In this document: in pieces, positions 1 to 64,000 of the stretch | Layout: the number at the start of each line of letters is the position of its first letter | Numbering within the stretch: position 1 is the stretch's first letter | Position numbers and translations under genes: made by a program | Assembly (NCBI RefSeq): GCF_035084215.1 | Contig: NC_090352.1 | Location: 33,108,001-33,172,000, forward strand | DNA length: 64,000 bases | From: Heptranchias perlo | Taxonomy: Eukaryota | Direction: 5' to 3' | The notes under the pieces: generated by a model | Databases searched by the model: none | The model's input: the letters and a program-made list of their open reading frames with translations, nothing else | Told to the model about the DNA's origin: nothing

Positions 1-2165
1 CACTCTCAAGACCAACCGTAACATCGTCATCAAACCAGCGGACAATGGAGGAGCCATCGTCAGACAGAGCAGAACGGACTATTGCTAAGAAGCATACCGA
101 CAACTGGACAACCAGGAACACTACAGACGGTTACCCGCAGATCCGACCAAAGAACACACCCACCAGCTCAACAAACTGATCAAGACCTTCGATCCAGACC
201 TTCAAAGCATCCTACGCACTCTCATCCCACGTCCTCCCCGCGTGGGAGACTTCTACTGCCTCCCAAAGATACACAAAGCCAACACACCCGGACGTCCTAT
301 CGTATCAGGCAACGGAACCCTGTGTGAGAACCTCTCTGGATACGTCGAGAGCATCCTGAAACCCATCGTACAGGGAACCCCCAGCTTCTGTCGCGACACT
401 AAATACTTCCTACAAAAACTCAGCACCCACGGACCAGTTGAACCAGGAACACTTCTCACCACGATGGACGTCTCGGCACTCTACACCAGTATCCCCCACG
501 ATGACGGCATCGCTGCAACAGCATCAATACTCAACACCAACAACAGCCAATCTTCAGACGCCATCCTACAACTCATCCGCTTCATCCTGGATCACAATGT
601 CTTCACCTTCGATAACCAGTTCTTTACCCAAACACACGGAACAGCCATGGGGACCAAATTTGCACCCCAATACGCCAACATTTTCATGCACAAGTTGGAG
701 CAGGGCTTCTTCGCTGCACAGGACCTCCAACCAACACTATACACCAGATACATCGATGACATTTTCTTTCTATGGACTCACGGCGAAGAATCACGAAAGA
801 GACTACACGATAACATCAACAAGTTCCATCCCACCATCAAGCTCACCATGGACTACTCCTCAGAATCGGTTTCTTTCTTGGACACACGAATCTCCATCAA
901 AGACGGGCACCTCAGCACCTCACTCTACCGCAAGCCCACGGACAACCTCACGATGCTCCACTTTTCCAGCTTCCACCATAACCACGTCAGAGGCCATCCC
1001 CTATGGACAGGCCCTGCGAATACACAGGATCTCCTCAGATGAGGAACGCGATGGACACCTACAGACGCTGAAAGACGCCCTAGTAAGAACGGGATATGAC
1101 GCTCGACTCGTCGATCGACAGTTCCGACGGGCCACAGCGAAAAATCGCATAGACCTCCTCAGAAGACTAACACGGGACGCAACCAACAAAGTACCCTTGG
1201 TCGTCCAGTACTTCCCCGGAGCGGAGAAACTACGCCATGTTCTCCGCAGCCTTCAACATGTCATCGATGACGACGAACACCTCGCTAAGGCCATCCCCAC
1301 ACCTCCACTACTCGCCTTCAAACAGCCACCCAACCTCAAACAGACCATCGTTCGCAGCAAATTACCCAGCTTTCAGGAGAACAGCGTCCACGACACCACA
1401 CAACCCTGCCACGGCAAACTCTGCAAGACATGCCAGATCATCGACACAGATACCAACATCACACGAGAGGACGCCACCCACCAGGTACATGGTTCATACT
1501 CCTGTGACTCGGCCAACGTTGTCTACCTCATGCGTTGCAGGAAAGGATGCTCCAGAGCATGGTACATTGGCGAGACCATGCAGACACTGCGACAACGGAT
1601 GAATGGATACCGCGCAACAATCGCCAGACAGGAGGGTTCCCTCCCAGTCAGGGAACACTTCAGCAGTCAAGGACATTCAGCCACCGATCTTCGGGTAAGC
1701 GTTCTCCGAGGCGGCCTTCGAGACACACGACAACGCAAAATCGTCGAGCAGAAGTTGATAGCTAAGTTCCGCACCCATGAGGACGGCCTCAACCGGGATC
1801 TTGGGTTCATGTCACGCTACATGTAACCCCACCAGCGAATAAAATTTATCTGTTTTTAATGCAACGGGTCATTTTCTGTCTTTCTCTTCCTTTCGGATGT
1901 TTCTCCCTCTCTCTGTGTTTTGTGTTCTGGCCGTTAGTATAGTCGGTGGTCCTGTCGGTAACGCCTCTCTGTCTGAAAACTTTAATTGCCTTGACAACGG
2001 GCAGTTGGAAAGATTATCTGTAATCACCAGGTATTGTTCTCTGAATATAAATGCGAAACGATGAAGGATTTCCACATTCACCTGACTAAGGAGAAAGCCT
2101 CCGAAAGCTTGTGATTTTCAAATAAAATTGTTGGACTATAACCTGGTGTTGTAAGATTCTGTACA
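1..2165 (+). mobile_element. Penelope-like retroelement (RT + GIY-YIG endonuclease), 5' end off-window, disabled by a stop at 86-88 and a frameshift near 988; 3' pLTR-like tail
   Basis: RT motifs FYCLPKIHK, GTAMGTKFAPQYANIFM and RYIDD are in ORF 242..1042. The GIY-YIG motif NVVYLMRC...WYIGETMQTLRQRMNGY and C-terminal GLNRDLGF are in ORF 438..1826. The frame switches at HHNHV/EAIPYGQALR. The tail 2070-2165 matches the palindrome at 15539-15734. Confidence 0.93.
2077..2115 (+). ncRNA. Minimal type I hammerhead ribozyme remnant in the Penelope pLTR (core mutated)
   Basis: TCAC-CTGACTA-A-GGAGA-AAG-CCTCC-GAAA-GCTT-GTGA. It matches the CUGANGA/stem II/GAAA architecture except G8>T at 2087 and one stem II mismatch. 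Confidence 0.6.
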
Positions 2166-2371
2166 CTAGAAATTGAAAACAAACCGTGAACAACATTGAA
2201 CAGAAACATTACCGTACATTACAGCAAATACAGACTTCACTATTAGAATCATAGCAACAGGAGAGCTTCCCCTGTTCTACCTTGGCATAAAATGAACCCA
2301 TGAAACTCTGGTCCTTCTTACCTGGTTATCAATTTCCAGGGACTAGCCTTCTACGCACAAGTATTGATTTG

Positions 2372-2530
2372 GCTCAGTTGATAGTACTGTGGCTTTGAAT
2401 CATCAGGTCATGGGTTCATGTTGCACTACAAATTTGAGCACATAATCTCAATTGACACTTCAGTGCTGCACTGAGGGACTGCTGCATTGTCAGAGGTGCT
2501 GCCTTCTGGATGAGGTGTTAAACTGAGATA
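2372..2530 (+). mobile_element. tRNA-headed SINE with Deu-domain (SacSINE1/AmnSINE1-like), partial
   Basis: A box-like GGCTCAGTTGATAG and B box-like GGGTTCATGTTGC, followed by CAGTGCTGCACTGAGGGACTGCTGCATTGTCAGAGGTGC...GATGAGGTGTTAAACTGAG, which resembles the recalled Deu-domain consensus. Confidence 0.7.
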
Positions 2531-5500
2531 TTTCATTAACCGAAGCCTTGACTTCTGTTTCATTTTTTTTGGTTAGATGACCTTGTAAAATAAATAGTTC
2601 TTAAATGTTATACTTTAGATACCAAAGCAAACAGTTTTGGAGTTCAAACTTTGTTTCTTTTTGGGCAAAGGGTTTTGAATGTTTTATTTAAGTAACTACT
2701 TTTGATCTTGAAAGAAGGTTAAATGAAATGCTGCAGTTTGTTGATAAGTGGTTCAGCTTCAAGTAAAACGCAAGAACCCACCTTGTTTTTAATGTGTTGT
2801 GTGAGCTGTCTGGAGATTTGTCTGTAGTGAATAAATGTTGACTTGTGTCCTGTGATTTCTCTACTATAATTTCTATAGTTCTCTACTTTGTAACTTTATA
2901 AATAATTGCATTGATTCTAAACCGCGATACAGTTGGACCATAACTCTTTCCTCTGTTCACCCTTTCCTCCCCCACCCCGTCTCCTTTCAGTGTATTAAAA
3001 CTTTATAAGGAAAATCAAGGACCTGAGAGACAATTTTCCCCTCATATTTATGCCTTTTAAAAGTGTTCCTTTACAAAAAAAAATGCACTGTTGTTAGAGA
3101 ATAGCATCCTCACCTTAAAATGATTTGAGTGGAGATAACTGAAAGCTGAGTGAGTTCAGCATGAGTACAGGCTGACTGCACTAAACTGACCTCCATTCTA
3201 AACCAGTAACCTATTCTAATTGATTGTGTTTGGACTATCTTTAAATATTTTGCTGTCGATATAAATGCTTAAACTGAGGATTATAGTGAACAAATGTACA
3301 TTCATTGAGTACTTTTGTTTGAATTTTAAAGTAACTACATTTATTGTTTAATAACATTGCAGTTGAGATAGTTTGGTAGTTTGTTTCTACAATGTAATTT
3401 CTGAAGTTCAGTTTTAATTTTTGCAATTTTTTTTACAAATCTCCTTGAGTACAGTCCAGGTTAAAACTCTTATTTGCAAACAAGCCATTTCAGTTGGGTT
3501 AACTAGCTATTTGTGAAGTTAAACTTTGGTGTTTCAGCAGTTCAGCTTGATCATCAATCATAGCTTTGCATATTTAGAATTAACTGTAGCCACATGTAAG
3601 TCAGACAGATGTCCCATGTAGATGGGGATCAACCTGTCCAAGTCTTGGAGCTTTCCGTTCAAAAAAATGCAGAGCTGCCTTTGAACTGTTGATTTCTAAA
3701 GGATGTACTTCCACTCTAAAAGCAAATGTATGACTGTGTGACATAAGGGAATAAATGATGCACTTGTTACCTCAGACAGACAGATCATTATTATATCAAT
3801 TGCTGCGCAGCGTGGCGGGATGTAGGTGTGCACCTACGATTCTGCTCATGGTATTTTACTGATATAATTTTGAGCTGTTGGATGTGGCGCAAATTATTTG
3901 GTGCTTAATCTGGATCGAGAATCAGCTTGCACCATTGCTGCATTATCCCTGGCCTCTGATTACAGGACACTATTGACAGAAACTTGGGAGCAAGTAATCT
4001 TCACAGCCTGTTGCCAGGGGAATGGTATGTAACCTAAAAATGGCAGAAAATGGGGAAACAACACTGCTTGTATTTGTATAGAGCTTTTAATGTGGAAAAA
4101 CATTAAAGGCATTTCACAGAGCAAATCAAAGTTGGACAGCTACAATAAGAAATGGTCTCTAATAGAGGACCAGTGTTTTAATTCCAGTTTTCATTAATGT
4201 ACTTCCTTGGCTGCTTTTGGGGTATGTTTTACTCTGGTGGAAGAGACAAAATTGGTAGAGAAGACTTTCTTTCATTTCAATTGTACCTCCTGCCAGTTGA
4301 CCAAGTGCCAGCATTGACTACCACGAGAAATCTTAAATAAAAGCAAAATGACATACAAAACAGGTCGTCTGCGTCTTAAAGGGGGAAAAAACAAGTTAAG
4401 CTCATGAGTAAGAAGAATAATGAGAATCTGCATTTTGGTGGTCGGGGGGGCGGTGATATAAGAAATTTGAAGAATTAAGGTTTTTGAATTGCACTTCCTT
4501 CCTAATCTCTCATTTGTGTTTCCATGTCATGTATTAACAATCTTTTGCTGATATCATCGACCGATCTTTACCCTCTTGCATATTCTCACGTAGTCAGACT
4601 CATGACAATGGTCAGCCGCTACTAATATCTTGTCAACTGCGCATTCATTTTCTTGATTTTGTACAGTGTAAGCAGGGCCGCCACTTTATGGTGACTGAAT
4701 AAGCAATTCAGCTTTTTATTACAACATCAAGCATTTATATATCTCGTTTAATGTAGTAAAACATCCCAAGGTGCTTTTTTAAGGAATCATGGGATTTTCA
4801 CTGGTGTATTGTTTGGGGGGCAGGGGTCGTCATTTTATAATTTGAGCAGCTAGATTATGGATGACGTGAATGTCAAATTCTGATATTTAATAGGATCCAA
4901 GGGTTTTTTTTTAAACTGATGTTTTGGGGATTATGTTCTGTGTTTTCAGCTATTTTTTTAACGAGGATCACAAACCAGTGACTTTGAGTGTGTGTCAAAA
5001 AGATGAGCATTGGCGATGCAGTGAAACCATCCCTGCAACTGATGAGCATATAATTTGCATGACTGGTTGGGGAAGATAGGAAACAGAGATATTACCAATG
5101 GAGTAGAGCAGCTTCCATTTACACAGTGCCACTCACCATTGCACCTTAAGATTCCTGTTTTCATTCAAGAACATTGAGGAAGAATTGGACCGATTGCTTT
5201 CCCTCAACGCCTGATAACTTACTGACATTTAGACAGTTAGATATAGAGATTATTCTGAAATGGAAACCATGGTTCCCAGTTTACGTTGAACAGTTGCTTG
5301 GAGTTCGCTTGAAAACTATGACTGGTAATTTGTCTCCTCTGCTGCAAAGTTTTAAAAACCTACGTGTGAATAAAGCAAATTAAACACACTATTGGCATTC
5401 TTTTGGCTCCCCCACCCTTTCTTTGCCCCCAAACATGAGTAAGGCTACCAAATCTTGCTCCCAGCCTTTTTGTATTAAGTTTTAAATTACAATGCTTGTC

Positions 5501-7268
5501 ATTTTCATGAAATAATTTTCAGAATTCAGAGTTGAGGTCACCCCACGTTCTAATTACTGAAACCATTCCTTTGAAAATATTGTTTGAAGAAAGTTAACAA
5601 AGTTTAAATGTTGAAAACCACATCACATAGCGTTAACCTAATTAGTGCACAGACAGCCTCTAGCTGCAATGGAGCCATGTTGTAGCACTAAACTGACCTT
5701 TAAGCACTTAATTAACTTTGCCTGTTTCTTTTCACAATCTTTGAATGGCCTAATGAAATTAAGTTATGAAGATGGGTTCAATAAGATTTTAATCCACGAG
5801 TTACTTAATTGGCCATTTTCATGGTATATATCATATTCTGCGAGTCTTCATTAGGTATCCTCTATCTGTTATCTGCAGTGTGCATCTTATAATCTAACAT
5901 GTTGACTCACCATCACCAAAAAACGCTCAACTGAAGTTGTGGAGGGAATATGTTTCCAATATCCTATGAAATCCTCTGTGACAAGATACAAGAAGTCCAC
6001 AAGTGGTTCAGTGATCTCTCCTCTTCCCCTTGATATTGGGAGGGTGTCTGCATATTTGCATGAGGAATAGCAGATGTGAATGAACTTTGAGCAGGTTTAA
6101 TATGTTGCAGAATTGGTCTGCTAGTATGCTTGGTGATCCCCTGTAGTTTTAAGACATTTAACTCAACGCAGTGGTTTTGGCTTCAAGGAGTTAGTGTTCC
6201 TTTTGTTTGCTATACCAAGTGTTCATATGTTAACAGATCTATCGAACCTGACGATAAAGGAGTATGAAGTACTTCACCTCTTTTCCCTGCCCCCCCCCCC
6301 TCCTCCAAAAAAAAATCCGAGAACAAACAGTAACAAAACCTCCTATCTGCAGAGGGAGTTTTCTTTTGGCTTTTCCTCGATTTTGCATTTCATGTTTCCA
6401 CACGACTGATGGGAATGTTTCCAGCGGTATTCGGAGGCTGATATCTGAATTAATCCTAGATGTCAATTGAAAGGCATCTGGCTCAAACACCTTTCCACCA
6501 AGCTGGAGAACTGATCCAGATGCTAATCTTCTGGATTTCCAGTGGAGCGGCTCGCAGCTATGCTAAATCCTAAAATTTTGGGTGGTCTGTGGGATGGAGA
6601 TCACGGATATTTTTCTTACTTTCTCGATTATTTTCCAACTTCTTAAACAACTTCTGCCTCCACCCACCTTTTAGCTTTTCCTTCCTGTTTCTAGCCTGCT
6701 CTAACCCCACCTCTAATCAATCCAACTGCTCTTCTCTCTCGCTTTCTCTTTCCCCCCCCGCCCCAAAAAAAAAGTTTGAAATTGACCAAACTCACGAGTA
6801 GTAATGCTGGAAAATTGGTTCCAGGTGATTTTGGGCAGTGTCTGTTTTTTTTCACATTTTTCTCTGTTGTTAATCGAATGTTACCATTTATAGCTGTGAC
6901 ATAACTCAGTGAAGTCCTCAGTGCTCCTGATATTTTACCTTTGAATTATCTCATCCTTGAACTGATTCTAAAGACGTCCATGTTTTAAAACAAAATTTGT
7001 GTGGTTATTTTGAAAGTCTGCATTTTCTCCACCTCCACACTCGTTCCCACCACACCATTCTCTCGTGTGAGCTGGGGACAAACCAGATCCCTTCTGTGGC
7101 ACTTGTAACTCTTTCGAATTTTAACTGATAGAAGCATAACCTCTGCAGACCAACAAACTGAACATTATCTTTTTATTCCTGTCACTGAACAGCTCTTCAA
7201 AAAGGCATTTAATTTTATTTTTAATTGCAATGTTATTAACATAACATTCTGCTTTTTCTTCCCTGCAG

Positions 7269-7427
7269 GTTGTCAGCCAGCGTTTTCCCCAGAACAGTAT
7301 AGGTGCAGTGGGAAGTGCTATGTTCTTAAGATTCATCAATCCTGCTATAGTGTCTCCCTATGAAGCAGGAATCCTTGATAAGAAACCTCCACCTAGAATT
7401 GAACGGGGATTAAAGTTGATGTCAAAG
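7269..7427 (+). CDS. NF1: Neurofibromin exon (legacy exon 24), RasGAP domain with FLR motif
   Basis: ccctgcag|GTT...AAG|gtaaaa; 159 nt; VVSQRFPQNSIGAVGSAMFLRFINPAIVSPYEAGILDKKPPPRIERGLKLMSK. Confidence 0.98.
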
Positions 7428-7509
7428 GTAAAAATTTTAACATGTAAGGGACTATTTCCCCCCCCCCCCCCCCCCACCCCCAACCAAGACACCTAAGCAA
7501 ATTTATCCA

Positions 7510-7790
7510 GTGAGTAGCTGAGCCATACAGACCAAAAAGATTCCAGATTCGACCCCTGATGTGTGCTGAATATTCTGATCTCAGCTGGGGCAGTGATGGG
7601 AGTGCTACAATTGGCCTCAGTGTCTGGGGTCAGGGAAGGAAAAACTGGCCAGGGTTCCCACTCCTCACCTTACAGAAATCCCTGCTCGAAGTGCAAATAT
7701 GTCAGGTGAGTACAGGATCAGGCTTGGCTACCATGGGGCTTCCACTCCAAGGTCGACTAATCTAACACTCATTGAAAAATGATCATTTGG
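7510..7790 (+). mobile_element. Old shark SINE-like repeat (family with several copies in the window)
   Basis: GAGCCATACAGACC...GATCTCAGCTGGGGCAG...GCTACAATTGGCCTCAG...GCCAGGGTTCCCACTCCT...AGGATCAGGCTTGGCT. Related copies at about 11840-12180(-), 14160-14345(-), 15760-16000(-), 27180-27540(-), 48365-48710(+) and 55900-56180(-). Confidence 0.65.
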
Positions 7791-8458
7791 GTCTCTGCAC
7801 ATATGGCTTTATTTCTACTCTTGGCCATAATTCATTCTGTTACTTATCACTTCTGACACTCGTCACAGGAATTATCTCCTGCTGAGGGGTTTTCACTCTT
7901 GTAAACAAAGTGGTCCTGAGGGCGATAATGGGACTGAAGTATAATCATTAAATTTGTAAGCAACATTTAGTGGCTGAAAGAAGATGCAACACCAGTGTTC
8001 AAATGCTTGGTCCATTCTGGGTTTACCAAAATGTTCAACACTGTAAAAGGATTCTTCTCTTCACTCTGATCTGCTTGAAGCTAACTTTGGTTCCTGGTGT
8101 TCAAGTGTCAATGACGTATTCCTCTCCTTGTTTTGACACTTCACAGCAATTTGCCATTCTTGCTGCTGAGATGCTAAATGGTAAAGTTCAGTGAAAAGAA
8201 ATGAGGGTTCTGGCCCAGACCTATGTTTATGTTGCATTGCTGAGGTGCAATGAATGTGGAATTCATATCACACTTAACTTTGGGAGTCCTGGATGTTACC
8301 ACTAAGGTCAAATAAATGTTCAGTCCAAGTCTATCTCACTTCATCCCAGCATGTAACCAGATGCATGTCCGTCAGGTAAATTGGGATGAGCTTGTGGCTC
8401 GTCCTCTTGGTTTATAAACATAAATCATTGATGTGTGTACTAATTCTGTTTTTCCCAG

Positions 8459-8556
8459 ATTCTACAAAGTATTGCAAATCATGTCCTGTTTACAAAAGAA
8501 GAGCATATGAGGCCATTCAACGATTTTGTTAGAAACAATTTTGATGCTGCACGAAG
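8459..8556 (+). CDS. NF1: Neurofibromin exon (legacy exon 25)
   Basis: tttcccag|ATT...CGAAG|gtatct; 98 nt; ILQSIANHVLFTKEEHMRPFNDFVRNNFDAAR(R). Confidence 0.98.
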
Positions 8557-9989
8557 GTATCTAATGATTTCTTGCTTTTATTGATGAGGTGAATTTTTAA
8601 AAATCATGTTTTTGAAAACGTGAATTGTTTTTTGTTCTGCTGAGAGTATGATCCTACACAGCAGAACTGGGCAAAAATTATTCCTTTTGGGTGTAATGCA
8701 CATGCTATTAATAAATGGAATGCTTAATGAAGATTCAGCGTTTTGTTCAGGGTTGCTGTGAATGCAAAAAATGAATTTTTCCAGCATTTCATATTTGTTC
8801 CCTGCCCACCGCACTCATGTAGCTTTAATAGTTTAGTTTTCAGAAGTGTCTTTGATACTTTTTTAGCCACTTCAAAAAATCTCAACTATGCAGCTACATT
8901 TCTGTAGCAGCTTAGTATTTCTTCCTCCAACCTATTTTCTGCATAGGGAGTCCTCTCCCCTGTGTCGCTGGTTGCCTGTGTTTTATTCAGGGGCCTGTTG
9001 CTTTCGACTGTGGCCCTCAAGGGCTTCTTTTCGGAACAGCTCTTGCTGTCGTACTGGGAATAAGCTTCTCAGGTGCTGCTCCATTGTGTTCTCTGATTAT
9101 TGATTTTTCTTATTACATGAGAGAGCAATGGGCATCTGAATGAGGGAGAGCTTTGTCGCAAGTGGGAAAGGGAAGTTATTTCCTGTTTGTTCCTTGCTGC
9201 TGGACTGTATTTATTTTAAAAATATATTTTTTAAAAAAAGCTTTGAAATATTTGATTGTTTCAATCACCAGTGTTGTATATTGTTTCCTGAATTTAAACA
9301 TTTAGTTATTTCTAGAAGTAAGAAAATTGTGAAGCTGGCAGTTTCAATTAATTTACTTTATTAGATAGCAATTTTAGAATTTATCACTCCACATGTAACG
9401 TGCAAAATGCAAGCACAGCAAACCCATGGGTTACTTTAGAACAGCTCCGTACATCAGGCTGTATCAATGAAAGAAAGCAGAAACTTTGGCAATCCACTTT
9501 GCAGTCCAGAAGTTGGATTGGAATTTGACCAGAGCTACAGGGAAAGATCGTTAACTGAAGTCACAGAGGGGAATTCCAGAGAGACGATCAGGCAAAGTGG
9601 ATGTCCATGTCCTTCTGTAAACATCTCCATCCTTGCCGTTGCTGTGGGAAAGGGGAATATTAAGGGTAATGGGGAGCAAACCGAAAAATGGTTGGTATTG
9701 GATTTGGGTGGTGAAGTGGAGGAAAACCTTGGTACAAACTTGATGGGCTGTTTTTGTGCTGTAACATTCTATGACTCCCACACCTTACACTCCTCTCTCT
9801 CAACTATCAGGACTGAGATTGGAAACTCATTGTGCATGTGATTTATCTGATCTTCCCATTTGGGTATGTTTTGGTGTAATGCTTTTCTGAAACTATATAA
9901 AAGACCTTTTTGTATTTTCTTCCTCCTCCTTTTCCCCCCCCCCCCCCCCCACCCACCCACCCATGTCACCTCACCGCACCCTTCGGAAG

Positions 9990-10136
9990 GTTTTTTCTGG
10001 ACATAGCATCTGACTGCCCAGCCAGTGACACAGTAAATCACAGCCTTTCGTTCATCAGTGATGGGAATGTTCTCGCTTTGCACAGGTTACTGTGGAACAA
10101 TCAGGAGAAAATCGGGCAGTACCTCTCCAGTAACCG
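9990..10136 (+). CDS. NF1: Neurofibromin exon (legacy exon 26)
   Basis: cggaag|G TTT...AAC CG|gtatgt; 147 nt; FFLDIASDCPASDTVNHSLSFISDGNVLALHRLLWNNQEKIGQYLSSN(R); phase 2 at both ends. Confidence 0.97.
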
Positions 10137-10909
10137 GTATGTGCGAGACTATATTTCATTTCGTTAACCATTTGCATTCAGTGAATCATTTTTTTTTGTG
10201 TCCCTCGCCAAATTTAATAGGAAAGTTATGAACACAATAGTTTTATTCCAACAGTGTCGGCTAAATACAATTTGCTTTTCTTTTTCAAATTACCATTCGG
10301 AAAATGCTAGATGATCTCCCGTGGCGTTGCACAACCAAGCATAGTCTCTCGGTGAAGCGGGGTTAAAGGTCGGGACAATTCGACCAGAGTGTGCAGATGT
10401 TATTCAGACCCCATTGTAAAGCTATACATTGTCATTTTTATATATTTCTATTGTAAATACTTATGTCCACATTTATAATTGCCTATCTAAATTTGTCTCA
10501 GTAATTAAACCCTCCTGGTGGTACACTCTACTGGAGAGAGGGTGTAATTACAACATGACAAGTTTATACATATGGGCATCGGAATTGATAATTGAAGAAG
10601 TTGATAGGAAATGTGCACAGATGTAAGATTTTTAATGTATTAAATAATAGATTGTAATTAATGGCAAAATTAATGCAATTTTTTGAGTTTAACTTGATGC
10701 ATATTGCCATTGAAATATGTTTTAACGAAGGAATGTAAACCCCTTAGTATTAAGTGTGCATGATGGACAGTATGTTGTCATATTGGTAAGACACTATATT
10801 GCAGGAGCAGTTTCTAATGCTTGAATCCTTAATATTAAATGGCATTCCAATTTCACACTGATTTTTACTGTACACGTACCAATGGAATGCTTTTATCGGA
10901 TATCCATAG

Positions 10910-11056
10910 GGACCATAAAGCTGTAGGCAGAAGACCATTTGACAAGATGGCTACCTTGTTAGCCTACCTAGGGCCTCCTGAGCACAAGCCTGTAGCTGAC
11001 ACTCATTGGTCCAGCCTCAACCTCACCAGCTCCAAGTTTGAGGAATTCATGACTAG
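10910..11056 (+). CDS. NF1: Neurofibromin exon (legacy exon 27a)
   Basis: ccatag|G GAC...ACT AG|gtaagc; 147 nt; DHKAVGRRPFDKMATLLAYLGPPEHKPVADTHWSSLNLTSSKFEEFMT(R). Confidence 0.98.
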
Positions 11057-11129
11057 GTAAGCAACCATGTACGTATTTTTCAGAGAGACTGGAAACTTGA
11101 AGCTTTCTAACTGAACAGTTTTTTTTAAA

Positions 11130-11608
11130 TGCTTGAGCTCATCCAAAACTCTGCTGCCATATTCTAACTGGCACCAAGTCCCGTTCACCCATCACCCCTG
11201 TGTTCACTGACCTACATTGGCTCCCGGTTTGGGAATGCCTCAATTTTAAAATTCTCATCCTTGTTTTCAAATCCCTCCATGGCCTTGCTATCTCTGGCCT
11301 CTGGCCTATCTCTGTAACCCCCTCCAGCCCTATAACCCTCAGATCTCTGTGCTCCTCCAATTCTTGCCTCATGCGTATCCTCAATTTTAATCGCTCTACC
11401 ATTGGCAGCCATGCCTTCATCTGCCTCGGCCCTAATTCTCTCCCTAAACCTCTTCGTCTCTCTACCTCTCTCTTCTCCTTTAAGACATCTAAGTCCTAAT
11501 ATCTCCTTACGTGGCTCGGTGTCAAATTTTGTTTGATAACACTCCTGTAAAACGCCTTGGAACGTTTTACTATGTTAAATGCGCTATATAAATGCAAGTT
11601 ATTGATGT
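11130..11608 (+). mobile_element. L2-type LINE 3' fragment
   Basis: ORF 11200..11499 (DLHWLPVWECLNFKILILVFKSLHGL) plus the tail CGCCTTGGAACGTTTTACTATGTTAAATGCGCTATATAAATGCAAGT; same family as 56965-58135. Confidence 0.85.
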
Positions 11609-11839
11609 ATTTAACTGGTGTCATTTATATATTTGGACCCAACATTTGTGTGGAAGTAGAAATACCAATGAACTGAGAATACTCTTCAAACCGATTCTTG
11701 GAGCGTGATCAGATCTTCTCATTTGTATCAGTTTTCTTTGCAAAATAGGCATGCTGGAAATTGAGTCCACAAACGCTCTCAACTAACATTTACGTCACCT
11801 GAGTTGCTGTTTGTTTTTCATTTTTCCTTCCATTTTCTG

Positions 11840-12180
11840 ACTGCATTGACTGATGCTTGAAGTATGGTTCCACAAGTGCCAGCGACCCACCAATACTTCA
11901 TTCAGGTGCTTGTGGCTTTGTACGTGAGTCATGATGCCATCACAGCCAAGCCTGATATCATCCTCAACCAGCGGCCATGCATAACTGATCAGGAGTCGGA
12001 ATCCTGGCTGATTTATTTTGCTCTCTTTACTTTTTCCCCAAGCCCAGGGGCAGCATACTGCTCCACTGTGGCTCCAGTTGAGATCTGCTGGTTCAGCACA
12101 AACTGGGCATTGAACCTCTACTTTCCTGTTCTATATGGCTTAGTGCCAGCACTGGATGGTGCATTTATCCACTAAGCCTT
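11840..12180 (-). mobile_element. Shark SINE-like repeat copy
   Basis: Reverse-complement similarity to 7510-7790 (CACAGCCAAGCCTGAT...GATCAGGAGTCGGAATCCTGGCTGATTT...GAGATCTGCTGGTTCAGCACA). Confidence 0.6.
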
Positions 12181-12182
12181 GA

Positions 12183-12479
<297 letters not shown>

Positions 12480-12548
12480 TAGGATTCATTTTAGGTTACT
12501 CTGTGTTACAGCTCTTGTTGCAATGAATGAACTGCTGTGGGATGTGTG

Positions 12549-12815
12549 TAGGGTTACCAACTCTGGTTGGACGTATTCCTGGATGTTTCATTACATGACC
12601 TCCCACCTCCAACTACCCGTGCCCTGCTCAAAGAGCCTTTTTCCCATCTCCAATATTTTTTATAACTACTAAATGAAAATGTTTAAAGAAATTGAAAAAT
12701 AAACTTTTTTTAATGCCTGTATGATTTTTCTCCTGGGTTGCTTGCATCAGTATCCAGGAGATTAATCTTCAATTCCTGGAAACTCCAGGGCAATCCTGGA
12801 GGGTTGGCAACCCAA
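12549..12815. mobile_element. hAT (Tip100-like) non-autonomous DNA transposon / MITE
   Basis: TIRs TAGGGTTACCAAC ... GTTGGCAACCCAA; 8-bp TSD GATGTGTG (12541-12548) / AATGTGTG (12816-12823). Confidence 0.8.
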
Positions 12816-14351
12816 AATGTGTGGGGCTTCCCCCCACCACTAGTTGTAACATCACTTTTCTAGTCTGGAGATAAGGTCGATCGACACGGCAGATCTCTGT
12901 AGTGTTAGGAATTTTTTTTTAATATAAAAGTCCAGCAGTATTTTTATTATTCGTTTTTAAAAAAAAAAGTACTGTCATGATTTTGTCACCTAAAGTAATC
13001 ATTGACCAGTTCTGATGAATACGGTCTTGCTATAAAATAGCTGTGGTACCGATGGGAGCTGCTCTTTCAAATTTCCCAGCAAAAGGGTTGTGTGAAGTTT
13101 GATCATGCCTGTTGGTTAAGTTGTTAGTAAAAAAAACAAAAGCAATTAATGTTGTCTTGTTAAAATGCTGCTTGAACTATATCTGTTTCATTCGCAAATC
13201 CCTCCCGGCAATGAGATTTTGCTGTTTGTGGAAAAAAAGTAGGAATGCAAACAAATCTTATCAGTTTATGGAGTCTGCTAGCAGCTTGTTCAAATGTTAA
13301 ACAGATTTGCGTTGCTGGCAGAGTTAATCGGGAGCTCCCGAGGGTCTGTATTTGTTATTCTAAAGTACGTACTTTGTCCTTCAAAGATTGAAAAGCAACT
13401 TTAGTGTCCCTTTTTTTTAAAAAAAAACTTCTCATTCAAGGTGTGAGTACTTTTGCAGTGAAAATGTAGATGCATGTTACATGCATGGCAGTCCCAGCTC
13501 TTTGTGGGAGTGGGAAAGATGGAAGAATCTGTCCAATGTCCTAATGTGAATCAAACATTTCCTTAGAACCAACCCCACAAAGAACTGAAATTTTTTTGGT
13601 TGGCAGGTGGACTTCAAGAAGCCACAGCTCACAAATTTGTTTCCCAAGTTGCAGGTTATAATCAAGGAATCATGTATTTTTTGGTTGGAGAGTGTGGAAT
13701 TCTTCTGTCATAAATAATGTAGTTCAATGGTACCTTTTTTATATTGCATGCAATGACTGAATTCATACATTGGCCATAAATAATATGTGCATGACCATCG
13801 TTTGCCAAACAGTTAATAATAGTGGGTATTTCAACCTGTTGCCCATTGTTAATTCTGGAAGTTCTTGAGCTGCACTGATTTAAACTCTTCGTGAATTTTC
13901 ACATTGGGTACAGAAATTGTTTGTATTAACCATAAAATGTCCTGTTGGTGAGAGTATATGGTTTGGCTGCCTGTATTGTTTGCTATTGGGATTGTATATT
14001 TAACTGTAAAAAATCATTTATAATATTTGTTTCTGGACAGCTGGATGCTCAAATGGCTTGCTCTGGTAGGTAGTTCTTTAAAAAAGGGAAGTGCATTCTG
14101 TGGTTTAAGCCTTAAAGATGGTTCAGTAGTGATGAGCAATACCTTTTTTTTTTTTCCCCACAAATTTTCTCCCCACCTCTCCTGAATGCATGGACCCCTG
14201 CTTGGGTATGGTTCCTCCAATGCCTCGTCCACTTATGTTATTTGATGGTGAGCGTTGATAGACTGATGGGTATCAGCCAAACTTGATCACACTCTTTCCT
14301 GATGTGCACTTTTCAACTGGGCTCACTGGCTAAGCATCAGGAATGGGGGCT

Positions 14352-14919
14352 GTTATGAATTCAGGTCTACCATAAATCGGCCACAACTGGAGTATTGTGT
14401 CCCATTCTGGGCACCGCACTTTAGGAAGGATGTGAAGGCTTAGAGCGGGTACAGAAAAGATTTACTAGAATGGTTCCAGGGACGAGGGACTTCAGTTACA
14501 TGGATAGACTGGAGAAGCTGAGGTGGTTCTCCGCAGAGCAAAGAAGGGTGAGAGGAGATTTGATAGAAGTGTTAAAAATCATAACTGGTTAAGATAAAGT
14601 AAATGAAGAGAAACTGTTCCCGTTGGTGGAAGGGTCGAGAACCAGAGGACACAGATTTAGGGTGATTGGTAAAAGAACCAAAGGCGATGTGAGGAACACT
14701 TTTTTTACGCAGCCAGTAGTTATGATCTGGAATGCACTGCCTGAAAGGGTGGTGGATGCAGATTCAGTTGTGGCTTTCAAAAAGGAATTGGATAAATATT
14801 TGAAGAGAAAAACCTTTCAGGGCTACAGGGGAATGGGACTAACTGGATTGCCCTTACAAAGATCCAGCACAGGCTCAATGAGCCGAATGGCGACCTCCTG
14901 TGCTGTAATGATTCTTTGA
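14352..14919 (+). mobile_element. CR1 LINE 3' fragment
   Basis: ORF2 C-terminal motifs RPQLEYCV..W, GDLIEV, RTRGHRFRV and WNALPERVV; tail GCTGTAATGATTCT. Confidence 0.9.
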
Positions 14920-15538
14920 AATATCTTTTTGGACTTGGGTGTTGCCCGCCGGCAGCCTGATTGCCTACTTTTCAATGGAAGTTGATTCCCATGATCCTGT
15001 GTCAACTTGTGCAGCAGTGGGACCTGGGATTGTAATAATGAAACTCCCCTGTGAGCTGCACCCGATTTCTGTGCCTTGCACATATGCACTCTTTCTTTCA
15101 TTCTCTCCAGTCATGAACTGAGTTAACACTGAGTGAGACAAAGTTTGGTTGAAGTCGTGAGCTAATTTAATCCACAGTAGGTAAAACATACAAAAACAGT
15201 GAGATTAATGGGAATGGTTAGATGCAATTGGTACAACTTCTGGTCGCATGCAGTTGCACAAATGAAGAACACTTGATCGTCCAGGTGCATTGCCCAACTC
15301 AACTTAAAAGCACAATCTCTCTGTAACCTGTTGTACCACCCAAGAACACAGTTCGGCCCCTTCACTGTTCGCAGTGTCAAGATTCTGACTTTTAGAAGCT
15401 TCTCTTCCCCCACCCGCACAGATCGAAGGAGCTTTTCAACATCAAGGTGCTAGGTGTCTTCTTGAACAACTAGATGCATGAACGAAATGGCCATTGTTTG
15501 ATCTCTGCAAAACACAACTTCTCATCTCACATTTTAAT

Positions 15539-15734
15539 AATTGTAAACAATTTTACAACACCAAGTTATAGTCCAGCAATTTTATTTTAAATTCACAAGC
15601 TTTCGGAGGCTTCCTCCTTCGTCAGGTGAACGATGTGAAAATGACGAAGGAGGAAGGAGGAAGCCTCCGAAAGCTTGTGAATTTAAAATAAAATTGCTGG
15701 ACTATAACTTGGTGTTGTAAAATTGTTTACAATT
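15539..15734. repeat. Perfect 82-bp inverted repeat made of two Penelope pLTR ends (palindromic non-autonomous PLE)
   Basis: 15539-15620 is the exact reverse complement of 15653-15734, with a 32-nt spacer. The sequence matches the PLE tail at 2080-2165. Confidence 0.9.
15592..15630 (-). ncRNA. Minimal type I hammerhead ribozyme, intact core
   Basis: The minus strand reads UUCAC-CUGACGA-A-GGAGG-AAG-CCUCC-GAAA-GCUU-GUGAA: 5-bp stem I, 5-bp stem II and a palindromic AAGCUU stem III region, typical of PLE minimal hammerheads. Confidence 0.7.
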
Positions 15735-17183
15735 GTCAACCCCAGTCCATCACCGGCATCTCCACACATTGTAATAGGCCATTGTCTGCCTATGGATTCA
15801 CAATTCAGCACGGGACTGTTCTGTGAAGCTAACTACTTTGCGACCAGCTTTGGTGCAGCACATGTAGCCTGTCCAGGTCCTTCACTGTGGTCAAGTGGCC
15901 AAAGAATCCCAAACTATGACGGGGACCTTAACTGATTTTCCTTTCCTTGGCCCTGGGTACTGAGGACAATTGCAGCACAATTTACCAGCTGAGCCATGTT
16001 AACGTTAATATTGAAGGGATATTAGTTAGGGACTGGGTGTGATGTAGGTTAACACATTGTCCTTTCAGTCCAGACTTGTTTGCATCTCCAGTCAGTGTCT
16101 GAAGTGAAATGGGTTGTGAGCTAATGAGTGTAAATCCATTGCACAGAACTGTCCATAATCAACACCGAGCTCAAAATCTATTGACGTTGAGGGTGGGTAG
16201 TGAAGGAAATAGTGATACCAAACTGGTGCAGTAGAGGGTGGTCTTTTGCAGTTTGCATAACATTTAATTTACTTCAATTTAAACATTTGAAATGCTGTAC
16301 ATTATTTTAAAAAATGCAATCAACAGCAACAAATCTATACATGCGGGTATTTCAACATGTTTACAATTGATCTGAAATGATCATTAAGTTAATTACTGCT
16401 GCGATAGAACTACAGATGCAGCTGAAGTTATGTGAAAGATTTGTTGTCGAGGATTATGCTGAAATGTTGCTGCATCATTTCGGCAGGTTTGTTTCTTGTC
16501 CTAACCAGCCAGTTAGCATTTACAAAGAGTACAGAAATGGGTTTATTTTCAAGGGAGGAGCTTTACTGTCATGCCCAGCATTGCAAACCCTGTAGCTGAT
16601 GCAAGCGTAACAATTGAAGGTGTGAAAGAGGCAGCCAGTGACATACTGGTGTGGTGAAAACTGGATGTATTATTGTAGCTCGTGATGGTGGCCAGAGGGC
16701 TCACCACCTCTGGTGTCTGTCAAATTGTCGTGTTCCGTGTTCTCTGCACTGGTTAGGTAAGTTCCAAGTGTAACTGCCAATAGCATCAACACATGATATT
16801 GAGGTGTAGGTAGTCATTTTGTGCTGTAAATGCAATACAGGTGATTTTTTAATATATAAAAGCCAGTTTTAAAGTTAATCTATGAATTGCAATTCCGGTT
16901 TAGCACTGGATAATGATTTTTTGACAACCTTCTGATGAGTTTTGGTATTTAACTAATGAAAAATATAATTGCTCTTGAACACTGTTTCCTCATTAACATT
17001 TTTTTAAGTGAATAATTTGATTTTAGAACTCCCAACTTCCTTAGTAGTTTACAGTGTAAATTTAGACACTACAGATAGTGGATGAATTGTACACCTTCAA
17101 CTTAGATCAGACTACATGTGCAATTTTAACTTCATTTGAGGGAAATGATTATGTATTAAGATATTTTTGAAATCTGTAAACTT

Positions 17184-17460
17184 ACATAGCCGACATCATA
17201 GAAACAGGCCATTCAGCCCAACTGGTTTATACCTGCATTTATGTTGCACACGAACCTCCTCCCACCCCTCCTCATCTAACCCTATCAGCATATCCTTTTA
17301 TTCCTTTCTCCCTCATGTACTTATCTCGCTTCCCTTTAAATGCATCTATGCTGGTCACCTCAACTACTCGCTGCGGTAGCGAGTTCCACATTCTCACCAT
17401 TCTTTGGGTAAAGAGGTTTCTCCTGAATTCCCTTTTGGGTTTATTGTGATTATTTAATAT
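17184..17460 (-). mobile_element. CR1 LINE 3' end
   Basis: CATAGAAACAGGCCATTCAGCCC...GAGTTCCACATTCTCACC...GTTTCTCCTGAATTCCC; same subfamily as 20445, 32888 and 36238. Confidence 0.85.
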
Positions 17461-18080
17461 CTGCTGATCAAAAGCAAGGCTGGTAGCAGTGAGACACTAC
17501 ATTTTAATACCGTAAATAGATCACTGAAAGTAGGGCAATTGCTAATGCTTGAGTTCGGCAACTCTGCAAGGGCAGATTGCAGGAAAAAGTACAGCTTTTT
17601 ATATTGCTAGAGATGAGGCCCACTAAAAGGGGAGAACATAGTTTCATTAAATGCCCCACATTGTAATGCTGGGCATGGCACTTGTTGCCAGGCTGGTGGG
17701 CTGCCAGCTATGAGGCTTCCATTATTGCTGCTCTGAAGGAAACAACTGGGCAAAGTGCTGCCCATTTAACAGTTTAACTTGAGCTATTTTATACTTCCTT
17801 CTTTTGGAGCACAGTAGAACAGTAGTGTGATTTAAATTTCCAAGTGCTGCACTCACTTTTTAAATTGCTGCTTACAAATCTGATCAGTTCAACATGTTAA
17901 ATCACATTCATTGTAAACACTCATTTAAAAACCACAAATCTGCAATGTGTCGACCTTTGTAATAGTTTGTTGGTGAGAATAACAGACTTACAGTTTTCAC
18001 CATAAACTCCTAACTTATCCTTAAGTAGCACTACAGCCCTTCAGGGTTTTAGTGACTTTGGGTATGGGCTGCGCACACTG

Positions 18081-18525
18081 ACATAGAAACATAGAAAATA
18101 GGAGCAGGAGTAGGCCATTCAGCCCTCTGAACCTGCTCCACCATTCAATATGAGCATGGCTGATCCTGTATCTTAATACCATATTCCCGCTCTCTCCCCA
18201 TACCCCTTGATTCCTTTTGTGTCCAGAAATCTATCTAGCTCCTTCATAAATATATTCAGTGACTTGGCCTCCACAGCCTTCTGTGGTAGAGAATTCCTCA
18301 GGTTCACCACCCTCTGAGTAAAGAAATTTCTCCTCATCTCAGTCCAAAATGTCCTACCCCATATCCTGAGACTGTGACCCCTTGTTCTGGACCCCCCAGC
18401 CAGGGGAAACATCCCCCCCCCCCCCCCCCCCCCCCCGTGCATCCAGTCTGTCTGGCCCTGTCAGAATTTTATATGTTTCAATGAGATCCCCTCTCATCTG
18501 AACTCGAGTGAATACAGACTCATTT
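18081..18525 (-). mobile_element. CR1 LINE 3' fragment with internal C24 run
   Basis: ACATAGAAACATAGAAAATAGGAGCAGG tail; ORFs give RGDLIETYKIL and SRTRGHSLRI...RNFFTQRVVNL. Confidence 0.9.
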
Positions 18526-19949
18526 GACTGGAACAAAACTTTGTTGTTTTAAGAAGTAATATTGTATCGATATAAAGTTGGTTGCCAAATGTAAAAACCT
18601 GCCTATTTGTTTAATGTCATCACTCCACTAATGTTTTTGCATTCAATTTTTGGCACCCTCTGGCCAGTTTGACTGTGCACTGCAGCAGTTGCAACTGAAC
18701 AGGACTCTGAGTCAATAGACTAAACCAGGGCTTCAGAATACTGCAGAAATTGTGAAGCTGGGTCCACTTTTCCAACCTGAGAGAATTTCAGTGCAGTCTA
18801 AAAATAAAAGTGAAGATTGTCGAAAAAGAAAGCTGCGGTTGATGGAAAGTGCACCATAGGCCTATCTGCATCTTAAAATGAGGAAAGACAAGCTAATGTT
18901 TTGGGGAGAAAAATTTGAGTTCCAACCAAGGGTTTTACCCTAAACCTTGGGGTCTACTCTTCAGATATTGACTGACCTGCTGTAAATTTGCAGCGTTTCC
19001 TGATTTTAATTATCGCTCATACAATTCCCACCTTTGGTCAGCTCAGTTTCACATTTCCCGCTTGTGTGTTGTATTTACTTTTAACATGGTATCATGCAGT
19101 GACAGCCATCACACATTGTTCCTAAACTCATTCCTGTTGCTGGATAGATGTAGCTTTTTGTGTTAAGAAGCTTTGTGATGGATGCCAAGTTTTGTCCTTC
19201 CTACCAGTTGTTAACCTCGGGGTCTCGAGGGCTCTTGCTGTGGTAGACTGCATTAACATGTAATTATACAACAGGTACCCCAAAGTTGTAGACTGTTTCT
19301 TTAGGAGCCACATGAAATGTACACAGAAAGCTGGAGTACATTCCAGAACAGAGCATCTCTTTGTTTTAGAGAAATACCTGTTAATGTCAGGGGCCACTTC
19401 AAAAAAAAAAGTCCTGCTGCTTGTACCAAGTGCTGTGAACGTCAAGTTGGACACCTTCAAAAATAGAAGTGCACAGTTTTTTTTTCTTGAAGGAATTCTG
19501 CTCATCCTAAATTGGGCAAGCGCAGTGAGTGAATTGCCAGTTCTTCTTACTGCTTCAGGATCTTATCGACTGCTGTAACTGGTGGAATTGCTGGTCTACA
19601 AATTAGAGCAGAACTGGCTCCTTGAGTGCACATTGAGGGTTCACTGGACGCCATGCTTATCCAATGGGTTCTCGGGCCACTGGGACCTGCTTCGCTTTGG
19701 CGGTTTTTCATGCTTCCCTTTCTACCTGTCCCCTTTAGCTATTTCCAAACTGTGTCTCGTACGTCTTTTATTTATTGGTTTCTCTCATTCAGCCTCCTTG
19801 TACCTCCTACTACCATTTGCCATTTGATCATTACCTGTCCTCCACCCAAACACTTCACAGATTATTCTGTTTTCCTGTTTGTGTGTGTGTTGTTTCCCCT
19901 TTTCCCCCTTCCCCACGTTTTCCTCCTTCAGTGCTGCTCTTTTGCAATA

Positions 19950-20095
19950 TCTCCCAGTCTTGTGAAAAGAGCCAACGCCTTGAAATGTTGACTGCTGTTT
20001 TTCTACGGACGCTGCCTGACTGGCTGAATGCTTTCAGCTTTTTCTGGCTTTTTTTGTTTTCAGATTTCCAGCATCTGCAATGATTGATTTGTTTT
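19950..20095 (+). mobile_element. Degenerate Penelope-type pLTR tail (common shark repeat)
   Basis: GAAATGTTGACT...GACGCTGCCTGACTGGCTGAATGCTTTCAGC...CAGATTTCCAGCATCTGCA. Related, often palindromic, remnants at about 18825-19010, 50640-50815, 52122-52470, 53280-53590 and 59322-59433. Confidence 0.55.
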
Positions 20096-20444
20096 TTCGG
20101 TATGCTTATCCAGTCGGCCTGGCAGCACAATGCAGTTGTGACTCAGTCAAATTAGCCCATTGGATGAGTATCATTTCTCAATATAACACCCTTTGAAGTG
20201 TTTAAAAATGAACTAGTGGGAGGTGTTAAAGTGATGCAGCGCACAGTGACGTTGGATGATGTAACTACTTTTCAAAGCCACAATAAACTTAAATTGGTTC
20301 TGTGGTTGTCATGGGTATGATAGTATGGAACATGTTAATTGATTCCTTACAGTCTCTCTATTCACCAGCAGTGGTGTGGTTGCTAGGAGCTCAGTACTGT
20401 TAAACACAGGATTTTATTGTAGCGTGTGGTTATATATTACATCT

Positions 20445-20822
20445 TACATAGAATGTATAGCACAAAAACATGTCATTCAGCCCACCTGATCCATGCTGGT
20501 GTTTATGCTCCACATGAGCCTCCTCCCACTCGACATCATCGAACCCGATCAGCATAACCTTCTATTCCTTTCTCCCTCATGTTTGTCCAGCTTCCCTTAA
20601 ATGCACCTCTGCTATTTGCTTCAACTACTCCTGTGGCAGCGAGATCCACATTCGTAGCGCTCTTTGGATAAAGAAGTTTCTCCTGAATTCCCTATTGGAG
20701 ACTATCAATTATTTATGGCCCCCAGTTTTGTTCTCCTCTCCCCCACCCCCCCTCCCCCAAACAAGTAGAAACATAATCTGCACTTCTACCCTATCAAACC
20801 CCTTCAAATTTTTGAAAACCTT
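20445..20822 (-). mobile_element. CR1 LINE 3' end
   Basis: ACATAGAATGTATAGCACA...CATTCAGCCC...AAGAAGTTTCTCCTGAATTCCCTATTGGA. Confidence 0.85.
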
Positions 20823-21686
20823 TTTAAAATGTTAATTTTGAAGGGAGCATACATATTCATACGGTGTGCACACTCAGTTGCATCTATATGTCGAGAGGTG
20901 TTGATCTCAATTTTGTCTATTGGGCTGAACAGTGCTGCCCATAATGTGAATGGTCTTCATCTTAAGATTGCAATCTTGATGCTGAGTTTTGGACATGCAC
21001 ATGACACTTCTCCCTTCACACCCCACAGTAGAGATGGAATTTGGTGTCATGGGAGGTGTCTGTGTACAGGTGAGATCACCTCATATAGGTGTTCTGGTAA
21101 TAAAGAACTTCAAATATCTTTTTTTGTTTTTACAAACTTAACAGAAGATCTTATTTTGTTGAACTTTACGCTTTTCCAATACATTTGTCAAAGTATTTTT
21201 CGAATCCAATATTTCAGTAGATGAAATAACTTTTCAGGTAGCAAGAGTTGGTTTGGGGTTTCCGCTTGTGTGTGTGTTATCTCGAACCATTCATCCTCTA
21301 TGGAATGGTCTTTTTTCTATTCAGTAATTCAGATTCAAACCAGCATTATATGCCGTTTAAGTGTCTGCATGAACTGAGTGTTACTACAAAATGTCAATGC
21401 CTTGAATACAGATTCTGTAGTATATACAGTGTTGATTCCTTATTACTTCCATTTGAAGGTGGGTATTTGGGGTGGGCTTCCCGTTTTTGCATTATCTGTT
21501 ATTACTTTGCCAGCTTGTGTTGTTCTCCCAGCTCGCCATCACTGCTCCCTGTAACCAGATGCCCAGGGAATGCCTGAGGTTTTAACATGTTTTTCCAGGA
21601 TTTGGACACCCCTTAGGGTGCAGTGAATCTTTGTGCTGCAATACCTGCTCTCTGCCACTAGAGGGAGCTTTGCTATGCACAGCTCA

Positions 21687-23783
21687 TTAAGGGTCGCCTG
21701 TGCCAGACCAGTGGGTGGCCTTTAAAGAGATGATGTTTTGGGTACAGTTGAGGCAAATTCCTACGAGGCAGAAAGGTAGGGCAACTAAAGCTAGAGCTCC
21801 CTGGATGACGAGATAGTGAGTAAGATGAAATGGAAAAAATGGGTTTATGACAGATGTCAGATTGATAACATAAGTGAGAACCAAGCAGAATATAAAAAGC
21901 TCAAAGGGGAAGTGAAAAAGGAAATTACGAGGGGCAAAGAGAGAGAATGAGAATAGACTGGCGGCCAACATAAAAGGGAATCCAAAAGTCTTCGACAGGC
22001 ATGTAAACGGCCAGTAAGAGGAGGGGTGGGGCCAATTAGGGACCATAAAGGAGATCTACTCATGGAGGCAGAGGGAATGGCCAAGGTACTAAATGAGTAC
22101 TTTGCATCTGTCTTTACCAAGGAGAAGATGCTGCCAGAGTCTCAGTAAAGAAAGGCATAGTTGAAATACTGGATGGGCTAAAAATTAATGAAGAGGAGGT
22201 ACTAGAAAGGCTAGCTGTACTTAACGTAGATAAGTCACCTGATCCGGATGGGATGCATCTTCGGTTGCTGAGGGAAGTAAGGGTGGAAATTGAGGAGGTA
22301 CTGGCCGTAACCTTCCAATCATCCTTAGATACGGGGATGGTGCCAGAGGACTGGAGAAGTGCAAATGTTACACCCTTGTTCAAAAAAGGGTGTAAGGATA
22401 AACCCAGCGACTATCGGCCAGTCAGTTTAACCTCAGTGATGGGGAAACTTTTAGAAACAATAATCCGGGACAGAATTAACAGTCACTTGGACGAGTGTGG
22501 ATTGATTAGGGAAAGCTAGCACGGATTTGTTAACGGCAAATCGTGTTTAGCTAAACTGAGCTTTTTGATGAGCTAACAGAGAGGGTAGACGAGGGCAATG
22601 CAGTTGATGTGGTGTATATGGACTTTCAAAAGGCGTTTGATAAAGTGCCGCATGGTCGGCTTATCAAGATTGCGGCCCATGGAATAAAGTGGGCAGTAGC
22701 AACATGAATACAGAATTGGCCAAGGGACAGGAAACAGTAGGGGTGAACGGTTGCTTTTCGGACTGGAGGGAGGCGTACAGTGGTGTCCATTAGGGGTCGG
22801 TGCTGGGGCCACTGCTTTTCTTGATATATATTAATGACTTGGACTTGGGTGTACAGGGCACAATTTCAAAATTTGCAGATGAGACAAAACTTGGAAGGTT
22901 AGTAAACAGTGAGGAGGACAGTGATAGACTTCGAGAGGGTATGGACAGGCTGGTAGCATGGGTGGACACATGGCAGATGAAATTTAATGCAGAAAAATGT
23001 GACGTGATTCATTTCGGTCGGAAGAATGAGGAGACAATATAAACTAGAGGGCACAACTCTAAAAGGGGTGCAGGAACAGAGAGATCTGGGCGTATATTTG
23101 CACAAATCGTTGAAGGTGGCAGGGCAGGTTGAGAGAGAGAATAAAAAAGCATACAGGATCCTGGGCTTTATAAATAGAGGCATAGAGTACTGATGTATGG
23201 AAGTCATGATGAACCTTTATAAAACACCGGTTCGGCCACAACTGGAGTATTGTCCAGTTCTGGGCACTGGACTTTAGGAAAGATGTGAAGGTCTGAGAGA
23301 GGGTGCAGAAGAGATTTACTGGAATGATTCCAGGGATGAGGGACTTCAGTTACGTGCATAGACTGGAGAAGCTGGGGTTGTTCTCCTTGGAGCAAAGACG
23401 GTTGCGAGGAGATTTGATCGAGGTATTCAAAATCATGAAGGGTCCAGACAGAGAAGATAGAGAGAAACTGTTGCCATTGGCGGAAAGGTCAAGAACCAGA
23501 GGACATAGATTTAAGGTGATTGGCAAAAGAACCAAAGGTGACATGAGGGAAAACTTGTTACACAGCGAGTGGTTAGGATCTGGAATGTACTTCCTGAGGG
23601 GGTGGTGGAGGCAATCATGGCCTTCAAAAGGGAACTGGATAAGTACTTGAAAGGAAAAAATTTGCAGTGCTACAGGGAAAGGGTGGGCGAGTGGGACAAG
23701 CTGGATTGCTCTTGCATAGAGCCGGCGCGGACTCAATGGGCCGAATGGCCTCCTTCCATGCTGTAACCTTTCTATGATTCTAT
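21687..23783 (+). mobile_element. CR1 LINE, ~2.1 kb 5'-truncated ORF2 (RT) with multiple stops and frameshifts
   Basis: VPEDWRSANVTPLFKKG...YRPVSLTSV, VYMDFQKAFDKVPH, LGPLLFLIYINDL...KFADETKL, GDLIEVFKIMKG; tail TTCTATGATTCTAT. Confidence 0.95.
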
Positions 23784-25499
23784 TGCAGCAACAGTGGATT
23801 CTCTGAATCATTTCTAATTCAACTTCTTCAACTCAGTAAACATTCCGGTTGGTCCTTGGACTAACTCTGCCCTCACCCCCACCCCCTGGATTAAAACCAG
23901 CACATGCCTTTGCCCAATGGTGCTAACTGCTACCGGTTCTATAATTTAAATTAAAAATATTTCATAAGTAACTTCAAAACCTCCCAAATCCAGTAGATGC
24001 AGATTAGCAGTTTTTTTTAAAACCGTTTTTCTGGTGCCTTAATTTTTGAATTTTTTTTGCACATGGACTTGGCTCTAGCAATAAATGTGCCCTCCCAAAC
24101 ATCTGGTTTGTTTCTAAATTGTTGCCTTTATTAAAGTTGGGTGCTGCATCTTTGAAGCTTGGGGATTGAAACTTCGATTTTTGTTTTAGGGTGCAGCAGA
24201 GTTGGCCCAGGGGAATTGGATGTTGAAACATTGGACCTCTGGTCAGTCTGCACCTGCAACACTTCATGTGGTTCTGGCCACCCCAATATGGGAGCCATCC
24301 AGGACTTGCAGCTGGGATGTCCGAACTTCCTGTTTCTGTAGGCTACTATGACAAGCCTGCAGGTCACATACGCACAAATAAATACAAAGCGCTAACTTTG
24401 TAATTAATGTGTAATTAAATTAATACAAGTAAATCTCCTTCCCTCCAACCCAAGTTAGAAGCTCCGATTAAAAATTCAGATTAAAACCATCATCTGCTGT
24501 ATTGATGCTGTGGCAAAGTAGAAATCCTTTCACTGAGGCTTTCTGGGCACTGTATGGCTTGACACTCCAATCCTGCAGACAGTACAGTGGAGGGTAACTA
24601 GGCTGATCTCCAGTGTTAGAGCGATAATTTAATGAGATGATTTGATAAGCTAGGGCTCTTCAGCATTGAGAATAGATGCTTCGAAAGAGATTTTGTAAAC
24701 ACATAAAAGGCCCTGATCAGTAGAGATTCTAAACCCAAAATAATCTTTTAAAATATGCCAGGATCTGTTCAAGGTTGTGAAAGGACTTGGAGTCAACAAC
24801 AGCTGGAATGGGTTGTCAGAAGGGGATTTGAGGACAGGGCACTGGATTCATTTAAGCCACATCTGGATGCTGTAATGGGAAGACAGTACGGTTCATATTT
24901 TGGAGCAAATGGGTCAAAGAGCTTTTTTCATCTGCATCTATCCTCTGATCCGTTCAATGATAATAGGAAGTTCTTCCAACAAAGAATGCACAGTGTTGCT
25001 GTAGTACAGCACTTCTGCCACAGTAGACCCTCAATGAGCCAGGCTTAGTGAAGCACACTCCAGTGGCAGAGAGCAGTATTGCAGCATAAAGATTCACAGC
25101 TCTCAAAGGGATTTATTCATTTTGAGATTTTCATAGTTGCCCCCAATCTTGGACTGATGGAGTTTCTTATTCCCAAGAGGAAAGCTGCTGGAAAGGAGCC
25201 ATGTAAGGGGTTCTCGAACTGTGTGTGGTAATTCAGCCAGGACTTTTTTTAAAATCAATTAATTAACATTTTCAGTATTCACGTATAGTACTTCATTGGC
25301 TGTGAAGTGCTTTGGGACGTCCAGAGGTTGTGAAAGGCGCTGTATAAATGCACGGCTTTTTTTCTTTATTTACAGTTTTTGTGTGTAAGTTTCTCTCAGG
25401 ATATTAAATGGATGGAGTAAGAGTCCATGATGGAATAGGTTGTGCATGGTCTCTGGAATTCTCGCTGGCTTCTTCTCACTCATGTTTTCCTATGTACAT

Positions 25500-26700
25500 T
25501 GTGGCCAGAGCCTCCCCAATTTCCACCCTTCCCTAAGCAACCTAGGATGCATCCCATCCAGAATGGGTGCCTTTTCTACTTTGAGTGTTGCCAACCTTTT
25601 AAGTACCTTTTCTTTATCCTGTCCAATTTCTCTACTGCCTTCTCCTTTATACTGTGACATTGGCAGTATCCTCTTCATTAGTGAAGACAGATGCAAAGTT
25701 CTCATTTAGTATCTCAGCCATGCTCTCTGCTGCCACAAGATGATATATTTTTTGGTCCCTAATCAGCCCCATCCTTCCTTTGACTACCTTTTTACTATTT
25801 ATATGTTTAGAAAATAATTTTGGGTTCCCTTTTGTTACCCATTAATCTATTCTGATAGACTCATTTGCTTCTCATTTCCTTTTTTTAGTTGTCCCCTGTA
25901 CTTTTTGTATTCAGTTTGGTTCTCCACTGAATAATGAACCTGACATTTATCAAAAACCTCCTTTTTCTGTTTAATTTTAATCTCTATATCTTTAGTCATC
26001 CAAGGAGCTCGAGCTTTGAATGGCCTTCCTTTCCCCCTCGTGGGAATATGTCTGGTCCGTACCTGAACTATCTCCTCTGCCAGCCTTTGATTCCAATCCA
26101 CCTGGGCCAGATCTTTTTTCAACACACTGCAATTAACCCTCCTCCAGTTGAGTATTTTCACATTTGATTGTTCCATGTCCTTTTCCGTAACTACTCGAAA
26201 CCTAATATTGTGATCGCTGTTTCCCAAATGCTCCCCCACTGAAACATGCTCCACTTTCCCCACTTCATTCCCCAGAACTGGATCCAGCACTGTTTCCTTC
26301 CTTGTTGGGCTGGAAACATACTGATCAAGAAAGGTCTCTTGTACACATTTCAGGAATTCCTCCCCCTCTTTGCCCTTTACACTACTTTCCCAGTCTATAT
26401 AGGGATAATAGAATTTTCCCATTATCACTAAAGTTCTTGCATCTTTTTGTAGTTTGCCTGCAAATGTGTTCCTTGATCTCCTTCCCACTATTTGGTGACC
26501 TATAATATACACCCAACAGCATAATACCTCTTGTTCCTTAATTCTAACCAAATAGATTCTACCTTTGAACCCTCAAGTACACATACCTTTCTAGTGCTGT
26601 AACAGTATCTTTGATCAATCTTGCCACCTTCTCCCCAGCCCCCCTCCTTTTTTTTTCTCTCCCTATCTTTCCTGAATAAATTGTAGCCAGGAATATTAAC
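25500..26700 (-). mobile_element. CR1 LINE internal fragment (endonuclease C-terminus and linker)
   Basis: ORF 25847..26551: MGKFYYPYIDW...FLDQYVSSPTR...LGNSDHN...APWMTKDI; ORF 25490..25705: APILDGMHPRLLRE. Confidence 0.9.
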
Positions 26701-26820
26701 TATTTACTTAACTATTTCAAAACTTGGAGCAGACAAACTTCTATTGGTACCTGTGGGGAGAGTGGTTTAAATAAACATATTTTAATGGCTGTTTTCAATG
26801 GGCCTTGCAAGGCTCAACAT

Positions 26821-26826
26821 TTTATT
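26821..26826 (-). terminator. OMG: Candidate distal polyA signal (AATAAA) of OMG
   Basis: AATAAA on the minus strand at the end of an AU-rich 3'UTR-like block (26821-27130). Confidence 0.4.
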
Positions 26827-27179
26827 AGCGATTTAATTAAATTACATTGCAATTAATTTGTATTTACAAAATAATTTAGCAGTTGCATGCATCCTCCCAC
26901 ACGAGAGATTGCATATTACAAATAGAGAATCCAGTTGGGCATTCTAGATAATGCAGAAATGATTTGGTAGTAAAATTATTAAACTATTCTCGAGTTTAAT
27001 TTTACACAAAAAGTTGGCATTCTGAATATATACATAAAAAACTGATTGATTTATGTTGAAAATAAAAATAACTTGTTCAGAACACAGGGGTAGACAGTTC
27101 ATCTGTTGACTTTGGTAGTAAGGATGCTTTCTGTTACTTGCTGGTGGGTAGATTTGTAATGGAGGTTTTGTCTTTTTTT

Positions 27180-27540
27180 TCTTTTTCCTTTTCTCGTGAT
27201 GGCGTTGAACTATCGGGAGTACAGTGACCCAGGTAGTGGCAGCCGCGCTGCCCTCCAGAACTTCGTCCAAGTGGCTTCTTCATATGTGAGCCTCGACCTC
27301 GAATATTAGGGTGGGGGGGCGGCCAGTATGAGGTCACATCCGAACCTGATGCTGTCCAAAGCTGACATTGGCACATGCGCACTTTCCCGCAGGGGTGAAC
27401 GAGTTGCTGTTGGGAGCGGGAGCCCAAGCTGACCTTTTGTTTTTTCCTCCGCCTTCTTTCCTGGACGTGGGACAAAAAGGCCTGGCTGAAATAGGCTGAC
27501 ACATCACAGACCAGAGATCAAGTTTGCTCAGCATGGCCCA
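27180..27540 (-). mobile_element. Shark SINE-like repeat copy immediately 3' of OMG
   Basis: Minus strand CCCTGCGGGAAAGTGCGCATGTG...GGACAGCATCAGGTTCGGATGTGA...GGCTCACATATGAAGAAGCCACTTGGACGAAG resembles the family at 7510 and 48365. Confidence 0.6.
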
Positions 27541-27560
27541 CTGAACCTTTTGGGGAGACA

Positions 27561-27566
27561 TTTATT
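27561..27566 (-). terminator. OMG: Candidate proximal polyA signal (AATAAA) of OMG
   Basis: AATAAA about 97 nt after the OMG stop codon. Confidence 0.5.
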
Positions 27567-27662
27567 CTTCAATTTTTAAAAAATGTTTATAAAATACCTG
27601 ATTCATTGACTGACTATGTTGTTGAGTATTGTCAGTAATGGTGGTTTCCCTTGTTTAGATGA

Positions 27663-29072
27663 CTAAACAACCAGTGGTGCCAGCATGGTGAGAATCATGA
27701 GGTCGAGGGTGATCCCTGTACACACATGTGCTTTTGAGGTTGTACCTTGTACTGTTACATTTTGGTCCATACTGTTTGTTGTTCCAGTGGTCAGATTGAT
27801 AGAAGCAGTCTGAATGGTACTTGAGATACTTCTCATTGCAACGTGAGAAGTAGTTGCATTGACGATACTTGGCTCGAAGGTTGACAGTGATACTGATCCG
27901 TTGGTCTGGCTGTTCATAGTTGCATTGGAACTGTTGACCATTGCAGTGGATTTAGTTGAAACAATGATGTCAGAGGTGAGTTCAGGAGCTGTAATGGACA
28001 TTGTGGATGATGGCCTCTTAGTTGTTTTGGCAGTAACACTCGGCATATTGCTTGAACTTTCAGCGCTGGACATTGTTTGATTGGAAATATTCCGAGTTAT
28101 TTGTGTTGCAGGTTTACGAAAGGAGCTTTGTGGTGGAGAATTCAAACTAGTATTGGTGACTAATTGTGAGAGGGGTGAAGTTCCAGTTTCTTGACTAGCT
28201 GAAGTGTGAAATGTACTTTTTTCATTCTGATGTCTGTGAGCTGAAATGTGACTTGGCAGTGTAATAGTACTTGGGTTAGAGGTGGAGGTTCTTTTGTGAC
28301 TGCATGTAGTTTCTTCAGTACATGGGCATCCATGCACAGTTGCTGTGGTCTCCCTTACCCATGTCAACAGATAGAATATATCCTGTTTAGAGTTGCATGC
28401 CCAAGGATTTGTGTTTAGTGTCATCAGTTGCAAACCAGTGAGTTCATTAAAAGTACCATTTGGAATAAATTTGAAATCGTTGTTGTTCAGATACAATTTC
28501 GAGAGACCGGCTTGAGGAAAAGTGCCTGGGAGAATTTGAAACAAGTTGTTGTGTGATAAGTCTAAAGTATTCAAGTTGTTGGGCATGTTGGTTGGGACTG
28601 TCGAGAATCTATTTCCACTGAAATTGAGGAAGTTGAGGCGAGTCAATGTGTTCTTAACGAAAAAAGTTCTTTCAATCATGTTGTTCGACACATCCAGTTT
28701 TTTCAGGTTCCATTGGGTGGCTATGTCATTCTTCACAAGTATTTTGATGCTATTGCTGGCAGCGTGGATTTCCCACAGCGCCACCGGCAAATGAGTAGGC
28801 ATGTTACTGAGCTGATTGCTGGATATGTCAAGGATCCTCATGTTGATGAAACGGGTCAGACTGTTGTCGAGATCTTTAATGCTGTTGTGGGAAATGTTCA
28901 GGGATATGACATTGACCTGGATGCTCTCTGGAAGTGCTGTCAAGCCTCTGCCTGAGCAGTTCACGAACCTGTCATTTTGTGTGCATGAACACTCTGAAGG
29001 GCAGGTGGCCGTGGTTGAAGGTAGGATGAACAAAAGGGCCAAGAGGCAACCAGATAACCTGAAATATCCCAT
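27663..29072 (-). CDS. OMG: Oligodendrocyte-myelin glycoprotein, 469 aa, single coding exon
   Basis: Acceptor cttccttatag|GACAACA ATG (exon starts 29079). Signal peptide MGYFRLSGCLLALLFILPSTTA, LRRNT CPSECSC...VNCSGRGLTALP, about 8 LRRs, LRRCT NPWAC...YLLTW, Ser/Thr-rich stalk and hydrophobic GPI-type C-terminus. Syntenic position inside NF1. Confidence 0.96.
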   Translation of the reverse strand: MGYFRLSGCLLALLFILPSTTATCPSECSCTQNDRFVNCSGRGLTALPESIQVNVISLNISHNSIKDLDNSLTRFINMRILDISSNQLSNMPTHLPVALWEIHAASNSIKILVKNDIATQWNLKKLDVSNNMIERTFFVKNTLTRLNFLNFSGNRFSTVPTNMPNNLNTLDLSHNNLFQILPGTFPQAGLSKLYLNNNDFKFIPNGTFNELTGLQLMTLNTNPWACNSKQDIFYLLTWVRETTATVHGCPCTEETTCSHKRTSTSNPSTITLPSHISAHRHQNEKSTFHTSASQETGTSPLSQLVTNTSLNSPPQSSFRKPATQITRNISNQTMSSAESSSNMPSVTAKTTKRPSSTMSITAPELTSDIIVSTKSTAMVNSSNATMNSQTNGSVSLSTFEPSIVNATTSHVAMRSISSTIQTASINLTTGTTNSMDQNVTVQGTTSKAHVCTGITLDLMILTMLAPLVV

Positions 29073-30188
29073 TGTTGTCCTATAAGGAAGATAATTGAAC
29101 ATTAGATTGTTTGCCCTCTGCAAAAAAAAATAACATTCAATCTGTCATTTTCTAAAATTGCAATATGAGAAGAACATGATCATTTTAAAACAAAATGTTA
29201 CCATGTAACATTCTCTGGATGAGCAGATGGATAAATCATCTGCACGCAGACTAGGATATGAGCATGGACTGCCCAAAGCAACAGGCTGCCTGTTTTCCTC
29301 TGACTACCAGCCCATCTCCCCTCTTTCCACCCCCCCCCCCCCCAAAACAAAATAAAATATACTGTCCAAGTACCAGACCTCAGCTCAGAGTCCCTTCAAT
29401 GAAATGCCTTGGCTGAGGAGATAATCGCATCGAGAATCTCGAGCACATGCCTTGCATTCTAATACTCCTGTGGCACAGTTCCAGTATGGTGCTAGTGCGT
29501 GCCTCATGCCTGGCTGTGTTTAAGAACTTAGATGTCTGAATGCTCCATTATTGTTGCCTGTGATGCAACAACTAGATGTAGAAATGTTCTGGAATGAATA
29601 AATCAATACACAATGTTGCAGCAAATGATATGTGCCAAATTGCTATGGTCGTGTTGTGATTGTGGTTTCTTACGATAGTCCTGCAATAAAACGTTCTTGA
29701 TAAATTACGGATTTTTTAAAAATCTAATTTTGATAGTGTTTTAATTTGTGTAACTTACTGCTCTATTTCTTATGAAACGTTATGGTTTTTTTAATTAAAC
29801 AATTATATCATCAAAAAAGCTGTACTGTGACATTCATAATGATTAAGAAAGGCTAGTTGTAATGATATATTCATTCTGCACTAAACTGCCAGCATAATGC
29901 AAAAATCAGTTCTATTTTGATAGCATCCCCCTTTCATACAAAAAAAATTGCTAAAAGGTTTAGTTCTGTGGGGAAAAAAATCCTGTATACGGTTATTTTA
30001 TTTTATCATTGATAGCAGAATTACAGCTGCTGTCTTGGGTTCTATATTTGCAAGCACTGCGTAAAAATCCATTCTAGCTGTTCTCGACAAATTCTTTTTT
30101 TCTCTGCAGTCTCCGGGAAATGGTGCAAGTGAGAAAAATATTACAAGTAAGAACAAAAAAAAACTTATAGACAACATAGTGGACTTAC

Positions 30189-30253
30189 CAAAGCAGCTCT
30201 GTACAAGAGAATGCTGGCAACTGGAGTGTTCTTGGGTGCAGATGTTCAAATTC
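30189..30253 (-). other. OMG: Candidate non-coding exon 1 of OMG (5' end approximate)
   Basis: Donor TTG|GTAAGT at 30189/30188 and a TATA box about 30 nt upstream of the inferred start; gives a 1109-nt 5'UTR intron. Confidence 0.6.
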
Positions 30254-30276
30254 TAGTCAACTGCTTAGAGATGAAC

Positions 30277-30284
30277 TATTTATA
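30277..30284 (-). promoter_or_regulatory. OMG: TATA box of the putative OMG promoter
   Basis: Minus strand GGG-TATAAATA-GTT, 88-95 nt upstream of a perfect GTAAGT donor. Confidence 0.6.
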
Positions 30285-31324
30285 CCCACTCCGAAAAAAC
30301 GCAAGGATCTTTAGTGTAAGCACTGTGCCAAGTTCTGAATATAATCTAAATTACGTGTTATTGACAATATGACCTCATTTCTACAACACCTCCCTATAGT
30401 GTGTATGACACAGAATTTTAATTTGTGCATTGCTGCTGAAATAATAAGTGGCAGCCAGCCAGGAATCGAATGTTGCATATCTATTGTTTGTGCAACACTG
30501 AAAGATAAAAGATGTTATGTACATTTAGTGCACGCGGTCATCATGGGGAATGTTGGGTTTCTGTATGATTAAGACCACTGGTTTGCAGTTTTAATGGAAA
30601 AATGTGTGGAATCCTGGAATGTGATGTGCGAAATTGTTTTTTTAAAATGGAATTCCACATAATAGAATTTGATTTCAGTCACCAAAAACCATGGCTATTA
30701 TGTGAGTCTCACCAATGAGAATGCATTGGCAGCTTTTATCCTGTGGGGGTTGCTGAAGAGAATTTGGAATTAATGTCCACCAAATTAGTTTGCATATATT
30801 TAAATTATTTCACTCAGTTTCCTCCCCTTTTGCACTTCACCTTCCCAACCAGTTCATAAGATGTGCACCTAAATGGCACTGGTGCCACTCCGTGACTTCC
30901 CTGTACTACTGAAGATTCAGTTTCTCCACAATCTTCTTGGATGTCTACTTTTGAGCCACTTGAGCTACTGGCTGAGAGATCCTCCAATACCGGTTTTGTC
31001 TATTTATCCATTGACTTGTATTCTATTCTACTTAGTGGGTGGGGGATCTCCTGGGTGGGGGATTGGTGAGTGGCCTGTAACAAATTCCATGGTGTAAGAT
31101 GTTTCTGCTGACCTTCAGTGAGTCAGCTTTTGGCACTTCCCTGAGTCATAGTATTACTCTGCTGAAGCATATTGCACCTTTTCATTGATCTTTTTGGTTC
31201 AATTAAAGGAATTGTTCTTGCTTTTTTGCTTCCCCATCCAGGAAAGGCTTTGGGAAATCACATTTATGAGCCTAAATACGTTCACAACATATTTCTTCAT
31301 AACAAGGAGTGATGCTTTTGATCT

Positions 31325-31935
31325 CCTAAAATTCTCATCCTTGTTTTCAAATCCCTCCGTGGCCTCGCCCCTCCCTATCTCTGTAACCTCCTCCAGCCCT
31401 GCAGCTCTCTGAGATCTCTGCGCTCCTCCAAATCTGGCCTCCCCAATTTTCAAGGTTCCATCGAAGCTCTGGAATTCCCTCCCTAAATTTGTCTACCCTC
31501 CTTTAAGACGCTCCTTAAAACCTACCTCTTTGACCTGTCCTAATATCTCCTTATGTGGCTCGGTGTCAAATTTTGTTTGATAGCGCTCCTATGAAGCGCC
31601 TTGGGATGTTTTACTAGGTTACGGCACTGTATAAATGTAAATTGTTAACAGCAGCTTGTATTTTTACAGTGACATTAATGCAGTAAAATGTCCCAAGCTG
31701 CTTCACAGGAGTGTTAGCAAACAAAATTTGACACCGAGCCACATGAGATATTAGGAGAGGTGACCAAAAGCTTTGTTGAAGAGATAGGCTTTAATGAGTG
31801 TCTTAAAGGAGGAGGGGTAGAGAGGCAGAGGAGTTTGGGGAGGGAATTCCAGAGCTGAGGGCCTAGGCAGCTGAAGGCACAACCGCCAATGGTGGAGCGA
31901 TTAAAATCAGTGATGTGCAAGAGGCCAAAATTGGG
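31325..31935. mobile_element. Two L2-type LINE 3' ends, tail-to-tail (31325-31650 +, 31652-31935 -)
   Basis: GTGGCTCGGTGTCAAATTTTGTTTG on + and CAAACAAAATTTGACACCGAGCCAC on the opposite arm; both match 11130-11608. Confidence 0.85.
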
Positions 31936-32887
31936 ACAGCTTATCTACTGGAGAAAAAACATTGAAAGAAATATTGACACAGCAAATAAGTGGTAAACAT
32001 TGACATAAAACGGTGAGCAAAAATTGTAACTATAGGAAATGTGTGCCATGCGAGATTTTTCATTTAATGGATATGGTTTTGATTAACGACGCTGAAATGT
32101 TGCAGTCTGTACTGAACAGCTTGCATTTTAAAGTACCTTTCACATAGAAAGGTGATCCACTGAGGAGAAGCTGATGGCAGTCAGTTGTGGAGTGATGATA
32201 TTTGCTCGCAGTAAGCAGTTTGGCTAATCAAAAATTTATCCACATGCTTTGTATACGATTTCGACGTGGAATAACATTCTGGCAGTAACATTCATGGGTG
32301 TGACGTTAATTGTAAAGAAGTGACGTATTATTAGAGCAAATGATTTAGGATGACATGACATTCCACAGTAGATCACTTGAATTTCTACACCTGGTATCTG
32401 CAACGTGATTGCAGGTACTGCAATATAGCATAAAAACAAGGAAAAATGTTGGTATCTGAGTAATAACCGGTCATTGACCACAACACATTTCTTGTCTTAA
32501 TGATGTCCAGGCAGTTTCTACTAGAGCTGTCGCATTATTGAATTGTCTCAATCTTGAGATGCTAACTATAAAATTCGCATGGGAGGTCCATAATAGAATA
32601 CATTCAACCACTGTGTAATCGAGATAGGTGAAGGAATCACTGCAAACGCTTTCCGTAGAAGTAAAAGTATTTTTAAAAAAAATAATTGGTAAGATTTTTT
32701 AAAAATCTATAAATGTCAGATCTCTCAATTTAAGAAAATAATGCTGGAAGTATACAGGACAGACATTGTTTCAGCAGGGTTCTGATGAGGTCACATGCTG
32801 CTGACAACTTATCACCACCTCTGTCAACCTCTGAACCAGGGAGCAGGAGCAGCAACATGGCCAATGCTCAGGGACAACAGCAGCACC

Positions 32888-33725
32888 ATAGAACTATGTA
32901 GAATGCACAGCACAGAAACAGGCCATTTGGCCCAATAAGTCCATGCCAGTGGATTATGCTCCACACGAGCCTCCCTCCCTATTTCATCTAACCCCATCAA
33001 CATATCCTTCTAGTCCTTTCTCCCTCGTGTTTATATAGCTTCCCCTCAACTGCATCTATGCTGGTCACCTCAACTGTTCCCTGTGGTAGTGAGTTCCACA
33101 TTCTAACCAGTCTCTGGTCAAAGAAGTTTCTGCTGAATTCCTTATTGGATTTATTAGTGACTATCTTATTGGAATGGCCCCGAGTTCTGGTTTCTCCTGC
33201 TATTGGAAACATCATCTCTACATCTATCTTATCAAATGCTTTCATAATCCAAAGGACCTTTGTCAGGTCACCCCTCATTCTTTTTTCCAGGGAGAAGAAT
33301 CCCAGCCTGTTCAATCTTTCCTGACAGGTGTAACCTCTCAGTTCTGGTATCATCTGAGTGAATCTTTTGCACCTTCAGTGTCTCTCTCGCCCTTTTTATA
33401 ATATGAAGGCCAGAACTGTTCACAGTACTCCAGTTGTGATCTAACTAAGGTTCTATACAAATTTAACATAACTTCCCTGCTTTTCAATTCTGTTCCTCTA
33501 GAAATGAGCCCAATGCTTTGTTTCCTTTCTTTAATGGCCTTATTTACCTGCGTTGTTACTTTGTGATTTGTGTATCTGTACCCCCAGATACCTCTGCTCT
33601 ACTCCATTTAGACTCTTACCTTCCAAAGATTGTGTGGCCTCCTTATTCTTCCTACCAAAATGTACCACTTGTCAATATTGAAATTTATTTGCCGATTGCA
33701 TGGCTATACTACAAGTTTATTGATG
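32888..33725 (-). mobile_element. CR1 LINE 3' fragment
   Basis: ORF 32997..33353: ERLNRLGFFSLEKRMRGDL...TRTRGHS...WNSLPQ. Confidence 0.9.
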
Positions 33726-36237
33726 AATGACATTGCGCTGTCATTACCTGTCAGTTTATCGCATGTATCCCCAAGTGGCCCTCTCCCTATCCTGATGTTA
33801 CTTCTGTTATTTGTGCCTGTAAAATACTTCAACCAACCAAGGTTGCTTTCATGAAATATAACTGCTTCCCCTAATAGCATCCATCTAGTATAGTCTTCTG
33901 CGTTGAAATAAACACTCACCTTCAACAAAAGAGTTTCCCTTCTAATAAGTTGACCATAAGATCAACCTTGACCCTGTCCAAACCAATCATTATCCCAACT
34001 CTCTATCCAATCTTAATCCAAGAAGACTTGATTCTGCGGGCAAATGTATTTAGTGACATTGGTGGCAGCAGAATTAAGACCAAGGTTCATGGGGCACTCA
34101 AAAAGCTGGTATATTAAGAAGGTAAATTTAGCTGCATTAGTAATGGGTCTGGGAGCACATGACAGTAAATGTGAAGAACCAGGTATGAAGGTGACGTGCA
34201 GAATTTCTTCCATAATCTCTACTGTTCAACAGCCAACTTTGGCAATCTCTTGAGAAAATCATGAACTGGTGCTACCAGTACCTAATGAGACCAAAAGCAG
34301 AATCGTGTCCTGAGCCGCTTTAACCCCTGGTTGTTACCTCATCCAAACTCAATGACTTGAAGCACCATGATCTGTTTTGGACAGAGGGAACTCCGTGAAT
34401 TACATTTTCTATCCCAGCTCAAGAGGTTTGCAATGGAAAGATGGTGGTGCTCAGCCTTTGAGGGAATGGACTGCAGGCACCACCCTCCTGCAGATCAGTT
34501 TGATTTTTTTTCAATGACTCCGACCTCTTATCGTTGCCTTCAAAGCTTGTGTTATTTGAGTGGCTTCCAGCAGTTTTTAAAATGCATCTTTAAGGCAATT
34601 GTTCTGTTAATGATATGGCCTTGACACACTGCATGAAGTGGATGTGTATATCAAAGGATCAAGCGTCTTTATTTTTCCTTGCTCAACACAGCCATTTTAG
34701 CCATTAGTAACTAGCTGGCCCAAATTCCAATTCTGTCTGCGTTTCCATATTTCAATTTCAGTCTTTGAAACTAAACCAGAATAATACAACCTTATTGGTC
34801 CATCCAACAGTAGTTAATTTAGAGCATGCAATGTTTCACTGGCTCATATAATATTGTCACCTGTTTTTAAAAAGAATCTACCTGTTCAGTGTCTGTGCTT
34901 GTGAGGCAAGATTGGTAGAACAAGTTTCTGGGCAAGCTGAATATTAGTCTTGTGACCCAGCCTACAAGTTGAGAATGATGTGATTTATTTGAAGTAACAA
35001 GTCAAAAATGTTTATTCCACTTATATTAATACATCTGTGCACATTGTATACATAATACGTACCAACACGCTATAGCCATGTGTACACACATCTGGGAATG
35101 CAACAGCTGTCTCCATTCCTTTAGTATACTCGTCAATCTTTTGCGGCATTGCACAGGAATTAAGACCACATGTAGTGCTTTCTGTCTTTTTATGTGATAC
35201 TTCGATTTTATATTAATTCCAGTTAAATGGAAAAACTTGAGAAAATTTGGGAAGTCGAGTTGGTTGGAGTGGAGGAGTTTTAGGTTGAAGAGCTGGGAGA
35301 TACAAAACTGAGATGGCGCACCACTGGCAGAAAGGTGCAATTGCCGCATGACTCATCGACACAGGCAGTTTCCATTGTAAATGTGGGCATAGGAATTGAT
35401 GGAAAATTTGACAGGAAGTGCACCCAGGTGTAAGATTAGTAATAAAGGTTGATGTAAATTGTGGTACACGTTTTAAAAAATTTAGATTGTATTTGCAATT
35501 TTATTTCACATGCACCAGCATCTTGATGTGAGTAGCATAATAACACTGAGCTGTCTATCACAGGGGCTTCTGACTCACTCTCTGTGGTGATGCACTCCAG
35601 AATTAGAACTGAAATGAACGCATTGGACCAGAAAGCTATATTCTGTCCATTTTATTTTTGCACTTCATTAATGCTACAGCAGGAACTATGATATATATTG
35701 ATGCCTAAAATCAGTGGGATTATCTTTTCAGTGCAATAAATGTTTTAAAAATATATTGAAAATTAGATGTTTGTATCCAGATATTTCTAAATTGGATAAA
35801 AATGGTTCATGTTCCACGAGTGAGAATCAGTGAAATTTCATAGTCATGATTAATGTATTTTTAACAAAGAAAATGGTATAAAGCAATATTATGTGGTGAT
35901 GTAAGATGGAGTAATGAGTGAATGTAAATATACTACAATTTTCACATTAGTTTCTTTTAACCTCGTGCTACGTTTGTTTTTTTAAACATCTGAGCCTTCT
36001 GGAATAATCACACAGTACAGTAACTTTCGTTTTGCAATTTGAATAGCGCAACAGCAGCTGGGTTCTATTTAATATGATCTAACTCAGTTCAGCATTACAG
36101 GCTACAACCTTAGCAGAGTTCAGCTTAGTATAACTGCTTCGTTCAGCATTACATCTCGGAGGAATGCACCATATTTTAGTCTTTTATATTTTGTGTGGCA
36201 GCAGAACCAATACAAATCAAGTGCCCTCTTTAAGCTA

Positions 36238-37412
36238 AGTAGATGTAATACATTTGGATTTTGAAAAGGCCTTTGATAAGGTACCACATAGTCAACTCAC
36301 GACTAAGGTCAGAGCATGTAGAGGTGGGACAGGTAGCAGAATGGATAGCAAGCTGACTAAAACAGAAAACAGTAGGGGTTAAGGGTAGCTACTCAGAGTG
36401 GCAAAAGGTGGGAAGTGGTTTTCCACAGGGATCAGTGCTGGGACCACTTGTTCACAATTTACGTTGACTATTTGGATTCAGGAATCGGAAATCCAATTTC
36501 AAAATTTGCCGACGGCGTCGAGTTGAAGGGTGTCGTTAATACAAAAGAAGAATGTGACAAAATATAACAAGACATTAATGAACTTGTAGAATGGCCATAT
36601 AATTGGCAAATGAATTTCAATATAGATAGGTGTGAGGTGATGTATTTTGGTAGAAAGAATAAGGAGGCCACATATTGCTTGGATAATAGTCCAAATGGGG
36701 TAGAGGAGCAAAGGGATCTGGGAATACAGAATCACAAATCACTAAGAGTAGCGACACCTGCTAATAAGGCCATTTTTTTAAAAAAAAGCAAACCAAGCAC
36801 TGTGGTTCATTTCTAGAGAGAGAATTGAAAAGCAGAGACGTTATGTTGAACTTGTATAGAACCTTGGTCGACCAAACTTGGAGCACTGTGAACAGTTCTG
36901 GTCTCCATATTACAAAAAGGATATAGAGGCATTGGAGAAGGCGCATCACAAGGATGATATCAGAACTGAGAGGATATATTTATCAGGAAAGGCTGAACAG
37001 GCTGCGGCTCTTTTCTCTCGAAAAGAAAAGGCTGAGGGGGTGACCTGATAGAGGTCTTTCAAGATAATGGAAGGGTTTGATAGGGTAGACATAGAGAAAA
37101 TGATTCCACTTGTGGGTGAGTCTAAAACTAGAGGTCATAAATATAAGATAGTCATGAATACATCCAATAAGGAATTCAGGAGAAACTTTTTTTAAACCCA
37201 AAGAGTAGTAAGGATGTGAAATGTGTCACCACAAGGAGTAGCTGAGGCAAATAGCATGGATGCATTTAAGGGAAAGCTGGATTTGCACATGAGAGAAAAA
37301 GGAATAGAAGGGTGTGCTGATAGGGTTAGATGAAGTCTGGTGGGAGGAGGCTCTTGTGGAGCTAGCAGAGACCAATTGGGCTGAATGGCCAGTTTCTGTG
37401 CTGCAAACTCTA
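36238..37412 (+). mobile_element. CR1 LINE RT/3' fragment
   Basis: Degenerate YLDF.KAFDKVPH, PQGSVLGPL, KFAD, FNIDRCEVMYFGRKN and TRGHKYKI motifs. Confidence 0.9.
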
Positions 37413-38254
37413 TGAGCTTATGGTGTCCGAGGAAAGGCTTACAACGTTCTTGCACCAGGAATGGTCTACTACCTGGTCAATGTTGAATCTTCCTTCGCAG
37501 TGAATTTTGTGTCTCCCTCTGCAATGTGTTGTATGCAGTGCCTTGATTATGTCTTTAATGATTCTTCTGCAGTCATCTTTGATATGGTCCATCAGGATTT
37601 GTCTTCTGTTTCTTCTGTAGCTGTTATATATTGCTTATACTTCAAGGACTTGAGTTACTTAGTTTTAACTTGTCTCAAACTGCTAAACTTCTCTCTGAGT
37701 TGAACCAAGTTCTCTTGACTTCCTCCAGTTTCTTTTGCATTAGTCTTTCTAGGCACCTTGCCCCAATCTCTCACTTTTAAAAAAAAATGTACTTCATGCA
37801 CTTAGGTCCTGAAGTCACGATAGGTGTTATATAAATGCAAGACTTTCTTTTCAAAGTTATACCCAACATCAAAGAAATCCAAAGCATTGTGGAATATCTT
37901 GTATCCCTGTTTCAAAAATGGGCTTTGCTTTTAACCTTTATTTAAATCATTTTTTGTCCATTTTGATATGTTATTAGTGCGTTTTGTTTTACTGAGCATA
38001 TGGACCATGGGTAAAATATTCAACTAATAGTTGACTAGTTCCATCCTGACCAGTTCACCATGTTTGTGTATTAATGTGTGCCACCAAAGAGCAGTCCAAA
38101 AGTTTATTGCAGGCAAGTGTACTGATGAAACATGCAGGAAAAGTCAGGGATGAGAAAGTCATTTGACCTATCCAAGATCACCCCTCTAGTACAGAAACTC
38201 TCCCATCATGCCATCCAGTTGTATCTTGAAAAACGCCAATGCTTTTGCCTCTAC

Positions 38255-38257
<3 letters not shown>

Positions 38258-38298
<41 letters not shown>
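38258..38298. repeat. (TG)20 microsatellite within a decayed minus-strand CR1 remnant
   Basis: Perfect TG dinucleotide run read directly. Confidence 0.95.
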
Positions 38299-38300
<2 letters not shown>

Positions 38301-40607
38301 ATTTTTCACGAATTTCTGTGTGTGTCCTCTGACCCTGCAGCTTGTCTTACTTTAAAGTAATACTGAGTTCACCCATATCATTTGCAGGCCCCTCTTAACC
38401 ACTCATTGTAAGACTGTAAAGTTCAAGTTTCACAAATAATTTATCACATCTCATCTCTATATTTGGGATCAGTCTTGTTGCTATTCCCTGTATTCTTTCT
38501 AAAACATTTATATCCTACTTTCTGTTAACTTTTTAATTGCTTTACCACCCGACCCCAATATTGAAATTAACATGTCAATCATTACTCCCAATTCCATTTT
38601 GAAGTTTCTGTTAATTTAGTTCCATTAATTGCATACTTGTGACCCACTTTTTTCCACTTGCATGTAATGCTATTCATTGTTAAATTTGATTTGGTATGTC
38701 TCTACCTAGTTGGATAGCCAAACTGAATCTATATTTCAAATGTTCTCTGTTTCTACTGCTCTGTCTATTTTATTATTACTCTCCCTATTTGTGAAATAGG
38801 CTGGAAAAATTATAATTGTAAAAATCTTCAACACATTTGTGGAGTCCAGCATTCCATTTGTTTTCTAAACTGAGATCTACAGATGATGTTCTGTGTACTG
38901 GCACAGTACCCATGTAAGAAAATATCTGCACTTAATGAAAACGCCAGCTGACCGTTCTGTTGCTTTTATTATGTCTCTCCCTTAGATGGTAACATATAAG
39001 CTATGACTTACTGATTAAAACGTGCAGATCTAGATTAGCATTGTTAAAATGATTTACAAAATTTAGCACTGCAAAGAAATGAGTATTGGATTGTAGCCAT
39101 GTTCTGAAATCCCTTCTCTCTTCACTGTTTCCTTTGTGGCTCAGCAGTGCACTGGAATTCTTCGCTCTGATTTTAAAAAATGGAATATGGACCAAAATTG
39201 GGAACATGGCTGGAAGGAATATGAAGTTTCCCAGCTGAGAGTAGAGGAAATTCATTGCTGTTGTTCACTTAGTGTCTCACTGGTTATGTCAGTATTTTTC
39301 CTTGAATAAATCTCCAATTGAATTAAACAATTAATGTACTGCTATCTACTCCTGTTCTTTGAAAGTTGTGTTCTTGCTCAAAAAAAGTTGTATTCCGTTG
39401 AACAACGCAGTGCCAGTATCGCAATGTTCCTGGTCAGTTATAGCTTGGAGTTCAGAGCAGGGCAAACTCTATGCAGTATCAATAAGTTGGCTTTAGTTTA
39501 ACCAGTGTGACGTTTCCCACAATAACAGTGTTGACTGAGTGAAACTGCAGAATTATGCTGTGCACTTGCACCCTCAAGAAGCTCAGTTGAAACTGCTGAG
39601 GCTCATTTCATATTAGACTCATGGTCAGCAATGGTCCCATCTGTTTGTAATGGATTTAACCCTGAAGTCAAAGATGAAAGGCCATAGTTTTAAGTAGCTG
39701 AACCAATGTCATCTAGACGTTAATGCTATACCACCCCCCACACCCCCTCCCAAAAAAACTGCAAGAAAAACCTTTCCATTAATACAAACAAAATATTGAA
39801 TTGTGTACATTATTACCAGCCATACATTTTCTGGTATGTATCTATGCAGAAGGTTGAGATAGATTATTTGTGACTATTGGCCCACGAAGGACTCTGATTT
39901 TTCCCTTTTGTACCAACGTTCCAGTATGGTGCGTGAAAAGCATACCCAAAGCCCAACCAGTTCCCTAACTTGTGGGTCCAGATGGACAAAGCTGGCTGCA
40001 GGGAAGGAGGGGAAACTTAATGCATCTGCTAAGAGTGGCATCAACTGACAAGTGAAGGCATGCTATCTATCCGCCCCTCAATCTAGTGAATGGCCTGTTG
40101 GGTACAAATGCGAACAGATCAGATTTTGCAGTCATAACTCCCTTCCTACCCCCCCACCTTTCAAAAAATTAATGCACACTTAACTTAAGAAAGGTAAGAC
40201 TAAAATGTGATATGAGGAATGAGTAGGGTAGAAGGAAAGCTGGAGGAAAAAATTGGGAAGCCCAACACGGATGCAACTCAAAGCAATGTGCAGTGCCATG
40301 GGATATGATTGCGAAGCATTGTTTCCCTGTTTTTTGTTCAGATTACAAAGTTGTCTGCTGCAAAATTTTGTACAAAAGCTCACTAAAATATTAGTTCAAT
40401 AACATTTCTGCTAAGGAAACACAACCCATGGAAAATCAGATTTTTTTTTGTTTTCTGTACTTTTTAATTTTTTGAATCTCAACTGAGGAAAGGTGCATGT
40501 GTTTAACTCTGCTTTTATGGGGATGTTTAGCTATGTTTTTTCCATTTGTAATTTTAAAAAAATAATTTGCTTTGCCACCTAAGTACAGGAAATGCAGCAT
40601 TTGCTGT

Positions 40608-40613
40608 TTTATT
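40608..40613 (-). terminator. EVI2B: Candidate polyA signal of EVI2B
   Basis: AATAAA on the minus strand about 465 nt after the stop. Confidence 0.45.
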
Positions 40614-41077
40614 GTGGTTGACCACTTCAACTGTGAGAACTGTATACAGGGTGGCTGCTGAGAAGTGAATTGGATGGATAATAAAAGTGAAAAGCATTTT
40701 GAGGTGATACAGTTACCCTGTGTCTCTGTGCAGAAGTGGAAGTGAAACAAATTGGGAGAATAGGCTTGTATTGCCACCCTTTTAATAAAAAAAAGCAGAA
40801 GTGCCTTGATGGAATTGCAGTCCATAGGGGATTTTGTGTGTAGGTACAAATCATGTCATCGCTTCCAACTTTGCATATTGGAAAGATGCAGTGCATTGCA
40901 CATTTGGCATGATGGGCAGTTTTAACATGTCTGATTTTAAATATGGAGTGGCAATGCTGATGCACAGACAGTTGCAACAGGAAGGCAACTTATGCCCATA
41001 GCCTTGGAAGAAAGTCACCCTGTAGCTGATGCGCATTTTCTTTGTAGTCCTGGGAGCTAAAACAAACACCGAGCACT

Positions 41078-42208
41078 TTAGACTTCCAGCTCAGAGAGCG
41101 GTGGTGGCAAATCGAAATCATTCACAAGATCCAGAAAATCCAATGGAGGAGGGGGAAAGTTTGTATTATTTGGACCTACGTCAGGAACCCCCTGAGGTGG
41201 GCCTCGAGCCTCTGTAACTGTTGCAGGCAGTGGATGTTGTGGGTCATTGTTATTCAGTGGAGCTTGTGCCTCAAGAGGAGGTGGTGGAAAATCTTGACTT
41301 TGTGTTCCATTTACAGTTTGTGTTTGACTTAAAGCTTGTGTTTCTTTTCCTGTTTCATTTTCCATTTTGACTTCAGCAGGCACTATGATCGTTCCTTCAA
41401 TCTCAGGTGAAGAACTGTTGATGATTCCTTCAGACTCTTGCACCTCCATGTTATATTGATCCAGTAAGGATTCACGTTTAGATTTTTTAGACAGAAAGGT
41501 GGTGAGTGAGGGGCGTTTCGCTGGAGCAGCATCGATATCGTTGTCCTCAACTACATGTACAGAATCTTCACCACTGGGGACTGGGCAAGTTCCTGCCCAT
41601 GTGAGGTCCTGTACAGGTTTCTTTTGTGAGCATCTTTTCCACACTGGAATGGCAACTATGATGAGCAACATTAACAACAATATCCCACCGATGATGCAAG
41701 CAACGATCGTGCTTGCAGCCAAGTCACGATCTTGGTACTGGGTCGTTGGCTTACTGGTCGTTGGCTTACTGGTCGTTGGCTTACTGGTCGTTGGCTTACT
41801 GGTCGTTGGCTTACTGGTCGTTGGCTTACTGGTCGTTGGCTTACTGGTCGTTAACTCAGTAGTGGTCTGTTTTATAGTTGCCACGTACGAAGTAGGTTTG
41901 GAGGTCGAACTTGGAATCGATTGTGCCTCAGATGAAAATTTCGATGTGAACTGTGAAGTAACAGAAGGTGTATTTGCCAAGATAGAAGTGTCACTGGGAA
42001 GATCACTTGAAGGCCCACTTATGGTGGTTGGCATACTTGTGATTATCCAGGAAGTTGCAGTGGCCAGGTTACTGGAGTCCTGAAGTGAAGATGATGCACT
42101 TGGATCTGTTACAATATCTGATCCTGTGGATGACTTGTAGTTCACTGTGGTTGTACCCCCAAGGCCCTTTGCCAGTAGTACCAGTATAGTCAAATGGATT
42201 GCTTCCAT
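41078..42208 (-). CDS. EVI2B: EVI2B (CD361), type I transmembrane mucin, 376 aa, single coding exon
   Basis: Signal peptide, Ser/Thr mucin ectodomain and TM IVACIIGGILLLMLLIIVAIPVW. The cytoplasmic KPVQDLTWAGTCP..GE resembles human KPVLNDQNWAGRSPFADGE, and the Pro-rich end LPPPLSELEV is also similar. Lies between OMG and EVI2A. Confidence 0.93.
   Translation of the reverse strand: MEAIHLTILVLLAKGLGGTTTVNYKSSTGSDIVTDPSASSSLQDSSNLATATSWIITSMPTTISGPSSDLPSDTSILANTPSVTSQFTSKFSSEAQSIPSSTSKPTSYVATIKQTTTELTTSKPTTSKPTTSKPTTSKPTTSKPTTSKPTTSKPTTQYQDRDLAASTIVACIIGGILLLMLLIIVAIPVWKRCSQKKPVQDLTWAGTCPVPSGEDSVHVVEDNDIDAAPAKRPSLTTFLSKKSKRESLLDQYNMEVQESEGIINSSSPEIEGTIIVPAEVKMENETGKETQALSQTQTVNGTQSQDFPPPPLEAQAPLNNNDPQHPLPATVTEARGPPQGVPDVGPNNTNFPPPPLDFLDLVNDFDLPPPLSELEV
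41741..41852 (-). repeat. Perfect coding minisatellite, 15 nt x 7.5, encoding (TTSKP)7
   Basis: GGTCGTTGGCTTACT repeated 7 times plus 7 nt, with no mismatches. Confidence 0.97.
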
Positions 42209-42859
42209 CTTTCCTAGCTTTGAAGAGACAGGCTTTAAAAACCAAGACCAGGTTGCTGACGACTATAAATTCCTGCAAGAATTAAGAATGAAATTTTTTT
42301 TTAGAATTTTGCTGTATTTCAAAAAATACTTTTATTGCTTTTGTTGGTGTGTGTAAAAGCAAAATGTGGGATGCACACACTTCAAATATCAAGTTAATTT
42401 TTAAAATTCATACCATAAAAAAGCAAGTTTAAAAGTTCCTGTTTTTGACTTGCTTGTGATAGTAAGTGTTGTTGAGCTGTTAGCTTCTCACTATTCCTAC
42501 CCTTGTTGCCCAGTATTATGCTTTCAAGGGGAAGACGAGGAGCAGGTTTTGCTCTGAATGATTTTATCTGCTTCAGTGATATCACGAATGGGAGTGGCAG
42601 ATTGTGAGCTGCGTTCCTCATTCATGATGCCAGTGGAGCTGAATGTTCTGATGTCCCAGCAGGAGCGGTGTTACCATAAGTCTCTGCTTTCAGCCTGCCT
42701 CTGACCAACTGTTCCTGAATATGGGACGGTGGCTGAGACACTGCTACCTGCGAACATGTTTTCTTGACATTTAGGGTTAACGAGCAAGTCAGTCAACTGT
42801 ACTTCCCCTTTGAGAGGTTATTCATCTTCTGTCACCAGAGGATAAATACTTCCTGGTAG

Positions 42860-43010
42860 GTCACTGATAACAGCAAGATAAATGGGTGCTTAATCTTTTT
42901 TTGCTCCTATTAGTTAAAGGAGGAATGTTGGCCAGGAGCGCTATCTACTCTTGGAACATGGCCATGGGACCTTTAAATGACCACTTCAACAGGCATTTAA
43001 TACTTCATAA
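42860..43010 (-). mobile_element. Degenerate Deu-domain SINE fragment
   Basis: GAATGTTGGCCAGGA...GCCATGGGACCTTTAAATGACCAC resembles the reverse complement of the recalled Deu-domain core. Confidence 0.5.
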
Positions 43011-45307
43011 TGCAGACTTTTACCAGTAGTGTAGAAAGGGCTTATTAAGGGGGAGCTTTGCTTCTGTTTTCTTTGAGTGGAGCATGCTAAGATTGAAAGT
43101 TGGCTCCACTGTTCTGTACCTGCAACTGAATGGAATGACAGCCCATTTTATTGAAATATATGTCTGATTTAAAGTGAAGATCTGAGCAGTAATCTTGCGT
43201 TGTTCAGCCATAAGTACCACAATGCAGCTCATTGAATACCGTGTAAAATACTCTTTTTTTTGGTACAAACGTACTTTTATATCTTACAGCATTTTTGCAC
43301 CTGTTCCGGGAGAATGACCTCAGTGTGTCATGCTCTCATTTTCACTCACTGCATTGAAGAGCCAGTCCCAATAGTGTTGCTGGAGTGTGGGACCAACTCC
43401 TCACTTTACTTCAATTAAACCACTGGCTGTAATCCAATGGTGTATTCCTAGACCTACATTTTCATGGGTCTGTGATGCTATCAGTTTGCTGTAGTTTGAC
43501 CTGTATGTACCATGGATTGTAACCAACCAAGGATGGACTGTACACCTGCAATCTGCCGTAGTTCTGTAATGTCAGCGCACATTAAAATTAATCCAGGTCC
43601 ATACCTGCAATAGTGCATCATTCACTATCTGAGTGCGACTGGACCAGTGAATGTGTTTGAGTGGTAATGCAGATCTGTGTTCCTGTACTCATCCTCAAGC
43701 AGGTTTGTGCAAACAGCTTCCAACCATCATTGTACATAATCTAAACATAAATAAATTCACGTTTGATGGACTGCTGATACTGTTTTTTTTGCAGTAAACT
43801 GGTGCTGCTGGCTAGTGATTCTGTAGCCTTAATTTTGACTCTCATGGTAAGGATCATCATGAGCCTGATCTGAAAGTTACTGCATCATTTTCAAAAGCAA
43901 TTGTGATCTTGGGACTGACTTTCTATCTGAACTTGAAGATGCATTTTTAAAAATGCTATTTAAACGATATGCATAGTAGTTCTATTATTTAGCTTCAGGA
44001 CCAGGTGAACTGGATATCAGAAAATAGTTTACTTTAACTGGGTCCATTGACACAAAATAAAATGGAACTCAATTTAAGCAGACTCAGAATTAATTGTCTC
44101 TGCTCTGAAGCAATGTCTCCTGTCATCCACCCTCCCTTCCTTTTGCAACGTGATGCTTAGCAGCAGCTCAAATGAGATTTGACACCTGTTTTACTTCCTG
44201 AACATATTTCCAATTTATGTTGAACAATGATTTTTAATTCTTGGTTTGTTTTGGTTGATTTTTCTCCCTTTTCCATTTGAGCAGCTTCTAAGCTTCTGCC
44301 AGTGCTGCAGTATGATTGGCTGGAAGAGATGACACAAATGTAGCCTAGGAAAAGTTGCCTTTTTTTTATTACCTTCTCTTCTGTTGGCGGGGGAAATGTC
44401 TATCATCATCACTGCCCTTTCCCAAGAGCTAAAATCGGGAAATCTCAGTGTAAGGGGGATCTCCCCATTACTTTTATAGTGCAATGAAAAGAATTGTTTT
44501 CCTTCAAGTAGAAATCCCCACGAAACATTCCTGTGTCAATCAGTACCACCTAAAAGCAGATTGACTGGCCAGCCATCTCCTCGCTCTTGTGAGCGGCATC
44601 TAACTTAGAATGACTGCCGCATTTGCCGACACAACCATCACTGTTCAAGAAAAAGCAAGAGAAGTGCTGTTGAGAGGTTTCAATGTGAGTGGCACTTCAT
44701 AAATGTATGTTAAAACGTCATTATTAATCAGTAGACTTGCAGTAAATTGCCAGTTGTCTATAACTACTCAGTACAAGTGTCACTGTGCATCAGGAACTAA
44801 CATTGTCCGTGCCATGAATTCGAAATTAAATTACCCCACAGAAGCACCCATATATCATCTATTAAAATAGATGCTGTCGTGTGACTTCAAGTAAGCCACC
44901 TAATCTCTGGATTCAGATGCCAAGTTGTGAATTGGTGCTGTTTTGGTTTATGATGCCATCTGAACCCCCAGATTCGAATACTGACTTGCAATCAGATATC
45001 CATTGTTAGCTATATATTTTGGCGTGCATGCTCATACACACGCTAACTGACACGTACTCATACACGTACACATACCATGAGATAATGGAGTATTTCACTC
45101 CATTTACCAATACTTGTTTTAATTGCGGAGCAACCATACATGACACTTGAGAGATTGTCATTTTGAAATCACAAACTAAATCAAGTTAATCGTTGGGTTT
45201 CTTGACTGATCACATTGAACTATTTTCTGCGTGATTTTATTAAGAAATTAATTTATCAATGCATTTAGGTCCAAAAAAATTGCACTTGTGCTTTTGAAAA
45301 CACTTAC

Positions 45308-45380
45308 CACTGATGGAGCTTGGACTTGTGCAGTTGAGGTCGAAGGCTGCTTCTGTTTCTGCAATTGTTGTGCATTACAC
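45308..45380 (-). other. EVI2B: Candidate non-coding exon 1 of EVI2B (5' end approximate)
   Basis: Donor GTG|GTAAGTG at 45308/45307 with ETS/PU-box motifs immediately upstream. Confidence 0.5.
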
Positions 45381-45382
45381 AC

Positions 45383-45404
45383 TAAGAGGAAAAAGTTCCT
45401 CTTA
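45383..45404. promoter_or_regulatory. Inverted double PU-box (PU.1/ETS) at the putative EVI2B promoter
   Basis: TAAGAGGAA-AAAG-TTCCTCTTA; a further GGGAAGT lies at about 45519. Confidence 0.45.
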
Positions 45405-48364
45405 AAGTTAATAACTTGGCATTTATTGTCATACTTGGTAATGAAGCAAATATTCTAAACCCATCTGTGTATGCGCGGCGTTGTGCTGTCACTGGTTAAT
45501 TTTGAGGTTTTCGAAAAAGGGAAGTCAGAACAGTTGTCCGGATATGAAGAAATGAGTTAGAAACCAAGTGTTCTGAGCACTGGCATTTTTACAAAAAATT
45601 GAAGTTTGGAACTAAATCTGCTGAAAATTAAACTGTGAATGTCAAGTTTGCAATGTGATGTAATTTGCTGTTTACTTCTGATACAGTTAGAGAGCTCCTA
45701 TTTATTATAAACTTGTTTTGTGGCATTTTATTTTGAACCTGCCATCCTGGTAAGTCAAGGTTAAACTGTGTGTAATTACACAATTTGTTCTGGTGCAATT
45801 TCGTTCCCAGTACGATTCCTCTGAAATCCTGTGCCTGACTCTCCTGTCTCTTCCCCACCCCAGGGTTTCATTGTGTTTTTGTTGTATAATGCAAGTACAG
45901 TCATTGGGAGTTTTAACCTTCGAAAATAAGTTGTTGGAGAAGCAGCGTGGGCTACTCTCATTTTAGAAAGACTAATTTCAGCCCCTTGCACAATCTCTCA
46001 CTTGAACTCAGCTAGCTGGGTCAGGAAGTTGGCTCTTGGCTAAGCCTCTTGCAGCAATTACATTCGGTGATGAGGTGGTGACTGAGAGGAAATGACCAGC
46101 TGAACCCCACTGAGGAGTGTGCATACCTTTGTTTTCGCCTTCCCCTGTATTGCCCCAAATTGATACTGCCGTTCAAAGCCAGGTTGCTTTATGCAGCTCA
46201 TTAAAGACATTTCTACTTCTGCTTAAAAAGTTGTTACAATTTGGGGAGGAACAACCTCTCTGTTCTATTCTCCCCTCTGCAATATTTCTATTGAGCACTG
46301 GTCTCTACAGTGTGAAATATGGGAGTGCAATTGACACCTGAATGCCCTCTGAAGTTACTTGCATTTGTGAGTCGATCCTAGGGATCAAGAAGTTTATACT
46401 TGGGATTGCAGTTGTTGATAGAACTACTGCAGCGTGCTGCACTCCTCCAATATAAAAGCAATTCTACATTACTCCACCAAATAGGGTTTAACTTGCGTTG
46501 AGGATGAAGTTTGTCCACCTGGGTAAGTGTATGAATTCATATTTTCTTAAAATTTAAGACACAACATCCTCAGTAGATGGCCTAATGTTTATCAGACATT
46601 CAGCTTTTTTGTTTTACCCACGCCCAGTAAAACATTTCAGCACTCTCCACACACCCCCCCCCCCCCCCTGCAAATGGATCTCCCCCATGCCACCCATTAT
46701 CCACAGCCAGGGGGACGGTGATGCTCAAATTGCTTGGGGTGAGAGCAGGGATGATGCTTCCCTCCATCACCTCCCCGTTCACTGTAGAAATAGACCAGCT
46801 TGTACTGGACAAATTCCCTGTAGGGATATGCCTAAGGATTGGCTTGGTGCTGTGAGGGATCACTGGTGTGACACCCGTGTTTGGCTACTCGAACATGCTA
46901 TGCTATGGGTAATATTTTGTGCCCTGTTATGGGCGTTCACGGTCACAGATACTTTGTTACAACAGTTAATTATTTGGTCCCAAGAATGCTATTGCATTGA
47001 GGGTACCGCATATGTTTTTAGCTGCTTAAGAGAAGATGGAAATAAATAGAAGATGGCCCAAACACTTACAACTCGTACACGCACCAAATGTGTTTCATTC
47101 ATTTTCTCGACCAAAGGTAGCTTCCATACGTGAGCATGACCTCCACGTGGAACTTAACATCAGGAAAGGTGTACACTTTTAGCAGAGGGGAGAAAAACAT
47201 TTAATTTTTAAAAAAATGTCACCTCCTTTTCTTGAAATAAATTTTGATGCTAGCCATCTTGTCCTGATAGCTGAGTACAGGAGTGTCTCCTGTGATGAAG
47301 TTCCTAAGCAAAATCCGTCATCTCTTTCAACTGAAGCTCAAAGGACACAAGTGTTGAAACAGAGCAATGAATTTTCAGCCCCCCCCCCCCCCCCCAACCC
47401 AGCAGAAATGGGGTGATGACACAAAAAAAGTGGTAGGCAATGACCTCCTGTCCCATTGCCGTGGCATTATTCCCCCAGGCCTATGGCTGGGTGGCCCACT
47501 GAATCAGTCAGTCGATCCAATTAAAATGCTAATCGGGGTGCTACAATTACATAGGACCCCGCGTGCCATCTTTGGACTGAACTGGGCTGAACATCCGTGT
47601 CCGTAGCTCCTTCTGTAAAGCATGCTGGGATGTTTTGTGTGAAACGCACTATGTAAATAGAAGTTGTATTTATTCCCATATCTCTGTAAATGCCACTCAG
47701 GTTTTGTGTGCCAAAATTGGGCCTATGACTTGCATTATTGATTTTTCTGCTTCTATTTTTCTTCCTTCTCTCAGCATTTCATCTTCGCTTGATGACTCCT
47801 GTAAATTCTTTGTGTGGGCAGTTACAGGTATGGAGCAATGCCTGCCACTCTGATGCAAGTTGTTAGTACACCAGTGTTTGCCAACAGATCATCTGGTGCC
47901 ATTTGTATGCTGTTTTTAATGTAATCATTTCCATAAGTAATGATTTCAATAAATCAGGAAAATACATGACTGGAATCATTGCTTTGTACACTTACTTTTC
48001 AATATGGCATTTGTTTACTTTATGCTTTGTGTGATAAATTCAGTTTGTCAAGTATAGATTAAGGATGAACTAGCATTTAAACTGAATGCAGCCTTTGTCA
48101 TTTATCTTTGGGCGGGTGTGCAGTTCTCACCTTGTGCAAATAAATAAGTTTTTGTGAATACAGATGTAACCCTGGTTACTATTTAACACACAGTTGCCAT
48201 CTATACAAAAATTGCCATTACTACATTATGAATTACTGCATCAACTGTTCAAAACGTTTAAGAAAAGGAGCCTTTGAATGAAATCTGATACATGATTTCA
48301 GATTTCGTGTACCAAAGCTTGATCGCAGTAAAATATCATGCACGCTTGCTCACCCACGTGTGTG

Positions 48365-48710
48365 CGTGCTCAGTGGCTTAATGTACCTGGTATTGTTCTG
48401 AGCCGTGCAGATCAGCGAGGTCCCAGATTCGGAGTCTGGGAGAGAGAACTGCAGCTGATCTCAGTAGTGGCGACAAAGCAATTGGCCTCCATGTTCTCGG
48501 GCTAGAAGGCACATTTTAAGCAGGGTTTCTACCCACTGAACTCTACTGAAAAGTGTTCATTTATTCATGATAACAGATCAGGTTTGGCTGATATGATTGC
48601 ACTGTTTGATGTTTAACTCTTCAATATACTGTTCTTAAAGGATGCTTGGGTGAAGTTCCAGAAGGCTGCAAGTACCCAAGGAATTGTGTTCCAGTATAAG
48701 CTGCTGCCTT
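48365..48710 (+). mobile_element. Shark SINE-like repeat copy
   Basis: GCTCAGTGG...GAGGTCCCAGATTCG...GCTGATCTCAG...CAATTGGCCTCC...GATCAGGTTTGGCTG, as at 7510. Confidence 0.55.
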
Positions 48711-48924
48711 TTTAAAAAAAATGTTAATGATGAGAAAATTCCATTCAATCCACCAAAGCTCATTGTTCTAGTTCTAACTGTACCAGCCCAGGATTTTGAA
48801 TGCTGCTGATACCTATATCTCTGCTACCTTGCCCAGCAAATTTTACCAGACATTTATCACCTGTTGCATGAAAAAGTTTCTCCTTGTATCTGTTCTAAAT
48901 TTATTTTGCACTAGTTCACATTTG

Positions 48925-50190
48925 AGAGAGTCAACATGGATTTATAAAGGGTAGGTCATGTCTAACAAACTTAATTGATTTTTTTGAGGAAGTAACTGAA
49001 GTAGTAGACAAGGGAATGTCTATGGATGTAGTTTATATGGACCTTTAAAAGGCATTCGATAAGGTTCCATATAAACTGTTAACTAAAATTAAAGCTCACG
49101 GAATTGAAGGCAAATTATTGACCTGGTTAGGAAATTGGTTAGGTGGTAGAAGAGAGAGTAGGGATAATGGGTATGTACTCAAATTGGAAGGAAGTGATTA
49201 GTGGTGTCCCACAAGGATCTGTGCTTGGGCCTCAACTATTCACTATTTATTGTCATATTTATTGATTATTCAATTCACTGTTAAGTCATATTTATTGACT
49301 TAGATAACACAATACAGAGCCATTTATCCAAGTTTGTTGATGACACACAAATTGGTGGCATAGTAAGTGATGTAGACGGGAGCATAAAATTACGAAGAGA
49401 CATCGATAGATTAAGTGCGCAAAACCGTAGCAGATGGATTTCAACGCAAGCAAGTGTGAGGTCATCTATTTTGAATCAAAAAAGGATAGATCAGTGTATT
49501 TTTTAAATGGTGAAAACTAGGAACAGTGGAGGCCCAAAGAGATTTAGGGGTCCATGTACACAGATCACGAAAATGTAGTGGTCCGGTACAAAAAATAATC
49601 AAAAAAGGTTAATGGAATGTTAGCCTTTATAACATATAGGTGTAACATAATATAAAGTGGAGGAAGTTTTGTGACAGCTATACAAAGCCCTGATTGGACC
49701 ACATCTGGACCGCACTTTAGAAAGGATATATTGGCCTTGAAAGGAGTGCAACACAGATTTATCAGGGCTCCAAGGGTTATATTATGAAGCAAGATTACAT
49801 AAACTAGGCTTGTCTTCCCTGGACTATAGAAGGTTAGGGGGTGATTTGATTCAGGTATTTAGGATTTTGAAAGTAATTGTTAGGGTAGATAGAGAGAAAC
49901 CTTTTCTGGTGGTGGGGGAGTCTAGGACAAAGGGACATAGCCTTAAAATCAGAGCCAGGCCATTCAGGAGAGAAGTTCAGAAACACTTGACACAAAGTGG
50001 AGTAAAAGTATGCAACACTCTCACACAAAAATGAGTAGATGCTAGCTCAATTAATAAATTTAATTCTGAGATTGATAGATTTTTGCTCGCCAAGGGTATT
50101 AAGGAATATGGAGTTAGGATACAGATCAGCTGTGATCTCATTGAATGACAGAACAGGCTCAATGGGCTGAATGGCCTACTCCTGTTCCTA
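48925..50190 (+). mobile_element. CR1 LINE RT/3' fragment
   Basis: QHGFIKGRSCLTNL, DVVYMDL*KAFDKVP, SGVPQGSVLGP, KFVDDT and GDLIQVFRIL; tail AATGGCCTACTCCTGTTCCTA. Confidence 0.92.
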
Positions 50191-51009
50191 CAACCTGCAA
50201 TCCTATTCTGTCTTATTTTAAAATAATATGCAGGGTTCGTCTTAACCCAGCTATTTAATATTTCATATGCATGTAAAAGCCTCTCCTTAACTGTCCTTTC
50301 TCTGTGTATGGATTGAGCTTTTATAAGCTTTCCACATAGTGAATATGGTGGGGGGGAAACATGTTGATAGCTGCATGAACTGCTTCAGTGCTGAGGTGAA
50401 CTTCAGCCAGGAAGGCAACATCTTCCGGCAAGTCACCAAGTGCTCTTCCACACCTCCTAGTGGCTGGTTCAAGAGCAGCATTAATGCATGTCTCCGAGCA
50501 GAGTGTCTGCGCTCTCATCCCTCCCCCAAAAAAAACTCGGTCAGGGATCAAGAACGTAAGAAGTGGGGGGGTTGCAAGAAAAGGGAATGATTAAAATATT
50601 AAAATGAAGTACCACTTGTGTTTTAAACTCTTCTGGAAAAGGGAAAAATGGAAGTGTTACCATTTGGTAGGTCAATCAGCATGGGTGGAGAGCACAGACA
50701 AGTTCATGTTTCAGGAGTGGACCTTTCATCAGAACTGGAAGATAGAGCATTTAAAAAGGAGTCTTTACTGCTTTCACTGTTTTTGTTTGTGTTCCAGCAT
50801 CTGTAGTTTTATTTGCCATTCATTAGAGTAATTTATTAGACAGGAAACTCCTGGTGAGTGCAACCCACTATCTGGTGGTAATCTGAATAATCCTATACTC
50901 CACACTCCATTTGAGATGATACGTTTGAATACAGATAGACTTTTTAGCCCATATTGGTCTGGAAAGCTTCTTCCAAGCACCTGCCAACCAATCATATAGC
51001 AAAGTACTG

Positions 51010-51245
51010 GAGGTACTTGCATTTATATAGTGTCTTTAACGTAGTTAAATGTCCCAAGGTGCTTCACAGGAGCGTTATCAAACAAAATTTGACACCGAGC
51101 CCCATGAGATATTAGACGGGACCAAAAGCTTGGTCGGAGAGGTAGGTTTTAATCGTCCAGAAGGAGAGAGAGAGGTGGAAAGGAATCCCAGAGCTCAAGG
51201 CTTAGGCAGCTAAAGGCGCGGGCGCCAATGGTGAAGCCATGAAAA
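51010..51245 (-). mobile_element. L2-type LINE 3' end
   Basis: CTTGCATTTATATAGTGTCTTTAACGTAG...CAAACAAAATTTGACACCGAGCC. Confidence 0.85.
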
Positions 51246-54200
51246 TGGCTCCCTTCCTTTCTCTAGGAAAGCACTTGTTTCTTCTCCCTTCCCCTCCCCA
51301 CCTCCGTTAACTGTATAAAGCTGGACCAACACTAACAATGCCATGACATTTTATATTTCTAATAATTCCTTCAGTTTGCATCATATATGTGAAAAGATCG
51401 GGCAGTACAATCACAATGTTAGGGTGAACTCTAGCATTTATTTACACAAGCCAGTCATGTCATTAACAATTTTAAGAATGCAAAATCAACAGATTGAAAT
51501 GTGGCCAGGAACACAAGTGAAAGTATACAAATCATTCCAGAACTTGTGCAGTTGTCTCGCTTCAAAGATATTTAATTGGCACAAAACTGAACAGCTTTTT
51601 TACTAACCCTAACCTGCTTTACTGATTAACAAAATGTATCAACCAGTCCAACTGTTGGGTTACTTAATCCATTTAATTGGTAAATAGGTGTAGCCTTTAG
51701 ATTTGGCTCGTTAATCTGATCCGAAAACCCTACTTTCTTGATTTTGCTTGATTAAAAAGACAAACAAATTTGATTCTCCAATCGAAGTATTTGTTGCACT
51801 AAATTGACTTTTCTAGACTTCCTGGCCGCGCCTATTATTTCATTTTGAGCACCAACCTATATTGTATGCGATGTGCATGCCTCTGAGATGTTTCATTTTT
51901 GTTCGCCACAAACTTCAATCCAAATTATTGAAAGACTCTCAAAAAGGACTTTTTTAATTGGCCACCTTTTCAATCTGACACTCCGTAGCTGTTGGTGACA
52001 CTTTGCATTGCGATTAGCTCCACCTTTGGGCTACTCCCAAGTGTTACTCCTGTTTTCACCAAGTATTTTATGATCCCTTGACTATTTTTGTCAAGCACAT
52101 CAGACAGTTCTGTGGAGCTTGAAATAAAGACAGGAAATGCTGTCAATACACAGCAGGTTCACCAGCATTTGTAGAGATGGGTTAATGAGGACCACTTAGA
52201 TTAATATAGCATCTTCAATGTCGAAGAACATCCCGCAGTGCTTCAGAGAGGCACAAGGACAACATTTTGGGTTTTGAACTAGAGCCTACGACCAAAACCT
52301 GATTAAGCACCTTTGTTAAAGGTTATTAATTTGTGCTACAGTTACACAGGCATTAATTAGTTGCCTTACAGTACCCCATTCCCCCCCCCCCCCTTTCAGA
52401 CGCTGGCAGACCTACTGTGCATTTCTAGCATGTTGTGTTTTTATTTATTTTCCAGCAATTGCAATTTTTTCATCTTTTTTCTTTGCATTGCATTGTTTCA
52501 AACCATTTAAAAGTTTAACTTTTCTCATTGAGTTTGCAACTTTATTTCTCTTATTTTTGTCATAGTTTTTCCTTGTATATTAAATGTTACTGTTGCTTAC
52601 TGCACGTACATTGCAAGCAAGATAAGTTAGCAGTTTCACTAAAGTATAAATTTGAAAATAAACGGTTACATTTGAACTTCCACAACGATCCTGAGAGATG
52701 AATTACCTGAGCTGTCAACCCCTCAGTTGTAACTTGAAGTGCTGTGAACAGGTGTATATTCAAGGTATTCTCTATTGAGGTTGACAGGAATAAGTAACTT
52801 AGTTTTTGTTTGAAATTGGTATCTTGGCAGCCTACAATTGGGAATAATGGTTTAGAATGCACATTATTTGAGGCTATGCTAAGTCTCACTTGTCTTGAAC
52901 TAAAGGAAATTCTTCCTTGCACAAAGAGTGGAAGTGAAAAATCTGGAATCTTTTAAGGAACAATTGGATGCCAGAATGATGGGACTTCAGGATCCTTTTG
53001 GGTGGATTAACTGAGATGGCCAAATGGATTTCCTCATCTGTTACTGTCTTGTGAAAGTGTTCAGTCTCACTAGCTTTCTAAGTGACAATCCAATTTGTCT
53101 TGGTATGAAACTTTGAGATTTCTGTAGTGGACAAAATGAAGGCAAGAAACTCATCAGTTTTACTATTTTTTTTTTAAAAAGGGCTCCCAAAACATGTGCA
53201 CAGCAAATATATCACTGAAATTGGTTTTAGAAATTTGGCATCTCATGAGTTGGAGGAAAATCAGGACAGTTTTTTTTAAAGCCTGCAAATGGTGGAAACC
53301 TGATACAAAAACAGAAAATGATGGACATATACAGGTCAGCACCTGAGGAGAGAAAAAGTTCACATTTCAGGTATTGCCAGCTTTCTTCAACCAGTTTGTT
53401 GGTCATTCAACCCATCAACTCCCCTCTCTCTGATTGGAGTACTGGTTTATTTCCCCTTTTTTCTTTTCCCCAGCCTTACTAAAATGATTGAATTTTCAGT
53501 CTGATGCAGGATATACATCCACAAGGGTAATTTTTCTCTTTACAGATGCTGACTGGCCTGTTCTGTATTTCCAGCATTTTCTGGTTTTGTTGGAGAAATT
53601 CAGTGGTATTTGAAACCTTTGCTGAGTGGTGATGCTCTTTAAACCCCATCGTGGAGTCCGATATCATATAGTATTCAGTGTTAGTAGGAATGTTTGACCC
53701 AGCACAGCTGTAGTTGGATATATAACTTCTTCCACAATTCTCTTGCCCTTTGGGACACCATTTAACGTGATGGTCCCTTTAGTATTTGAAACTTCCACCA
53801 CAGCGAACAAGTTGCCTGAACCAATCATGTCCTTTCCCTCTAAAATCTTGAAAACATCAATTGGGTCACCCATGATGCGTGTTGGCATTGAGATCCTGTT
53901 ACTTAGGGCATCATTTGTCAAGGCCTCTGAACAACTTGCGGAAGTGATAGTTAGTATCTTATTCCCCCCCTCAATTTTAATTCAACACTTCTGGTGTGAC
54001 AATTAAGGCTGCAGTCGAGTACAGAAAAGTTTGTAAAACTTCTTTTTGGGAATCTACTACGTGGAAACATTGTTGTATTTGTTTATATCCTGCTGCCTTT
54101 GGTAATGAGTTAGGTTGAAGGATTTGATGAGACAAACGTTGGGTTGGTTAGTTCTCAACAACCATTTACTACATGAATTGTACAGCTGATAGTTTAGTGA

Positions 54201-54407
54201 GTACTTAGCAAGTCAGTGTTGTATATTTGAGTCGGATGGGCTCCAACACTGACTAATTGCATTCATCTCTGAACAATAATTTACGTTGCAGATTCCTGGA
54301 TTGTGTGTTTGGGCTTAGTGGAGAAAAAAGCTGTTAGAATTGACAGTGCTGGTGCTATGGTTGTGGATTTCTAGGTGTTCAAGATGAGGATTGAGACAAG
54401 TGGGTTA

Positions 54408-54413
54408 TTTATT
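54408..54413 (-). terminator. EVI2A: Candidate polyA signal of EVI2A
   Basis: AATAAA on the minus strand about 300 nt after the stop. Confidence 0.45.
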
Positions 54414-54710
54414 AAATGAACACATGGATGATTCCAAACAAATCTGTTGAAAATTGTTAACTGGGTCACCAAGGTATTTACATTTTACCTTGTCTGCTCT
54501 TCCCTTTCTCCAAAGAATTTGTGTGGTTTAAAAATACAGGTATAAAAAGCACTTGTGTTTTACTGAGAATTTCTTTTGTTTGAGTATTCTGATTTGTGGC
54601 AAATTAGATATATTGACTTTCACAACAGCACAAAAAAACCTGATCAGTCGACTGAGATCAGTCCGATTTACTGCCTTTTCTGTGTCAGCTGGACTTAATG
54701 GTTTCCTTTC

Positions 54711-55496
54711 TCATTCTTTTGATGGCTTGGCCTCTTCCTTTGCCTTCAGAGGTATGACTTCTGCCAGCATTACGTTGGTTTCCGCTGACTCGCCTGGCAG
54801 TTGGCTGGAACCAGTAGGCCAGAGACTGGATGTCTTAACAAAGTCAGAATTGCCTCTCATTCGCCGCTTTTTCAGGCTGACCTTGAGATCTGACACCTGA
54901 TAGGCCAAGGCAGCTGTTGATACCAACAAGATAGTGCACAGAATTATTAATATGCCTATTATGATTAAATAAATCAAAAGTTCTCTGCATTTTGTGCTTT
55001 GACTTGAAAGAGAATGCTCAGTAACAATTTCTTTGGTAGTTGTCAAAAAAGGAGTTGTACCATAAGCAGTGTATTCATTTCTCGCGGTTTTCGAAAGAGG
55101 ATTTGCACCATTAGCAACATATTCTTTTTTAGTGGTCACCGGAAAAAGACCCGCACCCTCAGTAACGTATTCTTCCTTGGTCGTTACAAGATGATCTGGA
55201 CCCTCAGTAACGTATTCTTCCTCGGTTGTTACAAGATGATCTGGACCCTCAGTAACGTATTCCTTGGTCGTTACAAGATGATCTGGACCCTCAGTAACGT
55301 ATTCTTTCTCTGTCATTACAAGAAGATCTGGACCGTCAGTAACGTATTCTTCCTCGGTTGTTACAAGATCATCTGGACCCTCAGTAACGTATTCTTCCTC
55401 GGTGGTTGTTTGAAGAGTGTTGGCCTTGATCTGAGCAGACAAAAGGGCCAATATTCCAGCTGCCACCAAGAAAAGTTTTTTTATATATCGATTCAT
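54711..55496 (-). CDS. EVI2A: EVI2A, type I transmembrane glycoprotein, 261 aa, single coding exon
   Basis: Acceptor cattgacag|GTGAAGTCCCAAGAACA ATG (exon starts 55513). Signal peptide ends ..QIKA. TM LIYLIIIGILIILCTILLVSTAALAY and tail RGNSDFVKTSSLWP match recalled human LICLIIIAVLFLICTFLFLSTVVLAN...RSNGDFLASGLWP. Confidence 0.94.
   Translation of the reverse strand: MNRYIKKLFLVAAGILALLSAQIKANTLQTTTEEEYVTEGPDDLVTTEEEYVTDGPDLLVMTEKEYVTEGPDHLVTTKEYVTEGPDHLVTTEEEYVTEGPDHLVTTKEEYVTEGAGLFPVTTKKEYVANGANPLSKTARNEYTAYGTTPFLTTTKEIVTEHSLSSQSTKCRELLIYLIIIGILIILCTILLVSTAALAYQVSDLKVSLKKRRMRGNSDFVKTSSLWPTGSSQLPGESAETNVMLAEVIPLKAKEEAKPSKE
55156..55410 (-). repeat. Coding tandem repeat, 45-nt unit (one 42 nt), 6 copies of TT(E/K)EEYVTEGPDHLV, plus 3 degenerate copies to about 55018
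   Basis: CC(C/G)TCAGTAACGTATTC recurs at 55156, 55201, 55246, 55288, 55333 and 55378. Confidence 0.95.
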
Positions 55497-56964
55497 TGTT
55501 CTTGGGACTTCACCTGTCAATGGATCATTTAAAAAAAAGTTGTGATTTGTAATTTTGTACATACGTATGTTTCATACTGAAGTGAGAGAACAGCAAAGAA
55601 ATCTGTTCAAACTTGAACCCGGTCAGACTCCAGTTTTTTCCTCCAATTACTCTCCATCTCTGCTGAATATGCAACTCACACTAGGATCAGTAAAATACAA
55701 ACACATTTTATACCTATTAAGACTTTTTGCTTCAGTCCTGTTCCATTTGTTCTGACCCTGTGTCTCCATGTCACATTCTGCAGTTCTATGAAATGAACGG
55801 GCTTTATACTTTTTGACCGTCTGAAGGGACTCCATCCATTGGGTATGAAGAACCTCAACTTTCACATTGCTGAGAACTGGAAGGGACAATTTTTTTTTTC
55901 TTGCCCATCTGTTACTCCCGCTCCAAGATTTTGAATCCTTGCTGTGGTGCAGGTGCCCTGTCGAAGTGGCTGCTATTTGTATGTGAGCCTACCTGCTTTG
56001 AGCAGGGGTTCATTGGATAGCATTGTAAATCTGGACAGGATTCTGCCTGCCTTCCTGGGCTCCAAGGCCAAATTAGTCATCCTCACTAAGATCAGCTACT
56101 CTTGGCTCACCAGAATCCATGACCTTCCTGGTTGATCTGACCCAGTAACTTGCTGGATGAATGCACCGAGCCACTGAAGAGCCTTAAGGGACAACTCTGT
56201 AATCTTTTAATGGTTGGAATGGTCTCAGTTCTCATACCTAACCACAGGCTAATACGATGAGTGGTTGAACCATATTTTGCTCTTGACATAATACTGAACG
56301 CTGTTTCATTTTCCACGGACAGCGCTTTTTGGGGAAAATTTAAAATCCAAAATCTTCAGCTTGTCCCTAACGGCTTTAAGAAATTCCTTTCATTAAAAAA
56401 ATAATTAACACTTTCAGTTTAGAAAGTTGTGACATCCCGTTAAGAGCAGTTTCAGTTTGGATGGCTTTAAAGTTTCTTCAGTCTGGAAGAATCATTTCAT
56501 TTTTCCTTTTCCAATTTCCCTCCTCCTTTGCTTCAGGCAATGACTCTTGCTGGGATATGTTTTACACACACCATTGTCTGGGACATTGCCCAAGCACCCA
56601 TTCTTGTGTGGCAATAGTGAGTGTCAGTGGGTTATTTGACCATGCATCACAACCGTGTCCAATGTTATCACCCAGCGCTCGCTTGCCAGCTGCGGTCAAT
56701 AGATAGCATGGGATTTACAACATGCAAATGACACTTGGCCTGACCCTGTGCTCCACACAAGAAGTCATCCCTCGCTGATCCCATATTTGTTGATCTGCCT
56801 TTCCTTCAACCACCTATCGAACCTATTTTCACAAGTTAACATAATGGCTGCTTCAATCACTAGTATATTCCATAGCCTCACAACCTAGTGTTTTTTTTTT
56901 AAATAATTCTCCTGCTCTCAGTTCTAAATCTCTTACAGTTAATCTTGAATCCATGTTTCCTCAT

Positions 56965-58135
56965 TCTAGACCTGTCTCCAGCCTTTGACATGGTTGACCA
57001 CATCATCTTCCTTCAATGCCTCTCCTCCATCATCCAGCGAGGTGGGACTGTGTTTGCCTGGTTACATTCTTATCTATCCAATCATAGCCAGAGAATCACC
57101 TGCAATGGCTTCTCTTCCCGCTTCTGCATAGTTACCTCTGGAGTCGCCCAAGGATCTATCCTTGGCCCTCTTCTATCTCTCATCTACATGCTGTCCATTG
57201 GTGACATCGTCTGAAAACACAACATGGGGTTCCACATGTACGCTGACAACATCAGCTCTACTTCACCACCTCTCTTGACCCCTCCACTGTCTCTCATTTG
57301 TCACACTGTTTGATCGACATCCAGTACTGGATGAGCAAAAATTTCCTCCAACTAAATATTGGGAAGACCAAAGCCATTGTCTTCGGTCCCCAAAACAAAC
57401 TCCGTTCCCTTGCCACCGACTCCATCCCTCTCTCTGCCCACTGTCTGAAGCTGAACCAGACCGTTCGCAACCTTGGCGTCCTATTTGACCCGGAGATAAG
57501 CTTCCGACCACATATCTGCTCTGTCACCAAGACCACCTCTGTAACATCGTGCGCCGCTGAAACCCTTATCCATGTCTTTGTTACCTCTAGACTCGACTAT
57601 CCAATGCTCTCCTGGCTGGCCTCCCATCAGCCACTCTCCATAAATTTGAGCTCATCCAAAACTCTGCCCATATCCTAACTCGTACCAAGTCCATTCACCC
57701 ATCACCCCTGTGCTCGCTGACGTGCGTTGGCTCCTGGTCCAGGAATGCCTCAATTTTAAAATTCTCAACCTTGTTTACAAATCCCTCCATGACCTCACCC
57801 CTCTCTATGTCTGTAATCTACTCCAGTCCTACAACCCTCCGAGATCTCTGTGCTTCTCCAATTCTTGCCTCTTGCACATCCCCGATTTTAATCGCTCCAC
57901 CATTGGCGGCTGTGCCTTCAGCTGCCTAGGCCCTAAGCTCTGGAATTTGCTCCTTAAAACTCTCCACCTCTCTCCTCCTTTTAAGACACTCCTTAAAACC
58001 TACCTCTTTGACCAATCTTTTCGTCACTTGTCCTGATACCTCTGTGTGGCTTGGTGTCAAATTTTGTTTGATTGCTCCTGTGAAGCGACTTGGGACGTTT
58101 TACTACATTAATGGCGTTAAATAAATGCAAGTTGA
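56965..58135 (+). mobile_element. L2-type LINE RT/3' fragment
   Basis: LDLSPAFDMVDH, GVAQGSILGPLL, MYAD, WMSKNFLQLNIGKT, VRNLGVLFD and FVTSRLDY; L2 tail. Confidence 0.92.
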
Positions 58136-58159
58136 TATTGTGCCCTGCCCTGCCATGAT

Positions 58160-58500
58160 TTTAAACACCTCTATCAAATAACCCCGTAATCTTCTCTAAC
58201 AAAATCAGCCCCATTTTTGAAGGCTTTTTTTGTATTTGTGTTTCCTCATACCAGAACAATCTGTGCTGCATCCTCTCTATTGCCTCAACATTCTTCATAT
58301 GGTGTGGAGCCCAAAACTGCACACAGTACTTCAACTGTAGTTTTACTGAAGATTTATATAGATTCACTACAACATCTCGACTTTTATATTCTATACCTCA
58401 TGTCATAAAACCCTGTGTTCCATTAGCTTTTTTTAATAGCTTATTCACTTGAGATGCTGCTTTGAATGTCTTGTAAACTTGAACCCTCATCCCTCTGCTC
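58160..58500 (-). mobile_element. Old CR1 fragment
   Basis: ORF 58161..58367: MNLYKSSVKLQLKYCVQFWAPH. Confidence 0.8.
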
Positions 58501-58944
58501 TTCCATGTAACCCATCAAAAGTAGAAGTGTTGGCTGATTTTTCTTGTTCCTCACCCATCTCCAGGTTTTGGGGCACTGTTAGTGTGGCCCTCACTGATAA
58601 TGGATAGCACAGACTGGCGACTTTTTTCCTCCATGGTTGTGTGTTCCACCTAGTACTCCATTTATTCTTTAGGCCATTGAGGGAGGGTGGCGGGGATTGC
58701 AGGGTTGGCAGAGATGTATGCCATTTTACTTCCTTCGGAGTTCAGATTTGCATTCTGTTTGAAGGCTGGTAGTATTGTCATGAGGTAATGAACACAGAGG
58801 TGAGCTTCAGCTAATTGTGTATTGCTGAAAAATTTTAATTTAAATGAGGCTCCACATTCTTCTGAGTTAACGCATTGTTGTGCACTGTACTGAATGTACC
58901 CTGTGGTTGTAATGTATCATGACTGTTGAATTAGAGATGTAAAC

Positions 58945-59650
58945 AGTGTGTCCCCCAGGGGGGTCAATACTTGGGTATCGAGTGCACAAAATGAAAATTT
59001 GCAGGTTATCTGTCGAGAGGACTGGGAAACAATTTCAAAAGGATATAGGTTAGTAAATCGGGCAGAAAGATGTAAGATGAAATTTGATGTGGAGAATGAG
59101 GTGATGCATTTTGGGATGGAATATACACTAAATGGTAACTTCAGAAAAGTGGAGGAGCAAAGAGATTTTAGCTTCAGGTGGACAAATCTTGAAAAGTGGG
59201 AGCTTCAAGTTGATGAAGCTTAATTCTGATTAAGGTGTCCACAGTCACCAAGGGTTTTTGATGATCAGCGGGAAAAACTATTTCCACTGGTTGGTGAGTC
59301 AGTACTAGAGGGTATAAATTTAAAACAAAAACTGAAAATGCTGGAAACACTGAGCATCTGTGGAGACTGACCTTCTTAGCGGTTTCCAGCATGTTCTGTT
59401 TTTGTTTTAGATTTCCAGCATCTGCATTTTTTGGGGTATAAATTTGACATTGCTAAAGAACGAAGGGAGAGGTTAGGAAAAACGTTTTTGCATGTAAGGC
59501 CCTATCAGTGGTTGGAGAAGAATCCATAATTGCTTTTAAACGGGATAAATAATTTTTAAGGATATGGGAAAAGGCATGGGATTATAGATAAGTGGATAGC
59601 TCCTTCAGCGGGCCAGCACATGCGATGTGTCAAATGGCCTTCGCCTGTGA
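58945..59650 (+). mobile_element. Old CR1 fragment interrupted by a palindromic insertion at 59322-59433
   Basis: GTGTCCCCCAGGGGGTCAATACTTGG, MKFDVE..EVMHFG and TRGYKF. The insertion is flanked by a 12-bp direct repeat GGGTATAAATTT. Confidence 0.75.
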
Positions 59651-61965
59651 TTTTATTCCTGCCTTTATTGATTGTAAGGCTGGTCCATAAAGGATTTTGG
59701 CACATCCTCATCCCCGGTGGCTGGAGGAGCACAGCGCAAAGCTACCCATAAATTAGCTCTAATTGTAGCACCAGTGGAAATTACAAATTGGTACAGTAGG
59801 GGTCGGGACAGAGTAGGAGAAGCATTATTCTGTATTTGCCCATGAGATGTCTGATACAGATCACCCAAATGGAAGCAGTATTCCTTTCCCCTCCACTGAC
59901 AAACTTCATATTGATGAAGTATTTAAAAAAAGTAATAACTAAAACTTGTAAATTAAAATTTGCTACCCTGTGTACATCATACTATAACAATGAATACTTT
60001 AACTTTTGTTAATGTCAAAAGCTGTGCATTGTACAAAATAGAAGATGCATTCAAAATTGAGCAAAAATGGAGATTTAAATCATAGTTGTGCTTTTGTAAT
60101 TTTTAAATATGGATTCCTTGTTTAGGCCATACTTGAACCAAGTTGTTTGGACAAAATAAATGTGCAGTCTTGTAGATACTCTAATACTTTGCAAAGCGAG
60201 GGTTGCACTAGCTCATCATTTTCTTAGTTTCCCAAAATGTCACTGACATTGAAGAGCTTATATATCTATCCAGACAATGAGAATTTTGTTATTTTCAGCA
60301 CATAATTTAATTTAGAGTCTCTCCGCTTTGAAAACGTTAAACCCGTGCCTGTGCTTCTCTACTTGAATTCACTATCTCAATCGCATTGCTGTGAAAAAAT
60401 GTGAGGGGCGAGATCAGCTGTTCCTCTTCAGAACAGAGAAAGGTTGTAGGGAGAGTCACCTAGGGATGTTGGTGTGTAATAACTAGCATCATTGGAGCAT
60501 TTGATGAAGGTGCGAGAGTAGACCATGGTCAGGAAAGTTTTGTGGGGCAGAGGAGCTCAACTCGGGATTTGAAAAATTCCTTGAAAAAGGAAAACAGAGC
60601 TTTACCGCTGCTCTAAAAACGACCGAGTTGTATTTCCCTATTTCTGTCCCAATCCTCCCCCTTCCTCGGCCACAGGCTCTGTAATCAGCTGGTAAGGAGG
60701 CACACTATAACCAGCATGAGCTGGCCTTTCAGTTTTACCTTTCTCCCTCGTATATTGTCTCCATTTCTCAAATTTTGCTCTGCCTGTTCTGTTGCTATAT
60801 ATTTTTAAACTGGATGTTTTCTGAACTATTAAACAAATCAAGTACAAAGAGTAAAAACTACGAGAAACTTTTTGACAATTTCTGGGGGATCAGAAAGGAA
60901 AGAGAGGTTTCCTCCAGCTCTGCAAAATTGAAGTAAACATGTCAAAACTCTCCAAAAGCTGAGATCAATAGTTACAGTTCTTCAAAAACCTGCTCTTGCA
61001 TTTTCTGCTATGTCAAAGATCTGGTTGCAAGATTGAATGCAGCAAATGTTTGTTAACCGAGAGAAATCCAACAACTGCAACCTACCTCCAGCCAGCTCCT
61101 GATTCAGTCACTTTTCTTAAGTGTGGGTGAAGTATACTCCTAGGTCCAGTGATTTAGCCCAGTTGCTTTTCAAGGTAATGACTTTATTGATGTTGGAGCA
61201 GATTGTGATTGAGAAATACTTGCCCAATCCCTTCTATGAATAAGTTGCACCACTATATTCGGTATCGATGACGTTGATGGACCACAAAGGATTAACATAT
61301 TTCCTATGCAGCAAAAGTGCAATTTCTAAATAGAGCTGCTTGATGTTTTTAAAAATGACCTCAAACTAATGGTTTAAAAAGTGGTTCTCCACATGAGCTG
61401 CTGATGGAAGATTTTTTTTTGTGTTGTAGGAGTGGCTGAGAAAATAAAAATAGAAAATGCTGCAAATACACTAAATGTAAAAAAGTGATGGGTCAATGTT
61501 TTGAATGTCAGGCCTTGGCCAGAATAGAAATTTGTAGGAATGAACAGCACAAAAGGCGGGGATAGGAGACCACAGGTAAAGGTCAAATCCGGTCTGCTGA
61601 CCTTTGTCACACAGAGCCAGTTACTGGATTCAGTCAAGAAGTTGAAGGAACATGGATATCAATCAATTATAAAAGAAAATTAATTCTTCTGGAAAAATTG
61701 AAATGGTCTTGGTGAACTGTGACACTTGAAATATGTAGGTATTCCCCAATGTTACTGTGTGGTTTAGTGTGGTACCAGGCTGGAAATTTTCTGGAACAAC
61801 CTCTAAAACGTTCGCTCTGCTGGTTGTGATGCTAATTTAATGAAAGTGAAATTTAAAAGAAGTTTTTTTTTAGAAGTCCATTTACTGCCATTTAGATTGC
61901 AGAACGGCATTCACCTGTGCTGCTTCACAAATCAAAGACCATTAAGAGCATAAATTTAAGATAAT

Positions 61966-62518
61966 GAATCATAGAATCATAGAAGTTTACAACATGGAAA
62001 CAGGCCCTCCGGCCCAACATGTCCATGTCGCCCAGTTTATACCACTAAGCTGGTCCCAATTGTCTGCACTTGGCCCATATCCCTCTATACCCATCTTACC
62101 CATGTAACTGTCCAAATGCTTTTTAAAAGACAAAATTGTACCCGCCTCTACTACTGCCTCTGGCAGCTCGTTCCAGACACTCACCACCCTTTGAGTGAAA
62201 AAATTGCCCCTCTGGACCCTTTTGTATCTCTCCCCTCTCACCTTAAATCTATGCCCCCTCGTTATAGACTCCCCTACCTTTGGGAAAAGATTTTGACTAT
62301 CTACCTTATCTGTGCCCCTCATTATTTTATAGACTTCTATAAGATCCCCCCGAAACCTCCTACTCTCCAAGGAAAAAAGTCTCAGTCTATCCAACCTCTC
62401 CCTATAAGTCAAACCATCAAGTCCCGGTAGCATCCTAGTAAATCTTTTCTGCACTCTCTTTCTAATTTAATAATATCCTTTCTATAATAGGGTGACCAGA
62501 ACTGTACACAGTATTCCC
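61966..62518 (-). mobile_element. Young CR1 LINE 3' fragment
   Basis: Uninterrupted ORF 61987..62454 (QKRFTRMLPGL...RGDLIEVYKIMRG...TRGHRFKV...WNELPE); (ATTCTATG)n tail. Confidence 0.93.
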
Positions 62519-62882
62519 TAAGAATTAAAGGGGGAAGTTTGAAAAATGGCTGTCCACCAAGGATGGTTAGAAATGTGCAATGCTAGAAATGGAATGCCAC
62601 ATAGGGTTGTTAAAGCAAAGCCCATAAATTCTTTTAAAAGGGACTTAGATAGCTGCTTGAAAGAGAGGAATGGAAAAAAAATATGAGGAGCAAGCAGAAA
62701 AGTGGGATTAGGTTAGGTGATTCATGGGAGAAAAGGACATGCACAAACGTGATGAGCCAAATGCCCTGTTTGTGTTGCAACATTTTATGATTCTTTGAAG
62801 GAAAGCAACCAGGTGTGTGAGTGCCATTCTTTTGTCCCAAACCAAAACCGTTGCATTACTGAAATAAACCAAAGTCACTTAC

Positions 62883-62970
62883 TTTTGTATTCAGGTGCTT
62901 AGCAATAGACTGACCATTTGTATCTGGGAACTGGTCCTAAATATGATACGCCAAAGGCAGGTGCCTTTTA
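62883..62970 (-). other. EVI2A: Candidate non-coding exon 1 of EVI2A (5' end approximate)
   Basis: Donor AAAA|GTAAGTG at 62883/62882. The exon sequence resembles the recalled human EVI2A 5'UTR. A PU-box AAAGAGGAA lies at about 63081. Confidence 0.5.
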
Positions 62971-64000
62971 CTGCCCTCAGATTGTGGACTTACACTTCAA
63001 AAATGATGAATCATATTGGTATATTTTTGGAACATGTGCAACGTGATTTTCTTTTGCGTAAAGTGTCCAAATGGCTTTCAAAAGAGGAATAGTTTGTCTT
63101 CTGTGTGTTGGTTTTATTTTTAAAGGGACCTTGGAGCACTTCGGTCCTGGTGTAACATTTATGTTGCCCTTTGTACTGTACTTCACTGTCAGATATTTAT
63201 TTCATCTGTGCAGCATAACACTGCCATTGCTTAGTGTAAGCAAAACTCGCTGTAAGAGGTGACCTCACCTTTTTAATTCACACTGCTGTTAGTGCAAAAC
63301 CCACTCATTTAGCTCGGACAACTCCGTGTCACCATTCTAGTTTTTTTTTGAGTGGTTGAAAATAGATGACTACATAATTTGCTGGCAGTAATCCAAGGCC
63401 AGAAAGCATCACACTGTACGTATGTTTGAGCGAGCATGCATGCACGCATAGAACTCTATCATCTCCCACTTCATAGCAAGTGAGTGGGTAGCATGAATAC
63501 ATCTCCCCACTTGTAACAAATGCTGTCAGCACTGCACCAGCAAGTGCAATAGGAGTAAAAATAAATTCATTTTTATGCCAGGGTTTTATTAAGAAACATA
63601 GATATGCCCATTAACTGTGTGGGCCAATGTAAAACCTGGAATTGGCCCTGGTAGAAGACAAAACTGTGTTCTGTCATAAAGATTACTGGAGTTCAAGATA
63701 AAAGAAAGAACTGGCATTTGTTTCGCACCTTTCAGGACATCCCAAAGCGCTTCACAGCCAAAGATACCCAAATGTGAACAGATCCATGCCACGATACTTA
63801 CTCTGATTTCAGTTTAGTTAATCACCAGTGCTAACTGTAGATGAACAAACAGTTGTATGCATTAAATTGATTGGTACAATTGGACATTAAAGGTTCAAGG
63901 TCGTTATGACATTTTAGTTTTCTGGCATGCAAGTGCAACATACCACAAAACAAAAAGCAGGACTACATTGGGGGACAGTGTGCACTTTGTGAAGTGTTAA

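Follow-up and report, generated by a model that had tools for sequence, protein, structure and literature searches.

EVI2B and EVI2A behind NF1 exons in the shark Heptranchias perlo: plausible, unproven kinship with CD43, PSGL-1, and C16orf54

Genes and transcripts at the locus

We analyzed a 64,000-nucleotide stretch of the Heptranchias perlo genome (hereafter, the window), in which OMG, EVI2B, and EVI2A are all encoded on the antisense strand behind plus-strand exons of NF1 (Table 1). The human counterparts of these genes are nested within NF1. Here, NF1 exons were located on the upstream side only, which suggests that the three genes lie within one NF1 intron; EVI2A is placed behind the exons for the NF1 GAP and Sec14 domains and upstream of EVI2B. 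The second NF1 exon in Table 1 is one that we take to belong to this gene, and we presume the leucine-rich-repeat gene to be OMG from its position and from the OMG layout as we know it. Judged by their sequences, the remaining two open reading frames are orthologous to EVI2B and EVI2A; the ends and minus strand that an earlier note on this DNA had given for them are correct.

Table 1. Positions of genes and sequence features within the window (1-based)
Feature	Position	Strand	Basis or remark
NF1 exon, GAP domain	7269..7427	+	
Likely NF1 exon	10910..11056	+	AG/GT ends; no Pfam match; presumed
NF1 exon, last located before the three nested genes	12368..12478	+	
OMG-type gene: LRRNT, LRRs, S/T-rich stalk	27663..29102	-	LRR layout like OMG
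EVI2B coding exon, 376 aa	41078..42208	-	ORF ends as in the earlier note
EVI2B tail block K231-L249	41462..41518	-	Nearly invariant in 13 cartilaginous-fish proteins
EVI2B tail motif WAGxxP	41582..41599	-	Most conserved family feature
EVI2B 15-nt tandem repeat (KPTTS), x7.7	41736..41852	-	99% identical
EVI2B 5'-UTR intron, GTAAGT..TTGCAG	42273..45307	-	Splice joint seen in three of four runs
EVI2B non-coding 5' exon (minimum extent)	45308..45481	-	RNA contigs
EVI2A 3' UTR, about 3.2 kb, AATAAA at 51442	51423..54710	-	3.5-3.6 kb contigs, 3 runs
EVI2A coding region: membrane form of 261 aa if unspliced, predicted secreted form of 212 aa if spliced	54711..55496	-	
EVI2A membrane helix, about residues 173-199	54900..54980	-	Hydropathy 3.3; Pfam EVI2A
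In-frame GT..AG intron (exitron) in EVI2A coding exon, 147 nt	54914..55060	-	Joint in X2, X3, X4
EVI2A 45-nt repeat, x5.7	55155..55407	-	88% identity; five copies, acidic tyrosine then T[DE]xP[DE]

The precomputed family assignment of the EVI2B protein is PF27913 (EVI2B), and the protein consists of a signal peptide, a mucin ectodomain rich in S/T (48%), a single membrane helix, and a tail of 186 aa. EVI2A scored 61.1 bits against the Pfam EVI2A family (PF05399; cut-off 25). Its position and its helix with the proximal tail (56–61 bits) agree with that family, whereas the tandem acidic-tyrosine ectodomain has no match to the Pfam model here. The earlier note had described both proteins as single-coding-exon type I mucins with repeat-expanded ectodomains. 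Repeats are indeed present in both, and the rest of the description fits EVI2B, in which a spliced non-coding 5' exon accompanies a single coding exon. It does not simply fit EVI2A, whose coding exon contains an intron and whose helix is spliced out in RNA contigs; because its ectodomain has just 24% S/T and 21% D/E, the term mucin applies loosely, and EVI2A is better described as a protein of acidic tyrosine repeats than as a classic mucin.

The exitron within EVI2A was spliced out in contigs from three of the four runs, and depth arithmetic gave zero contig cover over it in all four; these runs represent one sample, and contigs lose rare forms. The runs carry no RNA label on record, but their GT-AG joints show that they contain spliced RNA. 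The genomic frame encodes the helix, which is spliced out in every RNA contig crossing 54914-55060. Excision costs EVI2A 49 residues, among them both cysteines and the greater part of the helix, with the best 19-residue hydropathy being 0.38 in the spliced form (no hydrophobic helix) versus 3.32 in the unspliced form, and the spliced product equals NCBI model P0017. As the RNA contigs lack the anchor, EVI2A would be made mainly as a secreted decoy. Among the joints listed, none represented an EVI2A 5' exon or an EVI2A-EVI2B read-through.

Word-index homologue searches returned cartilaginous fish only, both with EVI2B (13 of 183 candidates) and with EVI2A (1 of 13 and 4 of 13). Metagenome scans found nothing for EVI2A and one fish contig (L001), without neighbouring genes, for EVI2B.

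EVI2B and its likeness to CD43

A shark EVI2B profile searched against 1.84 billion proteins gave 83 matches ranging from sharks to mammals, the lowest at 35.5 bits, and 21 of the 30 looked-up clusters carried the name EVI2B. The most conserved feature of the family lies in the tail: WAG was found in 88 of 90 tails and WAG..P in 87, and the block serines S243 and S247, four residues apart, were kept in 66 and 65 of them, respectively. Shark EVI2B shares with known EVI2B (CD361; PF27913) its place between OMG and EVI2A behind NF1 exons, the 5' non-coding exon with one coding exon, the mucin ectodomain, WAGxxP, and a proline-rich C-terminus, but its tail retains RPSLTTF and S-K-R-x-S-L-L blocks that are partly lost in tetrapods. 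The pentamer repeat is species-specific; in its long form it was absent from most of 12 relatives, and it is a recent expansion. A large ray-finned clade in the EVI2B tree was considered as fish CD43 and rejected because 5 of 10 clusters looked up were named EVI2B and none CD43.

We consider homology between EVI2B and CD43 (SPN) likely, mostly because of the order of tail motifs, as we take the short motifs W-A-G-P and R-P-x-L-T-T-F to occur in the CD43 tail in the order seen in shark EVI2B. Further likenesses are the S/T-rich type I mucin architecture, basic residues next to the membrane, a basic mid-tail block with two serines spaced four apart, and a proline-rich tail stretch (PMC3943294). 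According to two papers, the second moesin-binding region of CD43 spans tail residues 62-78, and CD43 is phosphorylated at S72 and S76 (PMC3069020, PMC2141743). S243 and S247 of EVI2B may be equivalent to these serines, and the block is of similar length to the 62-78 region; an i/i+4 pair of serines within a basic block of the mid-tail is, however, a weakly specific feature. Conversely, the EVI2B block is about 19 residues closer to the membrane, the tail is longer (186 aa vs 123 aa in CD43), and the juxtamembrane KRR tripeptide for ERM binding is absent beside the helix of the window EVI2B, which has KRC..KK; the ray-finned EVI2B consensus is KKRK.

Sequence comparison with CD43 was limited to two 11-residue fragments from a paper, whose match to EVI2B profiles was close to chance: scores as high came from 714 and 768 of 5000 shuffles, and from 2125, 1977, 75, and 1558 of 3000 in a further test. 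The best placement in the 5000-shuffle test also differed from the S72/S76 register. None of the 30 looked-up clusters from the profile search was named CD43, leukosialin, or TMEM119 (51 of the 83 matches were left unnamed), so that the shark-seeded profile search, a check proposed in the earlier note, returned no named CD43 among them. In the ESM Atlas, neither CD43 nor TMEM119 appeared among the rows listed for the EVI2B helix plus tail. Searches of PDB sequences with EVI2B, broad EVI2B, EVI2A, and repeat queries matched only generic helices or repeats, and peptides of CD43 or PSGL-1 were not among the matches. Among 12 EVI2B orthologues, NCBI names one, from a shark, 'leukosialin-like', which may reflect S/T composition because two other orthologues are named after mucins. 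For the CD43-like character claimed in the earlier note, the serine spacing and this single name are leads, neither of which reached statistical significance.

EVI2A and its likeness to PSGL-1 and C16orf54

The nearest Atlas clusters to the EVI2A helix plus tail were those of C16orf54 (SAIL; DUF4689, PF15755), at rank 1 (0.80, 158 shared features) and rank 3 (0.78, 149), on a par with the EVI2A cluster that ranked second (0.80, 159 shared features); a score of 0.80 lies below the 0.9 bar and is a lead only, as one third of shuffled proteins gave a first match of 0.8. C16orf54 is likewise a leukocyte surface protein that spans the membrane once. It is 224 aa long (PMC4476018), but its ectodomain measures just 31 aa. 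Neither DUF4689 nor TMEM119 was matched in Pfam by any of four EVI2A proteins, in a search where HMMER filters drop weak matches and the presence of the DUF4689 model is assumed. On balance, we somewhat favor homology between EVI2A and C16orf54.

For PSGL-1 (SELPLG), we put homology with EVI2A at slightly better than an even chance. The selectin site of PSGL-1 is described as an acidic tyrosine with T[DE]PP[DE] (PMC2174952). The relaxed pattern [DE]Y..T[DE]xP[DE] occurs five times in the window EVI2A and three times in a ray protein, compared with hits in 17 and 29 of 5000 shuffled ectodomains and in 161 and 167 of 20000 shuffled repeat units, the pattern having been picked after sight of the sequence. 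The repeats are predicted to hold sulfotyrosine and O-glycan sites. Both ectodomains have acidic tyrosines ahead of such a motif, and that of EVI2A is likewise built from repeats; however, the motif is the repeat unit itself in EVI2A and a single N-terminal site in PSGL-1, the Tyr-to-Thr distance in EVI2A is 2, and its ectodomain is about 145 aa as against a mucin stalk of 250-280 aa. The strict motif with PP was found in none of the four EVI2A proteins, and the tyrosine with the relaxed motif was missing from two. The cysteine directly before the helix, recalling the dimer cysteine of PSGL-1, is present in H. perlo and missing in all three relatives, so it is not conserved. No SELPLG-named row was among those listed in the Atlas for the EVI2A helix plus tail. 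For the pairing of EVI2A with PSGL-1 and C16orf54 proposed in the earlier note, the Atlas ranks and the acidic-tyrosine repeats are leads; neither reached statistical significance, and Pfam gave no cross-match.

Origin of the two genes and its implications

Paralogy of the EVI2 genes with CD43 and with PSGL-1 and C16orf54 is plausible and unproven. The best explanation, to which we give about an even chance, is that EVI2B and EVI2A are ancient duplicates of CD43 and of C16orf54 and PSGL-1, respectively, and that TMEM119 is probably not EVI2B's sister. The duplication was probably that of the coronin-1 chromosome in the doublings of the vertebrate genome. A literature search, with subscription journals outside its coverage, found no paper proposing such paralogy. 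We rejected an origin of EVI2A and EVI2B by tandem duplication of one from the other, as hhalign gave a probability of 13% over 8 columns and cross-HMM scores reached at most 8.3 bits.

An unlikely alternative, though the most probable of three, is that there is no common ancestry, and that these are unrelated single-pass leukocyte glycoproteins that have low-complexity ectodomains, basic residues beside the membrane, and kinase sites in common and are located on paralogous chromosomes by chance. Acidic-tyrosine sites evolve repeatedly, which accords with it. So does the lack of sequence similarity among the ERM-binding tails of CD43, CD44, and ICAM-2 (PMC2141743). Every sequence-statistics test was negative, and generic helix families (ErbB1 TM, TMEM154, RIFIN) head the Pfam lists for 82 EVI2B proteins, but the negative tests are weak, having been run without partner sequences. 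Independent origins also sit poorly with C16orf54 clusters taking two of the top three Atlas ranks for EVI2A and with the EVI2B tail motif order, part of which we assume.

Less probable still is homology that postdates the doublings, with SPN and C16orf54 stemming from a segmental duplication of the EVI2 pair that took place later, in tetrapods or mammals. A 2012 paper found no teleost SPN or C16orf54 and described both as mammal-limited (PMC3484866), and no second EVI2B-like lineage was seen among named cartilaginous- and ray-finned-fish clusters. However, the 2012 search used ordinary homology, which misses such proteins, and the tetrapod EVI2B consensus has drifted at the S-K-R-x-S-L-L block. 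The CD43 tail, as we assume it to run, is closer to shark EVI2B than to tetrapod EVI2B, which counts against a late copy.

We regard as equally improbable the full model of the earlier note, in which three two-gene cassettes are sisters and TMEM119 is the counterpart of EVI2B and CD43. SELPLG and TMEM119 presumably stand in same-strand tandem order, as this model would have it, but we understand QPRT to sit between SPN and C16orf54, which are on opposite strands, so these two form no clean tandem cassette; TMEM119 also looks to us nearer PTPRCAP and PSGL-1 than CD43. In favor of the model, SELPLG, TMEM119, CORO1C, and SSH1 are listed together on chromosome 12, and the coronin-1 genes (1A to 1D) arose by 2R (PMC3203266). 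For TMEM119 itself as a sister of EVI2B, which we think unlikely, neither the looked-up profile matches nor the Atlas rows gave support; it was also outside the best 25 Pfam families listed for the 82 EVI2B proteins, so at most 2 of the 82 match it.

Under ancient duplication of EVI2B with CD43 and of EVI2A with C16orf54 and PSGL-1, EVI2B would be an O-glycosylated, extended, anti-adhesive mucin. Its tail may be tied to the cortex and carry a basophilic kinase switch at the S-K-R-x-S-L-L block, by analogy with S72/S76 of CD43. In sharks and rays, EVI2A would offer selectins or chemokines a multivalent sulfotyrosine/O-glycan ligand, with about five copies of what PSGL-1 displays once, and in H. 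perlo the exitron would turn it mainly into a secreted decoy by excising its anchor. A broader reading is tentative and, in our judgment, rather doubtful: EVI2A, PSGL-1, C16orf54, and perhaps PTPRCAP would form one unrecognised family and EVI2B and CD43 another, both born before the doublings as a linked adhesion/anti-adhesion pair, with shark EVI2A keeping a multivalent sulfotyrosine ectodomain for selectin and chemokine binding that a newly gained intron made into a secreted decoy.

Little mechanism has been assigned to the leukocyte surface proteins EVI2A, EVI2B, and C16orf54. NF1 microdeletions remove EVI2A together with EVI2B (PMC6896060), and in leukaemia C16orf54 serves as an antibody-drug target (PMC4476018). 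The exitron provides a clean natural case in which one codon difference accompanies a membrane-to-soluble switch. If the EVI2 proteins are kin to CD43 and PSGL-1, ERM binding, a kinase switch, uropod location, tyrosine sulfation, and selectin or chemokine binding become testable properties. If true, this kinship would date the rolling/anti-adhesion toolkit to early vertebrates and account for two genes once called mammal-limited.

Locus and splicing of EVI2A

Past the NF1 exons, the window holds three minus-strand ORFs, for an OMG-type LRR protein, EVI2B and EVI2A. Human OMG, EVI2B and EVI2A all lie within one NF1 intron, and nesting in the window is inferred from that arrangement. Both EVI2 loci are already known genes, and the spliced EVI2A product is identical to an NCBI protein model annotated from Heptranchias perlo (P0017). 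The EVI2A start is likely 55496, because the in-frame upstream ATG precedes a likely splice acceptor. At the other end of the gene, one of the two deep-cover repeat stretches sits just beyond the EVI2A 3' UTR contigs. In the retroelement remnant, the downstream frame, which has no Pfam match, looks like a Penelope-type endonuclease.

Coordinates of features in the window
Feature	Position	Strand	Basis or remark
Frameshifted retroelement remnant	89-1826	+	One frame reverse transcriptase, PF00078, E 1e-9
NF1 exon	7269-7427	+	Neurofibromin match, E 6e-31
NF1 exon	12368-12478	+	Neurofibromin match, E 3e-18
LRR protein with OMG's layout	27663-29102	-	ORF
EVI2B	41078-42208	-	ORF
Repeat stretch	49800-51200		RNA-contig depth in thousands, due to repeats
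EVI2A	54711-55496	-	ORF
EVI2A exitron	54914-55060	-	Skipped by RNA contigs of runs X2, X3 and X4
EVI2A acidic-tyrosine repeat array	55155-55407	-	Common to shark and ray; predicted multivalent sulfation sites
Likely splice acceptor	55514-55515		
In-frame upstream ATG	55562	-	Would lengthen EVI2A ORF by 22 codons
Repeat stretch	56500-58500		RNA-contig depth in thousands, due to repeats

The earlier note had described both proteins as encoded by single coding exons, which holds for EVI2B, whose coding exon is spliced to a 5' non-coding exon (3/4 runs), but not strictly for EVI2A, whose coding exon contains an in-frame intron. This exitron is 147 nt long, starts with GT and ends with AG on the coding strand, and keeps the frame. 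In each of the four runs the flanking contigs alone explain the exitron-bin depth (35.7 vs 35.7, 95.9 vs 96.1, 51.2 vs 51.2 and 12.1 vs 12), so by this comparison no contig covered the intron in any run. The spliced form is thus far the only EVI2A form in RNA contigs of one sample, whose runs are presumed to be RNA and whose contigs may drop a rarer unspliced form. It retains the signal peptide and repeats and lacks the helix (hydropathy 0.38 vs 3.32 unspliced), which predicts a secreted protein. The acceptor AG spans a Thr codon and the next Ala codon; all three EVI2A relatives have Ile in place of that Ala and, since Ile codons begin with A, cannot have an acceptor there.

EVI2A, PSGL-1 and C16orf54

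In EVI2A, a signal peptide precedes an ectodomain of 145 aa, which is followed by a helix and a short tail. The ectodomain (S/T 24%, D/E 21%, nine tyrosines) is composed of a 15-residue repeat. We compared the window protein with three relatives, from two catsharks and an electric ray; because these have homologous repeats with 5-9 tyrosines, the acidic-tyrosine array is an elasmobranch trait.

According to PMC2174952, the PSGL-1 selectin site consists of 1-3 acidic-context tyrosines followed by a threonine within T[DE]PP[DE]. None of the four EVI2A sequences contains this strict motif. Its relaxed form, [DE]Y..T[DE]xP[DE], occurs five times in the window protein, three times in the ray and in neither catshark, where a looser Y-x-T-x-x-P is present; it arises in less than about 1% of shuffles, as a pattern chosen post hoc after sequence inspection. 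Of the four EVI2A proteins, only the window protein has a counterpart of the conserved PSGL-1 cysteine before the helix.

Among ESM Atlas language-model neighbours of the EVI2A helix and tail, C16orf54 clusters took ranks one and three, with an EVI2A cluster between them; all scored 0.78-0.80, under the 0.9 bar. The sole consistent Pfam family on EVI2A proteins was EVI2A. C16orf54 is described as a single-pass leukocyte protein of 224 aa with a 31-aa ectodomain (PMC4476018). Profile comparisons gave no detectable relationship between EVI2A and EVI2B.

EVI2B and CD43

EVI2B comprises a signal peptide, a 144-aa ectodomain (S/T 48%, with a 15-nt repeat x7.7), a single helix and a 186-aa tail. Among 13 aligned cartilaginous-fish proteins the ectodomain is variable, and the tail keeps WAGxxP, a near-invariant block (K231-L249) and a proline-rich end; WAG..P was found in 87 of 90 aligned tails. 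In ray-finned EVI2B, the serine block is followed by a further conserved motif, TFG. Many orthologues are mislabelled in databases (mucin-17, PERK10, rickA, LIM kinase), and one of 12 cartilaginous-fish orthologues is named 'leukosialin-like' by NCBI. A 5-kb metagenome-collection contig (L001) is likely host DNA, because the EVI2B encoded on it (2314-3582, +) is a ray-finned-fish gene.

Ten helix-and-tail stretches from sharks and rays were built into a profile, which gave 83 hits against 1.84 billion proteins (E <= 0.001), and names were checked for 30 clusters spread over the tree of hits, including its four long branches. This profile, of the kind proposed in the earlier note as a check, reached EVI2B (21/30; eight generic, one unnamed) but neither CD43 nor TMEM119 among the 30 checked clusters; two further hits outside the 30 already carried names from the cartilaginous-fish homologue search. 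Atlas neighbours of the EVI2B helix and tail were opalin, neurexin/syndecan, MUC1, TMEM154 and EVI2B (0.85-0.86), with no CD43 or TMEM119 among the matches listed. In a Pfam scan of 82 EVI2B members, the best 25 families listed included generic helix families and did not include TMEM119.

Published work places CD43 tail phosphorylation at S72 and S76, the latter acted on by PKC-theta (PMC3069020), and in vitro moesin binding at tail residues 62-78 (PMC2141743). If shark S247 is set as CD43 S76, S243 equals S72 and the invariant block spans 60-78 in this assumed register; each serine is conserved in roughly 65 of the 90 aligned tails. Two 11-residue CD43 fragments printed in a paper were scored against EVI2B profiles and shuffles: these short queries did no better than shuffles in five of six tests, and in the sixth, with the tetrapod profile, 75 of 3000 shuffles reached the score. 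The CD43 tail holds W-A-G-P and then R-P-x-L-T-T-F, in the same order as shark EVI2B; the spacers are longer in CD43, which would lower its score in an HMM search. Mainly because of this motif order, we consider EVI2B and CD43 probably homologous.

Standing of the family links

The earlier note had proposed EVI2A-EVI2B as a genome-duplication sister of the SELPLG-TMEM119 and C16orf54-SPN pairs. QPRT separates SPN from C16orf54, two genes in facing orientation, and PTPRCAP adjoins CORO1B on 11q13, a fourth locus omitted from that set. Coronins 1A to 1D (CORO6) are products of two vertebrate genome duplications (PMC3203266), a chromosome 12 listing groups TMEM119, SELPLG, CORO1C and SSH1 (PMC13409549), and 16p11.2 includes SPN, QPRT, C16orf54, CORO1A and TAOK2, a teleost homologue of SPN and C16orf54 being given as missing in 2012 (PMC3484866). 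In the literature searched (subscription journals outside coverage), we found no paper linking EVI2A or EVI2B with CD43, PSGL-1, C16orf54 or TMEM119, nor is there such a link in the available text of a study, in primates, of the genes co-deleted with NF1 (PMC6896060).

TMEM119's place in the set has no support in the named clusters or the listed Atlas and Pfam matches. Otherwise, the proposed EVI2 kinship is a good hypothesis; several weak leads point to it, and no statistic reached significance. Two new facts were observed directly: the EVI2A ectodomain of acidic-tyrosine repeats in elasmobranchs, and the exitron that removes the anchor of EVI2A.

Follow-up and report, generated by a model that had tools for sequence, protein, structure and literature searches.

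The cytoplasmic tail of shark EVI2B carries a two-motif module likely homologous to that of CD43

The EVI2B gene described here lies in a stretch of 64,000 nucleotides of the Heptranchias perlo genome (contig NC_090352.1, positions 33,108,001 to 33,172,000; hereinafter, the window), and its product likely retains an ancestral two-motif tail module that is homologous to that of CD43 (leukosialin, sialophorin, SPN) and is predicted to tie the protein to the actin cortex under the control of phosphorylation. With still greater assurance, the sequence comparisons suggest that EVI2B and CD43 are homologous and derive from one leukocyte mucin gene. This kinship is probably real and apparently unreported: no statement linking EVI2B to CD43, sialophorin or leukosialin was found in print by a search outside of which most subscription journals lay, the co-mentions in the available literature texts come from unrelated omics work in which EVI2B is named once or twice per paper, and one of the papers that deal with EVI2B and EVI2A (PMC6896060) draws no link to CD43 in its available part. 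The curators of Pfam 38, PANTHER and Ensembl may have connected the two families already.

The EVI2B locus and its product

The open reading frame (ORF) at 41078-42208 is the shark orthologue of EVI2B and is ordinary as a gene. Its identification in the original prediction, made from position and the Pro-rich end, holds: the ORF lies inside an intron of NF1, on the opposite strand, with OMG on one side and EVI2A on the other, and is assigned to the Pfam family of EVI2B. The locus includes the following features (window coordinates):

41078-42208, minus strand: coding sequence of EVI2B, a single exon that encodes a type I mucin of 376 aa (ORF, PF27913, locus)
45308-45473, minus strand: EVI2B 5' non-coding exon, spliced to 42272 over a 3,035-nt GT..AG intron; its 5' end is simply where the longest contig stops
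54711-55562, minus strand: neighbour EVI2A, synteny marker (PF05399, E 1.8e-16)
27663-29102, minus strand: OMG-like neighbour, synteny marker, with LRRNT, LRR and Ser/Thr stalk domains, named from architecture and position
~10890-11057 and ~12366-12479, plus strand: two exons of the host gene, upstream of the nested genes (six-frame translation), which we take to be NF1 from matches to short NF1 motifs

The order on the minus strand of the 64-kb window is OMG-like gene, EVI2B, EVI2A, with the NF1 exons on the plus strand; a downstream NF1 exon was not located within the window, and no further gene of the EVI2B type in that NF1 intron is found among the 209 window frames. Human EVI2B has a single coding exon behind a 5' non-coding exon, and the shark gene has the same layout, with an intact ORF and a spliced 5' non-coding exon, the joint between 45308 and 42272 being present in contigs from three of the four runs (one sample, guessed to be RNA). 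The 230 nt of the 5' UTR that are covered contain four upstream ATGs, and run X2 has a G>T change at 41534, in the third position of codon I225, which was read as synonymous.

PF27913, the EVI2B family in the Atlas naming, is precomputed on the shark protein (P0001) and on 18/18 shark and ray relatives (19/19 elasmobranch sequences); a local Pfam scan gave no PF27913 match on shark EVI2B. The shark gene shares with EVI2B/CD361 the NF1-intron locus, the single coding exon, and the succession of mucin, transmembrane (TM) helix, WAG block and Pro-rich end, and the profile matches that carry the EVI2B name range from sturgeon to mammals. Among the 18 relatives, 4 are named EVI2B by NCBI and 2 leukosialin or leukosialin-like; following the latter name, and given that motif 2 is CD43-like, the ORF could be regarded as shark CD43 itself. 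This reading is highly implausible, considering that the ORF is nested in NF1 between OMG and EVI2A, that all 19 elasmobranch sequences carry PF27913, that both leukosialin-named proteins fall inside the cartilaginous-fish EVI2B clade of the tree (see below), and that the sequence is of the EVI2B type both in motif 1 and at the Pro-rich end.

Some EVI2B orthologues (P0015, P0016, P0023, P0075) have misleading NCBI names: the bamboo shark and skate proteins are called leukosialin(-like), the Callorhinchus protein bears a LIM-kinase-like name, and that of Latimeria is called rickA. The neighbouring EVI2A ORF contains an in-frame 147-nt GT..AG intron (54914-55060, minus strand) that is spliced out in contigs of three of the four runs (one sample); its removal deletes residues ~168-216, nearly the whole TM helix, and lowers the best 19-residue hydropathy from 3.3 to 0.4, from which a soluble EVI2A isoform is predicted. 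In both X1 and X2, the bin depth over EVI2A agrees with the spliced path by itself, but rarer forms are dropped from contigs. The shark EVI2A ectodomain includes an acidic 15-residue tandem repeat (55000-55400, minus strand). At 89-1826, the plus strand of the window carries a retroelement with frameshifts that by eye looks Penelope-like, its stretches being of the reverse-transcriptase and GIY-YIG-like kinds.

Shark EVI2B has a cytoplasmic tail of 186 residues, and the mean pLDDT of its Atlas structure model is 0.43. Its parts, all on the minus strand, are:

42155-42208, minus: predicted signal peptide, residues ~1-18 (hydrophobic N-terminus by eye, conserved in the shark/ray alignment)
41729-42154, minus: mucin-like stalk that has a Ser+Thr content of 49% and contains TTSKP seven times (composition)
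41639-41719, minus: TM helix, residues ~164-190, followed by KR (mean Kyte-Doolittle hydropathy over 19 residues of 3.24, at residue 169)
41567-41599, minus: motif 1, the WAG block WAGTCPVPSGE, residues 204-214 (translation, family conservation)
41465-41518, minus: motif 2, KRPSLTTFLSKKSKRESL, residues 231-248, in which S234, S243 and S247 are predicted to accept phosphate
41276-41290, minus: FPPPP, predicted EVH1-type ligand, residues 307-311 (motif)
41144-41158, minus: second FPPPP, predicted EVH1-type ligand, residues 351-355 (motif)

Both tail motifs proposed from the nucleotide sequence are real, being encoded at residues 204-214 and 231-248 in exact agreement with the proposed bounds, 41465-41599. 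The two FPPPP motifs, which match the definition of an EVH1 ligand, are flanked by acidic residues, like Ena/VASP EVH1 ligands.

Conservation of the tail motifs in the EVI2B family

A family profile built from the TM and tail stretches of 13 of the 19 shark and ray sequences was compared with 1.84 billion representatives, resulting in 107 matches at E<=0.001; 30 matched clusters were looked up, of which 19 are named EVI2B, 11 are unnamed or otherwise named, and none is named leukosialin. A tree of 30 rows, consisting of the shark protein and 29 organism-named sequences, with five unnamed look-ups and other sequences left out, supports cartilaginous fish (100/100), ray-finned fish (99/99) and tetrapods (94/91) and agrees with the species tree in the main groups.

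In the shark and ray alignment, W204, A205, K231-L235, T236, F238, L239, K242, R245 and S247-L249 are invariant (16/16 sequences). Over 123 family sequences, the WAG block is nearly invariant as well (W 123/123, A 122/123, G 121/123), with the W doubling as the anchor used for cutting the aligned regions. The 123 sequences were grouped into 20 cartilaginous, 78 ray-finned and 25 lobe-finned/tetrapod ones, the last two groups being assigned via motif 1 and by hand (names confirm 11/78 and 13/25), which makes group statistics on motif 1 partly circular. The first phosphoacceptor of motif 2 is S or T in 20/20 cartilaginous, 78/78 ray-finned and 24/25 lobe-finned/tetrapod sequences; the Phe of this motif is found in 20/20, 76/78 and 2/25, respectively, and both distal S/T in 15/20, 71/78 and 0/25. 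A distal [FL]PPPP occurs in 15/20 cartilaginous, 3/78 ray-finned and 22/25 lobe-finned/tetrapod tails, compared with means of 0.1-0.5 in shuffles that leave proline runs unmodelled.

Given that sharks and ray-finned fish are alike in motif 2, the fish form appears to be the ancestral state, which decayed in lobe-finned vertebrates. In lungfish EVI2B, motif 2 is still fish-like, with Thr at the first site, and is partly intermediate; in the coelacanth, it has already diverged. Shark EVI2B differs from lobe-finned/tetrapod EVI2B in retaining F238 and the S243/S247 pair, and from other EVI2B proteins in having TCP after WAG, as opposed to RSPFADG or PSPFL. The basophilic-kinase module originally proposed to be shared by EVI2B and CD43 accordingly stands, as a predicted module, for shark and ray-finned EVI2B, where the distal serines are common; as a module that is mostly a fish state, it fails for lobe-finned/tetrapod EVI2B beyond the first site.

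Relationship to CD43

Most of the CD43 motifs quoted in the original prediction are confirmed by published peptides; the four residues that lie between these peptides are presumed. The human CD43 tryptic peptides include one with the WAG block and one that starts at the last serine block, QGSLAMEELK (PMC5413510, Table 1), and the peptide RPTLTTFFGR is phosphorylated at position 3 (PMC8711668, Table 2), the Thr with which shark S234 aligns. Two-block matrices (14 + 24 columns) were built without any CD43. On the matrix of cartilaginous and ray-finned EVI2B (98 tails), CD43, represented by one human sequence that was picked after the fact and summed by hand, with mostly simulated nulls, scores 36.9 bits (motif 1, 14.6; motif 2, 22.3), which corresponds to P of 2e-10 to 5e-9 per tail (exact nulls, 600 placements, three compositions). 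The other matrices give 31.7 bits for all 123 sequences (P 8e-9 to 2e-7), 24.3 for cartilaginous, 27.9 for ray-finned and 4.8 for lobe-finned/tetrapod EVI2B (P 0.007 to 0.04; exact nulls, 600 placements), and the last of these scores would explain why a link between EVI2B and CD43 has been missed.

On the fish matrix, shuffled tails reach 15.8 bits at best (0/6,000 higher), and the real-sequence controls reach 18.1 bits (maximum of 105 ectodomains) and 13.1 bits (best of the 209 window frames after EVI2B itself). For a proteome of human size, taken to offer ~2e8 free placements, the expectation by chance is estimated at ~0.002 before a fivefold correction for the models tried. Held-out true EVI2B orthologues score 16.8-53.8 bits, and CD43 is higher than 5/25 of them. 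The match still scores 32.4 bits (P<=7e-8) once the four presumed residues are left out, and it keeps 23.6 bits (P<=1.3e-5) if nine columns of basic residues and Ser are dropped, so that kinase consensus alone is insufficient to explain the match.

The claim that the second shark motif is closer to CD43 than to human EVI2B is upheld by proxy, with other mammals and tetrapods in place of the human protein: on the cartilaginous matrix, CD43 motif 2 scores 19.1 bits, above 25/25 lobe-finned/tetrapod EVI2B sequences (maximum 18.0, median 9.9), in an ungapped scoring that penalises amphibians. Motif 1 behaves in the reverse manner, lobe-finned/tetrapod EVI2B being closer to the shark (median 17.2 bits, n=25) than CD43 is (5.2 bits).

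The profile and word-indexed searches, which had been expected to return both EVI2B and SPN, returned no SPN: there is none among the 107 profile matches (1.84 billion representatives), and none in three word-indexed protein searches (0/16, 0/20 and 0/20), which yielded cartilaginous-fish EVI2B apart from one unrelated weak match (P0022). CD43 is out of reach of the word-indexed searches because they need several shared 5-residue words, and with 24 bits in the tail and two longer linkers CD43 would likely fall under the 36-bit cut-off of the profile search, so that its failure is weak counter-evidence. PDB searches with two profiles gave matches confined to the TM helix. An Atlas feature query with TM helix and tail gave opalin-type matches and one EVI2B cluster at 0.85, and a query with the whole protein, PF27913 being skipped, gave MUC15, TMEM108 and others, all below 0.9; a leukosialin cluster is absent among the matches listed by both queries and could be distant, in the no-family set, or PF27913-bearing.

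Like CD43, shark EVI2B is a type I, Ser/Thr-rich mucin with a WAG block in the tail, a basic-basic-P-S/T-L-T-T-F block in which the published phospho-Thr of CD43 falls at the position of S234, and a distal serine pair four residues apart. It differs in the FPPPP-rich C-terminus, which CD43 presumably lacks, and in a shorter W-to-motif-2 spacing, with motif 2 itself one residue shorter. The locus is also different, with NF1, OMG and EVI2A as neighbours, whereas SPN lies beside QPRT and C16orf54 (PMC11211608), and the shark tail starts with KR followed by CSQKKPVQD, without the juxtamembrane KRR and F3b segment of CD43 (PMC3069020, PMC10249358).

The paralogy of EVI2B and SPN proposed at the outset is thus backed by matrix scores far beyond simulated chance and by none of the searches. 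Convergence, in which sites for basophilic kinases and a common short docking motif arose separately in two unrelated leukocyte mucins, is an alternative: short motifs recur in disordered tails, no search joins the two families, the juxtamembrane segment and C-terminus are unlike, and CD43 has just 4.8 bits on the tetrapod matrix. Three details of the alignment also speak against homology, namely, Pro in 103/103 bony-vertebrate matches at position five after W, where CD43 has Gln; the CD43 spacing of 35 between W and motif 2, one beyond the EVI2B family range of 21-34; and the poor match of motif 1 to CD43 beyond WAG plus two or three residues. However, 23.6 bits remain without the kinase-consensus columns, the two motifs occur in the same order with similar spacing, CD43 motif 2 aligns gap-free with ray-finned EVI2B in a 19-residue register, and the overall architecture is the same, which makes convergence quite unlikely and homology the preferred reading.

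If the two genes are homologous, two scenarios of their separation can be considered, and under either of them the fish-like motif 2 of CD43 implies that the split predates the change in tetrapod EVI2B. TNFAIP1, TAOK1, SEZ6, ALDOC and CORO6 are located on 17q11.2 near NF1. Combined with these genes, the location of SPN with KCTD13, TAOK2, SEZ6L2, ALDOA and CORO1A (PMC11211608) favours a whole-genome-duplication pair; the 17q11.2 paralogues are not named in the available parts of two NF1-deletion papers (PMC8535936, PMC11186880), and neither EVI2B nor SPN in that of the PMC4504502 supplement, which is not a gene list. On this synteny, a split in the early vertebrate genome duplications is the most likely scenario, held at about even confidence. 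SPN and C16orf54 are reported to be mammal-limited, with SPN absent from fish (PMC3484866), so that this origin requires loss or non-detection.

Alternatively, SPN could be a later single duplicate of EVI2B from the bony-fish or tetrapod stem that took over the phospho-module subsequently lost by tetrapod EVI2B, in which case EVI2B of sharks and other fish would be the pro-orthologue of both genes and do the job of CD43. Such an origin is consistent with the reported lack of SPN in fish (PMC3484866), with the lack of a second shark family in the profile or word-indexed searches, with the loss of the distal serines of EVI2B (0/25) in the very lineage with known SPN, and with the lungfish motif. 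Given, however, that a shark SPN could fall below the search threshold of ~36 bits, that coelacanth motif 2 has already diverged, and that the SPN region, as a presumed duplication-derived paralogue of 17q11.2, is an unlikely random landing site, we consider later duplication somewhat improbable and keep genome duplication as the favoured scenario.

Predicted function and wider implications

In mouse CD43, phosphorylation of S76 follows chemokine treatment and can be carried out in vitro by PKC-theta, S72 serves as another phosphorylation site, and tail residues 62-78 contribute to ERM binding, which S76 phosphorylation lowers (PMC3069020). Shark S243 and S247 have the same four-residue spacing as S72 and S76, to which they would correspond on the basis of that spacing, and with the CD43 data this likeness leads us to predict that motif 2 is a cortical anchor switched by phosphorylation. 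The O-glycosylated stalk would keep distance from the membrane as a spacer; motif 2, which is basic and amphipathic, would attach to ERM proteins or to acidic membrane, a task to which residues 62-78 contribute in CD43; and basophilic kinases would phosphorylate S234, S243 and S247, loosening the hold of motif 2 as phosphorylated S76 loosens that of the CD43 tail. A partner common to EVI2B and CD43 may dock on the WAG block, and the FPPPP repeats, an EVI2B feature, may recruit EVH1-domain proteins; lobe-finned and tetrapod EVI2B would have retained the WAG block and the first site and dropped the distal serine pair. By analogy, this phospho-ERM mechanism is a tentative one for the shark tail, somewhat short of an even prospect. 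Against plain transfer, the shark tail is without the KRR and F3b segment, the context of S247 is RRxS-like (PKA type), and PKA inhibition left CD43 S76 unchanged (PMC3069020).

A near-membrane YxV, which is part of the FERM F3b ligand in PSGL-1 (SELPLG; PMC10249358), is present in 8/20 cartilaginous EVI2B tails and lacking in that of Heptranchias. The C-terminal decapeptide of PSGL-1 ends in LHSFLP (PMC3371841), and its C-terminal end has 11 almost perfectly conserved residues (PMC2174952); LHSF[LF]P is found in motif 2 of 8/78 ray-finned EVI2B (P0025, P0027, P0035, P0038, P0051, P0056 and relatives). Unlike motif 2, the PSGL-1 block has no basic residues ahead of it and no distal serines. 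Scored against the ten leading columns of motif 2, the decapeptide reaches 10.2-13.6 bits, with a per-tail P of 5e-4 to 9e-3, which is too weak on its own, so that kinship with PSGL-1 is a lead. PSGL-1 presumably also lacks a WAG block. A broader proposal, speculative and on balance doubtful, is that EVI2B, CD43 and PSGL-1 would be what survives of a single leukocyte mucin that existed before the duplications (copies at 17q11.2, 16p11.2 and 12q24.11), each beside a small single-pass partner (EVI2A, C16orf54, TMEM119), which would share an unrecognised S/T-L-x-S/T-F-L/F tail motif and a common binding partner, with fish EVI2B as the revealing bridge; a Pfam scan of shark EVI2A found no TMEM119, C16orf54 or PTPRCAP family at E<=10.

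No established signalling mechanism was found for EVI2B (CD361), a blood-cell surface protein, whereas the tail of CD43 has been mapped by experiment, so that the kinship, if true, offers direct tests on EVI2B. The same partner would then be sought for the near-invariant WAG block in both proteins, and the first basophilic site would be a candidate regulator of EVI2B; transfer to human EVI2B would be partial because the distal serine pair is gone there. Should the relationship hold, the origin of CD43, reported as mammal-limited, would move to early jawed vertebrates, and the suggested place to look for CD43-like function would be fish EVI2B.

Follow-up and report, generated by a model that had tools for sequence, protein, structure and literature searches.

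The EVI2A gene of Heptranchias perlo, which lies within the 64,000-nucleotide stretch of DNA analyzed here (the window), encodes a membrane protein with a periodic array of acidic-tyrosine units in its ectodomain; presumed RNA of this species contains a spliced form that lacks the transmembrane (TM) helix. Our tentative reading is that the conserved acidic Tyr-x-Thr-x-x-Pro array, predicted to be disordered, may serve as a sulfated, O-glycosylated, multivalent bait for basic immune proteins, chemokines first, and as a secreted decoy in H. perlo.

Based on the available excerpts of PMC4031500, EVI2A is a protein of no known function that lies close to the B-cell receptor in cells of the chicken, and homology searches in 2014 revealed no feature shared with other proteins; the available parts of PMC11497181 and PMC6896060 add nothing mechanistic on EVI2A. 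In the open-licence literature, supplements excluded, we found no paper stating the array, the exitron or a paralogy between EVI2A and PSGL-1 (SELPLG, CD162). The contribution is an unannotated conserved periodic array, a likely paralogy that is probably unreported and a TM-removing exitron, all in a known gene with a known class of modification. The link to PSGL-1 makes EVI2A function testable through dimerisation, ERM binding and leukocyte adhesion. Shark EVI2A represents a natural, periodic, predicted multi-sulfotyrosine ligand, possibly soluble, that is relevant to avidity in selectin and chemokine binding, and it bears on how leukocyte trafficking arose in jawed vertebrates.

Identity and genomic setting of EVI2A

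The minus-strand ORF at 54711-55496 encodes a 261-aa protein in which a predicted signal peptide is followed by the repeats, a single TM helix and a basic tail (Table 1). The first-pass annotation named this gene EVI2A, and the name is borne out by Pfam (PF05399, EVI2A: 61.1 bits, E=1.5e-16, gathering cut-off 25), by its position within an NF1 intron and by phylogeny. The gene is antisense to NF1, and OMG-like and EVI2B-like genes occur on its strand; we take OMG-EVI2B-EVI2A to be the usual gene order within the NF1 intron. The name OMG presumably holds for the first of these neighbors by that same order, and the EVI2B-like gene, which had no Pfam family above cut-off, is named by position and on the same assumption. 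The upstream NF1 exon was found, and the downstream NF1 exon was not seen within the window. In a quick tree of 72 rows and 90 columns, the chondrichthyan EVI2A rows, including Callorhinchus EVI2A, formed one clade (SH-aLRT 98), and PSGL-1 was placed on a long branch apart from EVI2A; hhalign aligned elasmobranch EVI2A to bony-vertebrate EVI2A with E=1.5e-24, versus E=8e-12 to PSGL-1. By synteny and tree, the window gene is the EVI2A ortholog. An in-frame ATG at 55562 was considered as the start codon and rejected as intronic, given zero presumed-RNA depth and the predicted acceptor at 55514..55540.

Table 1. Features of the window, with positions numbered from its first nucleotide
Feature	Position	Strand	Basis
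EVI2A single coding exon, 261 aa, membrane form	54711..55496	-	ORF, PF05399
Predicted signal peptide, residues 1-25	55422..55496	-	N-terminal hydrophobic stretch; model helix 2-31; cleavage site by eye
Six homogenised 14-16-aa units T-T-E-E-E-Y-V-T-[ED]-G-P-D, residues 31-120	55137..55406	-	TRF, unit search
Two diverged border units (Tyr126, Tyr142/145), which fail the sulfation rule; KKEY unit common to catsharks	55062..55136	-	
Tyr-less relic unit, residues 152-160, within exitron	55017..55043	-	translation
147-nt in-frame GT..AG exitron, residues 146-194: nearly whole TM helix and both Cys	54914..55060	-	RNA joints
TM helix, residues ~174-197, apparently homologous to the PSGL-1 TM	54906..54977	-	KD19 hydropathy 3.32; pLDDT 78-90; profiles
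Cytoplasmic tail, polybasic KKRRMR and family motif R-x-N-S-D-F/LW	54714..54905	-	alignment
Predicted splice acceptor (poly-T tract and CAG), 17 nt upstream of ATG	55514..55540	-	sequence
3' UTR, ~3.3 kb, AATAAA at 51442-51437	51426..54710	-	RNA contig ends extrapolated from record lengths
NF1 GAP-domain exon (host gene)	7269..7427	+	neurofibromin PDB chains, E~1e-29
OMG-like LRR gene	27663..29144	-	LRRNT and LRR Pfam matches, synteny
EVI2B-like mucin-type membrane gene	41078..42208	-	synteny

All nine elasmobranch EVI2A database records are labelled "uncharacterized" or "mucin-4-like". A public H. perlo protein (P0002) equals the window EVI2A except for one 49-residue gap. Word-index searches with the EVI2A tail region or with alignment A1 yielded no new proteins, and PDB sequence searches gave weak chance matches at most for alignment A1 (best E=0.035) and none for frog PSGL-1. 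The ESM Atlas held no usable match to the ectodomain; the neighbors of the TM and tail were EVI2A (0.82, 0.80) and DUF4689 (0.81), all below 0.9 and treated as leads only. DUF4689 (PF15755), the rank-2 neighbor of residues 160-261 of the window protein (P0001), is a possible third paralog at the level of a lead; we take it to be C16orf54, which adjoins CD43/SPN.

Other elements of the window include a coding repeat in the EVI2B-like gene (41736-41852, minus strand; 15 bp x 7.7, 99%), whose five-residue Lys-Pro-Thr-Thr-Ser unit is basic and so has the opposite charge to the EVI2A units. At 89-1826 (plus strand), a frame for reverse transcriptase (RVT_1, E=1.3e-9) overlaps a second frame that presumably resembles a GIY-YIG endonuclease; the two represent a frameshifted Penelope-like retroelement in an NF1 intron. 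Very high-copy LINE/SINE-like fragments lie at 56990-58220 and 59122-59720, in the intron that precedes the EVI2A coding exon, where DNA-run depth exceeds 1e5.

The acidic-tyrosine array and its predicted modification

TRF identified a 45-bp unit in 5.7 copies at 55155-55407 with 88% matches. In the protein, six E-Y-V-T-[ED]-G units (Tyr 36, 51, 66, 80, 95 and 110) are followed by EYVANG (Tyr126), EYTAYG (Tyr142/145) and a Tyr-less EIVTE. The first-pass annotation described six near-identical 15-aa units and three degenerate ones; the array itself stands, but the exact 15-mer occurs in only one of the six units, and one unit is 14 aa long. When anchored on each Tyr in order, identity to that 15-mer is 14, 13, 13, 12, 15, 9, 7, 4 and 2 of 15. 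Over 30 nt, units 1-5 differ from one another at 1-4 positions, and the differences climb to 4-6 for unit 6, 7-9 for unit 7 and 10-12 for unit 8, so the gradient of repeat decay noted earlier is real. The absence of N-X-S/T sequons was likewise confirmed here (residues 25-173), but it fails as a general contrast with other EVI2A proteins: because 8/8 other elasmobranch species carry 1-4 sequons, it is a trait of this species. A rodent EVI2A (P0036, gundi) has five sequons and lacks the repeat.

Our elasmobranch set comprised the window protein and those of eight other species (horn shark, two catsharks, three bamboo/epaulette sharks, sawfish and electric ray). The array is present in all nine proteins, with 5-8 units in each. 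The earlier interpretation had been tied to the occurrence of the acidic-Tyr motif in other chondrichthyan orthologs, where we found it throughout the elasmobranch set and once in a chimaera: Callorhinchus EVI2A has no array; its single E-Y-D-Y-N-T-E lies close to the N-terminus, and the mucin repeat that follows is unrelated. Among 58 bony-vertebrate EVI2A representatives (names were checked for 15 of these rows, of which 9 carry or cluster with the EVI2A name), none has the array or the motif, and four have any acidic Tyr. This count leaves out P0052 (unrelated repeat protein), P0053 (fused model), P0054, P0056, P0061 and P0067 (N-truncated), the chimaera and four PSGL-1-type matches. Three unnamed fish-clade EVI2A representatives (P0045, P0046 and P0057) have an N-terminal acidic Tyr, perhaps a remnant of an ancestral site. 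P0053 is a 673-aa model in which the EVI2A TM and tail are fused to an OMG-like LRR protein, probably by gene-prediction read-through of the nested cluster.

Identity among the repeat units of one species is higher than, or close to, that between species (within-species identity 0.98 in horn shark and 0.71 in electric ray); window units have 0.65 identity among themselves and 0.69 to horn shark units. Catsharks, Scyliorhinus canicula among them, have a 30-aa double unit, and bamboo sharks have a compound unit of ~66 aa (proteins with higher-order repeats: P0004, P0008-P0010). The first-pass annotation read the decay gradient as ongoing N-terminal expansion, a reading not supported here: all nine proteins have 5-8 units, a membrane-side KKEY unit is common to the window protein and catsharks, and in two rays the N-terminal units have also decayed. 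Concerted turnover at constant length, with old border units, fits better than net N-terminal growth. A single ancestral N-terminal site, as in the chimaera, would have been amplified in the elasmobranch stem, and the array would then have turned over by unequal exchange without changing length.

A unit search blind to whichever column was being scored (Tyr-blind for the Tyr count) recovered Tyr in 52/56 units, Thr at +2 in 57/63 and Pro at +5 in 47/57 across the nine proteins, whereas the commonest residue was found at the acidic positions in 37/64 to 46/63 and at the +1 position in 31/63; these units are non-independent owing to concerted evolution and related species. Tyr is the best-kept column in its own blind search. 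It is thus the modification-directing residues (Tyr, Thr, Pro), rather than those that supply bulk charge, that are kept best, a pattern suggestive of recognition. AlphaFold, run on a 10-row alignment, gave pLDDT <50 and no secondary structure over residues 28-166 and a confident helix at ~171-200. That the array is either a neutral coding minisatellite or a folded beta-solenoid is very improbable: the unit core is kept across sharks and rays, the weak match to an ice-binding beta-roll family (PF21300, E=0.005) scored 17.4 bits, below its cut-off of 30, and the AlphaFold model has no strands. On the last two grounds we rejected the solenoid fold.

Elasmobranch ectodomains are 112-213 aa long, with a net charge of -11 to -31, 16-24% Ser/Thr and 20-24% Asp/Glu, whereas bony-vertebrate EVI2A has plain mucin in place of the array (means of 33% Ser/Thr and 8% Asp/Glu). 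This composition, together with the predicted disorder, the plain mucin of the matching region and the roughly constant ectodomain length, would suit a charged spacer, an anti-adhesive glycocalyx like that of CD43 in which sulfate and glycans add only charge and extension and engage no specific partner. We consider such a spacer unlikely, as bulk charge predicts the reverse of the observed pattern: conservation is higher at Tyr, Thr+2 and Pro+5 than at the acidic positions, and Glu has often given way to Lys.

We scored tyrosine sulfation with a rule whose features come from Table 2 of PMC7310474, as available to us, and whose thresholds are our own: a luminal, disordered Tyr with an acidic residue at -1, several acidic residues within five positions, turn residues, few basic residues and no nearby Cys or sequon. 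The same source, in the part available, states that disorder favors sulfation. Five of nine window Tyr pass the rule, as do 40/77 ectodomain Tyr across the nine proteins; the TPST sulfation context proposed in the first-pass annotation is thus predicted from sequence. Composition shuffles of the window protein had a mean of 0.67 passing Tyr, and 0/2000 reached five, although the non-independence of the units overstates this significance. In catsharks, where Lys occurs near Tyr, 4/9 and 3/5 Tyr pass. TPST probably sulfates about five Tyr per EVI2A chain, and there is a reasonable case that O-glycans are added at Thr+2 or the TT pair.

An in-frame exitron that removes the transmembrane helix

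Contigs of a DNA run (X1) and of presumed RNA runs X5, X6 and X7, all from one sample, were mapped on 52500-61500. The runs presumed to be RNA (X5-X8) have zero depth in the upstream intron (zero at 55510-56713). In both X6 and X7, one 3.6-kb contig skips 54914-55060, with depths of 45.8 and 123, respectively, and a short side of 142 nt. Because of the zero intron depth, and because their extrapolated ends (51426 in X6 and 51453 in X7) fall near the AATAAA at 51442, we interpret these contigs as EVI2A mRNA. The skipped segment is bounded by GT..AG on the coding strand, is 147 nt long, in frame and stop-free, and is seen in presumed RNA and not in DNA, with no microhomology, all of which identify it as an exitron. 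A genomic deletion was rejected, as the DNA contig of X1 is continuous across the segment, and a reverse-transcriptase template switch was rejected on the basis of the GT-AG ends and an overlap of only 1 nt.

In X5 there is no joint, and the contig breaks exactly at 54914, possibly at a fork. None of the RNA contigs listed spans the skipped segment, and contigs drop minor forms; the depth of 22.5 in the X6 bin is fully explained by the spliced contig, whereas in X7 and X5 small depth residues are left in the skipped bin, for which repeat contigs could account. Translation of the spliced form yields the public model P0002, which probably rests on RNA of this same sample.

The spliced 212-aa form has neither a TM nor any Cys or sequon; beyond residue 30 its highest KD19 is 0.38, against 3.32 in the membrane form. 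Its product is predicted to be a secreted chain of 187 aa with a net charge of -18 before modification. The tail would be luminal, exposing KKRRMR, formerly the stop-transfer signal, in which RRMR would be a convertase-type site. Because the assembled RNA of two of the three runs lacks the TM, most of the array in H. perlo is predicted to be secreted. The product may then compete, in soluble form, with membrane-bound EVI2A.

Thr-Ala codons supply the acceptor AG, and the alignment has Ile at that position in 8/8 other elasmobranchs; because of this, the exact splice event is specific to the lineage, in which an Ile-to-Ala change would have made the acceptor and hence the exitron. All eight other elasmobranch models keep the TM. 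It is quite possible, if short of an even chance in our estimation, that the exitron is a cryptic intron that a random substitution created in this one species or animal and that is tolerated, EVI2A being dispensable, with a product that has no role. The unique acceptor, a donor (ATG|GTACAA) far from consensus, the single sample and the lack of a TM-less model in any other species are consistent with such an origin. On the other hand, the TM and tail frame is intact (63-69% identity to four other species and 53% to bamboo shark), the in-frame skip takes out the TM and both Cys cleanly, and the spliced path is the assembled path at depths of 46 and 123.

Relationship to PSGL-1, candidate partners and comparison with known systems

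An EVI2A TM/tail profile (six segments), searched against 1.84 billion representative sequences, had 74 matches: 5 elasmobranch proteins, the chimaera, 63 EVI2A-type proteins, 1 unrelated repeat protein and 4 PSGL-1-type proteins. The last four matched near threshold (E 1.6e-4 to 3.6e-4); three are named PSGL-1 and come from frogs. On these three, and on none but them among the four, the Pfam EVI2A model exceeded its cut-off, with 26.1, 30.1 and 28.1 bits against 25. In hhalign, the EVI2A and PSGL-1 TM/tail regions aligned at 97.5% over 55 columns with 36% identity, compared with 0.2-8.5% for the EVI2B TM. The reciprocal PSGL-1 profile matched the window EVI2A at E=1e-3 at library size and its best EVI2A at 7.7e-6 (EVI2B control, -2 bits); the PSGL-1 rows in these comparisons are frog sequences chosen by the EVI2A profile itself, and the shared stretch is mostly hydrophobic TM helix. 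EVI2A and PSGL-1 are likely paralogs on this evidence. We take 17q11.2, 12q24 and 16p11.2 to form a paralogon that goes back to the genome doublings of vertebrates. The chimaera EVI2A isoform P0082 bears the UniRef name "P-selectin glycoprotein ligand 1" yet clusters with RefSeq EVI2A; automatic annotation pipelines have already touched this link.

The comparison with PSGL-1 drawn in the first-pass annotation is accordingly firmer than that annotation knew, on account of the TM and tail. The shark unit Y-x-T-[DE]-[GD]-P-[DE] agrees with T[D/E]PP[D/E] at four of five places, with Thr two residues after Tyr, and this near-motif is repeated, whereas the exact T[DE]PP[DE] occurs in 0/9 elasmobranch proteins. 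Acidic Tyr occurs in none of five frog PSGL-1 ectodomains (P0070, P0075, P0076, P0083 and P0084). These five frog proteins retain a furin-type site. A 2019 study of fish PSGL-1 reportedly found no sulfotyrosines in non-mammals. Because of the frog result, the PSGL-1-like Tyr site would be either ancestral and often lost or have arisen twice. With acidic Tyr also in only 4/58 bony-vertebrate representatives, the site is not a family-wide trait, and the likeness to mammalian PSGL-1 may be convergent.

Membrane EVI2A as a multivalent P/L-selectin rolling ligand of the PSGL-1 type, each unit presenting sulfoTyr and a core-2 O-glycan epitope, is a doubtful proposition in our view. The likely paralogy, the four-of-five agreement and the Thr at +2 and +10/+11 from each Tyr are in its favor, as is the sufficiency of one Tyr: in the excerpts of PMC2174952, mammalian PSGL-1 has 1-3 Tyr before the T[D/E]PP[D/E] threonine, Tyr54 and Thr58 suffice in mouse, and horse PSGL-1 has a single Tyr. 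By the same excerpts, however, horse PSGL-1, which lacks the motif, does not bind P-selectin, and the site-to-membrane distance in mammals is 247-322 aa; no separate mucin stalk of that type was found in elasmobranch EVI2A, where the whole ectodomain is shorter. Further, the juxtamembrane Cys, conserved in PSGL-1, is present in only 2/9 species, the tail bears the EVI2A motif with no PSGL-1 cytoplasmic motifs, and the Tyr are single and spaced, with no such Tyr in frog PSGL-1. The RNA-supported form here lacks an anchor, and a predicted secreted array does not fit a rolling ligand.

Somewhat more doubtful still is a fuller scenario in which EVI2A arose with PSGL-1 from one gnathostome sulfotyrosine-glycopeptide ligand gene, the site being kept on EVI2A in cartilaginous fish and amplified in sharks and rays to a 5-8-valent selectin/chemokine ligand doing the job of PSGL-1, with the exitron yielding a soluble plasma antagonist in H. 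perlo. If true, this would be the first mechanism proposed for EVI2A, an orphan gene.

The T-x-E and acidic-Tyr contexts would suit extracellular phosphorylation by FAM20C and VLK, respectively, and the array could alternatively bind Ca2+ or mineral, or thrombin at exosite 2 in the manner of hirudin, apart from leukocyte trafficking; we regard this group of roles as quite improbable. According to the available part of PMC9372746, thrombin is bound by sTyr acidic segments, but the exosite-2 binders carry sTyr clusters; moreover, chicken EVI2A is a lymphocyte-surface protein (PMC4031500, excerpts).

The reading that we prefer, as bait for basic immune proteins, draws in part on the spacing of the Tyr. 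Based on the available part of PMC9372746, most sTyr sites known at the cell surface group 2-3 Tyr within six residues, a difference from the shark array that counts against its sulfation-based role. The same source describes acidic arrays with sTyr that bind heparin-binding proteins, and a single basic surface by which chemokines engage both GAG and sTyr. The shark array, with its single Tyr 15 apart in an acidic disordered chain, resembles those sTyr acidic arrays more than the clustered PSGL-1/CCR5 sites. A multivalent, glycosaminoglycan-like array would thereby capture cationic heparin-binding proteins, chemokines most likely; on balance we lean towards such partners over a bulk-charge role.

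Like its bony-vertebrate orthologs, shark EVI2A lies next to OMG and EVI2B within the NF1 intron, is encoded by a single exon, has a type I topology and ends in a TM and the R-x-N-x-D-F/LW tail; however, it carries the acidic-Tyr array where they have an N-glycosylated mucin, and in H. perlo it has a spliced form without the TM. With PSGL-1 it shares an apparently homologous TM and juxtamembrane tail, a tandem-repeat ectodomain, and an acidic Tyr shortly before Thr in a T-[DE]-x-P-[DE] frame. In mammalian PSGL-1, as described in the excerpts of PMC2174952, one N-terminal site of 1-3 Tyr sits on a mucin that lacks Tyr and contains decamer repeats, and the Cys of the dimer is conserved, whereas in shark EVI2A the Tyr site itself is repeated, the stalk is absent and the motif is inexact. 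Fibromodulin, osteoadherin, lysyl oxidase and GPIHBP1 similarly have many predicted sTyr in disordered acidic tracts that bind heparin-binding proteins (PMC9372746 and PMC7310474, in the parts available); in those proteins the tract is irregular and adjoins a folded domain, whereas the shark array is strictly periodic and forms nearly the whole ectodomain. Finally, the skipped segment resembles the exitrons of PMC4484396, which in the available part are coding-derived, in-frame GT-AG introns inside coding exons with weak sites, including TM-removing examples noted in Arabidopsis; there, retention is usually the major form, whereas the spliced form is the assembled path in two of the three H. 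perlo runs.
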